Source of the DNA: Mytilus edulis
Taxonomy: Eukaryota
NCBI RefSeq assembly: GCF_963676685.1
Contig: NC_092347.1
Location: 17,174,001 to 17,238,000 of the forward strand
Direction of reading: 5' to 3'
DNA: 64,000 nucleotides
Part shown: piece after piece, positions 1 to 64,000 of the stretch
Position numbering within the stretch: position 1 is the first letter of the stretch
Layout: every line of letters begins with the position of its first letter
Translations under genes and position numbers: made by a program
The notes under the pieces: model-generated
What the model was told of the DNA's origin: nothing
Seen by the model: the letters and a program-made list of their open reading frames with translations, nothing else
Database searches by the model: none

Positions 1-251
1 CTTTAAGAATTTTTTGTTTCAATTTTCACTTCTTGTTTTCTAATTATTCTTCTTTGCGTAATATCATTTACAGGTTCACTTCGAACAAGAAATTAAAGTT
101 TAAATATGCTAAATGAATCGTTTTCTTGTAGTTTCGATCAATTGTAAACTTTCAATTCTAAAGTAAAACTTTGTCTTAAATATTCACGAAAATGTTTCAA
201 CTTTGTCAAAGCTATGAAAATACTACTACAGTAATATTTCTTCTTCAACAG

Positions 252-1243
252 TTGCCGATTTCTCCGTAGTAAAGACCGTCAACGAAATAGTTACCCTCTC
301 CTAACCTTTCCTGAAATGTACATTTTAGAGGGCGGCTACAAACAGTTTTACCAGAACCATAAGGTAATAATCAGATTTTATCTACGTGCAACATATGAAT
401 CGTATTTAAATAATTTTCATTATTATTAGGGGCGGATTCAGCCATTTTTAAAAGGGGGTTTCTAATCCAGGATAAAAAGGGGGTCCAACCATATGTCCTC
501 ATTCAAATTCATTGATCTCATTGGTCGTCATAAAGGGGAATTCCAACCTCCGGAACCCCTCCTCTCCTAATTATTGTCACACAATATGCTTTCGTTACTC
601 TTTGTTATTGTTTTTTTATAATCTCTTGCACGTTAAAGACACCCTTATAGATTTCGAAAAAGAGCAGGCTAATGCCGCTTCAAGGCAGCACTTGCACACA
701 AAGTGGAAAAGGATTAATATAAGTTGCAAAACTTGTTTCCCTATCCACTATAAATAAATAAGTTTGAATTAACTATTATATTTTAGTTCAATCTGTCATT
801 TTGTCTCAGTATATTGTATGATTAAACTGGGTTAAATTCAAGAACAGAACATGCAATATCAATATGTGTTTAAGACATTTTGTCAATTTATATACTAGTA
901 AACGTAAATATCGTTTTTTAAAGTGCTTTTCTAAGTCACTCATGCCACGGTTGTCCTACTAGTGCATTTTGCGAATGATAGTAAGCAGTCTAAAATACAC
1001 TCAGTTACTACTCAAGTTTAAACTGAGATTAAATACTTTGAAATGAGTACGATTGATGCCATGATGGCACTTCTGTTAGTATGAGCTACATTTTTTGGAA
1101 TGTTTCAGGAACTATGTGAACCAGTTGACTATGTTCCCATGCTACATAAAGACCATGTGGATGACATCAAACGATTTCGTTCTAAATCTAAATCTTGGAC
1201 TGCTGGAGAGAAAAAGAGAATACCTTTCTGTCTGTATTCCTGA
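252..1243 (+). CDS. cdc25: Cdc25 phosphatase, copy 1: last two coding exons (252-363, 1109-1243); upstream exons lie outside the window
   Basis: AG/GT-bounded exons translate to [37 protein letters not shown] and [44 protein letters not shown], the Cdc25 C-terminal catalytic region ([11 protein letters not shown], YxPM motifs). Same sequence as copy 2. Confidence 0.9.
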
Positions 1244-1268
1244 TGTCAGAACCTTACAACAAAGTAAT

Positions 1269-1430
1269 CCAAAAGTTCGCTCACCTGAACTTCAAACCAA
1301 ATGAAAGCATTGCCACTAAAGTTCGCTCAACTGAACCACAAACCGAATAAAGCATGCAGTGCGACAAACCAGTGATCCAAAAGTTCGTTCACCTGAACTT
1401 TTAACCAAATGATAGCAGTACTAGTGCCAC
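1269..1430 (+). repeat. Three imperfect ~36-bp direct repeats in the cdc25 3' UTR (also 12134-12295)
   Basis: aaagttcgctcacctgaacttcaaaccaaatga-like motif at ~1271, ~1318 and ~1380. Confidence 0.75.
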
Positions 1431-2272
1431 TAATTAGTGATTGGTCATTATCACCATATTCATCTGCTATCAAATATGATGGTGTATTCTTCAGTAAGCG
1501 TGTTATAAGAATGCAAAATTCAGCTTCTCAAGTTAAAGATATATCTAGGGAACAAGACATTTATGACACGAATCGCCAGTTCTGAGGTTGCTGAAAAAAC
1601 TGTCTATAAAAAAACCTTTTAAAGACAAAAAAACGAGCTCATTTAATAGAATGACAACACAGTTATGAAGCAAAAGTTATGACCTCGGACTTTTATATGA
1701 TAATTTCATACAGTTCTTCTATCATGAAATCAGATATGTTTCTTTTTTTCATTTTTCATGCTCAAGTAAACTTTATCATGTTTTATTATATAAATAACGA
1801 AATTTCGAGAAAAAATTGTTTTCAAATCTCTTTCACAGCCGTAAACTTTTCACAATACTAAATATTTCATTTATGCTAAAATTTACATTTAAAAAAAAAT
1901 AATGTATTAAAATATCCAATTCAACAAAGATCAATGTAATGCTGACAATTAACTGCAGAGGGGTTTCAAACGGAAGATCTGTATTGCAAATTTAAGAAAT
2001 GTACATACTATACAGCTTGCAGTGGACTAAACATACTCTTATTATGATAAGTTCCCTGGCCATCTTGATCATGAGTTGTGTGTTCCATATGCAATTGCCA
2101 GACACGTAAGATTAAAATAAAAGATCAATTTCGATATAAAACTTTTTAAAAAGAACTTTTTATGATCGTCAGTTTACAAGTATAGTCTTTTCAAAATAGT
2201 TTGTACAATTTTACCATTTGAATGCAATCATCAAAACGCACTTCAACCGGCATATAGAACAAACTCAGCTGA

Positions 2273-5200
2273 TTACAACTGAATGGGTTTCCTTAACTGT
2301 GATAGACAATCGTCAACTTGATGAGAAATATATTTCGCTGTATTGGAATGAGATTTCGATTGGTCTCGTGATATTTGCTGTTCACCTAATGTCCCATTGC
2401 TATCCGCCATGTTATGTATATATCGATTAGTACGCTTTTTAAGGGGTCGTGTATCCATTGGTGTTGTGACTTGTCTCCCAGGGATTGTATTATGGTTAAT
2501 ATAACTATCAGAATGATCATTACAATCTATCACCATATTTTTTGAACTGATGTCTGAGTCGGAGCTGCTATTTTCGGAATCTATTTCAATGGCAGAATTG
2601 CTTTCATAACGTTCCTCGTTTTCATGTCCTCCCAGAACGTTGATGGCATTTGTTATGCTGTTACCAAAACTGGTATCCATTTTATCATTTTGTCTGTTGT
2701 CGTCGTCCTGCCTTGTAAGAGTCAAAGCAACAGGTATTGGACATATATCAAAGTCACTGGGACAGTTAACAATCTCAGCTTTCTCTTCAACAAAAAACGT
2801 GTCCAGCTTCTCTGATTGTTCTGAAGGTTTTTGTTGCTGGTCATTTCTTAAGTATTGTTGCCAGCTGAAAAATAGAAGTGTAAAATCAAAAGTAGTCACT
2901 GTAGACACATTACCATTTGCATTTATTATTGGTTTCATTTCCAGAACTGGTAGATACATTTGTTTTTATTAAATTCTTACAAAATCATCCACATTTAGTT
3001 TATCGTCTTCTCCCTTTTCTTTTTCTCTACAGAAGTAGGTACAATGTATATGTTATTGAAGAGGTTCTTACCTTGAGACATCCACATTTAGTTTATCGTC
3101 TTCTCCCTTTTCCTTTTCTCTACAGAAGTAGGTACAATGTATATGTAATTGAAGAGGTTCTTACCTTGAGACATCCACATTTAGTTTATCGTCTTCACCC
3201 TTTTCCTTTTCTCTACAGAAGTAGGTACAATGTATATGTAATTGAAGAGGTTCTTACCTTGAGACATCCACATTTAGTTTATCGTCTTCACCCTTTTCCT
3301 TTTCTCTACAGAAGTAGGTACAATGTATATTTAATTGAAGAGGTTCTTACCTTGAGACATCCACATTTAGTTTATCGTCTTCTCCCTTTTCCTTTTCTCT
3401 ACAGAAGTAGGTACAATGTATATGTAATTGAAGAGGTTCTTACCTTGAGACATCCACATTTAGTTTATCGTTTTCACCCTTTTCCTTTTCTCTACAGAAG
3501 TAGGTACAATTATATGTAATTGAAGAGGTTCTTACCTTGAGACATCAACATTTAGTTTATCGTCTTCACCCTTTTCCTTTTCTCTACAGAAGTAGGTACA
3601 ATGTATATGTAATTGAAGAGGTTCTTACCTTGAGACATCCACATTTAGTTTATCGTCTTCTCCCTTTTCCTTTTCTCTACAGAAGTAGGTACAATGTATA
3701 TGTAATTGAAGAGGTTCTTACCTTGAGACATCCACATTTAGTTTATCGTCTTCTCCCTTTTCCTTTTCTCTAAAGAAGTAGGTAGAATGTATATGTAATT
3801 GAAGAGGTTCTTACCTTGAGACATCCACATTTAGTTTATCGTCTTCACCCTTTTCATTTTCTCTACAGAAGTAGGTACAATGTATATGTAATTGAAGAGG
3901 TTCTTACCTTGAGACATCCACATTTAGTTTATCGTCTTCTCCCTTTTCCTTTTCTCTAAAGAAGTAGGTAGAATGTATATGTAATTGAAGAGGTTCTTAC
4001 CTTGAGACATCTACATTTAGTTTATCGTCTTCTCCCTTTTCTTTTTCTCTACAGAAGTAGGTACAATGTATATGTAATTGAAGAGGTTCTTACCTTGAGA
4101 CATCCACATTTAGTTTATCGACTTCACCCTTTTCCTTTTCTCTACAGAAGTAGGTACAATGTATATGTTATTGAAGAGGTTCTTACCTTGAGACATCCAC
4201 ATTTAGTTTATCGTCTTCTCCCTTTTCCTTTTCTCTACAGAAGTAGGTACAATGTATATGTTATTGAAGAGGTTCTTACCTTGAGACATCCACATTTAGT
4301 TTATCGTCTTCACCCTTTTCCTTTTCTCTACAGAAGTAGGTACAATGTATATGTTATTGAAGAGGTTCTTACCTTGAGACATCCACATTTAGTTTATCGT
4401 CTTCTCCCTTTTCCTTTTCTCTACAGAAGTAGGTACAATGTATTTGTAATTGAAGAGGTTCTTACCTTGAGACATCCACATTTAGTTTATCGTCTTCTCC
4501 ATTTTCCTTTTCTCTACAGAAGTAGGTACAATGTATATGTAATTGAAGAGGTTCTTACCTTGAGACATCCACATTTAGTTTATCGTCTTCTCCCTTTTCT
4601 TTTTCTCTACAGAAGTAGGTACAATGTATATGTTATTGAAGAGGTTCTTACCTTGAGACATCCACATTTAGTTTATCGTCTTCACCCTTTTCCTTTTCTC
4701 TACAGAAGTAGGTACAATGTATATGTAATTGAAGAGGTTCTTACCTTGAGACATCCACATTTAGTGTATCGTCTTCTCCCTTTTCCTTTTCTCTACAGAA
4801 GTAGGTACAATGTATATGTAATTGAAGAGGTTCTTACCTTGAGACATCCACATTTAGTTTATCGTCTTCTCCCTTTTCCTTTTCTCTACAGAAGTAGGTA
4901 GAATGTATATGTTATTGAAGAGGTTCTTACCTTGAGACATCCACATTTAGTTTATCGTCTTCACCCTTTTCCTTTTCTCTACAGAAGTAGGTACAATGTA
5001 TATGTTATTGAAGAGGTTCTTACCTTGAGACATCCACATTTAGTTTATCGTCTTCTCCCTTTTCCTTTTCTCTACAGAAGTAGGTACAATGTATATGTAA
5101 TTGAAGAGGTTCTTACCTTGAGACATCCACATTTAGTTTATCGTCTTCACCCTTTTCCTTTTCTCTACAGAAGTAGGTACAATGTATATGTTATTGAAGA

Positions 5201-5756
5201 GGTTCTTACCTTGAGACATCCACATTTAGTTTATCGTCTTCACCCTTTTCCTTTTCTCTACAGAAGTAGGTACAATGTATATATTATTGAAGAGGTTCTT
5301 ACCTTGAGACATCCACATTTAGTTTATCGTACAATGTATATGTTATTAAAGAGGTTCTTACCTTGAGACATCCACATTTAGTTTATCGTCTTCTCCCTTT
5401 TCCTTTTCTCTACAGAAGTAGGTACAATGTATATGTTATTGAAGAGGTTCTTACCTTGAGACATCCACATTTAGTTTATCGTCTTCTCCCTTTTCCTTTT
5501 CTCTACAGAAGTAGGTACAATGTATATGTAGTTGAGGAGGTTCTTACCTTGAGACATCCACATTTAGTTTATCGTCTTCTCCCTTTTCCTTTTCTCTACA
5601 GAATTAGGTACAATGTATATGTTATTGAAGAGGTTCTTACCTTGAGACATCCACATTTAGTTTATCGTCTTCTCCCTTTTCCTTTTCTCTACAGAAGTAG
5701 GTACAATGTATATGTAATTGAAGAGGTTCTTACCTTGAGACATCCACATTTAGTTT
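2273..5756 (-). pseudogene. Orphan duplicate of the SoxH 3' end (terminal exon 2864-2273 plus ~30 array units), lacking HMG and 5' exons
   Basis: The 228-aa ORFs at 2273 and 13137 differ at only 2 residues. Homology stops abruptly mid-unit at 5756. Confidence 0.8.
2986..5756. repeat. 93-bp tandem array, ~30 units (copy 1)
   Basis: Unit gagacatccacatttagtttatcgtcttctcccttttccttttctctacagaagtaggtacaatgtatatgtaattgaagaggttcttacctt. One internally deleted unit near 5330. Confidence 0.97.
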
Positions 5757-6059
5757 CTATTCATGTGGGATATTTTTAAAGTATATTATATAACTATACA
5801 AATCCTTGTTATCTAATTGTAAACAAAAACTTAGTAAATTATGTGTTTTGGTTAAATATACATATTGGAATCACCTATTAAAAATTTCAAACAATGAACA
5901 CTGACAAAGGCAAACTTGACACTTATTTCATTTATTAAACTTTGTTTTCAAAAAGAAAAAATATTTAGATATCATTGATTTTAAAAAAGGCAGTTCATAT
6001 GTTAATTAAGAATCTGTGCTCACCCATTACATTAGGAATTAAAAATGCCAGATTCTCAA

Positions 6060-6290
6060 AAAATTGTATTGTACAGCTGATAAAGTTGAGGATGAGCGTC
6101 ATTTTCCAATCGCATGCCCACTTTATTATATTTGAGGAATGAACTCATTCAGCATATTTCTAGCACTTGTCAGAACTTTAAAAAGTTAAATAAACATGAT
6201 GAATCTTTTTTTTATTTGTTTTGATGTTAACACAAGAAAACTTTACTATTATGGGAAAAAATTCTTATTATATTGTTAGCTCTTTTGAAT
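6060..6290 (+). mobile_element. Degenerate 3' relic of a non-LTR retrotransposon (CR1/L2/Crack-like C-terminal Cys-His motif)
   Basis: Broken frame reads KVEDERHFPIACPLYY.LRNELIQHISSTCQNF, resembling the ED-E-HF-x2-C-x2-Y motif found downstream of the RT domain. Confidence 0.55.
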
Positions 6291-6639
6291 TTTGAAGCAC
6301 AAGTCTTGATACTGACTGTTATTTGGTTTCCGGGTTTATTGAAATCAGCTATATCGTGTGATGCTTTTTCAGATTAACAACTCAGCAACTTCATGTTTAC
6401 CGAAATATTTGGGCAGGGGTTTCATCAGTAGCTCGCACTGACTTTCACTTATTGTTCATTATATGCTCTTTATAGACCCTGCAATTTCGAAAATGAAATA
6501 TTCTTTTCTGTTCTATTCTATATGCAGATTTCGAATTGAGTATATACTTAGAAAGTATTCGAACTACCTTAGTCCTATGTTATATATACGGTGTTATTTC
6601 TTAAAATATGTTATAACATAGACGTACATGTAATAATAC

Positions 6640-7009
6640 CCCCGGGGCGGGGGGGGGGGGGCTGTTACTTGCTATATTTTTAGTGGTAAAGGTGTGCCGC
6701 AAAACAGGGTCACTTTTTCATGCCCTGCTTGTTAGAACAGGGTCTCTCTTTCATGTCCTGTTAGTTAGAACAGGGTCGCTTTTTATGCCTTGTTGACTAG
6801 AACAGGATCTCGTATTCAACTGTTGAAGATACAGTCTAGAACCCGGGTCTAGAACTGCATCTTATTTTATACGGTCTAGAACAGGTTATACATTTTCTGA
6901 GCATGTATAGAAGAGGGTGTGTTTTCAATGTTTTCTGGTTAGAACAGGGTATAATTTGGCAAGTGCTGTCGGCACAGTTATACTCGAAAGGATATCAGTA
7001 ACCCCCCGG
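6640..7009. mobile_element. MITE with CCCCGGGG...GTTACT / AGTAAC...CCGG termini, 8-bp TSD and internal ~30-bp repeats
   Basis: aataatac at 6632-6639 and 7010-7017; internal motif tagaacagggt repeated ~8 times. Confidence 0.7.
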
Positions 7010-7055
7010 AATAATACAGACATACACATTTTATTTTACCCTGATACCCTGATAA

Positions 7056-7135
7056 GTGTCGGACTTATGGGTTGTCGGATTATTGGGCTGTCGGAGCAAT
7101 GGGTTGTCGGACTATTGGGCTGTCGGAATAATGGC
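7056..7135. repeat. ~16-17-bp minisatellite (tgtcggactattgggc-like, ~5 copies)
   Basis: Direct inspection. Confidence 0.7.
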
Positions 7136-8349
7136 GTGTAACCGATCTTTGTGGTATGTCGGTATACCATCTTTTTTGCAAATTTATGGTTTTCAGTTGA
7201 AATTAAATTTATTAAGATCAATTTTGTTACATCTAATGATCTGTTTATTTGGCAAGGGCCATGGAAGTCAGCAGGGGTTAAGAATGTCTGTTGTTAGACC
7301 TGTAAATTCGTTAAAAATTAGAAAATATGGTGCGAAGTTAACGAGAAAGCTCTCAAAAGGGACCAAATGACGTATGATCTAGCAACTTTTGGTCATCTTT
7401 CGGCCTTCAACAATAGGAAAAAACAATACTAGCTTATATAGCGAGTTATAACAGTCCCGAATTAGCAAATGCAACACAATTTTAACGAGAAATCCTAATT
7501 TTCAAAACAATCAACGAAAAACAAGAGTGATATACAATAAAATCTTTAAAATGGTAAATTTAGTGATACTATTCCTATATTATATTACAGTCAGTGTTGA
7601 ATAACAACCTTTACTTTTATATCCACTATTAAAATAATTCCGAATTAACCGCTTCTTACCGTTCTTAACTAAAATGGAAAGAATGTTAACTCTTTGATTT
7701 GATTATTTCTGTAATATGCATTTTTATTTAAAGCCCTATAGACATATAAGACACGTTTATGATAATTGTAATTAATCTACATAATAACAATTTAAAAATG
7801 ATTTAAAACAATGAAAACGATTATGCTGATGTGTTGTTTGGTGTCAAATCTTACAAAATGGCTGTTGGCTGAATATAAGCAATGACGATCCGAGTGTGTC
7901 ACAGCTAAAAGCAGTTTACACGTCTGCTCACTCGGCTCGTGCACTCTCACGTTAAATTGTTTGTGGCTCAAGGTGTTATAATAAGGCAAAACTCTTGTTA
8001 AAAGGTGAGAAAAATTGTTCAAAGGTGAGAAATTGATAATTGGTCCGTTATTATTGGACATTTCTTTTAGAATGCTTATATATATAGATAAAAACTCAAA
8101 CTTCTTCAAATTTATTAAAACTTGATTTGCCAAATAGATGGTAAGGCATGTATAGTTTTCTATTTATGTTAACTTATTCTTATATTGATACACGTGTATT
8201 TTAACAAGTTTAGATATCACTGCAGTTATTTGTTTCCAGTGTTCTTCTGCATGTAAATTATCTACCACATGTTTTTTATTGGACCCTTTCAAAACCATTA
8301 TACCTGCTTTCTACTTTTCAGCATTCACGGTAATTCCTATGAAAGAAAT

Positions 8350-11300
8350 ATGTCTGTTTTATGTGAATTACCCAGTCGAGCAATGGATTATGAAGAAGAT
8401 GATATAACAGATTTAATCTCTCCACCTGACTTTCTTCAAAAGGTAAGCTGGCAAACTGGCGCATACTCAAACGAAACACAACTGTTAACAAAGACTTTCT
8501 CAGTTCCGTTTAGATTTTTTTTTTTTCGATTACAAAAATTGGAATAACTCCAAAATCTCCTTTCCTCGATAACTTTGCATACCTACCTGAAAAAGTTAAA
8601 TTTCGATGAAACCCAAGAATTTTGGCTTGTTAAGAAAATATTTATTTGCTTAACCATACATAAATTTATTTGTAGTTTCGATACATGTAAGATTATCGGT
8701 TATTTGAATTAACTTATTCTAAAAGGTTATCAATTTAAAATCTTTATACAATGTAAGAACATGTTTGTGAAGTTAGCGGCCAAGGATCTCTGCATATTGT
8801 TTTTATCGCTTCTAACATTGTTTTTGTTATCAAGTCATTAAAACATAAACTTATGGTTTTAACATCCTGCCAATAATTTATTTGGAATTGGGCAGTGACA
8901 TGCTTTCCTAGACGTCTCTATACAAAATCCATCGGATGTGTACAAATTGATATTTTGTCTTCGAAACATGATTTATTTCATTTGCTTTCAACTAGCTTTC
9001 AGTTTAACTGCGAGTACTCTCAGATCAGTACTTTGTATCATTAGTGTTTTGTTAGTTGTTATGGGCTTGGTATCGATCTGATGACTCAAACTCTTTTCGC
9101 CTGATTTTTTTGTAAGTGCTTATGTTGTGATGTTGCACTTCCGACCCAGCTTAGGTTGAGGGTCGCGCATCTTCAAACATGTCTAACCCAGTCATATTCT
9201 GTATGTGCATATCCCAAGGGATTCATTATGTGTCGAATAATATTTAAAAAAAATAGACGTCAACTCTGATGACTGACAAGGTTGAGAATCTAATTATTCT
9301 AGTTTCTATTTTATCATTATGTCCACTGACTGCTTCACTGCAAACCCATCATGTATATACATCATTTTTCAGGACAAGAATGTCAGTTATAACAGAAAAA
9401 CAAAACGAACGTCGTTAATGTCATTAGATCTGGGTAGTCCTTCACGACTTCATCCTGTCAAAAGATTTAAACAATCTTTGTCGTTCGGGGTATGTAAACA
9501 CCTTTTTAAGCTAGTGCTATTGCTCCCATTTGTCTCTATGTACAAAGTTGTATAGAAATTGCTAAGATATTTAAAAAAAAAAACTCCTTTTATCATCAAT
9601 ATTTACTCCTTTAATATTCGTGTTTGTCTATGATTATTATTTTCTTCTTCATATTCCTGCATTTTAATAAATTTTACTTATTACAGTGTTCAATTTTTTT
9701 CAGGATATGATTTGTGATCCGATTATTGAATCGAAGGTTGTTGTTAATGACATGTCAGGCGACAATTATATGATAGGAGACGGGAGTCGAAGGTATGCCC
9801 TTCCTACAATGACGGGGACAAACCCTGACCTAAAGACTATCTCACATGATACTGTAAGTTTGAGAAAATTCAACCCAGCTAAAACTTCCTATTGTGACAA
9901 AGAGTTTCAGTGATGTTCGTTACGAACTAGAATGAAATATTTGCCACTGTACGATGAGAAAACACAAATCAATCAATCAATCTCAGTGATATTTCTTTCA
10001 ACTATTCTATATTTATCAATCTTTCCAGGTTTGCTAGACAGGCCATTGCATTTTTAAAACTTGACATTGCAGACAATAAAAACGGCAGAGTTTTCTGTAT
10101 AGACATATCTATATTATACACACGTCAATTCTTTTGTAGAACGTGTTAAAGCCCTTATATCTCAATACTTTTTTTTCAGATGTCAAGCGTTATAAATGGT
10201 AGTTATGATGAAGTTTTATCCAGTTATCGTATCATTGACTGCAGATACCCCTATGAATATGAAGGTGGTCATATCAAGGTCAGTACAAGGATATCAATGT
10301 ATAGCATTCTCGGCCTCACTGTATCATAAAGCAGTGCGATTTAAATATAAAGGTTAATGGTACATCATATGTGGACAAGTTTTTTTTATTTTTATTTTAT
10401 GCAATTGGAAATATCCCTGCACCAAAATGTCGGTATATATGAACATTTTTTGCATGAGATAGAAAAAAAAGACAACGGTAATAGGATAGAAAAAAATAAT
10501 AATATTAAAATGAGGCATGAAGAACTACTACTTCCAATTGCAATGATTATTTCGGTTGTAACTATGTTTGTCTCAGTAAACAAATATCAGTAAAGAGTAT
10601 TCTATACAAAGGAAATATATAGTGAAGTACATTAGGAACTGAATTTGTTTCTTTTTTCTTTGTAGAATGCAGAAAACATTTATGCCAAAAATGGAATAAT
10701 AGAATTCCTTGAAGATAATTGTTGCGTTACGAAAAGGCAGGTGCTCATTTTTCATTGCGAATTTTCGTCCGAAAGAGGACCCAAGCTGTAAGTCAACACT
10801 GTATAATTATACCTTAAAATTGTCATACGTAACTGAAATCATGTACTAGTATACGTCGTGTAAATCTTTAAGAATTTTTTGTTTCAATTTTCACTTCTTG
10901 TTTTCTAATTATTCTTCTTTGCGTAATATCATTTACAGGTTCACTTCGAACAAGAAATTAAAGTTTAAATATGCTAAATGAATCGTTTTCTTGTAGTTTC
11001 GATCAATTGTAAACTTTCAATTCGAAAGTAAAACTTTGTCTTAAATATTCACGAAAATGTTTCAACTTTGTCAAAGCTATGAAAATACTACTACAGTAAT
11101 ATTTCTTCTTCAACAGTTGCCGATTTCTCCGTAGTAAAGACCGTCAACGAAATAGTTACCCTCTCCTAACCTTTCCTGAAATGTACATTTTAGAGGGCGG
11201 CTACAAACAGTTTTACCAGAACCATAAGGTAATAATCAGATTTTATCTACGTGCAACATATGAATCGTATTTAAATAATTTTCATTATTATTAGGGGCGG

Positions 11301-12108
11301 ATTCAGCCATTTTTAAAAGGGGTTTCTAATCCAGGATAAAAAGGGGTCCAACCATATGTCCTCATTCAAATTAATTGATCTCATTGGTCGTCATAAAGGG
11401 GAATTCCAACCTCCGGAACCCCTCCTCTCCTAATTATTGTCACACAATATGCTTTCGTTACTCTTTGTTATTGTTTTTTTTTATAATCTCTTGCACTTTA
11501 AAGACACCCTTATAGATTTCGAAAAAGAGCAGGCTAATGCCGCTTCAAGGCAGCACTTGCACACAAAGTGGAAAAGGATTAATATAAGTTGCAAAACTTG
11601 TTTCCCTATCCACTATAAATAAATAAGTTTGAATTAACTATTATATTTTAGTTCAATCTGTCATTTTGTCTCAGTATATTGTATGATTAAACTGGGTTAA
11701 ATTCAAGAACAGAACATGCAATATCAATATGTGTTTAAGACATTTTGTCAATTTATATACTAGTAAACGTAAATATCGTTTTTTAAAGTGCTTTTCTAAG
11801 TCACTCATGCCACGGTTGTCCTACTAGTGCATTTTGCGAATGATAGTAAGCAGTCTAAAATACACTCAGTTACTACTCAAGTTTAAACTGAGATTAAATA
11901 CTTTGAAATGAGTACGATTGATGCCATGATGGCACTTCTGTTAGTATGAGCTACATTTTTTGGAATGTTTCAGGAACTATGTGAACCAGTTGACTATGTT
12001 CCCATGCTACATAAAGACCATGTGGATGACATCAAACGATTTCGTTCTAAATCTAAATCTTGGACTGCTGGAGAGAAAAAGAGAATACCTTTCTGTCTGT
12101 ATTCCTGA
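8350..12108 (+). CDS. cdc25: Cdc25 (M-phase inducer) phosphatase, copy 2; exons 8350-8442, 9373-9489, 9704-9853, 10180-10278, 10666-10787, 11117-11228, 11974-12108; 275 aa if it starts at ATG 8350
   Basis: All junctions are GT-AG and phase-compatible. Contains [16 protein letters not shown] and the catalytic loop [13 protein letters not shown] (HCX5R). The start codon is uncertain. Confidence 0.92.
8990..9240 (+). repeat. Dispersed repeat fragment in a cdc25 intron; related fragment at ~22530-22580
   Basis: Shared actgcga(g/a)tactctcagatcagtactttgt core. Confidence 0.55.
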
Positions 12109-13136
12109 TGTCAGAACCTTACAACAAAGTAATCCAAAAGTTCGCTCACCTGAACTTCAAACCAAATGAAAGCATTGCCACTAAAGTTCGCTCAACTGAA
12201 CCACAAACCGAATAAAGCATGCAGTGCGACAAACCAGTGATCCAAAAGTTCGTTCACCTGAACTTTTAACCAAATGATAGCAGTACTAGTGCCACTAATT
12301 AGTGATTGGTCATTATCACCATATTCATCTGCTATCAAATATGATGGTGTATTCTTCAGTAAGCGTGTTATAAGAATGCAAAATTCAGCTTCTCAAGTTA
12401 AAGATATATCTAGGGAACAAGAAATTTATGACACGAATCGCCAGTTCTGAGGTTGCTGAAAAAACTGTCTATAAAAAAACCTTTTAAAGACAAAAAAACG
12501 AGCTCATTTAATAGAATGACAACACAGTTATGAAGCAAAAGTTATGACCTCGGACTTTTATATGATAATTTCATACAGTTCTTCTATCATGAAATCAGAT
12601 ATGTTTCTTTTTTTCATTTTTCATGCTCAAGTAAACTTTATCATGTTTTATTATATAAATAACGAAATTTCGAGAAAAAATTGTTTTCAAATCTCTTTCA
12701 CAGCCGTAAACTTTTCACAATACTAGTATTTCATTTATGCTAAAAATTACATTTAAAAAAAAATAATGTATTAAAATATCCAATTCAACAAAGATCAATG
12801 TAATGCTGACAATTAACTGCAGAGGGGTTTCAAACGGAAGATCTGTATTGCAAATTTAAGAAATGTACATACTATACAGCTTGCAGTGGACTAAACATAC
12901 TCTTATTATGATAAGTTCCCTGGCCATCTTGATCATGAGTTGTGTGTTCCATATGCAATTGCCAGACACGTAAGATTAAAATAAAAGATCAATTTCGATA
13001 TAAAACTTTATAAAAAGAACTTTTTATGATCGTCAGTTTACAAGTATAGTCTTTTCAAAATAGTTTGTACAATTTTACCATTTGAATGCAATCATCAAAA
13101 CGCACTTCAACCGGCATATAGAACAAACTCAGCTGA

Positions 13137-16100
13137 TTACAACTGAATGGGTTTCCTTAACTGTGATAGACAATCGTCAACTTGATGAGAAATATATTTC
13201 GCTGTATTGGAATGAGATTTCGATTGGTCTCGTGATATTTGCTGTTCACCTAATGTCCCATTGCTATCCTCCATGTTATGTATATATCGATTAGTACGCT
13301 TTTTAAGGGGTCGTGTATCCATTGGTGTTGTGACTTGTCTCCCAGGGATTGTATTATGGTTAATATAACTATCAGAATGATCATTACAATCTATCACCAT
13401 ATTTTTTGAACTGATGTCTGAGTCGGAGCTGCTATTTTCGGAATCTATTTCAATGGCAGAATTGCTTTCATAACGTTCCTCGTTTTCATGTCCTCCCAGA
13501 ACGTTGATGGCATTTGTTATGCTGTTACCAAAACTGGTATCCATTTTATCATTTTGTCTGTTGTCGTCGTCCTGCCTTGTAAGAGTCAAAGCAACAGGTA
13601 TTGGACATATATCAAAGTCACTGGGACAGTTAACAATCTCAGCTTTCTCTTCAACAAAAAACGTGTCCAGCTTCTCTGATTGTTCTGAAGGTTTTTGTTG
13701 CTGGTCATTTCTTAAGTATTGTTGCCAGCTGAAAAATAGAAGTGTAAAATCAAAAGTAGTCACTGTATACACATTACCATTTGCATTTATTATTGGTTTC
13801 ATTTCCAGAACTGGTAGATACATTTGTTTTTATTAAATTCTTACAAAATCATCCACATTTAGTTTATCGTCTTCACCCTTTTCTTTTTCTCTACAGAAGT
13901 AGGTACAATGTATATTTTATTGAAGAGGTTCTTACCTTGAGACATCCACATTTAGTTTATCGTCTTCTCCCTTTTCCTTTTCTCTACAGAAGTAAGTACA
14001 ATGTATATGTAATTGAAGAGGTTCTTACCTTGAGACATCCACATTTAGTTTATCGTCTTCTCCCTTTTCCTTTTCTCTACAGAAGTAGGTACAATGTATA
14101 TGTAATTACAGAGGTTCTTACCTTGAGACATCCACATTTAGTTTATCGTCTTCTCCCTTTTCCTTTTCTTTACAGAAGTAGGTATAATGTATATGTTATT
14201 GAAGAGGTTCTTACCTTGAGACATCCACATTTAGTTTATCGTCTTCTCCCTTTCCTTTTCTCTACAGAAGTAGGTACAATGTATATGTAATTGAAGAGGT
14301 TCTTACCTTGAGACATCCACATTTAGTTTATCGTCTTCTCCCTTTTCCTTTTCTCTACAGAAGTAAGTACAATGTATATGTAATTGAAGAGGTTCTTACC
14401 TTGAGACATCCACATTTAGTTTATCGTCTTCTCCCTTTTCCTTTTCTCTACAGAAGTAAGTACAATGTATATGTAATTACAGAGGTTCTTACCTTGAGAC
14501 ATCCACATTTAGTTTATCGTCTTCTCCCTTTTCCTTTTCTCTACAGAAGTAAGTACAATGTATATGTAATTGAAGAGGTTCTTACCTTGAGACATCCACA
14601 TTTAGTTTATCGTCTTCTCCCTTTTCCTTTTCTCTACAGAAGTAGGTACAATGTATATGTAATTGAAGAGGTTCTTACCTTGAGACATCCACATTTAGTT
14701 TATCGTCTTCTCCCTTTTCCTTTTGTCTACAGAAGTAGGTACAATGTATATGTTATTGAAGAGGTTCTTACCTTGAGACATCCACATTTAGTTTATCGTC
14801 TTCTCCCTTTTCCTTTTGTCTACAGAAGTAGGTACAATGTATATGTTATTGAAGAGGTTCTTACCTTGAGACATCAACATTTAGTTTATCGTCTTCTCCC
14901 TTTTCCTTTTCTTTACAGAAGTAGGTACAATGTATATGTAATTGAAGAGGTTCTTACCTTGAGACATCCACATTTAGTTTATCGTCTTCTCCCTTTTCCT
15001 TTTCTTTACAGAAGTAGGTACAATGAATATGTAATTGAAGAGGTTCTTACCTTGAGACATCCACATTTAGTTTATCGTCTTCTCCCTTTTCCTTTTCTTT
15101 ACAGAAGTAGGTACAATGTATATGTAATTGAAGAGGTTCTTACCTTGAGACATCCACATTTAGTTTATCGTCTTCTCCCTTTTCCTTTTCTTTACAGAAG
15201 TAGGTACAATGTATATGTAATTGAAGAGGTTCTTACCTTGAGACATCCACATTTAGTTTATCGTCTTCTCCCTTTTCCTTTTCTCTACAGAAGTAGGTAC
15301 AATGTATATGTTATTGAAGAGGTTCTTACCTTGAGACATCCACATTTAGTTTATCGTCTTCTCCCTTTTCCTTTTCTTTACAGAAGTAGGTACAATGTAT
15401 ATGTAATTGAAGAGGTTCTTACCTAGAGACATCCACATTTAGTTTATCGTCTTCTCCCTTTTCCTTTTCTTTACAGAAGTAGGTACAATGTTTATTTTAT
15501 TGAAGAGGTTCTTACCTTGAGACATCCACATTTAGTTTATCGTCTTCTCCCTTTTCCTTTTCTCTACAGAAGTAGGTACAATGTATATGTAATTGAAGAG
15601 GTTCTTACCTAGAGACATCCACATTTAGTTTATCGTCTTCTCCCTTTTCCTTTTCTTTACAGAAGTAGGTACAATGTATATGTTATTGAAGAGGTTCTTA
15701 CCTAGAGACATCCACATTTAGTTTATCGTCTTCTCCCTTTTCCTTTTCTCTACAGAAGTAGGTACAATGTATATGTAATTGAAGAGGTTCTTACCTTGAG
15801 ACATCCACATTTAGTTTATCGTCTTCTCCCTTTTCTTTTTCTCTACAGAAGTAGGTACAATGTATATGTAATTGAAGAGGTTCTTACCTTGAGACATCCA
15901 CATTTAGTTTATCGTCTTCTCCATTTTCTTTTTCTCTACAGAAGTAGGTACAATGTATATGTAATTGAAGAGGTTCTTACCTTGAGACATCCACATTTAG
16001 TTTATCGTCTTCTCCCTTTTCTTTTTCCTACAGAAGTAGGTACAATGTATATGTTATTGAAGAGGTTCTTACCTAGAGACATCCACATTTAGTTTATCGT

Positions 16101-19100
16101 CTTCACCTTTTTCCTTTTCTCTACAGAAGTAGGTACAATGTATATGTTATTGAAGAGGTTCTTACCTTGAGACATCCACATTTAGTTTATCGTCTTCTCC
16201 TTTCTCCTTTTCTCTACAGAAGTAGGTACAATGTATATGTAATTGAAGAGGTTCTTACCTAGAGACATCCACATTTAGTTTATCGTCTTCTCCCTTCTCC
16301 TTTTCTCTACAGAAGTAGGTACAATGTATATTTTATTGAAGAGGTTCTTACCTTGAGACATCCACATTTAGTTTATCGTCTTCTCCCTTCTCCTTTTCTC
16401 TACAGAAGTAGGTACAATGTATATGTTATTGAAGAGGTTCTTACCTAGAGACATCCACATTTAGTTTATCGTCTTCTCCCTTTTCCTTTTCTCTACAGAA
16501 GTAGGTACAATGTATATGTTATTGAAGAGGTTCTTACCTTGAGACATCCACATTTAGTTTATCGTCTTCTCCCTTTTCCTTTTCTCTACAGAAGTAGGTA
16601 CAATGTATATGTTATTGAAGAGGTTCTTACCTTGAGACATCCACATTTAGTTTATCGTCTTCTCCCTTTTCCTTTTCTTTACAGAAGTAGGTACAATGTA
16701 TATGTAATTGAAGAGGTTCTTACCTAGAGACATCCACATTTAGTTTATCGTCTTCTCCCTTTTCCTTTTCTTTACAGAAGTAGGTACAATGTTTATTTTA
16801 TTGAAGAGGTTCTTACCTTGAGACATCCACATTTAGTTTATCGTCTTCTCCCTTTTCCTTTTGTCTACAGAAGTAGGTACAATGTATATGTTATTGAAGA
16901 GGTTCTTACCTTGAGACATCCACATTTAGTTTATCGTCTTCACCCTTTTCCTTTTCTCTACAGAAGTAGGTAGAATGTATATGTAATTGAAGAGGTTCTT
17001 ACCTAGAGACATCCACATTAAGTTTATCGTCTTCTCCCTTTTCTTTTTCTCTACAGAAGTAGGTACAATGTATATTTTATTGAAGATGTTCTTACCTTGA
17101 GACATCAACATTTAGTTTATCGTCTTCTCCCTTTTCCTTTTCTCTACAGAAGTAGGTACAATGTATATGTAATTGAAGAGGTTCTTACCTAGAGACATCC
17201 ACATTTAGTTTATCGTCTTCTCCCTTTTCCTTTTCTCTACAGAAGTAGGTACAATGTATATGTAATTGAAGAGGTTCTTACCTTGAGACATCCACATTTA
17301 GTTTATCGTCTTCTCCCTTTTCCTTTTCTCTACAGAAGTAGGTACAATGTATATGTAATTGAAGAGGTTCTTACCTTGAGACATCCACATTTAGTTTATC
17401 GTCTTCTCCCTTTTCCTTTTCTCTACAGAAGTAGGTAGAATGTATATGTAATTGAAGAGGTTCTTACCTTGAGACATCCACATTTAGTTTATCGTCTTCT
17501 CCCTTTTCTTTTTCTCTACAGAAGTAGGTACAATGTAAATGTTATTGAAGAGGTTCTTACCTTGAGACATCCACATTTAGTTTATCGTCTTCACCTTTTT
17601 CCTTTTCTCTACAGAAGTAGGTATTATATGGATCTCTTTCTACAATGGTATCATCTATTGGACCTGAAAGGTAAAGTAAAGTACTGTTTCAAATAAAAAC
17701 AAAACAGAGACAACATTACAACAACTCTTCAATTAAATTACAGTATTGCTATTCTGTAATACATGTACATCACAAAAAAGAGTAAAACAGATCCACAACC
17801 CTAAATTGAAAACTCCTCGAGTCGAATTCTTCTGAAACCGGTTTTATGACAATGGAATGTATCTAGTACTAGTATTAGCTGTTTGGAATGATTTGATTGC
17901 ATCTTTTTTCATGTTGCAGTATCTTGTTGGTTTTATAACAAGTTCGTTTCTCAACATCAAAAGTAGTGATTTGTCGCAAAATAAAGCAAATTCAAAGACA
18001 GTCAGAAAAAGAACATTCATTTGGAAAATATGTTAGAAATATAAAAATCATGAGAAGTTATTACCCTCAAACATGTCGTCCACGTGAGATTCCTGCTCTG
18101 CTGGTGGGAACGGGAACGGCCAAAAGTCTTCTGGATGTTCCTCTCTCAGCTGTGTCGTACTTCCGGGAAGAGTGGTAGAGGCAAGCTCTGAATCATCATC
18201 GGTAGTCTTGTCTGTGTCTAAAGTGTTGCTATGGTCTGCTTTCTTTGATTTCTTTGAAGACCTAGAACCATATTTGATTAAAAACAAAATGCAATGTTGT
18301 TTGGTGCAATCACGCGTATTCTTTAACTAACATTTCAATTACCTCATATACATATTGTGTAAGAGAATGATATAAACACACTGCAAGCTCTTCTGATTAC
18401 TTAAAAAAATCTGAATCCACTTCTTCTTATGATACTCTGCTACAGCAATCACAGGTTGAAGATTGAAGACCATCATTCTGATCCAATTATTTAAAGAAAA
18501 ATCTAGTTCAGTAAAATAGGCCGAACGAATAGTATATAAAAAAGGGTAGAAATGTTAACATGCAAAATGCCTTACGATTTTTTATTATCACTGTCCTTTT
18601 TTCTTGTCCTCTGTGCTTTCTTTGTCTTTAGCTCTTTATCCTCTACTGGCTTGTCAGTATTGTCCTTAGCAGACGTCTCGGGTGCTTGATCTTTCTTACA
18701 TACTTCATTTGTCTTTTCATTCTTTTCTGTTGCATTACAGGCTTTGCTTTCCAATGTGATAGGATGATGAACTGTTTTCCCAACTGCTTCAGCTTGAATC
18801 TTTGCCTGTAAGTCTGCTGGAACAGCTGAATTCATAAAAAGTTATATCTGTGTTCATTGGATAGAAAAAAAATGAATTATTTATATAATGCAGAAATAAA
18901 TGATAGACGATAGCTCACTAAAATAAAATTCAGCTCACTGTCACAGGGCATGAACACAAGTATTCGTCGCATATATAAGTTTTTGCTACATTGTCTCGTC
19001 TAGGAAGAATATCGCAGAGCACGGAACAGAAGGTAGACAAACTGGATATACAAATGACGCATGCCATGGTCTGAAGTTTCCGACTTGCATTATATGTCTA

Positions 19101-22100
19101 TCGTCCTTGAACTCAATTTCATAGTCCAGTTCATTTTCACTGAAAATGAATGTATGGTGCATATATATCTGTCAACATTTTATAGCGATATACAAAATAA
19201 TTTATTGTTATGCATAAATCAGCCCATTGTATTTTTTTCTTTCATATTCTTTAATATGTTAACATATCCGACCCGTTTTTCGATGAATATACGGTATATT
19301 CTCATTGTTGGGGGTCGTACGGTTACCTATACATGCTTGGATCCGCTCCATTTGGTCTCTGGTAGCTAGTTGTCTCATTCATTGTCAATGACATTACATG
19401 TACTTATTCTAAAAAAAAAATAGGTATTGGCCATGTCCATCCGAAAGTGTGCAACTGAATTTGTTTATGGTTTATTGATCAATGTTGACTTCTCGTTATT
19501 TTGGTCCAGACCTTACTTTCCCGAGACATCATTAAAAGTATAATACACGTTAAATGGACATCATCTATAATCATTCTAACTAATCATACCTTTAAGTCTC
19601 TCAGTGACCACAGGCGGTCTACCCCTCGGAGCTGGTATTTGAACAGGAACTGGTTTGGGGTGTATTATTGTGACATTTTGTACGGCATTGTAGTCAGGTA
19701 TTCCTGCTGTTTGTAATCTTGGAACGTCTTGAAAAGGAAGCTGATTTCCTGAGCATGAATATAAACATATGATATATAATCATCCCAAGTCTTATATGGA
19801 TGTATATGTTACAAAATGCCTAAATCTATAAAATGCCTGTAACATATATATATTGATTAGACCAAAATATTTTAGTAACTGATTTTTATGTATGATTACT
19901 AGTATAAAGAGCCCTAAATGATAAAGACAGTTGAATAAAAATGTGATATGATATTCAGTGTTGCGGTATATAAAGATGGATGTTTATTGCTGCGTACATT
20001 CAGTGATCATAGTAATAAGTGGTGCTGTATAGAGGTAAATATAAATAACATACCATTCAAGAAATTCCTTGGCTGGAATGGCTGTCCGTACATGGGATAT
20101 TGCATTGGTTGAACGATTCGTAGTCCTGGCGGACAGACAAATTGGTTACCTTGAGGTAGCATCGTTACAGGTTGAATAGGCATTACATTACGGGGTAATA
20201 TTGGTCTGTTTTGTTGTCCAATAAAATTAACAAAAGGTCCTTGAGGTGTCGGTGCAATTTGACTTGCAGCCATTTTTGGCCGACTTTCGTTGTATTTACT
20301 CCATAGCTGTCTGTGATTTAGAGTGGTTCCACATTCCTCGACGCCTTTCTTTGTCGATGGCTCTGGTTGATAAATCCAATCTAAAATTATTGAATTCTGA
20401 TGATTTAAAGAACAAAATAAATCAATTTAAGGTCCAAATTTTAAACAAATCATTAATTTCAATTGTTCTTTTTTTTTCTGTTGGGTATCGTCGTATTTTG
20501 TTAACTCTTTGTATGGTCCTCTTGAAGTCAACCATCCGTCAGTTTTAAATGGTTTAGATTTTTAGGGGAAAGCATTAGGCCATAGTATAAACTCTGAACT
20601 ATTTAACTTGAGGAGCCAACAATTCTTCATAGATTATAAGAATGATAATTTTGAGTTAAACCTAAAAGAATCGATTTAAGAATTGATTTGATCATAACGA
20701 AATAAAGAGGTATGCATGATTATTCACTTAAAACTTATAGAAAATTTAATGAAGTTATTTTATATTAAGGGGCCTCGTGCGTATAAACCATTTTTTTTTC
20801 AAATATAGGATTTCCCTTTATTTTTCTACAAATGAACTTTATCTCGTACTTTTAAAATTGAAAGATGAAATAAAAAATGTAGTCACCGATCATTTAAGCT
20901 CACAATCTGCCTTCGAAAGAAGCAGACGTTTTTTGTAAAATTACTTTTTTTCTGTTGAACTAATAGGAGAAATAAAGGTAATATCGAACTTGAAAAAAGA
21001 AAAACTAAACTACAGATATTACCCAAATTTTACAATAGTTTAGTTTAAGTACAGCTTATTTGAAAATAATAATAAAAAATATAGGTCATCGATGAGTTAA
21101 AAAAGATATTTCAATTTTAATGCCAAAAAAATGGCATTTTTGCACTAAAGGGAGATAATTTGGAGCTTTTTCAATGATATATACATTTTGAAAGTCATCT
21201 GGGGCCAAAACGAATTGATTTTTTTGAATGAGTTTTGTTCCATATGATAAAGTAACAACTAATAAAGTAATAAATCAAATGTGTAATGAAAACAAAAACG
21301 TTTATTTTTTTTCTGAAATTTTGATACCCGCAAGCCTCCTTAAATGGTTTGATAAATTCTCACTTGAAATCTATTTTAGATACAATTTCTTCTGTTAAAT
21401 CTTATCCTCGGGGTTGTTTTCACAATATCTTTATAGAGATCCTTTTTTAAATCCGTTTTTTTAAATTATAAACCATGATAGCAGAGTTCGCGAAATCTTT
21501 TTTTCCCTAGTGGTCCTTCAAAAAAATCTACTGGACCTCACTACTAATTCTATTGAAAAATACTAAAATTGTGTCAGTCCTATGCAAAATTTTGGTGGTA
21601 AAATCCTGAGGACTGACACTTTTCGTGAACTCTGTGATAGCAGCAAGAAAATATTTACCCCCCCCCCCCCCCCCTTTTTCAAAAAAAGTAAAACCTACTG
21701 CATGGAAAAATATATTTAAATTCGATATAACGGATTTCTATGAACTATTGCAATAGTCTAGAATTGTTTTAACTGAATCCGAGCATCTTCGTCTTAATTT
21801 TAATTGCTTTTCACATTATTTGAAGCACTTATACGTTAAAGAATCAGCTAATTGGGGGAAAAGTAAAGAGACAGTCCATACAATCTCTACAGTCACATGA
21901 AAATCCCAGAACCATAGGAGCATCGCTTTTATTGTTTTTCTTCCTCTCACAGTCAATATATGAAATGTAAAGCTGACAGAAATAGATTAGTGAATCCGTG
22001 ATTTTATGGAAAATGATGTAGAAATTGTTATTTCATGAACAGTTTTCATCATTTGATGCAGGGTTTACAATTCTACAGTAAAAGAGAGTTCCATTAGTAA

Positions 22101-23919
22101 TTTTGTGAGTGAATTGTAATACTGCGAACCTGGGAAGTCTTGTCTGTGTCTTGCTTTAACCCTTTCTGCTTCCATGTAGTACTTCTGCTTCTCATCCTTT
22201 GCCAAATGACTCCACAACTCTCCCAATTTGACACTTATCTCAGCATTTGATGCATTTGGGGTTTCCTCAGCCAGCTTTCCTCTTGCTGTTCTTGCCCAGA
22301 TCATAAAGGCATTCATTGGACGTTTTATCTTACCATTCTTATTCCGAGAACTTTGACCAGGTGTTCTATACGGTATCCCAGTACCTAATAAACGTGAACA
22401 TGTATATGATATACATTTTAGTTACAAGTTTGTATTTATATGCAGGAATACAACTTTGAATTATATTTCAGACTTTAGTATAATGTCTAAACATTACTTA
22501 TTAGTTGTTATAGTAATATTGTCTTTGAATTAGCTTTTAATGACTGCGAATACTCTCAGATCAGTACTTTGTGTGTCTAGTCTTAATGTTAGTTTTTTTG
22601 TTTTTGTGTTATTGAATTCATATCTATAAAAACATAAGAGGAATCTTTAAATAGCAATGTTGCATAAACAAGTCACTCATCGTGTTTCTTGTGTAATTAC
22701 TAATCCGATGACAAGTCTCATTCGATAGTTCACATCCGAGGAAAAGAGGACGGGCTTGAGGTTACGACAATTGGAACATATCTGTCGTCATCTATATGAG
22801 ACAGATACTCAATTACGGTCATCTAACTCGTGATGACGACAGTAATCATGAAAGCAATGCATAGATTGAAGCCCTGAAATATCGTATCAACAAGGAGATT
22901 TTTAGACTCTTTAGGACGGCACTGCCGCAATGTTGCTGCATAGAAATAGAAAGTTCACAGTGGAGAAGATGAGATAAGTCATTAAAATTTTGTTCTCAAT
23001 CGACCCTTGGTGTAAATTTCTAGATGTACAAGTCAAAATTGGCGCAAATGAATTCAATATTCAGTCGCGGAACATCGGTGGCCAAGTGGGTAATTAGTTC
23101 ATCTATACAGTAACTACTATTTGTAACCTGTAAATATTGAGATTGTAAGTTCGAGTCCCAACCGTTGCAGGTAGCATGCCTATCTTAATTGCAGGGGATT
23201 GACATCTTTCCTCTTGAAGTTTTCGACAAAAAAAATTGTTGAGCAAAGAGTGTCGAATGTGGCGTATATATATAGCAATCTCAACAACCCTCTATCAATC
23301 AAACATTTTCTTGCACATTTTTTTGGAAGATAACTTTGAGCGCAAATTGTAATCTTACTGTCATATCAGTGCAATTGCCGCAAAACGAATGCTGCCATTT
23401 TATTTTATATGATGTTTAAACTTAAATTATAGATTTTTTTGTTCTAGGCAAATGTATAATCATGTATTGGAGTTTTTTGCCTAATTCTTATAAAAAATAT
23501 TATTTGTTTAAACTCAATAAAAATATACCTGGCATGAGAGTAGGTGCAGGATGCTTTCTTTTTGCTGGTAAATCTTCTGGTAGAAATCTTCTTTTTATAG
23601 ATCCATCTGCTGACATAAAGAAAATCTCTGTTTTCTGACATTCCTGAGGGTTTATGGCTTGAAATGGTGTTGCAACATTCAGCGCATTTGCAAGTATCGG
23701 CATTTTGTCTACAGGTTCGGGTGAATGACATACAACTGTCTTAACTGTTTCAATACCCCGTCCACCTTTCTGTGTTAAATTAGCCGAATTTGTTTTATTT
23801 ATGCAAAGTCCATTTTCATTTCCCGGCGATAAAGTTTTGCTGATTTCATTATCAGATGAAACATGTTCTGAAAGAATTTTGAGAACTTGAGAACAAGTGC
23901 CTAAAATGTCTTTTGACAT
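13137..23919 (-). CDS. SoxH: SoxH/Sox30-like HMG-box transcription factor; exons 23919-23529, 22384-22130, 20380-20054, 19748-19590, 18825-18576, 18261-18065, 17663-17561, [micro-exon array 17560-13850], 13728-13137; 757 aa without array exons
   Basis: The spliced HMG box KIKRPMNAFMIWARTARGKLAEETPNASNAEISVKLGELWSHLAKDEKQKYYMEAERVKARHRQDFPDWIYQP has the Sox RPMNAFM signature and the group-H-like NAEISV and FPxWxYQP motifs. All 8 exons join in phase with GT-AG sites. A P/Q-rich region follows the HMG box. Confidence 0.88.
13850..17623 (-). repeat. 93-bp tandem array, ~40 units, inside the SoxH gene; each unit is a 45-nt gtaaga...ctgtag intron plus a 48-nt candidate micro-exon
   Basis: Reverse complement reads AAG|gtaagaacctcttcaattacatatacattgtacctacttctgtag|AGAAAAGGAAAAGGGAGAAGACGATAAACTAAATGTGGATGTCTCAAG. 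The array is certain; exon use is inferred. Confidence 0.95.
20769..21339. mobile_element. Non-autonomous TTAA-specific DNA element (Kolobok/piggyBac-like) in a SoxH intron
   Basis: TTAA flanks both ends (20765-20768, 21340-21343); imperfect TIRs ggggcctcgtgcgtat / atacccgcaagcctcc. Confidence 0.65.
21482..21634. mobile_element. 153-bp MITE
   Basis: TIR cagagttcgcgaaa / tttcgtgaactctg (1 mismatch); tgatag directly repeated on both flanks. Confidence 0.75.
23064..23270 (+). mobile_element. tRNA-derived SINE-like element
   Basis: A-box-like GGTGGCCAAGTGG (~23077) and B-box GTTCGAGTCCC (~23149) with an over-long spacer; no complete cloverleaf. Confidence 0.55.
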
Positions 23920-25807
23920 TATGAATCTTAGATTATTCTGCTTGATTTACCTTCTATAGCTTATAGTGTTGTCAGTCGGTCAAATAGCAATCCATCGATT
24001 TTCACAAGTGCGTGGATTATTTGTTACTGGACGGCACATTTCTTGCGATTGTCGTTAGTTCGACGTCATAATATTGTGTTTTGTCGACGTCATCAGACAA
24101 TGTGACGTTCATTATCGACAAGTTAACGTTTTCCCGAATATTTCATTGATGGCCGGTTTTGACAAAGATATGAAGTCATTGCATTTTGCTGTTCATTGGT
24201 GCACCTGATTTGTTTTAAGAGTGGTAAGTCTCACAAATGAATTTGTGAGTATTTTTCAAGAAAATTTTGTTATGTACACTCATGGATACCTCTTCCACAC
24301 CGTTTTTATGAATACATACTTGCGTCAACTGATTGAAAAAATAGTAGCAAAAATGTATAACCAAAGGCATAGTCACTCTGACTATAGAATATATTGAAAA
24401 CTTCAGGTTGATTGTTACTAAAGCTTGCACACAGCTAAAAAATAGGTGCCGAAAGTTTGATTGGCAGTGATGGATATTTTCTTACTGAAAAGCAATGAAA
24501 TGATATGTGAATTTTTTTTTATAGTAGATCTACTGGACAGGATAAAATTTACTCATGCCAAGTATTTCTTTATTTGGTAAAAGATAAATTCTGAACATTT
24601 TTTTGAAAAGTGCAAATCTAACAAAGACTAATATGCGAAAATCAATGGTGGTATTACACCTACATAATTTTAAACCCCGGGAAATTGTTTGGACAGGTTC
24701 TTATGCAAGATATATCCGTTTACTACATATGATAAACGTATTTTTCTGGAGATGAAAACTTGACCGGTTTATTAGGCAAATCACAAATTAAAGAAAGTCT
24801 GAAGATTTGTGAAGTTTGCGAGTCTGCGACCTAGCGATTTAAACATTAATCAATTCCTATATGATGAACACACAGAATGAAGTAGTTGCACCAATCATAA
24901 TGTGTCACAATTCAAATTAACGTTACAACATGTAGAGTGGGGGCACATATTCGCCGGGGACACAATTTCGCTGTTTTAGTTACATACAACTATTTTATAG
25001 AAGAGTTAGAAGAAGAAAAAATGGAAAAAGTATATTTGAGGTGTCCATGAGGGTCAGCGGAGTTCAAAAAGTGGGGTGTTATAAGACTCTTCCTTTCTGT
25101 TTTCTGTAGATATTCGGACTTTAAATCTTCTTATTTGTTAAATTAATAACTTGATTATCATATTTAATTCACATTGATAACGATAAAAGACAAAATAATA
25201 AACTGTTGTTGTGTTCGGTGGTGTTTAGCGGTGTTCGGTGGTGAAAAGACCTACGGGATTTTTCCTCTCTATTTTAGTAATTAGATTTTGCCTGGTCATT
25301 AATCATGCATATTCATGATATTGGTACACAGGTAACTTTTATGTATAAATAGCCGAATCTTCTGGAGTTTCGTAAACAACAACGTGAAACGATATATATA
25401 CTACTTCATAACGTGCGGTGACCTCACGTGTGTGGTAAAATTTGTTGATTGATGCACGTGGCTATTCTAGTAAATGAATTAATCTACAAAGCGAGGGCAC
25501 TTTCCATTTTCATCAGCTAAGAGTCGACTAGCCCTTTTTGAAAGGCTAATGATTGTATACTATCAGAAATCTATAACCATTACACATGAATGATTGCATG
25601 TCTATCAAATCATAAATGTATAAACCATCTATGATCAAATAAACCTGTCTTCGAAAATTGAACTTTTGATGCCAAATTAACATGTTCTTGTCTTGATGTA
25701 ACAATCATTTTAGGAGTTTGTTTTGTCTTCTCTCTGTGGGTTTTTAAGCAATAAATTCCACATGATTACCTCATATTTATCCGGTTTCCATATATATATA
25801 TATATAG

Positions 25808-25950
25808 GACTCTGAGGTTCGAATAGGACGCTGGGGTGCGATGGTCACGCTGAAGGGTAATGACCAGCGCTGAAGTGCAATGGTCTGCGCTGAAGTGGGA
25901 TGTTCGGTTCGCTGAAGTGCGATAATCTGCTCTGAAATCTGTGATTGTCT
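25808..25950. repeat. ~20-bp GC-rich minisatellite (cgctgaagtgcgatggtc-like, ~6 copies) between TA runs
   Basis: cgctgaag core repeated with ~20-bp period. Confidence 0.7.
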
Positions 25951-26716
25951 ATATATGTCGTTCGTTATGACGTCGCGTACGGTGTTGGTGTTAGTTTTGG
26001 TAACGTTAGTTTGACGTTATTTTTCATGCATTGTATAAATAACGTTGTATACTTTTTTCATTTCGTGCAGCTCAATCGTACAGCATAATTTATATGAGCG
26101 GTTTGCTTGACTTGCTACGTATAGAACCGACATGCAAAAGCGGTACATATTGTTTATAAGTACAGTTAAATTAAAAAGGAAAAAAAAATATTCATTTAAA
26201 TTAGAATCCCCTTGGAGCAAAGATATTTACTCTTTTTTTGATTGAAACAGGATATTTAATAAAAAAAAGTTTAAACCCCTGTCTTTTCTGCTGCTTTTTC
26301 TTTTAGTTTAAACATATTTATTTATAGTGGATTGTGAAACAAGTTATTACAACTTATATTAACCCGTTTCCACTTTGAGGGTGCGAGTGCTTCCTTGTAG
26401 CCTTAGTCTGCTCTTTTCGAAATCTAAAAGGGTGACTTATACGTGCAAGAGATACTGCTCTCTCTTAACACGGGTCAGTCTTTTATCGCCCCCTTCCGAC
26501 GGACTATCATTGTTTTACAAGACCATCATACTCGCGAATAAAAAAAATTATTAGTTGAATAGTTTGTTTCATCGCCTGTATTAAATGTTCAAAGAATCAA
26601 CAGTTGAAAGCAAATTCAAAATTAACCACAATAAAGTTAATTTAATCAAATTTGCCGATTTCATAATTCATAAACAAAAGGAAATTTAATCTCACCTATA
26701 AACAAGAAAACAGATT

Positions 26717-27429
26717 GGCGCAGATAATTTTAGCGAAAAACTACTAGGGGACATTTTAGCGCAGACATTAGAGCCCATTTTAGCGCAGGATTAATCCGTT
26801 CAGCTGTATTTTCGATAGCCCATTTTAGCGAAAACTTTCCTAGTTGAATAATTCTAAAACCACGAGCATTAATTTATGCTGGCTTAATATTAAAGTTGTA
26901 TGTATATATATATATGTTCACTGAAATAAAAGTAATTCTTTAGTTGTCACTCAGCTATTTACGTTTTTCTTGATACAATCATCAAATTGCAAACAACAAC
27001 ATATATAAAAATACAATGTATAGACGAATGTGCACCACAATCTAGACAAGGTAAAGAGAAAAATCAGTTCCTACTGCAACTTTATGAACAGTATTGTACA
27101 GGGGGTATACCCAGAGCCCATTACTTACGTTCTCTTGAATATAAATTCCAGGCTAGAAGGTCTTTTAAAATTTGATTTTAAAATTTTAGTGTTATATTTT
27201 AATGGACATGATATTTTTTAAATTGTGCTGTCTTGCTTCTATTTAAAAAAAAATATTGATCATTAATCATAAAATAGATTAAAGCATTGCTCTAAAATGG
27301 GCATTGATAATTTCCATTTTCGCTCGAATGGGTTTTAAATTTTGGGCTAAAATGGGCTTTACTTTGGCGCTAAAACGTTAGATTTTTTTCTCCAAAATGT
27401 CCTACCAATGCGCTAAAATGTCCTCCGCC
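26717..27429 (+). mobile_element. Internally deleted Mutator/MULE-like element nested in the above
   Basis: Imperfect TIRs ggcgcagataattttagcg / cgctaaaatgtcctccgcc; subterminal cattttagcg repeats inverted at the two ends; aaacagat duplicated in the flanks; internal peptide LLQLYEQYCTGGIPRAHYLRSL resembles invertebrate MULE transposase C-termini. Confidence 0.55.
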
Positions 27430-28087
27430 GAAACAGATACAGATATTAATTTTAACTAGATTCGATAAAAATCTGTTAAGATATTGTATCAAAATTATGA
27501 TAATGTGAAATAAAAATTTATATCAGATCCCTTTTGCACTGATTGTACATGGGCATATTTTTTCTCTTCTAGATCTCACGCATGGGTCTTTGTTTTTGAT
27601 AAAAAGTGTGCAAACAAAATAAATATTGAAACAAATATATAAATAAAAATGCAAGTATGAACTTAAGAATGTTTCATTAATCCTTGTATGTGCCCATCGA
27701 AATTGACAAAGAAGCATGCCAGTATTTTGAGGAAGGGGAAGCATTTTTTATCCTTGCATGTTCCCATGTCCCTAGAAACACACTATCCATTCTTTCTGAT
27801 TTGAAAATGTGCAATATAAATTGATCCTTTTTCTATTATAATCGTTCGTTCTAAGACACCAGGTCCCATGTACTGAATAGAGAAAGTTCAAACTAGGCCC
27901 CCAAACTGCCTCAATAATAGATAAAAGGGGAGGGAGAGGGTTTCAGAAACATTAAAACTGTTAAGAAAGTTTTGAATAAGCATTCAATGACATATTTGTC
28001 GCTGGGCGTCAGATAAACAATGAATCAATACACCAAAAAATGCGGCAATTTGGGTTACGCAATGTTTCAATCAATCTCCTTATTATA

Positions 28088-28246
28088 CTTAAGAATTGAA
28101 TGCTTCTTTTTGTAAATTTATTGGGGTGTAAAAGCGTTGACCGAAGTACATTTTGTATGAAGCGCGGAAGCGCTTCATTCTAAAAATGTACGCACGGTCA
28201 ACGCTTTTACAACCCTATAAAGTTAAGAAGCATTCAATACTTATAA
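28088..28246. repeat. ~160-bp imperfect palindrome/hairpin element
   Basis: tgtaaaagcgttgaccg...tgaagcgc-ggaa-gcgcttca...cggtcaacgcttttaca, with outer arms attgaatgcttctt / aagaagcattcaat. Degenerate partial copy near 57185-57222. Confidence 0.85.
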
Positions 28247-28484
28247 TTACATTTTTAGTTATAATCATGAAAACACAATTTTATATATTTTATTATTTAA
28301 TTCACCTGTGCACTTTATTGTTGGAGCACGTGTTATCATGAGTGAAAAGTTGTATTGAGCAATGCAACTGCTTACGGAATAACACGTGATGTGCAGTTAG
28401 CCAATCAGAATAAAATATTATTATGAAACATACATCTAATGTAATTATATGTAATTAAATCATACTATTGGTAGAGAAATTCAC

Positions 28485-28670
28485 AATTTGTTATATCAAA
28501 TTGACAATTTGTTATTTCTAATTGATAATTTGTTATATCAAATTGATAATCTGTTATATCAAATTGATAATTTGTTATATTAAATTCATATTTTGTTATA
28601 CCAAATTCATAATTTGTTATATCAAATTCATAATCTGTTATATCAAATTCATAATTCGTCATATTAAATT
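28485..28670. repeat. 21-bp minisatellite (ttgttatatcaaattgataat, ~8-9 copies)
   Basis: Direct inspection; it explains the spurious ITNYEFD-repeat ORF at 28465-28689. Confidence 0.9.
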
Positions 28671-28727
28671 GGAAAAAATTAATTAGCATGGTACGTAAAA
28701 GCTTCCGTAATTTGCGACGTTAGGCAC

Positions 28728-29960
28728 TGACGCAACGTTAGATATTGCTACTACCACGAAAAATAGCGTTAAGTAAATATTTGAAGGATTTTTTTTTATC
28801 GAAATGCTAAAATAAATATTTCAAGTTATACATTAAAATAAAGATTGATTCTTAAATTTTCACATAATGATAGAGAAAGAATAAAAGTATAATATCCATA
28901 GGCTTAGGACGACACAGATTATCCGAAAAAAACGTTTACTTAGCGTTGTCCCATGTAACAAACTCGAAACATAAAACTCGAACAATTCGCGAAATGTTCA
29001 CGCAACTCTTCGAAATTTAGCATGAACATTCTATAACGTGATATATTTCAGTATTGGTTAACATGCATGTCTCTATTTAAAATTTGCATACATATTTTCA
29101 AAAGAATATGATGTACGGAAATGTCCCATCGGAAATTTAATTTAGAAACTTGAAACATTTCAGTTCAAAAATAAAATTTTGACAGATAATTCATTAAATT
29201 GTAAGCACGATAGTTTAGTACTAAGTGTTAGCTACCAAAATTCGAGTTGAAAAATAAATATAGCTACATATTCAATTCAAACCAATAGATTTGCAATGTC
29301 TTGCGGAAATGTCCGAGTTAAACTTTCATGCCTTCACAAAACTTTTACGGCCAAAAAATCAGAGATTTGATTTCTTGAAGATTATTTTTCGGCTTTGATA
29401 ACTATACCAATAAAAAGTACTTTTAAAGTTGAAGTTGGTACACCAAATAGCATTAAGATTACAGGGTTATCTATAAAAAATACGGATTAATGAAAATGTC
29501 TTGCAAGTTTGTCCGTTATCATAATTTAACGTCGCTACAAGCGTAAAACGCCAGGGACGGCATGAACTGCATTCGTGTTCCTTCCTCCACTAAATATAAA
29601 TGTCCTGCTTTCAACCATGATGCACACATTAGAAAAATACACATCTATAAACGACCAAAAAGTAAAAAAAAAAATCAGTATCATAAGTATAAGCTATTGT
29701 ATGTCACTGCTTGAATAAAATCATATTCGGGTTGAATATAATGCAGCAATATTTCTCCAAAAACACATAATTACTAGCAGTAAAATTGAATATCCTATGT
29801 TAATTATAAAATCATATTGGATTCTCACGGCATTTATACTTGTGTGTTATACTTTGCCTTTACCCAAAAAGGAAAGCAGGAAGAAGTAGATAAAGCGCGT
29901 TTTCAATTTAACGTCATTTTTCTGTTACACTAAATGGTAGCAATATCTGACGTTGCGTCA
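28728..29960. mobile_element. ~1.2-kb non-autonomous TIR element, nested
   Basis: tgacgcaacgttagatattgctac / gtagcaatatctgacgttgcgtca, 24-bp inverted repeat with 1 mismatch. Confidence 0.65.
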
Positions 29961-31863
29961 CTACATGTCAAGTTTTACAGAACGTAACGTCAAAACAAGT
30001 AAAAAAGCATGGTGTGACATTATGACTAGACAAAAGTAGTCGCTGACTGTGTCGTTAATTCTTCTGACATGTGATCGAAAATGGGTTCAAAAAAATCCCT
30101 GAACAGTAGATTTTAATGTTATATAGTATTTTTGTGCTATTATAATTTCAAATTTTCCACCCTCCAAAACTGTATAATATGACTTATCATACTTGTAACA
30201 AAAATGTAGAAAACGGCGTTTTGTGACATTTTGACTAGACAAAAACAAAAAGATCACGTTTATTTTTTTTTCAATATTTTCTCTTAAAACTTCGACACAA
30301 TTTTTGTTCATACACTTAAAAAAATAGTTTTCACGTTTGAATAAAATTTCATATCGTAGAAAAGACTGCAACTGCCTATTACTTTTCATAAGACACTTAA
30401 CAAATACGCCAAAACATCAGAAAACGGCGAGTGTGACATTTCAACGGATTTAATAAAATGAACAATTTAGGACATAATTTAAACAATACTTACTAATTGA
30501 AGACATAGAAAGTTGTATATTTATTGTATAATTTTGACACAAGAAGGGTGGATATGTAAATTGTGGTTTGGATATGCAGCATTCGTTCGAATTTTGAAGA
30601 GTTCTAAAAAATATGCGAGATTTGGGTTTTGTGACAGAAATAAAAATTTCAAAAAATCATGAATTCTGGCACGATCTTTTGAAATGTTGTTACAAAACTT
30701 ATTAATTTTTTTCCTTATAATATACGGAATAAAAAGATATATCATTTTCGGAATAATCTATTTGAATTACCTTTTAAAATCACTCTTAACTTCACCCTTA
30801 TCCATACTTTTTTCTATTTTCGGCTTGACCACAACACAAAGTGAACTTTTCGTCCTGGTCAGACGCGTCCAGTTAACGATGACGTCATAAATAAAACATA
30901 CACCATTAACACCAAAGACTACTCTTGCTAGGAGTTCAACTTTTTTTTAATAAGTTTAAAAAATGACAAGAATAACTTCAAAGCAACGCTGATCATATGT
31001 CACGGTGTTACGTGTCCACACGGGCAAAATCAGTGTTACTAGGGATCATTCGAGTTACAAAATGAAAAAAGTAATGACTTTAAGGCATATTCCATTCCTA
31101 CTTTTAATTACGCACATTTTGATATATACATTTATATAGTTATCAATTCCGAAACTTCTAACAAATGCAATAAAGGCGAACTGGAAAGCAAAATCCGTAT
31201 TATCACCAACACCGTACGCGACGTCTATATAGTTTTGTATTTAAATAAAATTTTGCTGCTTCATGGGCGTAAAAAAAAAAAAATGATTCATACGATCAAA
31301 TGGGGGTTAAATTTGTCACGACCAAAGGATCGGAAACGGTAATTTTGCCAGTCTTGTCCGATACTGAAAGTATTTGTCCTAAACGAGTAAATGGGATTTA
31401 GGGCAAAAAAATTTTTTTTTAACAGAAATATTTTCTGTCATTTTGTTATGACTCACAACATTAAGTTACAAAAAGGAATATCTTTTTTTAATTTTTTTTT
31501 TGTTCAGTTCATACCGAAGCTTATATGGTGAAGATGACGACCTCTTGTCTTCACTTTAAAATAGTTCGTGCAATACTTATAACTACATGTACCAAGTTTG
31601 AGGTTCAATACGTAAACAACTTCCTGTACTAAGCCAAATCTATCCGTAGTTAAATGATGATCGACATACTAAAAGTGTTTGTTTTTTGGGGGTAATTTAT
31701 TTCTCAAACTGACCAGTACTTAGACATATTCCATCTTATTGTATACTACTAAAAGAAAGTTTTGTTATTCTTCCATTGAGATTAATGAGGTCAAACTTTG
31801 AGGGCTTCTATTTTTGTACAAAATGCGTCTATTAAAATGTGGGACAAATTTATGGAATAAATG

Positions 31864-32415
31864 GCGAATGTGCCCCCGCTTGCACATAACGTTATAAAGG
31901 GACGGTAACTCATGAACTGTAAAAGTGACGCTACCCAAATTTGTACTTGTTGATCTGTATTTTGTGGAAATAAGTATTGTTCATAATTTTCATAACATTA
32001 CTGAGTTGAGCAAACGTAAGTTAAAGAACGGAAACGAAAAATCAGCATTTGTTTCCCCATTTGTAAAGGGTATTACTCTAAAACGATAAAAGTGACGCCA
32101 CCAAAATTATAATTTGATCTGTGTTTTGTTGTTTCAAGCATTGTGTATAAATGTCATAACATTTGGTTGAGGTTAACTAAAGTTGAGAGAACAGAAACAA
32201 AAAATTCAGCAACTTTTCCATATTCAATGGGGCATTACTCTAGAATGGTAAGAGTGACGCCAGCAAAATCCTAACTTGATCTGTGTTTTGTGGTTATAAG
32301 CATTGTGCATAAGTTTCATACCATTTGGTTGAGGCAAACTAAAGTTAGAGCGAAAACCAATTTTGGGACGAACGTTCTGACGGATAAGGGTAAAAGTTAA
32401 TGCCCCCGCCGCTTC
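31864..32415. mobile_element. HINE-like (Helentron-associated) element with ~150-bp internal tandem repeats
   Basis: Three related units containing aaagtgacgcca...gatctgtgttttgtgg...cataacatttggttgagg; tgcccccgc motif at both ends; absent from the paralogous region near 42600. Confidence 0.55.
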
Positions 32416-33876
32416 TATGAAATTGTCTCTCCACACTTGTTAATTTTCATTTTTTTGCAAACATGTTAGTTTCTGTTACCATGTAATCAATTATGCCCAT
32501 CAGGTTTACCATCTTGTCAGTTTTGTGCTTTGTATGCATTTTTTTTAACTACACCATGTACAAAAAGCTTTTAAAAATTAGGACTTTCAAGTTTGACCAC
32601 TGCCCTCAAAGTTTGCGAACAGTTTTGCTGTCTGAAATTTGACCAACATAACTTTTGAATACACAAATGATTGAAGATTAAGAAAACTCAAACTTGAAAG
32701 GTTAATCGAGATTTGGTTCATTTTATTTTCAGTCAGAAGTTGCATTTTTTAGTAGTATGCAAGTCTTATATTACTTTTGTATTGTTCAGTTTTTATTTTT
32801 TTGTGTTCTCTTTTGTGTATTGGTGTTTGTCTCTTTGTCTTTTTCTTTTTTAGCCATGACGTTGTCAGTTTATTTTCGACTTATGAGTTTGAATGTCTAT
32901 TTGGTATCTATCGGTTCTCTTTTCACACAAAACGAATATTTTGTCATGTCGGGCCTTTTATAATATAAAATGCTTATCAACTATGGACTTTTGACGAAGT
33001 CAATAAGTTACATATGAACCTGATTCGATGGTATTGACCGAGGACGAACTAAAACCAGTATGAGGGACAAAACCAAAAATAAAAAGAGAGCAATGCCAAA
33101 TTGCTGGAAGCAAACAAGTTGATATTAAAATCATGCTGTTCTATTCTCTTGTATTGATAGACAAATTTTGGAGGGGATTTCATATACAGCAAAATTAAGA
33201 AATAATTGATGCAAGCTATACTTTGTTGTAGTTTTACCATTGGTAGGCATTATATACGTGATTATTTTTGCCCGAGCGATAGTGAGGGCTAAAATAACAC
33301 GAATATAATGCCTACCCATGTTAAAACTACATTAAAGTAGTAGCTTGCATCAATTATTTCGATTCTGATTAGGACAATTAAAATGTGTATAGGTGGAGCC
33401 CGTTTGTATAAACTATGCCATAAATCTCCCTTTTTCGTTGATAAACAAGCAAACGACTGGCAATATGATTTTTCAGAGGGAGGAGTTTGAACAGCCAACA
33501 TGAACGGTTGTCGTACATGTGCATGTATCTAGGTCAAATACTAGTATGTCAATTTCCAAATGCAACACATTACAGTCATACTAAATGAATTAGTAACAAC
33601 ATGTGCATCATTTAAGAGTTTAGGAGTGTTTTAAATTAATGAAATATATTAAATGCATGACAATTTGATCAAATTCATTATTCTGCAGTAGTCAATACAC
33701 GCATGTGCAAACAAATTTTATTGGATTTAGAGCATGGATTTATTCACAAAGCGAAAGAAGCACGTCATATTAGAATCATGAATAAACTAATCTTGAGAGC
33801 TATTCTCAACAATACAAATTTGTGAATAATTTAAAACAGAAAGATATGTATTCACTTGTTTATAGCAGATTTATGT

Positions 33877-36800
33877 TTATACTATATACTTTTTAGTGAA
33901 CGCAAAAACGTTTTTCGTGATATCCACGGCATTTTGTTGAATTTGTAATAAAGATGAGAGAAGTGGTCGGCAGTCCTTCACGTCACCAGAATCTGTTAAA
34001 ATGTTAAATACCCTATCGGCCAAATAACCAAGCATATCAACATTTTCTCGAAGCTGTGAACATTTAATACCGGATTTTATGAGTTTATCGATAAAAACGT
34101 AACAATATTCTGCCATGTGATGAAGCTCAACGTAAACTGATACCATATTGTTCAGTAATCCCTTAATCTTCTCTTCCACATCTGAACAAACAGAAACATT
34201 ATCTTCTGTGCCATCGAACATTGGAAAATATAGTGGTCCTTTTCTTTTGGCAATGTTTTTACATTTAGATATGATCTGAAGAGAACCTTTTCTGAGTTTG
34301 TTTATTTTTTGTGGATGACGACCCTGTCGATGGTTAACGGCTTTCTTGTAATCTCCACTTCTATTTCTATTTGATACATTAGAATAACCATCCATTTCGG
34401 TAACCTTTAGAGTAGTTGTTCCTCTCAGTGGGTTTCTAATGCTCTGACTGCAACTTTTAGTCCACCTATGGTTGCCGTCTTGATTCGTTCGTAAACATCC
34501 CCAGCAGAAATAAGCTCCGCATGGACAACTCATATAGAAACAGACACCACCCATATGCTCAATGAACCTTTTACACTCCGGACACGATTTCCCACGGACA
34601 TCTACGAATGATGCTGATATGGCAATGTCGTCTCCAAGCAGTTTTAATTTTTTCCAGTAAGCTCGTGCTTTATCACATGGAACTGGCCAGTGTGGTGGCT
34701 GTAAGCATTGGAAGCAAATGTGTGTTCCACATATACACGCAACATCCTTCGCTTTTTCTGGATTAGTTACTGTGATTACCCTACAACAGTTTGGATTTGG
34801 ACACCATTTAGCATCCGCAGCCAATAACTTTAGGTCGTGGTGACGTCGTTTTATACCAAGTACTTCGAACACGTTTATAAATGTCAAAAGTACAGCGTCA
34901 GCGACGGTTTCTTTGCATCCATGTTCTGGACATGTTATGTTCACAGAACCCATATTCATACGCGATCTGGAATGGTCTATCCAACATTCATCACAAAACC
35001 AATGTCCACATGAAGTAAGAGCTGTTCCAGGTTTTCCGCCTTCAGCCATAAAATCAAAGCAAATTCCACAATATTCTGACGAAATATATTCATAACCGAG
35101 TTCAACAACTGTTTCATTATCACTCAAACTGTTATTGAAAATATCTTTAAATAGCGTTTTTCTCGTAACAAAAGAAACTTCTTTCTTAATTTTCTGACAG
35201 TTGTTCAAATTCTCAAATTTCATGGAGGATGTACATTCTTTGGAGGGTACTTTTTCATTTTCTATAAATCCGTCGGTTGACATCATATCTAGGAATGTCA
35301 CAGCTCTGTGTAAAATATCTTCTACGCAACCGTTGTAATAGTCAAACATTGTCAAAATTCGGAATTTTTCTGAGTTTGTTCCAATATTAAGACATACTCT
35401 AAATACGCCGTGTGTCTCTGTACTGTTGACATCGTATTCATCATATGTAAATACAACACAGGAGGTCAGGTCCCAATTTTTCAAGATTTCTGCTTGCAAA
35501 CATATGGTGTTTTTCAATCGAATTTTCATTCTGTCGCTAACATCGATTAAAAACTTTCGTGGTAAACAAGGACATTCAACATAGCTTTTGCCATATCGTT
35601 CTTTCAACAATGAACTCTCTACTTCTCTTTTTGGAAGCAATACAAACACAGGCTCCATTGTTTTTCTATTCTCAGTTAAAGCCAAACTTGTAGGTTCTTC
35701 GATTTGTGGCGTTTCGTCTGCCGTAATCTTTGGTTCATATATTTTTCTGTCTTTAGATTCGAAAGTCTGCTTTGAAAAATAGTTAATGTTGTTTCTTTGA
35801 CACAAACTTTGCATTAAAGCAGCATGTATCATGATATCTTCTAATAGTTCTGTGTTTGTGACGTCTTCTTTCTTAGCGTTTTCGTACAGGTACGAAGCTG
35901 ATTCATCGTCTAACTCCGTCTCCGTTTCGGATTCGTCGTCATAAATATCTTCAAATGATTCGCAATATTCGTCATAGTATTGACCAACACTGAGTTTCTC
36001 CCTTTGTCTTCTGGCTTTTGTTGTTCGGCCACGCCCATTTTCAGATTTATCAATATTATGCCCGACATATTTTGGATTGTGAACTACTGAACATGTTGAT
36101 GGACTAGGGTAAACGACTTCAATTTGAAGGATAGGTTGTGTACCAGTTTTGTCGTCTATTATGCTTTGAGCTACGACTGATTCTCCGTTGAAATAAGTTT
36201 TCTTTTTACTTTCTATTTTCTTCATATTTCCTTTTGAGGAATAGTACCCAACAGTATGACTTTTCTTTGCGATGTCATGGGAGACAATTAACTTGACGTT
36301 TGATTTCAAGTTCTTGTAGCTTCCTGACAAAATGGAATGTTTAAGCATTTCCGGAAGTTCCCATCTTCCTTTTTTATTGAGCGAATATACCACATCATCT
36401 CTATCCATATTTAGATCTTCTAAAATGGTATCTTTCATTGCTGTTGGACTCCATGACTTTCTTAGAAGACAAGATCTCTTACTGTATGTACGATTGAACC
36501 TGCAATGAAATATCAATATTTTGAAATCACAAACTTATCGCATTGATGCAAGCGTAATGCCTTAGCCCAACCCCTACCAAACAATGAAGTTTTATTGTAC
36601 ATATGACTGTTATACGACTTTAGATTCAAAATCTTTCTATACTGAGTAGCTAAAATATTATATCGACTTCAGAACAAACAAACATTTCGAAAGCTTCATT
36701 CAGCACTAACATTTCTAGTTTTAATAATACACCTCTAATGGTGTAAGACAACTTTGACCGATGACAATCAATTGTTGTGCCTTGTGAACGAAATAATTGG

Positions 36801-37810
36801 ATACACTATAACTTAAAATGACCCTCCCGAAAATAATATTCGACCAATCTTCAAAGTTGAAACACACATAATAATACCGTGATTAGAATCACAATTTAGA
36901 ATAAAGAAGAATGTGTCCAATTTCACAAATGCCCTACTCGCACTATCATTTTCTGTGTTCAGTGGACCGTGAAATTGGGGTTAAAACTCATATTTGGCAT
37001 TAAAATTAGAATAATAATAATACTTTATTCCAAAAGCAAGTACAGCTTATAGGATATACATTCATTTTTTGACAAATTAATTATACATGCACCATATTAA
37101 ATAAACAGACATATAATAATCAAATGTTAACTACATTGAGATACATTAAATTACTTGTATACAATACAATTTCAAGTATAACGCAGAGTATGAAATTCAT
37201 AAAATTAATAAAAGTTAGCAGCGTAGTTTCTCCGCTAATTTTAAGTATTTACCAAGATTGTTCAGAAAGAATATATCATAGGGAACATGTGTACTAATTT
37301 TCAAGTTGATTGGACTTCAACCTTATCAAAAACTACCTCGTTCAAAAACTTTAACCTGAAGCGGGACGGACGGACGCACAGACCAGAAAACATCTATTAT
37401 CGAAACAATACATGTTTTATATGGATAATAAAGTACTATAGAAAGACATTTGGAAACGAGAACATTACTAGTGTTCTGATTGTAGACATAACTATTTTCG
37501 CCTGGTGATCTTAATAAAATATGGTAAAAGGGATATTGCGGGTAGTGCATGAAAAAAAGGAGATTCTTTTAACTTAAAATTCAAAAGCATATTATTCTTG
37601 TTTTCCGATTTTATTTATTTATTAGATATTAATCATATAATTATTTTATTTCATTTAACTAGGTTCTTATTGTTTGCCGTAAATGCTTTGATATAGCCTA
37701 ACTAAATAACGCGAAAAGCAGGACTGGATTTTTCATTGACTCACCTTGAATTTGATGCTCTGAGGGTGTTCCCGGAGTGGACACCCCGTTTGGATTTTTT
37801 TTTGCACCAT
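33877..37810 (-). CDS. Ariadne-like RBR (RING1-IBR-RING2) E3 ubiquitin ligase, copy A; exon 1 37810-37745 (apparent +1 frameshift), exon 2 36499-33877
   Basis: RING1 CGIC..CGHWFCDEC..CPEHGC; IBR KWCPNPNC..CICGTHICFQCLQPPHWPVPC; RING2 CPEC..GGVCFYMSCPCGAYFCWGC; helical C-terminal region; cag acceptor at 36500-36502. Confidence 0.88.
36902..37395. mobile_element. HINE-like repeat in the RBR-A intron, interrupted at ~37012-37260; inverted family members at 53608-53882 and (fragment) 52382-52470
   Basis: cactatcattttct..gttca..ggaccgtgaaa and (ggac)n microsatellite are reverse-complementary to 53608-53882. Confidence 0.65.
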
Positions 37811-37874
37811 TGGCTGGTGGTTCAACGCTTTTTCTGTTCTATTCTGTTGTAAAGAAAAGTAGTTGGTAGTTATC

Positions 37875-37882
37875 TATTTATA
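37875..37882 (-). promoter_or_regulatory. TATA box of RBR copy A
   Basis: TATAAATA ~65 bp upstream of the ATG, conserved with its flanks in copy B. Confidence 0.6.
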
Positions 37883-38564
37883 CTGTCGTTGTATTTCAAG
37901 CTTGTGGTGCAATGTTTAAATTAGACTTTTGATAGGACAAAATTGTATGTAAATACCTCAAAATAGAACTGTGCGATAAATAGGTACGTACTCTGATATC
38001 TCCCTCGAATTTAAGTAAACATACGAAAACTTCTGATGATAGTTATATGATAACGCATATAACCATTCAGAACAGAATTTAAAAAAAAACTACGAAATAT
38101 TGATTTTTAAACGACTGTATCAATGTATTACATCTAGTTTCATAACGGGAAAATTGATCGTCCTATACTAGTTTATATATATACATCTTGAGAAGACAAC
38201 CAAAATTTACCTATTTATACCTATATATGTAAAAATCTGAGACAATTGATAAATAAAGCGATTAATAAAAATTACAGTAATAAAAGGGGGATGGAAAAAA
38301 AATGGCTCAACCCAAACAAATGTACCTGTGTCTGTCCCAAGTCATGAATCTCGCCAATAGATGTGGTAAATAATCTTCGAATGTTTTTCGTTATTTGAAG
38401 AGTTGGATGTAATTGTTGACGGTAGGCTTTTGATTGTTTTGTGCTAGTTTTATTTAAAAAAAAACGTAAACTCGTGTCAGTTTAGCTGATCATATTTTAA
38501 ACGCTTGACATATTGTATATATAATCAATGTAATGTGTGTATGTGTGTATGTGTGTATGTGAAT

Positions 38565-38870
38565 TTGTAATACTGGGGTTTTCATAAAATCACTGAAAGA
38601 ATGAGGGATTTTGTAAAAATAAATGAAAGAATCAGTGATTTTGAGCAATCGGTACCAGCAGTTTCATTGATTTTGTAAATTCACTGAAATTGTTATTATT
38701 TTATAAAATCACTGAAATTGTTATTTTATAAAATCACTGAAATTGTTATTATTTTATAAAATCACTGAAATTGTTAGTTATATTTTATAAAATCACTGAA
38801 ATTGTTTGTCATTTTATAAAATCACTGAAAACATGCTCCGGATCTGATTTTGTAAAATACCCAGTTACAA
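38565..38870. mobile_element. MITE with internal 25-31-bp tandem repeats
   Basis: Imperfect TIR actggggttttcataaaatc / gattttgtaaaatacccagt; internal ttttataaaatcactgaaattgtt repeated ~6 times. Confidence 0.7.
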
Positions 38871-40006
38871 GTTTCAACTTTAATTAGAAATTCGTTTTTC
38901 TTGATGAGAGTGGGCGTTAAACTACATATTTGGTTAATGGTCCTGGTAAACCTTTAGAAATCTATAGGCACTACATATGAATGATTACATGTCTATCAAT
39001 TCATAGATGTTAACCTGACCTCGGGAATTGAACTCTCTTAACACCAATTCCTTTACTTGCAGTTCTACGTTTTTGGGTAGGCATTTCACGCAAAGTTCCT
39101 TGTTAAGTTTGAAAACTTTTGATGAAACATTTGCACACTTTCTATGTTCCTTTTTTACCATTTTTAATACCACCATAACCTGTTGAAATATGATTTTTCT
39201 GACCTATGTTTCATTTTAAATAAGAAGGTGTGGTATAATTGCCAATGAGACAACTCTCAACTAGAGATCAAATTACATAGAAATTGACAAAAAAATTCTG
39301 CAAGTCATACATAATATTTGATATCTTCCGTTTTTTTCAAGATTATTTCACTTTACAATTTGAAGACTTTTATACCTACATTCAACAAATATGGAATAGC
39401 ATAATTGTACTAAACAATATCTGAGATATGACCACAGTATTAAAGTGAGACATTAAACAATCGTCAAGGTGGCATACTTTTGTCTGGTTGTTTATCTTTA
39501 TATGGACAGGCAGGTATACAATATAAAGATTTTGTTTATCTATCTAATGACTTTTTAATTATTATTATATTGTGGATGTAAGCGTCTTTGTATATGCTGC
39601 ATTTTTATAAAACAACTTTTTTTTTTTTTTTTTACAATTCTGTTTTTATGCCGCATTAATATGTGCATGTTATATGTGCCACTGACACTGTATTACATGG
39701 ACTAAACCAATGTAGAATTATAATGTTATTTCCTTTTAGAAGTTTGTTTTGTCTTATATATGTGGGTTTTTAAGCAATAAATTCCCCAATTACCTCATAT
39801 TTATCCGGGTTCCATATAAACATTTTACTTTTCACTCTGTTGTTTAAAGTAATATTTGTGAAAGTTTGCTGATATTTCTTTATAGAATGTCAATTATTTA
39901 GTAACAATTTCTCACCAAGTATCAACAAATTGAACAAATTAACCTCAAATTGTTTTGTATTACTGCGGTATTCCTTTTTCCAAAGGTATTATCTATTATA
40001 ATATAC

Positions 40007-41735
40007 AAACAGATGATCCGCAGGGCGCAGCTATATACGACCGCAGAGGATGAACCCTGAACAGTTGGGGCAAGTATGGAAACAACATTTAAGCTGGATT
40101 CAGCTTTAAATTTGGATTGTGATTAAATAGTCGACACAGCATAGGTTTCTGACACAGAATGAATGTGGTCTAATGAACTTAAAATATTTTTTTTTTGCCT
40201 TTGAGCAATTCACTATGCTGTTGAATATTAATCCTCTCAAAAAAATGTTTGAAGAAATTTTCTTTTTATTTATGAAATCTGAAATGAGAAAAATTTAACC
40301 CCCCCCCCCCCATTTTTTTCACATCCCCCTTTCCCTTTTTCCAATACTGATCTCAGTTCAAATTCATAATGGAGTTTGCAACAATAACTACTCATTTAAA
40401 TACATCATAAAATATTAAAATGTAAAATAAAGTGCTTGTTATCATTGAATGGTAAAGATTGTTTTAATTTATCAGTTGGTAGTAAATGTGAATATACATT
40501 GTATATTGTATAAAACAATGATTTAAGTTGATTCAACTACTATTCTGGACAAAGAAAGATAACTCCAATTGAAAATTTCTTGCTATTGCACAATATTGTG
40601 CAATTAGATATTTCTTGCTATTGCGCAATACTGTGCAACTGAAAATATTTGCTATAGCACAATACTGTGCAATTGAAGATTTCTTGCTATTGCGCAATAC
40701 TGTGCATTTGAAAATTTCTTGCTATTGCACAATACTGTGCAATTGAAGATTTCTTGCTATTGCTGAATACTGTGCAATTGAAAATTTCTTGCTATTGCAC
40801 AATACTTAATATAATAATTTTGGATCCTGATTTGAACCAACTTGAAAACTGGGCCCATAATCAAAAATCTAAATATATGTTTAGATTCAGCATATCAAAA
40901 AAGCCCAAGAATTCAATTTTTGTTAAAATCAAACTTAGTTTAATTTTGGACCCTTTGGACTTTAATGTAGACCAATTTGAAAACGGGACCAAAAATTAAG
41001 AATCTACATACACAGTTAGATTTGGCATATCAAAGAACCCCAATTATTCAATTTTTGATGAAATGAAACAAAGTTTAATTTTGGACCCCGATTTGGACCA
41101 ACTTGAAAACTGGGCCAAAAATAAAAAATCTAAGTACATTTTTAGATTCAGCATATCAAAAAACCCATAGGATTCCATTTTTGTTAAAAACAAACTAAGT
41201 TTAATTTTGGACCCTTTGGACCTTAATGTAGACCAATTTGAAAACTGGTCCAAAAATTAAGAATCTACATACACAGTTAGATTCGGCAAATCAAAGAACC
41301 CCAATTATTCAATTTTTAAAGAAATCAAACAAAGTTCAATTTTGGACCCTTTGGGCCCCTTATTCCTAAACTGTTGGGACCAAAACTCCTAAAATCAAAC
41401 CCCACCTTCCTTTTATGGTCATAAACCTTGTGTTTAAATTTCATAGATTTCTATTTACTTATACTAAAGTTATGGTGCGAAAACCAAGAATAATGCTTAT
41501 TTGGGCCCCTTTTTGGCCCCTAATTCCTAAACTGTTGGGACCAAAACTCCCAAAATTAATCCCCACCTTCCTTTTGTGGTCATTAACCTTGTGTCAAAAT
41601 TTCATAGATTTCAATTCAAAGTTAAAGTGCGAAAACTAAAAGTATTCGGACGACGACGACGACGCAAGACGACGACGACGCCAACGTGATAGCAATATAC
41701 GACGAAAAATTAAAATTTTTGCGGTCGTATAAAAA
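40007..41735. mobile_element. HINE-like element carrying satellite arrays
   Basis: Subterminal IR tatacgaccgca (40034) / tgcggtcgtata (~41720), terminal hairpin, (gac)n microsatellite, ~35-bp array at 40566-40805 and higher-order ~240-bp duplication at 40815-41350; ends in A/T runs. Confidence 0.75.
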
Positions 41736-43748
41736 GAATTAATACTTTTTTTAACAGATTCCCTAAAATAAATTAGGGGAATTTGTAAAAAAAAAAAAAT
41801 TAATTGTTTCATTGACTTTGTATAATCCCTAGTTAAAATCAGTTCAGTAATTATAGTATAAAGACCTCTGAATTTGAAGGGTCTTAACAAATGATCCCTG
41901 ATTTTACAAAATATATATTGTACAGGGGTAGATGGTCCAGGTTAAATTTTAATTCCCCAAAGTTTCTGTCTGTTACAAGGTTGTATTTGTTGAAGACATT
42001 TTCAGTTTTGTCACCACATGCTTGTCTCGTTTTATTTGATGCAAGAATGCCCAACTGTATTATTGAAAATTGTCATTTATTATAAGTATGTGTGTCGACG
42101 ATATCGATAGAACGACATCAATGTTTACAATCTAACTTAACTACTAGAAAAATTGATTAAAGAAAAAAACTGACCCCTACTATTAAATGGGGGTGTTATT
42201 TTCCATAATATTAAGTTACAAAAAGAAATGTCTTTATAAAATTCGTTGCAAATTTCAGTTCATAACGATGCTTTCGTTGTAAAGATGACGGCCTTCTGTC
42301 TTTACCACATAGTTCGTAAAATACAAAACTTCATGTACCAAATATGACGTTCAATACTTATATCTTTCGCCCCTCTTTTATACAACTTCCTGTACTAAGC
42401 CAAATGTATCCGTGCATCAGCCTACTAGTCTAGAGATGATTTCTTTTTTTCTAAAACTGACCATAGACATTTTCCCTGCTTATTTAGGGGGGTGTCTATT
42501 ATAAAGAACTAAAAGAAAGTTTCGTAACTTTTCCATTGAGATTAATGTGGTCTAACGTTGGTTAAATGCCATCGGTTACCCCTACATTGAGGGCTTATAT
42601 CTGTGTAGAAAATGCGTTTTAGTATACAGTATTCCTGTTTTAGGGATGTTGAGTTGATTAAAGAAGAAAATTAAAGGGGGTAAAAAATGCTCCTCCGTAT
42701 TTGTTGATTGCATATGTTAGGTTCTGTTGACATGTAATGAATTATGCCATCAGATTCGACATCTCGTCAGTTTTGTGCTTTGTGCACGTGTGCATTTTCT
42801 AACTATGTACACCATGTGAAAAGAGCTTTCAGAATTCGTTTGTTTCTATTTTTACCACTTCCCTCAAAGTTTGCGAATTGTGTACCTATCTGAAATTTGA
42901 CCAACAACATTTTTGAATACACAAATGATTAAAGATTAAGGAAGCTCAAACTTGAAAGGTAAATCGAGTTTAAATTACTTTTTTTTACTTTGTTTTAGTC
43001 AGAAGCTTTTATTCTTAGTATATTCATCGACTTTTATTACTTATGTGTTGCTCAGTCTTTTTTTCAATGTTGTGTTTTGTGTATAATGTTGTTTGTCTGT
43101 TTGTCTCTATCTTTTTAACCATAACGTTGTCAATTTATTCTATGAACTTGAACATATCTCTTTGGTATCTGTCGCCTCTCTTTTGCATACAAAGTGTCGG
43201 GCTTTTTAAAATATAAAATACTATACAGTATGGATTTTGCTCATTGTTAAAGACCTTATAGTGAGTGACCCATGCATGATTGCTGACTTTCACTGATTAG
43301 CCTCTGTCGACAGTGACCTTATTTAACACATCTCCTTATTTTTTAAGCGCGTGTTCATTCCCAGAGATCACGCTCTGGGTATTGGGTTAACTTTTCAGAA
43401 TGAGGTCTTTTCTTGGGTTTAGATAAAAAAAACATACATAAAAGGAAATATCAAAGATCACATTCTTGTTTGCAACCATTCACCCTTTCTAAGAAGAAAA
43501 TCAAAATATCCATAGAAGGGCAACTCATGAATAAACCAATGGAGTTATTCTCAACCATGCAAATTTGTAAAACAGAAAAATACGTATTCGTCTGATATTT
43601 CACTTATTATCAGCAGGCCTTGACGTCATTTCAAGTTTTTTTAAAGTTTGTTTAGTATAAAAAAAAAAAATAATAATTTTACATTTTTTAATTAGGATTT
43701 ACACTTTTGTATCACTTCTGTTTTGCATGTCTTTTCACAAATGCATGT

Positions 43749-46700
43749 TTATACTGTAAACTTTTTAGTGACTGAAACAATGTTTTTCGTGACATCTACT
43801 GATTTTTGTTGAATCTGTAATAAGGAAGAGAGAAGTGGTCGGCAGTCCTTCACGTCAGCGGAATCTGTTAAAATACTAAAAATCCTATCGGCTAAATAAC
43901 CAAGGATGTCAGCATTCCCTCGAAGATGTGAACATTTAATACCAGATTTTATGAGTTTGTCAATAAAAACGTAGCAATATTCTGCCATGTGATGAAGCTC
44001 AACGTAAACTGATACCATATTGTTCAGTAATTCCTTAATCTTCTCTTCCACATCTGAACAAACAGAAACATTATCTTCTGTGCCATCGAACATTGGAAAA
44101 TACAGTGGTCCTTTTCTTTTGGCAATGTTTTTACATTTAAATATGATCTGACGAGAGCCTGATCTTATTTGGCTTATTTTAAGTGGATGACGACCCTTGC
44201 GGTGGTTAACGGCTTTCTTGTAATCTCCACTTCTATTTCTATTTGATAGATTAGAATAACCATCCATTTCGGTAACCTGCAGAGTGCTAGTTCCTTTCGT
44301 GTCTCCGTGTTTGTACTGATTGCATTTTTCACTCGCTATATGGTTTGGATACGTGCCTAAACATCCCCAGCAGAAATTAGCTCCGCATGCACAGCTCATA
44401 TAGAAACAGCCACCCAGTTTCTCCACGAACCTTTTACATTTCGGACATGATTTCCCACGGACATTTACAAATGTTTCTGATATGGTGATGTCGTCACCAT
44501 TCATTTTCAACTTCTTCCAGTAGGCTGGCGCTTTATCGCATGGAACTGGCCAGTGTGGTGGTTGTAAGCATTGGAAGCAAATATGTGTTCCACATATACA
44601 CGCAACATCCTTCGCTTTTTCAGGATTAGTTACTGTGATAACCCTACAACAGTTTGGATTTGGGCACCATTTAGCATCAGAAGCCTGCAACTTAAGGTCA
44701 TGGTCTCGTCGTTTTAAACTAAGTACCTCGAATACGTTTATAAATGTCAATAGTACAGCTTCAGCGACTGTTTCCTTGCATCCATGTTCTGGACAAGTTA
44801 TGTTCACAGAACCCATATTCATACGCGATCTGCAATGGTCTATCCAACATTCATCACAAAACCAATGTCCACATGATGAAAGAGCTGTTCCAGGTTTTCC
44901 GCCTTCAGCTATAAAATCAAAGCAAATTCCACAATATTCTGAAGAAATGCAATCATAACCGAGTTCAACGACTGTTTCATTGTCACTCAAACTGTTGTTG
45001 AAAATGTCTTTAAATAGCGTTTTCCGAGTAACTAAAGACGCGTCTTTCTTAAACTTCTGACACTTGTTCAAATTCTCAAATTTCATGGACATACTTTCTA
45101 TAGGGGGAAGTTTTTCATTTTCTATAAATCCGTCGGTCGACATCATATCTAGGAATGTCACAGCTCTGTGTAAGACATCTTCTACGCAACCGTTGTAATA
45201 GTCAAACATTGTCAAAATTCTGAATTTTTCTGAGTTTGTTCCAATATTAAGACATACTCTAAATACGCCGTGTGTCTCTGTACTGTTGACATCGTATTCA
45301 TCATATGTAAATACAACACAGGAGGTCAGGTCCCAATTTTTTAAGATTTCTGCTTTCAAACATCCGGAGTTTTTCAATCGCATTTTCATTCTGTCGCTAA
45401 CATCGATTAAAAACTTTCGGGGTAAACAAGGACATTCAGCATAGCTTTTGCCATATCGTTCTTTCAACAATGAACTCTCTACTTCTCTTTTTGGAAGTAA
45501 GACAAAAACGGGCTCCATAGTTTTTCTATTCTCTATTAAAGCCAAACTTGTAGGCTCTTCGATTTGTGGTGTTTCGTCTGTCGTAATCTTTGGTTCATAC
45601 ACTTTTCTGTCTTTAGATTCGAAAATCTGCTTTGAATAATAGTTTATGTTGTTTCTTTGACACAAACTTTGCATTAAAGCAGCATGTATCATGATATCTT
45701 CTAATAATTCTGTGTTTGTAACGTCTTCTTTATTAGCGTTTTCGTACAGGTACGAAGCTGATTCATCGTCTAACTCCGTTTCCGTTTCGGATTCGTCGTT
45801 ATAAATATCTTCAAATGATTCGCAATATTCGTCATAGTATTGACCAACACTGAGTTTCTCCCTTTGTCTTCTGGCTTTTGTTGTTCGGCCACGCCCATTT
45901 TCAGGTTTATCAATATAATGCCCGACATATTTTGGATTGTGAACTACTGAACATGTTGATGGACTAGGGTAAACTACTTCAATTTGAAGGATAGGTTGTG
46001 TACCAGTTTTGTCGTCTATTCTGCTTTGAGCTACGACTGATTCGCCGTTGAAATAAGTTTTCTTTTTACTTTCTATTTTCTTATTATTTCCTTTTGAGGA
46101 ATAGTACCCAACAGTATGACTTTTCTTTGCGATGTCATGGGAGACAATTAACTTGACGTTTGATTTCAAGTTCTTGTAGCTTCCTGTCAAAATGGAATGT
46201 TTAAGCATTTCCGGAAGTTCCCATCTTCCCTTTTTATTAAGCGAATATAGCACATCATCTCTATCCATATTTAGATCATCTAAAATGGTATCTTTCATTG
46301 CTGTTGGACTCCATGACTTTCTTAGAAGACAAGATCTCCTACTGTATGTACGATTGAACCTACAATGAAATACCAATATTTTAATTCATTGAAATTTCAA
46401 GATTATTGCATTGAAGCGAGCATGAATTTCCTAAACGCTCCCTTTGAAGGCCAACGTGAACAATAATGTTTAAGTATAAATAGGATGTCATATGACGATT
46501 GCCCGGACTGAGTGACAATTTTAGAGTGAAGTTTATACTATCTAATTTTGTAACTTAAATACATTTTCGACCGTTATATTAATTCTTGCATTACTTATGA
46601 TCACTTATAACTGCATGTACCAAGAACGTTTTAAGCTCCTGTTTTTGGCCAAATGTATCCGTGCATATAATACTGATCAGCATACTAAAAGTGATTTCAT

Positions 46701-47855
46701 TTTTCTAAAAATTACCATTTCATAAGACATTTTTTTCTTACTAAGTTACATGTTTATAAGAGATTTAACTTCTATTTAATTTTCAGTGAGAAGTTCACGA
46801 TTGTTATTTTTTTGTGTAGTATGCATCGAATTATATTACTTTTTGTTGCTCAGTCTTTGGTTTTATTTAGACTTATTTAGCGCATCTATTTATTTTTCAT
46901 GTTGATTCCCAAATATTACGCTTATGTGATCTTTCAAATTTCAAAATCATTGCATTGAACCAGTCTGACTGCTATATACCCCCCCTTTTTTTTCGGGCGG
47001 GCGCTAAGTAGCTGAAATACATTTTCTACCATTATATTTATTCTAGCATTACATTTATAAAAAATTCGAACTCTTAATTCGAATTATAAACATCTTCATG
47101 TCAATAATACACCTGAAATTGTATCTATAGATAATGGTATAAGACAAGTTTTTCACTGGCGGATCCAGAATTTTTCATAAGAGGAGGCCCACTAACTGCC
47201 TAAGAGGGGACCCTAATGCTTCAGTGATTCCCTATATAAGCAATCAAATGTTTCTCACAAAAAGGGGGGGGGGGGGGGCTGAAAAAAACCTCTAAATCCG
47301 CCTTTGCTTTTAAATGGTTTGGACATTTTTTATTATGAGTTGACCAAATATAATCGAAAAGTAATATTTCTATCAATATTCAAAATAGCAGCATACAGTT
47401 GTGGGCAATGTAAAGGGGGAGTTGGTCTTTTTGAAAGTTGAAATCATATATTCACGAGCGCATCGATTATTTTTATCAACCGATTTTATAAATTATTTTT
47501 ACATATGATTATTTCATCTTATTCAATCTAACTTTTTTAATTTTGTCGTAAATTAATTTCATATAAACCCAATATGAAAATAACATGCAGTGGCGGAAAA
47601 GGGGTGTTCCCAACCCAGGAGAAAGTGGGTTTCCGACCATATGTCCCCATTCTCATGCATTGATCGTCCAAAAAATAAGGTTCCAATCCCTTGGACAAAC
47701 CTGGAACTGGGTTCCAACCCCTGGAACCTCGTCTAGAGCCGCCACTGTGATTTGGATGAGAAGTACTTTCATAATTTTTAATTGACCTACCTTGAATTGG
47801 ATGCTCTGAGGGTGTTCCCGGAGTGGACACCCCGTTTGGAAATTTTCTGCACCAT
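43749..47855 (-). CDS. Ariadne-like RBR E3 ubiquitin ligase, copy B; exon 1 47855-47791 (MVQKISKRGVHSGNTLRASNSR), exon 2 46359-43749; 891 aa
   Basis: Same domain order as copy A. The phase-2 donor AG|gtaggt joins the tag|G acceptor in frame. Confidence 0.9.
47588..47747. mobile_element. Short hAT-like MITE (CAGTGGCGG termini); related fragments at 427-570, 11292-11430, 47155-47305, 59505-59620
   Basis: cagtggcgg / ccgccactg termini; shared ccagga..aaagggg..ccaaccatatgtcc core among copies. Confidence 0.6.
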
Positions 47856-47920
47856 TGTCTTGTGGTTCGACACTTTTTTCTGATCTTATTTGTTGTTATG
47901 AGAAGTAGTTAGTAGTTATC

Positions 47921-47928
47921 TATTTATA
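47921..47928 (-). promoter_or_regulatory. TATA box of RBR copy B
   Basis: TATAAATA ~66 bp upstream of ATG 47855, within a ~250-bp block conserved between paralogues. Confidence 0.6.
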
Positions 47929-48610
47929 CTATCGTTGTATTTCAAGCTTGTGGTGCAATGTTTAATTCAGACTTTTGATAGGACAAAAATTATGCAAATA
48001 CCTTAAAATAGAACTGTGCTATAAATAGGTTCGTCGTCTTATCTTCTTCGAACTAATCTAAACATACGAGAAGTTCCGATGGGAGTAGTATGATATCGCT
48101 TAATACCATTCAAAAAAAATATAATGAACATGAAAGTACTTGTGAAAATTAAATAATAATTAAATATATATGCATTATCCAGCAATATTGGACTTTTCAT
48201 TTGAATATATATTTGTCTATACTGAAGACTTTTGACAATCGATATTTGTAGCTATACATGAAAGATCATAAAATCCTGAGAGGCTGAGACATGCCTATAA
48301 TGAAGTGATTAAAACAATTAAGAAAATATTAGCTTATTTATATTTGTCTGTTTACCTTTCCGTTATATCGTATCAAGCTTGACTGAAACAAAATTACGTT
48401 GTATTTACCTTTTCATTTACCTTTTTATTTAGTGACGGGGTGGGGGGGGGGGGGGGGGGGGGGGGGTTCAACATTGCTGCAAGTTTTGTTAATCCAAAAA
48501 AAAAAGTCAGTGAAAAAACTATGTGAATTAAGTTTTTTTTATCCTACATTGAACTTTTGATTTCGTCCCTTACTATCCATGCATTTTCTTTTTATCTACA
48601 GCTCTTTGAA

Positions 48611-49768
48611 ATGACTGACAAGTCAGCTTTAACCTTACTTGATTGTATGGATATAGCAGAAAATGTGGAAATCGTTGAAAGTAATAAAAACAACGAAGCG
48701 ATCAACATTATGGACGAAATATGCTCTGATGTGAACATTTCCATGAGAAATAGCGGGATTGCTGTAAAAGACGAGTCATCCATAAAAGGAATACCTAAAG
48801 AATATGAGAGAGTAAAACCAGATCCGCGAGCCATGCGAGTAAGTCATTAATGATGGGGACAGAAATTATTCAAAGATTTAAGTGTACTGGACGGGAATAT
48901 TGAATCGAACAGTTAATGCAACACCAGTAGATTGATTTATTGTTTGGTTTTTTTTTCTTTATGTCCAATGTCAAACATTTCATGCATCTCAAGGACGAAC
49001 GTCATTGGATATAGCTCAACAGATTATAAGTTTGACTTTTGAAATAGTTCTGAACAATTACTTTTTAATATTATTTCACTACTGTACATATCCTTTTAGT
49101 TTTCTGTGAATTTCGGAATTCGCAACTGACACGTAATTTTTATAAGATTGACTTCTCTCCAATGTCCTTTCTTTTTACTTCCTTATATTAAATGTATACA
49201 GGTGAGCCATCAGACTCTTATGATCCTCTTATTTATTTGTGAAGTTCGTCCAATTTTATCAGATTTTATCCATCTATTGGTTTAGTATCCTCCTAATTAT
49301 ATAAATAGTCATCGGTTGCCAATATCTTTTTAAAACACACAAGAAGCTCTGTTGCGAGTTGAATATCATAATAAAATATTTTTTTTAATTAACAGGAAAA
49401 ATGAATTTACATTCCATATGCAAATAAAAATAACCGGTACAGTGATAAATTGGTACCAGTTCGTTAAACTTGGCGAGTTGCTTACTGTTATTGTTATGCA
49501 GTAGATTAAAAAGAAGAAATTTAGCCCTAGCCGTATGGATAGTTACTTATTTTTAAAGGGTGAATTATCTAAGCAGGCCAGGTCATTTCTTCAAACTAAT
49601 TATATTTAACTCATATGAGATATTTTTATATTGTAGGTATTATTACGTCACTTATACGATACGACCGGTCAATTGTATGAAGATGTACCTCCAAGATTTA
49701 AAACATCACATATTGGACTGGCCCTGTATCTAAAACACTGCCTACAACACTCTTATATGTTAAAGTAA
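48611..49768 (+). CDS. Unknown two-exon protein (48611-48838, 49637-49768; 119 aa), possibly part of a longer gene
   Basis: Strong acceptor ttttctttttatctacag at 48601, donor gtaagt at 48839, acceptor ttgtag at 49636. The phase-0 join keeps the frame (..PDPRAMR|VLLRHLYDTTGQLYEDVPPRF..). No family recognised. Confidence 0.55.
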
Positions 49769-49992
49769 ACAATGACAACAAAGCCAAGAGTATATATAGA
49801 TTGTTCTACTTGTTTAACATTGTTCTACATTAATTATTCACAATATTAAAAAACTTTATTGTTCTTTTAGAAAAAAATATAATCTTGTTTACCTTTGCTA
49901 GTAATTTATAAAATATACAATAGACTATGTCATCTGCATAAAGTATGATACAGAATTCTAAAATAAAAAAAATAGCTCTCTCTAGTTCACTT

Positions 49993-51760
49993 TCGACAAC
50001 CCACATGTTAGTTATATCGAAATCCTGTCCACAATCCACGTGTCGATTTTGTCGAATGCCTATCGACAATCCACATGTCAATTGTATCAAATGCCTGTCG
50101 ACAATCAACATGTCAATTATATCGAATGCATGTTAACAATCCATGTGAAAATTTTATTGAATGCCTGTCTGCAATCCAAAAGTCAATTACATCGAATGTC
50201 TGTCGACAATACACGTGTCAATTACATCGATTCCCTGTCGACAATCCACGTGTAAATTACATCGATTGCGTGTCAACAATCCAAATGTCAATTTCATCGA
50301 ATGCCTGTCCACAATCAACATGTCAATAAATTCGAATTCCTGTCCACAATCCAAATGACAGTAACATCGAATGCCAATCCACAATCAACGTCAATTACAT
50401 CGAATGCCTGTCCACAATCAACGTCAATTACTTCGAAAGCCTGTCCACAATCCACATGACAATTACATCGAATGCCTGTCCACAATCAACGTCAATTACT
50501 TCGAAAGCCTGTCCTCAATCCACATGACAATTACATCGAATGCCTTTCTACAATCAACGTCAATTACATCGAAAGCCTGTCCACAATCCACATGTCAATC
50601 ACTTCGATTGCCTGTCCACAATCAACGTCAATTACATCGAATGCCTGTCAACAATCAACATGTCAATTACTTCGAAAGCCTGTCCACAATCCACATGACA
50701 ATTACATCGAATGCCTGTCAAAATCTAACGTCAATTTCATCGAATGCCTATCCACAATCAACATGTCAATTACATCGAATGCCTGTCCAAAATCCACACA
50801 TCAATCATATCGAATGCCTGTCGACAGTCCACATGTCAATTATATCGAATGCGTGTCGACCATCCACTTATCAATCATATCGAATGCCTGTCAACAATCC
50901 GCATTGGAATTATATATTGAATGCCTGTTGACAATCAATATGTCAATTATATGGAATGTCTGTCGACAATCAACATGCCAATCAAATCGAAAGCCTCTCG
51001 ACAATCCACATGTCAATCATATCGAATGCCTGTCGAAAATTCACATGTCAATTATAACGAATGCATGTAGACCATCAACTTGTCAATAAGATATAATGCC
51101 TGTCAAAAATCCATATGTAAACTTCATTGAATGTCTGTCGACAATTCACATGTCAATTATATCGAATGCCTGTCGAAAATCCACTTGTCAACTACATTAA
51201 ATGTCTGTCGACAATTCACAAGTCAATTACAACGAATGCCTGTAAAAAAATCCACATGTCAATCATATCGAATTCCTGTCGAATATCCACATTGGAATTA
51301 TGTATTGAATGCTTGTCGACAATCCACATGTCAATACCACCTAACGCATGTCGACAATTCACGAGTCAATTATATCGAATGCATGTCGACAATCCACGTG
51401 TCAAATTAATCGAATGCTTGTAGGCAATCTATGTGTCAATCATATCGAATGCCTGTCGAAAATGCTGTACCCATATTTTGACTATTTTATTTATTATGTC
51501 TGTTTAGTTCACGCATCATTGTAAATATAACGGAATTTGATGAGACTGTCATCAAAGTGAGAGGTTTAGCGCTTTAAAACCAGGTTTAATCCACCATTTT
51601 CTACATTTGAAAATGCCTGTACCAAGTCAGGACTTTCCGATTGGATTCTCCTCTGAGTTCAGTATTTTTGTGATTTTACTTTTTTCATATCGAATGCCTG
51701 TCGATAATCCACATGTGAATTATATATCGAATGCCTGTTGACAATCCACATGTGAACTAA
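49993..51760. repeat. ~35-bp (32-35) satellite atcgaatgcctgtcgacaatccacatgtcaattat, ~45 units, interrupted at ~51462-51685
   Basis: Direct inspection; produces the Cys/Ser-rich spurious ORFs at 49945-51423. Confidence 0.92.
51462..51685 (+). mobile_element. Dispersed-repeat (SINE/LINE-tail-like) insertion within the 35-bp satellite
   Basis: Non-satellite block ending in a T-rich tail; tcatatcgaatgcctgtcga on both sides (a TSD cannot be distinguished from the array itself). Confidence 0.55.
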
Positions 51761-54395
51761 TATCTATTTATATGAAACTAGAACATACCCGCGAAATCGC
51801 GGGCATATACAGCTTGTAAACTGTTGTAGGATGATTTTTTGTAAAAGATATTATGACTGGAGAATTTCATATAAGGTATCAAAAGCCCTCTCCCTTTTTT
51901 CCTAAGTCCGTTATGTGTTTCCTTTCTGTTAAATTCAATAAATTTCGTGTTTCTGGCCTTATACCGCAATTATTCTTCCCCTTTGCTACAATGCATTTTT
52001 TGGTAAAAGTCAAATTAAATTGAAAATTTGCACCGCTTCAAACATGAAACTGCTTATAGACCATTATTATTCTAATAAAATGTGCTTCTAGGACAATCCA
52101 TCAGTGCTTTTCCTTTTGAGAGCCCTATTAAAATGTCAATGGTAGGATTTGAATCTCGTATAAATGACTAAGGCTCATTTGAGGGGTGGTCTGAGGGGCC
52201 CTGATACCGAAATCCCGGTCTTCAACATGAAATCCCGAGGTGCGTATTTTAACGAAATTCATATCCCGACATCCCGAAATAAAAACAAATATTATCGCAT
52301 CCCGTAAAGATCAATCCCGTAACCCCGAGCTTAAAAACACCCGATCCCGACGTCCCGAATACTTTCACTTTCAACAATAAATTTTTATGCCCCATCTATG
52401 GAAATTATATTTTCTAGTCTGTTCGTCCGTACGTTCGTTCGTCCGTCCGTCCTTCTGTCCGGCTTCAGGACAAATGCAACTATGAATGTTACCTAACGTA
52501 CACAGAGGCATGATGATTAATTTATTGTGGAAGGAAGAGCAGCGACACACAAAATGAGGTCTGCTCGTTTGATAGTATAGATGGTCACGGCATACAATAG
52601 TACACTTGAAATAATAAACTAACAATAACAAGTTCAGAATGCCAGCGGTATTCACACGAAAAAGAAGACTACACATACTGTCCATGATGATTGAATAAAA
52701 GGGATACATGTCGAAAATAAAAAAGAAATATACAGATTTTCTTACTTGATTATTTTCATAATGACTGGGAAACTTCTATTCAAAAATACATTAATGGTCC
52801 GTCTAGTGAAAGAATATTCCACTCATATAGACAAATGTTTTGTGCTGATGTCTATGTTATACTGATTTGCCACTGAAAGTTTTGCAAAAATCAAGAAAAC
52901 AATAAAAAAAAAAAAAAAAAAAAAAAAACTTGTAATAATAGTGCAGATCTATGTAGGTTCGTGTACAGATCATCCAATGTGATCAATTGCCTGTCGACAG
53001 TGATATATATATAGAGAGAGAGAGTCTATAAGAATCTACCAACCAGTAAACTTATCATGTTTTTTGCATATATATATATAGTGAGATTGTTGGATCCGAC
53101 AATCACTGAAAAGGACAACCAGTTTTTTTAATATAAAAAGGTAGCTGATTAACTCTAGATTCTTTGGTTATTTAAAAAAAAAATGGCCAATATATATGAT
53201 ATATGAGAGAGTGTTTTTAAATTGGCACACAGATTTAATCAGTATTGGCAAAAAAAGTACCTATACCGTAATGAAAGATAAATGTGATAAAAGAATATAC
53301 ATTCAAAGAAAAAGAGGTGCACCAACAGAAAATAGAAACCTCAATCTTACTCTTAATTTCATCGGATTTCAAAATTTTAACTCTAACCAGAATTTTTACT
53401 CTATCTAACAGTATAAATCGGAAATTTCTAAGTGCAACTCGAGCGTTAACCAGAACTCTTACTGGAATAAATGTTCGAAATCAAAATAAAACTCGAAGTT
53501 TAACTCAAAATTCAACTGGAATTTAATTTGGTTCGATTATGGAGCGTTGTGAGATTATGGAAATGTTAACCAATTTTAAATTTCTTCAAAAAAATTGTCA
53601 TTATTGCTTTTTATGCCCAATTAATGGGCATTATGTTTTTGGTCTGTGGGTCCGTTCGTCCGTCCGTCCTTTCGTCCCGCTTCAGGTTAAATTTTTTGGT
53701 CGAGGTAGTTTTTGATGAAGTTGAAGTCCAAACAACTTTAAACTTAGTACACATGTTTCTTATGATATGATCTTTCTAATTTTAATGCCGAATCAGAGAT
53801 TTCCCCCCATTTTCACGGTCCATTGAACATAGAAAATGATAGTGCAGATGGGGCATCCGTGTACTATGAACCATTCTTGTTTTGAAAGTGCCGAGTTTGT
53901 GGCTTTTTAAACATTTCAGGTTTTATCTTCCCGGTGCAAATGGATAAGTTAGTGAATTTATTCTGTGTGTAGTCTAAATGGAACGTGTTACTTTTCAACC
54001 CGGATACTCTCAGTCTTCCGAAGTAGAAGATTCTTAATCTGCAAGCCGTAAATTATTTCTTTAATACGACATGAGGAAGACATTCGTTTTCCCTAGTATA
54101 CAACAAATGCAATTACAAAAATTAGATGACTTCAACTTTGAGAATTACTTCATAATAAACTGCTACTGTATGTAATGTTTAACGTTTCGATAGATTGATA
54201 AAAATATCAATGAATAATCAAAATACCTTGATTTTTTTTAATTATATTTTGTAGTGAAAAGGTTTAATTCCACCTAATAGTTCCAAGCATTGCAAGAAAT
54301 GCTCATATGCTAGCAACGTCGTTATAGTTCTCGCCCAAAATCGACAATAAGATTAATCCGTTTTAGCGGATTTAAAACATCGGTGATCCCCCCTT

Positions 54396-55668
54396 TTTTT
54401 TAGCTCACCTGGCCCAAAGGGCCAAGTGAGCTTTTCCCATCACTTGGCGTCCGGCGTCCGTCGTCGTTAACTTTTATAAAAATCTTCTCCTCTGAAACTA
54501 CTGGGCCAAATTTAACCAAATCTGACATCGGGTAGAATTGTTTATCAGGTCAAGATGTATCTGCCTTGAAATTTTCAGATGAATCGGACAACTCGTTGTT
54601 AGGTTGCTGCCCCTGAATTGGTAATTTTAAGGAAATTTTACTGTTTTTGGTTATTATCTCGAATATTATTATAGATAGAGATAAACTGTAAACAGCAATA
54701 ATGTTCAGCTAAGTAAGATTTACAAATAAGTCAACATGACTGAAATGGTCAGTTGACCCCTTTAGGAGTTATTGCCCTTTATAGTCAATTTTTTTAACCA
54801 TTTTTCGTAAATCTTAGTAATCTTTTAGAAAAATCTTCTCCTCTGAAACTACTGGGCCAAATAAAACCAAACTTGGCCACAATCATCATTGGGGTATCTT
54901 GTTAAAAAAATGTGTGGCGTGACTTGGCCAACCAACCAAGATTGCTAAAAATAGAACATAGGGGTAAAATGCAGTTTTTGGCTTATAACTCAAAAACCAA
55001 AGCATTTAGAGCAAATTTGACAGGAGATAAAATTGTTTATTAGGTGAAGATCTGTCTGCCCTAAATCGGATAATTGATTGTTAAGTTGCTGCCCCTGAAT
55101 TGGTAATTTTAAGGAAATTTTGCCGTTTTTTTGTTATAATTTTGAATATTATTATAGTTAGAGATAAACTGTAAACAGCAATAATGTACAGAAAAGTAAG
55201 ATCTAAAAATAAGTTTACGTGACCAAAATGGTCAATTGACCCCCTAAGGAGTTATTGCCCTTTATAGTCAATTTTTAACAATTTTCATAAAATTTGTAAA
55301 TTTTCACTAGTATTTTCACTGAAACTACTGGGCCAAGTTCATTAAAGATAGAGATAATTGTAGCAGCAAGAATGTTTAGTAAAGTAAGATCTACAAACAC
55401 ATCACCATCACCAAAACACAATTGTATTGCCCTTTATAGTCAGTTTTTAACAATTTTCATAAAATTTGTAAATTTTCACTAGCATTTTCACTGAAACTAC
55501 TGGGCCAAGTTCATTAAAGATAGAGATAATTGTAAGCAGCAAGAATGTTTAGTAAAGTAAGATCTACAAACACATCACCATCACCAAAACACAATTTTGT
55601 CATGTGTCCTTTGTTTAATATTCACATACACCAAGGTGAGCGACACAGGCTCTTTAGAGCCTCTAGTT
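54396..55668 (+). mobile_element. HINE-like element (Helentron-associated) with internal tandem duplications
   Basis: Begins in a T run with agctcacctggcccaaagggccaagtgagct hairpin and cgtccggcgtcc microsatellite; ends aggtgagcg..ggctctttagagcc hairpin then T-rich flank; internal ~350-480-bp and ~170-bp repeats. Confidence 0.8.
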
Positions 55669-56640
55669 ATTTATGCTTTTAAAATCTCCACTGAAGCTGC
55701 AAATTATGCAGAAGTTTGACGGAAAAAATATTAGTAGATTTTTTTTTATTTCAAGAAAAATCTATAAATTGAAATTAAAAATGGCGGGAAATGTTCAAAG
55801 GCCTTGAAATATAAGGAAACTGAGAAAAATAAATGTGTATAAGGTAAAAGTTACAATTGACTGTTTTAGATATACCAGATTAACATCGTTTTTCAATAAT
55901 TTTGCCTTCAATTAGCAACTTTGATCGTTCGGTATAACGCGATTCTTTACTTTTTGATGACGTCATATCTCAAAAACATCGGTGACCCCAATTTTTTTTT
56001 CGCCGAAAATATTGTAATAACTTTAAAGTATGATCTGTCTACATGCAAAATTTCAATGAATTATTATTAGTAGTATAAATTGTGTGATTTCCCTTTAATT
56101 TTTTTTATAATGACTGGGAAACTGCTATTCAAAAGTGCTATCATATGCCTCAGTCTAAAAGTTGATTGTGATTAATAAAATTATAATTAAGTATTATAGT
56201 ATTATTTTTTTATAGAGGTATCCTTCAATAATATTTAACATGGACAAAACGAGAAGAAATTATATTCATCCTCAATTTCTTGCCCAAAAAAGGATAGACA
56301 AGGGCGTAATTTTCATTCAATATTGGTATAAGGACGTATAACGCCTGCTTCAAATTGTACTGAGGTGCACTGAGTTTAAATTTACTGAAAACTGCTCTTT
56401 TCATATTTCGAGATAAGGGGATTTTTTCACTTTTTTAGTGTTATGAAAGAATTTTAGTTTTCACATCTAAGGATAGAATATTTCATAATTTGATAAGCCT
56501 GGTCAACAATTCTTGGTTGGATAGTATTTAACTTCTATATTAAACCTTGCTTTATTAACAACCTGTTTTTTTGGGTTTTTTTTGCTTTCTTTTTATTGGA
56601 CCAAAGACAGGAGATGCGGTATTTATCAATGACTCTATAA

Positions 56641-56733
56641 CACAGGCACTTGTCTCAGAATTTTTTTCCCCCTATATACCTTAATAGTGTCATATTCAAT
56701 TATATACACAAAAAATCTGAGCAAGTGCCTGTG
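56641..56733. mobile_element. 93-bp CACAG-terminated MITE-like palindrome
   Basis: cacaggcacttgtctcaga / tctgagcaagtgcctgtg (one indel). Confidence 0.6.
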
Positions 56734-58706
56734 CTTTATACTACATGTTCAGGTGTGACATCCTCAATATTTACACAGTCGAGTACACCGTTCACATTTA
56801 ATACTTGACCTATATCATCCCTGAGCATCCGTACCAATTCGGGTGCCTGCATGGAGGACTCAGTGTGTCGCAAGTATTAACTGTACTTTATTTTTTTTCT
56901 TTGAAGCGCTACTAAAGGCGTGTCTTTATAGTCAATCGAAAAATGTTATCGACAATTAAAATCAGAGAACTAATTTCAATGTCCTCAAAATAAGCAATAT
57001 CATGAAAAATGAAGTTATCAACATGTATGTTTACAGTGACGAATTGAACTTCGTATAAATATTGATGTTTTAGAAGATTTTGTAAATTTGATTGGCCGAC
57101 AACATTCCGATATAATATTTTATTTACAACGTGGCAACAATACTGAATACATGCATAGCAAAACAAACGATAAGCTTTTGTTTCGTATGAAACGCTTACG
57201 GTGAATGGTCAACGCTTTTACGTACCATTAACATTACACAATAAAACATTCATTTCTTCAATAAATAATCGACGTATTATGAGTAAGACCACATCTAAAC
57301 AGGACCTGCTTACTCTTACAAAGCACCTAAGATAACCCTCAGTTTTTTGTTGGATTCGTGATGCTCAGATTCCTGTTGTGTTTTGTGTACTGTTATTTGA
57401 CTTTTCTTCGTTTTTCGTGATTTTTTTTTGCCATGGCATAGTCAGTTTGTTTTCAACTTATGAATTTGAATATTACTTTGGTATCGTTTGCTGCACTTTT
57501 TACATTAAAATTGAGCTTTATTTATCTTTACATATTATCAGTCATAAACTTCTGGACAAATACGGGCCGCTTTAGTGACAGGTCATCATACTCTGCTACT
57601 CCTATATGAAAGCATTGACCAGAATGTATTTTTCAATTCATAAAAAAAATACTACTTACATGCCTATTGTTATTTTAATAGTGTGCGACTGATCAGAGTT
57701 ACTAGACCGTTGCATTAAAGCTACATCGTATTCATTAATTGAGGACACAGCTAGCATGCTGGACATATTCTTTGGAATTATAACAGAAAATCCAGAGAAA
57801 AATGTTTTAGCAATGAAAATTTAACGCTTTATGGTACTTTATTGATGAGGGTTGAAAGATACCAGAGAGACATTCAAACGCATAGATCGAAAATAAACCA
57901 TTGCAACACGAACTCACCAAAAACTGGGGGTGATATCAGGTGCTCCGGAAGGGTAAGCTCGTGTTATTACAAACCTGGCGATTGTATGTTGCCATTATAA
58001 AGTATTTAACATATTTCGGATTCATTATTATTCGTTGTATACCATTTTCGTAGAAATCCTTGTTACCCGAGAGCCACGAATGCCTATTTCCAAGGAATAA
58101 CAAATTTTCAATAAGAATGTAATCAGACTTTGGCAAAACTACGAAATCAATTATCCTCGAAAATGCAAGTTTTCCTCAACACTCGAAAATATATGAAAAC
58201 ACATTTATCTGTTTTTTTTTACTATTTGAAATGACATACTATGTATATCACAGTGTAGATACTATTCTGTACGCTATCCGGAAGTCGCGATTTTCGAAGC
58301 GAGAACTTTTTGGATAGTATGTGAAATTTGATGGATATACTGAATTTAACGGTAAGTGGATCATCTGTACATTGCTGAATGATTAATTCAGCTGACATCG
58401 ATATTCTCAAATGGTTTAGAATTAAATTTAGCACATTCATTATTCGTATCTCTGTCTTAATCAATAGATTTTCAAGTGCATCACTAAGGACAATCAGTCT
58501 GTGAACCTAAAAACAATCTTTTTACCATCTTAGTGTACAAATTAACGTAAATACCAGACTTAATTAACTAAATGAAATATATTTCAAGTGGTGGTAAAAG
58601 TTTCAACCAGATCTTTGAAGCCAGAAATAAGAAAATAACACTTGTTTGAATTTCTCACTGTACGATCAGTCTCGCTTGTATATTTTGAAACTGTATGATC
58701 AGTCGT

Positions 58707-59185
58707 TATTTCACTGTATTCTAGTAGTGATTTCAAAGTTATTTACGATACATTTAGAAGATGTCATTTTTCTAAATAACACAAATATATTTCAATAAAT
58801 TCACATCCTGAAAACTTATATGAAACATGTTTAGCTTAATAGGGTGTACTCGACTTACTACATTCAGTATAAAGATGTTAAATGTTGTTAAAATCTTTAT
58901 ATTTCACTGTATTCTAGTAGTGATTTCAAAGTTATTTACGATACATTTAGAAGGTGTCATTTTTCGAAATAACACAAATATATTTCAATAAATTAACATC
59001 CTGAAAAAAACTTATATGAAACATTGAAGGCCGTACTTTAACCTATAATGGTTTAATTTTTAAATTGTTATTTGGATGGAGAGTTGTCTCATTGGCACTC
59101 ACACCACATCTTGCTATATCTATTAGCTTAATAGGGTGTACTCGACTTACTACATTCAGTATAAGGATGTTTAAATGTTGTTAAA
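58707..59185. repeat. ~190-bp direct duplication; second copy split by a ~100-bp repeat fragment (~59025-59122)
   Basis: tatttcactgtattctagtagtgatttcaaag...cattcagtataa occurs twice. Confidence 0.8.
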
Positions 59186-60900
59186 ACAAGAGGAAGGTTT
59201 GTTGTATGTATAAGTTTCAGAATTGTCCTCCGTTATACTTAAAATTGTACAAACGCACAGATTTAATTGTAATACAAAAATGCATGTATGTACACACATT
59301 CGAGGCCGTACTGTAGCCTATAATTGATCACAGTTACTTCACTTTGTTTTGGGAGTAGAGCTATTTCTGTGACACCCAATTGTACAACACTGCGGGGGTT
59401 TATAATGATAATGAAGTCCGTCTTTCCGTTCGTTCGTTGGACAGTTATACTATGTTTGGCCGGTTTTGTAAGTACATCTCCTCATTTACCACTTAATATA
59501 CAATGGGGTTTCCAGCCATTTTTAAATGGAGAGAGGGTCCAATCCAGGAGAAAAGGGGATTCCAAATATATGTTCCCATACAAATGCATTGATAGTTAAA
59601 AAGGATTTCAATCCGCCGGATCGTCTATTTCGAATTAAAGTAAACATCTTTTATTGGGGTTCTTTGTATAAGATACGGACTATGCATTATATGGGGCACC
59701 TATCAGGTTTTTCCAACACCACCTCCTAAACCAATTATAAACGTTCTGAACTGAATTGCTCCATTTTTAATCAATTAATGCAAATATGCACCTTCTATTT
59801 CTATTTTTTGGTGAAAATATTTTTCATGTTTTTATATCTCAAATACGGACTTTGCCATAGTTTTATATTGGGCGTATCTATTTTATATCCACAAATTCCT
59901 TCAGACACTTAACTTTGTGAATCTTTTTTAGATTCTTTATCATTTAATTCAATTGTGCACCTCTTATTTTCATTTTTTTTTTAGAAAACTCACTGTTTTC
60001 TCCTTCCGTGATAAGGGCTTTTCCACTACCTTATTGGGTGGTACCCATTCACTATACGCAACTTTCCTAAACTTACCGTATATTAATAAAACTTTCTCAG
60101 ATTCTTTATCAAATGATGCCACTCTGCACCTATATTTTAGTTGGGTTTTTTTTTTTGGGGGGGGGGGGGTATTTTTTCCAAAACATGGACTTCAGAAGCG
60201 GCGGGAGAATACTTTCGTTAATTCTTTTCTCAATACCTCAAGTTTTTAAACAAATCACTGCATGTTGTATTGAGTTGTAAATACTTAAATTTACATATAT
60301 TACTTCAAAAAGAAGATGAAATATTATTGCCAATTGATTGCCAATTTAATTATACAACTGTCCCTCCGCATCTCAAATGTTCCCTGAATAAAATAATTCA
60401 CATGAGACAAACCAACGACCATAAATTATATACAGCGAGGTAATACGTATTTGTTAGATCTAACCCACACACACACACACCAACACAAACACCGATACAC
60501 ACCAACAACCCTTTTAACCCTGCACAATTGAAATATGAAAAAAAACAAAAACGTTTAAATCCCTTTTAAATAAGCTGTACTCGCCAGACCGATAAAATGC
60601 CAAACTTAAAGCAAACAACATCGAACAAAAATGAGGACAAAATCACAAATATTCAAAACGACAACGCAGTGAAGCAGTGATATAACTTAGGAAGCTACCA
60701 TTTGATTTTTAGGGGGGGGGGGGGGGCTAGGATGAAAAATTGTGTCCTGCTTTTTTTTTTATTTGTAATCTCTATCCTGCCTTTTTATTTTTCAGTCTAT
60801 TCGGTCCTGCCTTTTTTTCTTAGCTTATCCTGACTTTTTTACAACAAATGTCATCCTGCCTTTTTTTTCCAAGTTACTCATCCTGCCTTTTTTTTTACGA

Positions 60901-61283
60901 CCATTGGTTGACGACCTAAATTATCCCATTGACTGGGACAGATTAGTTGAACGTTTGTTGGTAACAATCACTGCTCACTATGTACTTGTTAAAGACACTG
61001 AATCTGTGGGGTCACATAAGGTTCTCAACACCTAAATAAAGTAATTCGAAAAACTAATCCGGAATAATACGATGTGTTGATTTATATCAATAATATAAAT
61101 CAAAACATAAAGGTTATTCCTGAATAATTTTTCGAATTATTTTATTATTAAAGGCGTTAAGAACCTATGGTGACCCCACAGTTTAAATTATATAATAAGT
61201 AAGAAGTGAGCAATGGTCGTTACCGACAAACGTTCACTTGATTTGTCCCAGTCAATGGGATAATTTAGGTCGTCAATCAATGG
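60901..61283. mobile_element. Foldback MITE, almost entirely palindromic
   Basis: ccattggttgacgacctaaattatcccattgactgggaca pairs with tgtcccagtcaatgggataatttaggtcgtcaatcaatgg; pairing continues inward (ctgtggggtcac / gtgaccccacag, etc.). Confidence 0.85.
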
Positions 61284-62624
61284 CCAGGACCACACTGTTT
61301 TGAATATGATTCTATATTGATTTGAATTTAACATGTTCATTTCATTAACAATTTTCAAATAACAAAGTCAGTAGATATTAACAATGTGCCTCCTTTTCAC
61401 CCCATCCCAAAGTTTTTCTCAGGGTCGACTAATATCAACTTTTAACCTGAATGTTTCGGCGGACGGTGTAAATATTCTTTTAAAATGTTATAGCTAAAAA
61501 GATAACTGCAACTATACACTATTACAAAGTCCACAAGCAAATCAAGTATTGCTTTTTAGGCGTTTGATTTTAAACAAGACTGACGGAACAAAAATACAAT
61601 TATTTTGCAGTCTACAAAAATCATCATATCTATATTTATATTGTCTGATGAACGATACTACACTTTAAAGTTCCCTGGACAGTTCATAATATCATATAAA
61701 TACGTAGATACCTTCAAATTGCCTTTGTTTTTTCTTCAAAATCACGACTGGTCATACAGTAAAAAAATTTGAAATCGCTACTAGAATACAGTCAGTTATG
61801 GACTGATCGTACAGTAATTTATTTTGGTATCCTCAAGGAAAACATATTTTTAATGGGAAATACGAATGTTCTACTTAAATACGAAACGAATATTGAAACA
61901 GTATATATTGAACTTTAAACTGATGCAAATATTTGCAATAAAAGGTTATTTGTTTTGTACTACGAGAGCAAAATTGTCCATCGATTTCACTTTTTTCTAT
62001 GAAGTTGGTATGATGCACACGTATATTTTATATTCTACTGCATGTTTTTGTTAAAGTTACACATATTTATGATGCTTTACATACCTTGAAGATGTTCAAA
62101 GCACTTTATAGATATAGGTGTAAACAAATGATGAGAAAAGTCACCGTAGGCAAACCCGTCCTGTTAGCCAGTTGGTAGTCATCGCTTCGAAAATCGCGAC
62201 TTCCGGATAGCGTACAGAATAGTATCTACACTGTGTATATGAGTGTTGGAAAATCAGTTTTAACAGCATTATACACGGACATAATGGATTTAGGGGAGTG
62301 AAGTCCAGTAAAACATTATTGTTATTTCCTCAAAGGTATATAATTCAGTATGTTACCTTGATTGAAGATGTTACATTGATTATAGACATTACCTTTACAA
62401 GGTCAATAAACCTAGTGATTTATTTATTGATTATTGTTAGAAAAAGGCATTCTATATTAATTAAATTAATACGAAATCGGAATTCTTCACTTTATTTCCC
62501 TGATACTTATACATTTCAATCCAAATTGGCTTTTAACAATGCCTCTATGATGTGTCTTCTTAAAGTATAATTACTTCATTAATCGATATTCAGTGTTGCG
62601 TCAGATTGTGGGAGGACGATAAAC

Positions 62625-63706
62625 ATGGATCTATCCTCCTCCACAGAGGGCAGTGAGGCCTCAGATGACTCGGGAATATGGATGTCAGTACTCAAATGTT
62701 ACATATGTGGAGATTTATTCCGGAAACCTCGGATTCTGCCTTGTGGACATACGTTCTGTTCAGACTGTTTGTTATCGTTACGAGATGAAGTGGCCATGGA
62801 GTTTAAAAAGAAGTACAAGGCTGCTTTTAGGAGAGGTGAAAGTGGTGTGATGACCTGTCCACATCCAGAATGTGACTATTCGCTGAGAATCATGAATCTG
62901 CGAAGATGGACTATGAAAAACAAAGCAGCTGCAGAAGCTGTTGGCATGTTGAGAAGGAAAATCCAGGATAAAAGGGTATGTCATATGATTTAAAATTTAA
63001 ATCTTTGTTAAGAATTACGATGTTCTTCGTGTCCCAACTTATCTATTTGTAAAATGAAATTCGCTTTCTTATAATATATAGGTGGCTTCTGATTTAGATC
63101 AAATAAAATCGATATTGTTCCCGCTTTGAAAAAGGATAGATAACAATATATATAATATATCTTAAGCTTCGCTCGCTCTCTGTTATACCGCATACAAAAG
63201 ATTGTAGTTAATAGACGTAGCGCATTTAACTGTTATACCGCATACAAAAGATTGTAGTTAATAGACGTAGCGCATTAAAAGTATAGTTTCAAGCAAATTA
63301 ATAAAAAAAAAAAAAACACGAAATTAAAAAAAAAAATGAAGATAAAATTAGTGTGCTTTGTTTTGTGTTATATTTACTGGATATTTGATAATGAAAGGGA
63401 GAAGCTATTTGGGAATTTTGATGGAGGAAAGTTTTTTTTTCACAGGATAGTGCAACACAGACAAATCTTCAGCTTGGAAACAAATCTCTGTCTCTACCTA
63501 GGATCATGTATACAGTCTCTCGACAGCCCCAGGAGGAAACCACAAAACCAACGAGTAACATGGAACATATGACTAATTCATTATTACGAATGGACCCAAT
63601 CAGCAAATCACATCTGTCATTAAACACAGAGGTCAAATCTTGGAGGTCATTAGCTACATTAATTGGTATGAATTTGGTAGGAGAGATGTTTTCTCTGTCA
63701 TACTAG
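62625..63706 (+). CDS. RING-finger (C3HC4, TRIM-type RING) protein; exons 62625-62975 and 63446-63665 (donor) or -63706 (stop)
   Basis: CYICGDLFRKPRILPCGHTFCSDC...CPHPEC; AGG|gtatgt donor and tttttcacag acceptor join in phase 0. The 3' end is uncertain. Confidence 0.8.
63180..63276. repeat. Perfect ~47-bp direct duplication in the RING gene intron
   Basis: ctgttataccgcatacaaaagattgtagttaatagacgtagcgcatt twice, 50-bp period. Confidence 0.9.
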
Positions 63707-64000
63707 TTTCATATTGCTCATATGTACTTAACAATGTGCCATATAATGAACCATATTACCTTTCTTCATTGGCTCCTTTCGCTTACTTTTCGAAATTAGT
63801 AAGAATCGGTAACTTTTTTAAACGCTGAAATCTCCTATATTAAAATTTGTTTGTTTATATTAACAATGCATGTACGTCATAGAATAAATATTGCCATCCT
63901 GTTTCTTTAATGACACCTTTCGCATTCTTTTCGAAATATATTAAAGAAAAGAGGGAATAGATAACCTTTTAAACGCTGAAATAACGTGCAATAGGCTTAC

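Follow-up and report, generated by a model that had tools for sequence, protein, structure and literature searches.

Spider flagelliform silk genes are built from iterated exon-intron modules, the exons of which are spliced together and translated. Minisatellites whose first monomer lies across an exon-intron boundary are a known class, and in these the upstream donor is the one used (PMC1557585). Human examples are F7 IVS7 (37 bp), LMNB2 (100 bp, 10-15 copies), PDGF intron 4 (81 bp, 16-18 copies), CBS IVS13 and IFI6 (the 6-16 gene), and for the choice of donor in F7 a scanning mechanism has been put forward (PMC1557585). The array described here lies in a window of 64,000 nucleotides from Mytilus edulis (contig NC_092347.1), which is the whole stretch of DNA that was analysed, and it belongs to this class, that of the F7 IVS7 and LMNB2 type. 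As in those cases it is an intronic tandem array in which the first monomer holds the end of an exon together with the authentic 5' splice site, so that an identical donor is repeated many times.

Two tandem arrays of a 93-nt unit were found by TRF, at 2986-5756 (A) and 13850-17623 (B), from which we extracted 30 units and a terminal partial for array A and 40 units and a terminal partial for array B.

13850..17623, minus strand: array B, 40.6 copies of the 93-nt unit, with the first unit shared with exon 6 (TRF and unit table)
2986..5781, minus strand: array A, about 30 units, its 5' end truncated within a unit and lacking the upstream Sox exons

Array B runs head to tail and is placed by the RNA joints inside a single intron (13729-17560). 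Copy number differs between the two paralogous or haplotypic copies, at 41 (B) versus about 31 units (A) in one assembly. The unit is confined to these two arrays in the 1.37-Gb genome, which rules out a dispersed satellite family, and a repeat search over 1-24000 relisted the array and returned nothing further. The 48-nt part of the unit is frame-symmetric and lies in the true Sox frame, the 15 nt preceding each such part are identical to coding sequence of exon 6, and the donor AAG/GTAAGAAC (slashes mark splice joints) is identical in 70/70 full units of both arrays, in agreement with the original prediction, which had seen no unit with a mutated GT.

The host gene lies on the minus strand, and the features that we use are the following.

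22130..22421, minus strand: HMG-box exon (Pfam HMG_box, E=1.3e-21); a loose end at 20382 matches from 22132, and the upper boundary is provisional
20054..20380, minus strand: exon 2, numbered within the part of the gene studied (RNA joints, splice contexts, frame)
19590..19748, minus strand: exon 3 (RNA joints, splice contexts, frame)
18576..18825, minus strand: exon 4 (RNA joints, splice contexts, frame)
18065..18261, minus strand: exon 5 (RNA joints, splice contexts, frame)
17561..17663, minus strand: exon 6, 103 nt, made of 55 nt and then the 48-nt part of unit B0, encoding ..PIDDTIVERDPYNTYFCREKEKGEDDKLNVDVS
13729..17560, minus strand: intron 6, 3832 nt, in which units B1-B40 and the terminal partial are followed by a tail of 122 nt that ends in TTTTTCAG
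13137..13728, minus strand: coding part of the terminal exon, S-WQQYLRND...KPIQL, with the stop at 13137-13139

A stop-free frame leads from the HMG-box exon through exon 6, which reads ..NTYFCREKEKGEDDKLNVDVS, into the terminal exon, joined in frame as AG/C (Ser), and ends at 13137-13139; this continuity was checked exon by exon, and the exons were searched singly against databases. The Sox-type HMG box is Pfam PF00505 (E=1.3e-21, at 22134-22421 on the minus strand). A Pfam search of exons 2, 4 and 7 gave no family, and a protein atlas search with the HMG exon gave generic HMG-box clusters only, with no Sox subgroup. A word search with the terminal exon found one homolog (P0002, 48% identity) and, from the species itself, a genomic-ORF fragment (P0001), full-length proteins being outside the range of the tool. 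The host is a Sox (HMG-box) gene, reportedly SoxH/Sox30 by an earlier assignment, and behind the group H label stand the naming in the original prediction and what we take to be a NAEISV motif. SoxH/Sox30 is the male-gonad Sox factor of bivalves (PMC13219418, PMC11470919), and the host gene likewise carries a Sox-type HMG box. One RNA run shows no expression of the gene and another shows good expression, a contrast which fits tissue-restricted expression as in bivalve SoxH/Sox30.

The RNA shows how array B is processed. Two contig runs (X1 and X2) and one raw RNA-seq run (X24) all contain the GT..AG joints at the exon 6 boundary (18063/17661, cut +2), and in three expressing runs the donor of the first unit (17560) is spliced straight onto the terminal exon (13728). 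All sequence that runs on past 17561 enters the terminal exon, which holds for the X1 contig, for the X2 contig of 2650 nt and for 88/88 continuing X24 reads (agreement 1.0), and the loose-end consensus at 17561 matches 13699-13728. The two kinds of joint can be told apart by their spelling, which is ..GTCTCAAG/CTGGCAAC.. for exon 6 to terminal exon and ..GTCTCAAG/AGAAAAGG.. for unit to unit, that is, a 45-nt skip; none of the latter is listed among four runs at a threshold of 3 reads. Depth in X1 and X2 is zero at 17330-17485 (units B1-B3), and since the other introns are also at zero depth this RNA is free of pre-mRNA background. The mapping covered 17330-22000, the 5' edge of array B, with donors viewed directly as far as B2, and in the three expressing runs, of unspecified tissue, inclusion that is rare or limited to one stage would escape notice below about 3%. 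Within this scope the interior units B1-B40 are spliced out as intron and the most upstream donor is used. The expressed exon 6 is itself variable at columns 13 and 16 (T>C at 17596 in each of the three RNA runs, and T>A at 17407 in X24). Any isoform made from a downstream donor would contain a stop, so that nonsense-mediated decay could eliminate it. The peptide ..NVDVSREKEKG.. is encodable only by the junction of two micro-exons.

Comparison with a related species suggests where the unit came from. In the contig L013 exon 6 also has 103 nt (..NTYLCEQKEKPGGEKFNVNVS), intron 6 has about 1070 nt and the array is absent from it. We are fairly confident that the 93-nt array is a lineage-specific minisatellite in the last intron of the Sox gene. 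It would have arisen by tandem duplication of the last 63 nt of exon 6 together with roughly 30 nt from the start of intron 6. What looks like a 45-nt intron consists of these 30 nt plus 15 nt copied from the coding sequence of exon 6, and the apparent acceptor TGTAG is the exon 6 codon pair TGT-AGA (Cys-Arg); L013 has TGT GAA where Mytilus edulis has TGT AGA. The exon 6 peptide is 53% identical to that of the ortholog and a 27-nt indel allele exists, both marks of weak constraint on the peptide. The 33-aa peptide, repeated or not, had no match at E<=0.001 among 1.84 billion protein cluster representatives, a negative that is weak because the species' own protein is also not found there.

Array A has no promoter, and the upstream Sox exons are absent from it.

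2273..2864, minus strand: duplicate of the coding part of the terminal exon, with flanks 99.5% identical to the B copy
5790..7150, no strand assigned: filler between the duplicate copies, a transposon-like dispersed repeat with >1000 candidate genome copies

Array A is a 5'-truncated copy from a young tandem segmental duplication of about 10 kb with transposon filler, and the two arrays could instead be two haplotypes misassembled in tandem.

All of the unit variants listed in the original prediction were found in the extracted units. Counted in units, terminal partials included, the synonymous ones are GGA/GGT (15), AAG/AAA at two sites (9 and 3), GAA/GAG (3), GTG/GTT/GTA (3 and 1), TCA/TCT (9) and CTA/CTT (1), and the replacements are E>Q (3), K>N (2 and 1), D>N, D>V and K>T (1 each). 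Since recombination between units makes a tree unreliable, we counted each (site, base) change once, which treats independence as conservatively as possible and gives a lower bound, the upper bound given by unit counts being 44 synonymous versus 9 replacement. On this basis the distinct changes in the 48-nt part number 8 synonymous and 6 replacement in the Sox frame, where 19-20% synonymous are expected (P=0.002 by a binomial test, and P=0.0015 by Monte Carlo simulation with weights for transitions and transversions). Third codon positions take 10/14 (P=0.004), and dN/dS in the exon frame is about 0.18 (P=0.001-0.002, n=14 changes). The original prediction, that variants are mostly synonymous in the Sox frame and enriched at third positions, had been left to fall if significance were lost on collapsing to independent mutations, and the enrichment survives the collapse. 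The expectation of a dN/dS below 1 in the exon frame alone was borne out, except that the antisense frame, which has its third positions in common with it, also scores (9/14, P=0.003), the others being neutral. In the frame of the long plus-strand ORFs 12/14 changes are non-synonymous, as had been said. The aattac/aataac variant does create a stop as described, but this is trivial because the read-through frame of every unit already meets TAA at the donor (AGG TAA).

Not all units are intact. The "acceptor" AG is changed to AA (column 93 G>A) in 10/40 B units, which the first reading had missed, and in array A the same region has G>T at -4 in two units and a C>A in the pyrimidine tract of one. 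Units B17 and B36 each carry a 1-nt deletion within the 48-nt part; these could be assembly errors, one of them sitting in a run of A. Units A4 and A5 are fused by a 34-nt deletion, and none of these three deletions had been noticed in the first reading. The synonymous bias is also unevenly spread. Variants present in several copies are 6 synonymous to 2 replacement (P=0.001), and singletons, at 2 to 4 plus the two frameshift deletions, look neutral. Variants private to array A are 1 to 4 and those private to array B 4 to 1. Within array B, the half proximal to exon 6 versus the other half holds 25 vs 9 differences in the 48-nt part and 20 vs 28 in the 45-nt part (P=0.007). A direct coding constraint would equally yield the synonymous excess (P≈0.002), a lower density of replacement changes than of changes in columns 49-78 (P=0.017) and donors that never vary.

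Such a constraint is what the original prediction had proposed, namely that the interior units are real 48-nt micro-exons with 45-nt introns, translated now or until recently as a (EKEKGEDDKLNVDVSR)n tract under purifying selection. The frame symmetry, the true Sox frame, the 8/14 synonymous changes, the intact donors and the depletion of replacements all speak for it. Yet mostly silent variants fail to prove that the units are translated, because the RNA takes only the first copy and the rest is spliced out. The proposal stands for the first unit, which forms part of exon 6 and is translated with it, and lacks support for the interior ones: all three RNA sets join the first donor to the terminal exon and list no 45-nt joint at the threshold of 3 reads, B1-B3 have no depth in X1 and X2, ten B units have lost the AG, where the next AG gives a frameshift into a stop, and two units are frameshifted by deletions. 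The "acceptor" matches an exon 6 codon pair, the ortholog has no array, and the commonest synonymous variant also occurs in the promoterless array A. The low constraint on the exon 6 peptide and, as weak evidence, its absence from the protein clusters point the same way, and we regard translation of the interior units as very unlikely, somewhat less firmly so for the recent past. Coding on the plus strand can be rejected, its probability being negligible. The consensus unit does have one open plus frame, with ORFs of HPHLVYRLLPFPFLYRSRYNVYVIEEVLTLR repeats up to 407 aa that might be taken for a repetitive protein, but the variants are neutral in that frame (2/14 and 7/32 versus 7.2 expected), the ORF is fragmented by stops and three 1-nt deletions, and the locus RNA is spliced by minus-strand GT..AG sites, with zero depth over B1-B3 in X1 and X2.

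The more serious alternative is that the synonymous excess needs no selection at all and comes from chance or site-specific mutability in a small sample, with the hexamer periodicity of the purine-rich sequence in step with the codons. Only 14 distinct changes are available, and columns 7, 13 and 37 are each hit twice, which implies hot spots. C[C]T sites (AGG on the minus strand; contexts by eye) are variable at 4/5 with six distinct variants, two of which fall in the 45-nt part (columns 57 and 82), and the purine tract of columns 1-21 holds 9/14 substitutions and both 1-nt deletions. The antisense frame, as noted, does equally well. When the AGG-context columns 7 and 13 are left out, however, 6/10 changes are still synonymous (P about 0.005), and pure mutation bias does not predict a bias limited to multi-copy variants and to the array beside the coding exon. 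We consider this explanation plausible, although short of probable.

The reading that we hold to be probable is a boundary minisatellite with its upstream donor in use, in which the silent excess has a source other than translation of the interior units. In the three expressing runs the spliceosome picks the donor of the first unit and joins it to the terminal exon, and the remaining units leave as intron. The excess would be carried by old, amplified variants that had, most likely, first withstood selection in the coding first unit. Copying of allelic exon 6 polymorphisms could have brought them into the array, or else unequal exchange between exon 6 and the units beside it. The column 93 G>A change, which destroys the "acceptor", has likewise been amplified, to its ten units. 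We more tentatively consider, and think rather doubtful, that the intronic units are kept exon-competent through selection by proxy, with fast turnover that is polar at the exon 6 end. Interior units or chimeras would then repeatedly enter the coding first position and be exposed to selection, and a very large population could purge replacement and donor-site changes while columns 57-93, the mock acceptor included, would be left free to vary. If this were true, the array would be a reservoir of pre-filtered exon 6 alleles.

These results carry a caution for genome scans, as a satellite that reads as dozens of in-frame micro-exons, with GT..AG boundaries and a synonymous bias, can be wholly intronic, and RNA together with one ortholog suffices to overturn the coding reading. 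The 41 identical 5' splice sites in series are an extreme invertebrate case that could be used to test upstream-first donor choice beyond mammals, in a host gene linked, by its reported assignment, to bivalve male gonad development. If the silent excess holds with more data, it would show minisatellite variation being shaped by exchange of sequence between the first, coding monomer and the copies in the intron.

The place of this locus among known systems becomes apparent when it is compared with the iterated modules of the flagelliform silk genes, which it resembles in having near-identical units of exon plus intron in tandem, homogenised together, and from which it differs in that, according to the RNA, the Mytilus units are not joined or translated. 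The restriction to the most upstream donor is shared with F7, LMNB2 and PDGF. The Mytilus array has more copies (41) than the cases described (PMC1557585), its monomer includes 63 nt of coding sequence versus 4 bp in F7, and its host is an invertebrate Sox gene. Unlike the F7 type, its monomer contains an accidental pyrimidine stretch ending in AG, by which each unit mimics a frame-preserving micro-exon, and silent changes are in excess among the variants of its units.

Two tandem arrays of a 93-nt unit were found in the window by TRF, array A at 2986-5756 and array B at 13850-17623. The units could be put in register, which gave 40 units and a terminal partial in array B and 30 and a terminal partial in array A. 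The two parts of each unit are as follows.

The two parts of the 93-nt unit
48-nt part, columns 1-48 of the unit, minus strand, AGAAAAGG...GTCTCAAG
45-nt part, columns 49-93, minus strand, GTAAGAAC...CTTCTGTAG

The units are spaced at 93 nt except at four deletions, three of 1 nt and one of 34 nt. The original prediction was that the 48-nt parts are micro-exons that are, or recently were, translated under purifying selection. Every variant it named is present among the units, and the donor (AAG followed by GTAAGAAC) is invariant in 70 of the 70 full units, as it had said. However, its survey overlooked several damaged units. Ten B units have the AG at the end of the 45-nt part changed to AA by substitution of the last G (splicing to the next AG, 2 nt downstream, would throw the reading frame onto a stop), two A units carry G>T at -4, B17 and B36 each have a 1-nt deletion within the 48-nt part that results in a stop, and a 34-nt deletion joins A4 to A5. 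Between the last unit and the terminal-exon acceptor, the 122 nt at 13729-13850 align weakly to the unit (GTAAGAA..TTTAAT..AAATGTATCTACC..TTCTG) and are perhaps the remnant of an older unit that has decayed at the array edge.

Which of these copies reach the mature transcript was read from RNA. When 31-letter words were sampled from 13100-22450, candidate runs contained about 27% of them, and raw RNA-seq runs under the same species label were added. Two contig runs with two organism labels (X1 and X2) and two raw RNA runs (X21 and X24) were aligned to 17330-22000, a stretch that reaches from the upstream exons into the 5' edge of array B. Reads of X21 over this region gave no Sox gene expression; the other three contain a transcript spliced on the minus strand at GT..AG joints.

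Sox gene exons set by RNA joints in X1, X2 and X24
20054-20380, minus strand, exon 2
19590-19748, minus strand, exon 3
18576-18825, minus strand, exon 4
18065-18261, minus strand, exon 5
17561-17663, minus strand, exon 6

In exon 6 (103 nt), 55 nt precede the 48-nt part of the first unit, B0. From 17561, the base before the GT of that unit, the sequence always runs on into the terminal exon, from 13728 downward, as seen in an X1 contig, a 2650-nt X2 contig and 88 X24 reads with an agreement of 1.0. No joint skipping the 45-nt part was listed at three or more reads in any of the four runs on 17330-22000. Depth was zero in the other introns, so there is no pre-mRNA background, and it was also zero over units B1-B3 in X1 and X2. 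The modest X24 depth over B1-B3 fits reads of a second exon 6 allele. This second form of exon 6 in X24, shortened in frame by 27 nt (17625-17651, 9 codons between ATACC direct repeats) and represented by 47 reads against 64 full-length ones, resembles unit B2 more than B0 and is probably an indel allele. Two other features were seen in these alignments. In exon 4, insertions of GG+T or TGT behind 18686/18688 (18686-18688), carried by an X2 contig and by about 40% of the X24 reads, are an in-frame 3-nt indel polymorphism in coding sequence. Within the intron between the HMG-box exon and exon 2, RNA depth is very high over 20762-21697, peaking in the thousands in X2. Variants, 1-nt indels and loose ends, some of them poly-C, are frequent there, and the stretch resembles a dispersed repeat with high expression outside the Sox mRNA.

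The frame is unbroken from the HMG-box exon (Pfam HMG_box, E=1e-21) through exon 6 (..PYNTYFCREKEKGEDDKLNVDVS), and it passes AG/C (Ser) into the terminal exon with a stop at 13137-13139. Because of this continuity the Sox frame of the original prediction is real and the first copy is translated, but B1-B40 lie within the 3832-nt intron 6. The 33-aa exon 6 peptide had no match in a large protein search, which carries little weight.

The origin of the unit can be traced to exon 6 itself. The 15 nt ahead of every 48-nt part (TACCTACTTCTGTAG) are the coding sequence before the 48-nt part in exon 6, codons T-Y-F-C-R, and therefore the unit is a tandem duplication of a segment made up of the 3'-terminal 63 nt of exon 6 and roughly the first 30 nt of the intron. 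What looks like a 45-nt intron is chimeric, and the codon pair TGT-AGA supplies its "acceptor". In a related-species contig (L013), reached via a terminal-exon homolog of 48% identity, there is one exon 6, also 103 nt, reading GPIEDTLEDTDSGNTYLCEQKEKPGGEKFNVNVS, with TGT GAA replacing TGT AGA; its intron 6, of about 1070 nt, has no tandem array inside. Within the 1.37-Gb genome the unit is confined to the two arrays. Exon 6 is weakly constrained, given its 53% identity to the ortholog and the 27-nt indel allele, which speaks against 40 further copies being under strong selection. The exon 5 ortholog (L013:265-518) has in its coding sequence 3.1 tandem copies of an 84-nt (28-codon) repeat, and tandem duplication seems to arise readily in the C-terminal half of the Sox gene.

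Array A belongs to a duplication of the gene's 3' portion (1-5781 against 7157-17623, 93-99.5% identity). Window positions 1-3029 are 99.5% identical to 10866-13893 and the homology extends upstream beyond the window (-3663 to 0 against 7157-10865); therefore array A, a terminal-exon copy and about 7 kb of 3' flank together make up a tandem segmental duplicate of recent origin. The arrangement could also be false, with the assembler having placed two haplotypes one after the other. The 5' end of the duplicate is truncated inside a unit at about 5781, adjoining a dispersed repeat at 5790-7150, a transposon-like junction filler. Upstream Sox exons are absent from array A, and therefore its units cannot be Sox coding sequence. 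Elsewhere in the window there is a direct duplication of 2.7 kb (33873-36529 against 43745-46388, 92% identity), followed by 37728-38082 against 47774-48124 (85%), and further arrays at 49993-51463 (35 nt, 42 copies, 76% match, strong negative GC skew), 40566-41354 (35 nt and 135/261 nt) and 28477-28670 (21 nt).

The synonymous bias of the original prediction, whose loss would have refuted it, outlasts the collapse of variants to distinct (site, base) changes, the most conservative count of independent mutations. In the frame A/GAA AAG ... TCA AG, the 48-nt part has 14 distinct substitutions, 8 synonymous and 6 replacement, when 19-20% synonymous are expected (binomial P=0.002; P=0.0015 by Monte Carlo with transition/transversion weighting; Fisher test on possible changes, 8/28 against 6/116, P=0.001). 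Third codon positions take 10 of the 14 (P=0.004). The remaining frames are neutral, the long plus-strand ORF frame having just 2/14 synonymous, with the sole exception of the antisense frame sharing the same third positions (9/14). Replacement changes are also sparser than changes in columns 49-78 (6/116 against 14/90 possible, P=0.017).

This silent-site excess resides in multi-unit variants. Variants in at least two units are 6 synonymous to 2 replacement (P=0.001), while singletons are 2 to 4, plus both frameshift deletions, and look neutral. The AG-destroying change at column 93 was amplified to ten units, which is hard to reconcile with functional micro-exons. Private variants are 1:4 synonymous to replacement in the promoter-less array A and 4:1 in B. 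In array B, differences in the 48-nt part number 25 in the exon 6-side half against 9 in the other, and those in the 45-nt part 20 against 28 (P=0.007 between the two splits, although the counts are not independent). Expressed exon 6 is itself polymorphic for two of these common silent variants, those at column 13 (AAA/AAG; 17596 T>C in X1, X2 and X24) and column 16 (GGA/GGT; 17407 T>A in X24). We infer that selection in the coding first unit screened the common variants before they spread through the array, either as allelic exon 6 polymorphisms or by unequal exchange at its exon-side end. Such a filter would constrain columns 1-56 (coding tail and donor) and not the mock acceptor, in agreement with the observed pattern. 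Chance or site heterogeneity is a less probable but still serious source of the excess, given only 14 changes, double changes at three sites and what may be a C[C]T hot spot, with hits in the 45-nt part too.

Minisatellites in which the first monomer lies across an exon-intron boundary and the later ones carry copies of the authentic donor into the intron have been described in human F7 IVS7 (37 bp), LMNB2 (100 bp x 10-15), PDGF (81 bp x 16-18), CBS and IFI6 (PMC1557585). In F7, LMNB2 and PDGF the authentic, most upstream donor alone is used, and those authors propose 5'-to-3' scanning for donor choice. The present gene is a putative member of group H, and bivalve SoxH is male-biased (PMC11470919, PMC13219418). 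Its array shares with the minisatellite class the intronic tandem arrangement, the first monomer across the boundary and the use of the most upstream donor, and is a new, unusually large member of it in an invertebrate Sox gene.

What the first reader, a model, noticed from the sequence alone, without database searches (positions are those of the whole stretch)
13850..17663. A 'satellite' that is an in-frame array of ~40 micro-exon/intron modules inside a SoxH/Sox30 gene
Seen: on the minus (gene) strand each 93-bp unit is AAG|gtaaga (consensus donor), a 45-nt intron ending cttctgtag|, and a 48-nt exon. The exon is phase 2-2 and encodes (R)EKEKGEDDKLNVDVS. The unique exon 17663-17561 runs directly into the first unit in that frame (..RDPYNTYFCREKEKGEDDKLNVDVS). 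Any unit's donor joins the terminal exon (13728, C-TGG) in frame. Unspliced, all three minus frames hit a stop in each consensus unit, including a TAA right at the donor. The unit appears to be the amplified 3' end of an exon plus the start of its intron, with an exonic TGTAG co-opted as acceptor. Inference: splicing could add 0 to ~30-40 charged 16-aa repeats (up to ~600 aa) to the transcription factor, a length dial set by splicing and by VNTR copy number. Established: SoxH/Sox30 genes are testis-biased in bivalves and mammals.
Basis: partly seen in the sequence, partly recalled or inferred. Interest (0 to 1): 0.93.

Follow-up and report, generated by a model that had tools for sequence, protein, structure and literature searches.

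The report
Intronic minisatellite of unused pseudo-exons
A 93-bp piece spanning the end of one exon and the start of its intron in a mussel Sox gene has been copied about 40 times, but assembled transcripts from four RNA data sets splice straight past every copy, so it is an ordinary junction-derived minisatellite, not a protein-length dial.

Summary
The sequence observation is real. There are 40.6 tandem 93-bp units at 13850-17623 on the gene (minus) strand. Each has an AAG|GTAAGA donor, most have a CTTCTGTAG acceptor, and they would give 48-nt in-frame 'exons'.

RNA contigs from four runs (four studies) confirm exons 2-7. All end exon 7 at 17561 and run on for 604-1044 nt. None lies on the units. 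In one run the continuation is shown to be the start of the terminal exon at 13728.

A Pinctada ortholog has one copy of the motif directly before WQQYL. A relative's contig has a 1.07-kb repeat-free intron at this position. Only 27 of 40 units are intact modules: 10 lost the AG, 2 are frameshifted and 1 is truncated.

The array fits the known 'mirage' class, a tandem duplication of an exon-intron boundary; the human ABCA7 VNTR is similar. Other windows of this genome were already noted in this scan to hold the same kind of repeat.

Two things remain open. Unit variants are biased towards synonymous changes (8 of 14, P=0.002), and exchange with the real exon explains only part of that. Contigs cannot exclude rare isoforms. 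A second array of about 30 units with a duplicate terminal exon lies at 2986-5756.

The parts
13850..17623 (-). Array A: 40.6 tandem 93-bp units. Each unit is 62 nt of exon-7 end plus 31 nt of intron start. The array lies inside the last intron.
   Evidence: TRF; unit table; zero RNA contig depth on 16800-17547 in four runs.
17561..17663 (-). Its last 62 nt are the first repeat copy. Its donor at 17561 is the one used.
   Evidence: RNA contig joints 17663/18065, and all four contigs end this piece at 17561; canonical AG and GT.
13729..13849 (-). Non-repeated tail of the intron. It holds a degenerate last donor copy at 13844 and the acceptor TTTTTCAG.
   Evidence: Sequence; unit table.
13137..13728 (-). 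Terminal coding exon (WQQYL... to the stop). The 3' UTR probably runs to about 12630, with AATAAA at 12652.
   Evidence: ORF; the X12 loose end at 17561 is the reverse complement of this exon's start; held whole by 20 runs; AATAAA position.
18065..18261 (-). Exon 6
   Evidence: RNA contig joints; splice sites.
18576..18825 (-). Exon 5
19590..19748 (-). Exon 4
20054..20380 (-). Exon 3
22130..22384 (-). Exon 2, which encodes the HMG box.
   Evidence: Pfam PF00505, E=4.9e-22; contig joints.
23529..23919 (-). Putative first coding exon. The ATG at 23919 is not verified.
   Evidence: ORF; the X12 loose end at 22386 matches the sequence before the donor at 23529.
2986..5756 (-). Array B: about 30 units of the same repeat, starting mid-unit, with no upstream exon 7.
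   Evidence: TRF; sequence; unit table.
2273..2864 (-). Duplicate of the terminal exon. It is open and differs from copy A by 1 nt.
7157..13849 (.). Non-array part of the duplicated block. Copy A runs from 7157 on into array A to about 16620. Its twin runs from 3663 bp left of the window to 5756. Identity is 93-99.5%.
   Evidence: blastn.
5757..7156 (.). Spacer between the two blocks: a dispersed repetitive element.
   Evidence: Own-genome search: 148 matches scored, 1257 first-look candidates.

Best explanation
The array is an intronic minisatellite of the 'mirage' type. A 93-bp segment straddling the exon-7/intron boundary of a bivalve Sox gene (62 nt of exon end, the 5' splice site, and 31 nt of intron) was tandemly amplified to about 40 copies.

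Each copy is a pseudo-exon with a strong donor. By accident of the exonic sequence TACTTCTGTAG, each also has an acceptor-like site in the same phase.

In the mRNA the authentic donor next to exon 7 (17561) is joined to the terminal exon (13728). The whole array leaves with a 3.8-kb intron, and the protein carries one copy of the motif.

Shown: the anatomy, the lineage-specific origin, and array skipping in the dominant transcripts.

Inferred: the copies are ignored because only 45 nt separate each donor from the next acceptor. That is too little room for U1 and U2 to assemble, so no unit is defined as an exon, and only exon 7 has a proper upstream acceptor.

The array was later caught, with the terminal exon, in a duplication of about 9.4 kb.
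For: Anatomy and copy number:
- Array and unit anatomy.
- Exons 6 and 7 are single-copy in the genome. The repeat is confined to this locus.

RNA contigs of X1, X2, X8 and X12:
- Canonical joints for exons 2-7.
- Depth is 0 over 16800-17547 in all four runs.
- The exon-7 piece always ends at 17561, with 604-1044 further letters that lie on no unit.
- The X12 loose end is the reverse complement of the start of the terminal exon.
- Contig lengths fit the terminal exon plus UTR.

Relatives:
- The Pinctada imbricata ortholog has ...LNVDVA at residue 488 and WQQYL from 490, with no repeat.
- The relative's contig L013 has one exon-7 equivalent, a 1074-nt intron without tandem repeats, then the terminal exon.

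Decay of the modules:
- 10 units lost the AG and 2 are frameshifted.

Known class:
- Amphioxus mirages do not disturb regular splicing (PMC3087553).
- The ABCA7 VNTR includes the exon-18 donor and uses the first copy (PMC5954066).
- The minimal productive donor-to-branchpoint distance in human cells is about 46 nt (PMC11291888).
Against: - Only assembled contigs were available, not raw reads. Contigs drop rare variants, so isoforms of a few percent or less, or from stages not sampled, would be missed.
- The tissues of the runs are hidden.
- Whether the sequenced animals carry the array was not checked.
- The direct junction was printed for one run only.
- Unit variants are enriched for synonymous changes in the exon-7 frame: 8 of 14 against 19% expected, P=0.002, and 0-1 of 14 in the other frames. 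Pure neutrality does not predict this.
- The 45-nt steric argument rests on human data and was not tested in this species.
Confidence: 0.8

Rival explanations
1. A minority or stage-specific set of transcripts includes one or more units as 48-nt in-frame cassette exons, for example through 138-nt introns that skip every other unit. This would add acidic 16-aa repeats to the Sox protein.
For: - 27 of 40 units are intact in-frame modules.
- Each unit donor, AAG|GTAAGA, is identical to the donor actually used at exon 7, and the polypyrimidine-AG is comparable to real acceptors.
- The exon part is purine-rich, like splicing enhancers. This is my own reading of the sequence.
- There is a synonymous bias in exactly this frame, P=0.002. 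The nonsynonymous rate per possible change is 0.05, against 0.13 for intron sites.
Against: - No contig lies on any unit in four RNA runs, although exon-7 depth reaches 416. With up to 40 units per molecule, even a small share of such isoforms should yield unit words.
- The exon-7 to terminal-exon contigs are unbranched.
- Orthologs have a single copy of the motif.
- The acceptor-killing TAG>TAA change spread to 10 units.
- Three of the eight synonymous variant types also occur in exon 7 itself, so they may have been imported from a truly coding exon. Without them the count is 5 of 11, P=0.045.
Confidence: 0.1
2. The array is skipped but acts as a regulator. Forty-one tandem U1-binding donors and purine-rich motifs would tune splicing efficiency or mRNA yield. 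Use of any downstream donor would give a stop-containing transcript that is degraded. Repeat length would then set Sox output, as proposed for the ABCA7 VNTR.
For: - All 70 units of both arrays keep GTAAGAA unchanged.
- In ABCA7, VNTR length correlates with expression and with skipping of the downstream exon.
- There is a TAA at each donor in frame.
Against: - No data here bear on levels, because contig depth cannot rank isoforms.
- Zero variants across 8 donor sites is only weakly unusual given about 0.35 variant types per site. This is my own estimate.
- Mirage repeats are reported as neutral for splicing.
Confidence: 0.08
3. The array, or its size and the A/B duplication, is an assembly artefact such as haplotypes laid in tandem.
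For: - The flanks of copies A and B are 99.5% identical, close to allelic divergence.
- No DNA reads were laid.
Against: - The two arrays carry different variant sets. TAA units occur only in A, and GGT units are common in B.
- There are internal higher-order blocks.
- The blocks are separated by a dispersed element, and identity falls to 93% further out.
- The ORF variant of copy B exists in independent Logan contigs.
Confidence: 0.02

Closest known systems
Amphioxus 'mirages': minisatellite-like tandem duplications of exon-intron boundaries (Adh3 and globin genes; PMC3087553)
   Same: - Tandem units span an exon-intron boundary.
- Many units keep AG/GT signals.
- Regular splicing still uses the authentic site.
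- Concerted evolution occurs within the cluster.
- The authors even proposed that an exonic part of a unit could later become a real exon.
   Different: - This array is far larger: 40 copies against 2-6 in the globins.
- It is in a mollusc.
- Each unit forms a complete in-frame pseudo-exon with both a donor and an acceptor-like site.
- Length polymorphism was not tested here.
Human ABCA7 intron-18 VNTR (PMC5954066)
   Same: - The repeat starts at and includes the donor of the preceding exon, so each unit offers a GT.
- Canonical splicing uses the first copy.
- Retention of one unit is a rare isoform (about 2%).
   Different: - The unit there is 25 bp, purely intronic after the GT, and out of frame.
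- A length effect on expression and exon skipping was shown there and not tested here.
Expressed exon-module VNTRs such as LPA kringle IV-2, and micro-exon genes of schistosomes (from my own knowledge, not checked here)
   Different: In those systems the modules are found in mRNA and protein, and their introns are of normal size. Here the modules are absent from assembled transcripts, and the 'introns' are 45 nt.

Membership tests
Mirage-type minisatellite (tandem duplication of an exon-intron boundary) | Head-to-tail tandem units of minisatellite size | tested here: met
   93 bp x 40.6 copies, 96% matches.
Mirage-type minisatellite (tandem duplication of an exon-intron boundary) | The unit spans an authentic exon-intron boundary, and the first copy is part of the real exon | tested here: met
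   Exon 7 (17561-17663) is confirmed by RNA contigs. Repeat homology starts at 17623, inside the exon.
Mirage-type minisatellite (tandem duplication of an exon-intron boundary) | Regular splicing uses the authentic site, and the copies stay in the intron | tested here: met
   Four RNA runs end exon 7 at 17561 with no piece on the units. The direct junction to the terminal exon was read in X12.
Mirage-type minisatellite (tandem duplication of an exon-intron boundary) | Length instability or polymorphism and concerted evolution | tested here: inconclusive
   Arrays A (40 units) and B (about 30 units) differ in variant sets despite 99.5% identical flanks, and internal blocks are repeated. No population data were available.
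   27 of 40 units are intact. 10 lack the AG, 2 are 47 nt and 1 is truncated.
   Zero contig depth on the units in four RNA runs. The junction pattern is absent from the window, the genome and metagenome contigs. This rests on contigs only, so rare forms are not excluded.
   Single copy in the Pinctada protein and in the relative's contig L013.
   The spacing is 45 nt. Human data put the minimal donor-to-branchpoint distance near 46 nt. No intron-length census for this genome was possible.
SoxH/Sox30 group of Sox genes | HMG box of the Sox type | tested here: met
   PF00505, E=4.9e-22, on exon 2.
SoxH/Sox30 group of Sox genes | Phylogenetic placement in group H; testis-biased expression | not tested
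   Only collinearity with a Pinctada imbricata HMG-box protein (KAK3101003.1), which UniRef names SRY-like. The tissues of the runs are coded.

The most novel reading that the evidence does not exclude
A rare or stage-restricted set of Sox isoforms includes a variable number of units, so repeat copy number and splicing choice together tune an acidic repeat tract in a spermatogenesis transcription factor. The synonymous-biased unit variation would then reflect selection on translated units, showing a mirage repeat caught while turning into real exons.
Probability: 0.1. Interest if true: 0.7.

Novelty: new member of a known kind. Interest (0 to 1): 0.27.

Why it matters
As it stands, this is one more junction-derived minisatellite. 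It is unusually large and tidy, and it sits in a genome where this scan has already noted several others.

Its modest value is as a natural experiment in splice-site choice. It offers 41 near-identical strong donors in a row and about 30 acceptor-like sites in phase, yet only the first donor is seen in use.

If the 45-nt spacing is what silences the copies, small indels could switch on dozens of in-frame exons at once. That is the route to exon and intron gain proposed for amphioxus mirages.

The synonymous bias among the units is worth a proper population-level test.

Tried and rejected
I followed the tool's advice and laid 16800-22400, which holds about 9 units plus the upstream exons. The terminal-exon side and array B were therefore never laid.
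- A protein search with the terminal exon found only genomic ORF fragments and one full-length ortholog. It found no spliced model from this species, so it gives no isoform evidence either way.
- A degenerate junction pattern covering both the unit-unit and the exon-7/terminal junctions found nothing in the metagenome contigs. Neither junction was found, so this is uninformative. It also found nothing in the genome, so there is no processed retrocopy.
- The plus strand has an open frame through the units. One open frame in six is expected by chance for 31 codons. The unit variants fall on its second codon positions (my own reading of the register). Nothing like it is in the protein database. 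I rejected it as a gene.
Exons were searched one by one by reference.
- Recursive splicing was considered and rejected, because the acceptor-like sites are followed by AGAAAA and not by a regenerated GT donor.
Full report
**Observation**

TRF reports a single array at 13850-17623 with period 93, 40.6 copies and 96% matches. I read the minus strand and cut it at every GTAAGAA.
- All 40 units begin with the same donor-like GTAAGAA, preceded by AAG. Nine units have TAG instead at the -3 position.
- 30 units have CTTCTGTAG ending 45 nt downstream. 10 units have TAA in place of that TAG.
- 37 'exon' parts are 48 nt. Two have lost one base (units at 16072 and 14306), and the last unit is truncated.
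- That leaves 27 of 40 intact modules.

The consensus 48-mer reads EKEKGEDDKLNVDVSR in the frame of the upstream exon. The other two frames have stops. Unspliced, every minus frame is closed, with TAA right at the donor.

**The gene**

The host gene is on the minus strand.
- Pfam finds an HMG box in the exon at 22130-22384 (E=4.9e-22).
- RNA contigs define exons at 22130-22386, 20054-20380, 19590-19748, 18576-18825, 18065-18261 and 17561-17663, all with canonical AG and GT.
- With a putative first exon at 23529-23919 and the terminal exon at 13137-13728, the exon lengths add up to 2274 nt, or 758 codons. This is arithmetic on exon lengths only. The joined model was neither built nor searched.
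- Repeat homology begins at 17623, inside the exon at 17561-17663. The unit is therefore the last 62 nt of that exon plus the first 31 nt of its intron.
- After the array only 116-121 nt of unique intron remain before the terminal acceptor.

**RNA evidence**

The look-up of sequencing runs with the terminal exon listed 20 holders in 11 studies under two organism labels.

The tool advised a part with fewer copies, so I laid 16800-22400, which holds about 9 units and six upstream exons, with runs X1, X2, X8 and X12 from four studies.

All four runs behave as RNA: introns have depth 0 and the joints have GT..AG ends on the gene strand. Three results matter.
- Depth is 0 in all four bins covering 16800-17547, that is all units laid, in all four runs. 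No record fits two places.
- In each run one contig carries exon 6 and exon 7, ends the exon-7 piece exactly at 17561, and continues for 724, 896, 604 or 1044 letters that lie on nothing in the stretch. Pieces as short as 24-29 letters were laid elsewhere, so a 48-nt unit exon would have been placed.
- For X12 the 30 letters beyond 17561 are printed. They are the reverse complement of the first 30 letters of the terminal exon at 13728.

The four continuation lengths fit the 592-nt terminal exon plus part of a 3' UTR. An AATAAA lies at 12652, near the predicted end of the X12 contig.

Exons 6 and 7 are single-copy in the genome, so these transcripts come from this gene.

The dominant mRNA therefore joins 17561 directly to the terminal acceptor and discards the array.

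Caveats:
- These are contigs, which drop rare variants.
- The tissues are hidden.
- Whether these animals carry the array was not checked.

**Comparative evidence**

An exhaustive HMMER search with the terminal exon found one full-length relative, P0007, a Pinctada imbricata protein of 823 aa (KAK3101003.1) with an HMG box.
- Its residues 461-488 align with exon 7 and end in LNVDVA.
- Its residues from 490 align with the terminal exon, starting WQQYL.
- So it has one copy of the motif, directly abutting the terminal exon.

A JGI-held contig of a closer relative (L013, 48% identity in the terminal exon) has one exon-7 equivalent at 2727-2825, a donor AT|GTAAGT, and an intron of about 1074 nt in which TRF finds no tandem repeat, followed by the terminal exon.

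The array is a lineage-specific insertion into an old, conserved exon junction.

**Variation among the units**

Across 64 full-length units of both arrays there are 18 variant types in the 45 'intron' sites and 13 in the 48 'exon' sites. A 14th exon-part type (GAC to AAC) was seen by eye in a 92-nt unit and added.

| Test | Synonymous | P |
|---|---|---|
| Exon-7 frame, 19% expected | 8 of 14 | 0.002 |
| Second frame | 1 of 14 | not significant |
| Third frame | 0 of 14 | not significant |
| Exon-7 frame, without the two homopolymer-edge sites | 6 of 10 | 0.016 |
| Exon-7 frame, without the three types shared with exon 7 | 5 of 11 | 0.045 |

The first four rows come and the last.

Rates per possible change are 0.29 for synonymous, 0.05 for nonsynonymous and 0.13 for intron sites.

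This is a real oddity, but it is weak evidence for translation.
- The events are few and not independent. For example, the block 16816-16630 recurs at 15515-15329.
- Three of the eight synonymous types are also seen in exon 7 itself. The reference exon carries the AAA and GGT variants. All four RNA runs carry G instead of that A (17596). X8 carries the AAA variant at 17602.
- Exchange between the truly coding exon 7 and the units could import pre-filtered, synonymous variants.
- Against selection on the units, the acceptor-killing TAG>TAA change has spread to 10 units of array A.

**The second array and the duplication**

The same repeat forms array B at 2986-5756, with about 30 units. It begins mid-unit and has no exon 7 upstream. 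It is followed by a copy of the intron tail and the terminal exon.
- Window 1-2990 matches 10866-13854 at 99.5%. The match extends 3.66 kb to the left of the window at 93-99%.
- The terminal-exon copies differ by one base, and both are open.
- The 1.4-kb spacer at 5757-7156 is a dispersed repeat.
- The arrays differ in their variant sets. There are no TAA units in B, and GGT units are frequent there. This indicates fast array turnover.
- Which terminal-exon copy the mRNA uses could not be told. All runs hold every sampled word of copy A.

**What it is**

Tandem repeats that span an exon-intron boundary are a described class.
- In amphioxus they are called 'mirages'. They are reported not to disturb regular splicing although many units keep AG/GT signals, and they were proposed as a route to new exons and introns (PMC3087553).
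- The human ABCA7 intron-18 VNTR likewise starts at and includes the exon-18 donor. The first copy is the one used, retention of one unit is a roughly 2% isoform, and repeat length correlates with expression and downstream exon skipping (PMC5954066).
- Notes of this scan on other windows of the same genome (s1-832272, s1-832281, s1-838980) describe the same kind of junction-seeded minisatellite as frequent in this mussel, with splicing at the copy next to the exon. My RNA result agrees for this locus.

**Mechanism**

Shown:
- The origin is a boundary duplication.
- The array is specific to this lineage.
- The array is skipped in the dominant mRNA.

Inferred: the copies are ignored because each donor is only 45 nt from the next acceptor-like site. 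In human cells productive splicing needs about 46 nt or more between donor and branchpoint alone (PMC11291888). U1 and U2 therefore could not assemble across a unit 'intron', and no unit could be defined as an exon. Exon 7 has a genuine upstream acceptor and is defined normally. This was not tested for this species.

**Verdict**

- The micro-exon, length-dial interpretation is not supported.
- The array is a new and large member of a known kind.
- Two loose ends remain: the synonymous bias, and the limits of contig-only RNA evidence.

Noticed in passing
window 2986-5756 and 2273-2864: A second array of the same 93-bp repeat (about 30 units) with a duplicate, open terminal exon. It is part of a duplicated block of about 9.4 kb that extends 3.66 kb beyond the left end of the window.
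   Followed up: partly
window 5757-7156: The spacer between the duplicated blocks is a dispersed repetitive element, with more than 1000 first-look candidates genome-wide at 76-93% identity.
   Followed up: partly
window 20727-21661: Inside the Sox intron, many RNA contigs lie at 90-95% likeness with a summed depth of up to about 2600. This looks like an expressed multi-copy element and not an exon of this gene.
   Followed up: no
window 10180-10326 (+): An ORF with a rhodanese-like match and the motif [16 protein letters not shown], typical of CDC25-type phosphatases (the CDC25 reading is from my own knowledge). This neighbour gene converges on the Sox 3' end and lies within the duplicated block.
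   Followed up: partly
L013 265-518: In the relative's contig, an 84-bp tandem repeat (3.1 copies, 76% matches) lies in the region equivalent to exon 6. It may be a coding repeat.
   Followed up: no
window 17596 and 17602: All four RNA runs read C at 17596 where the assembly has T, and X8 reads T at 17602 where the assembly has C. Both are synonymous exon-7 variants, and both are identical to variants seen among the repeat units.
   Followed up: partly
window 49993-51463 and 40836-41354: Other tandem arrays in the window: 35 bp x 42 and 135 bp x 3.9. They are unrelated to the finding.
   Followed up: no
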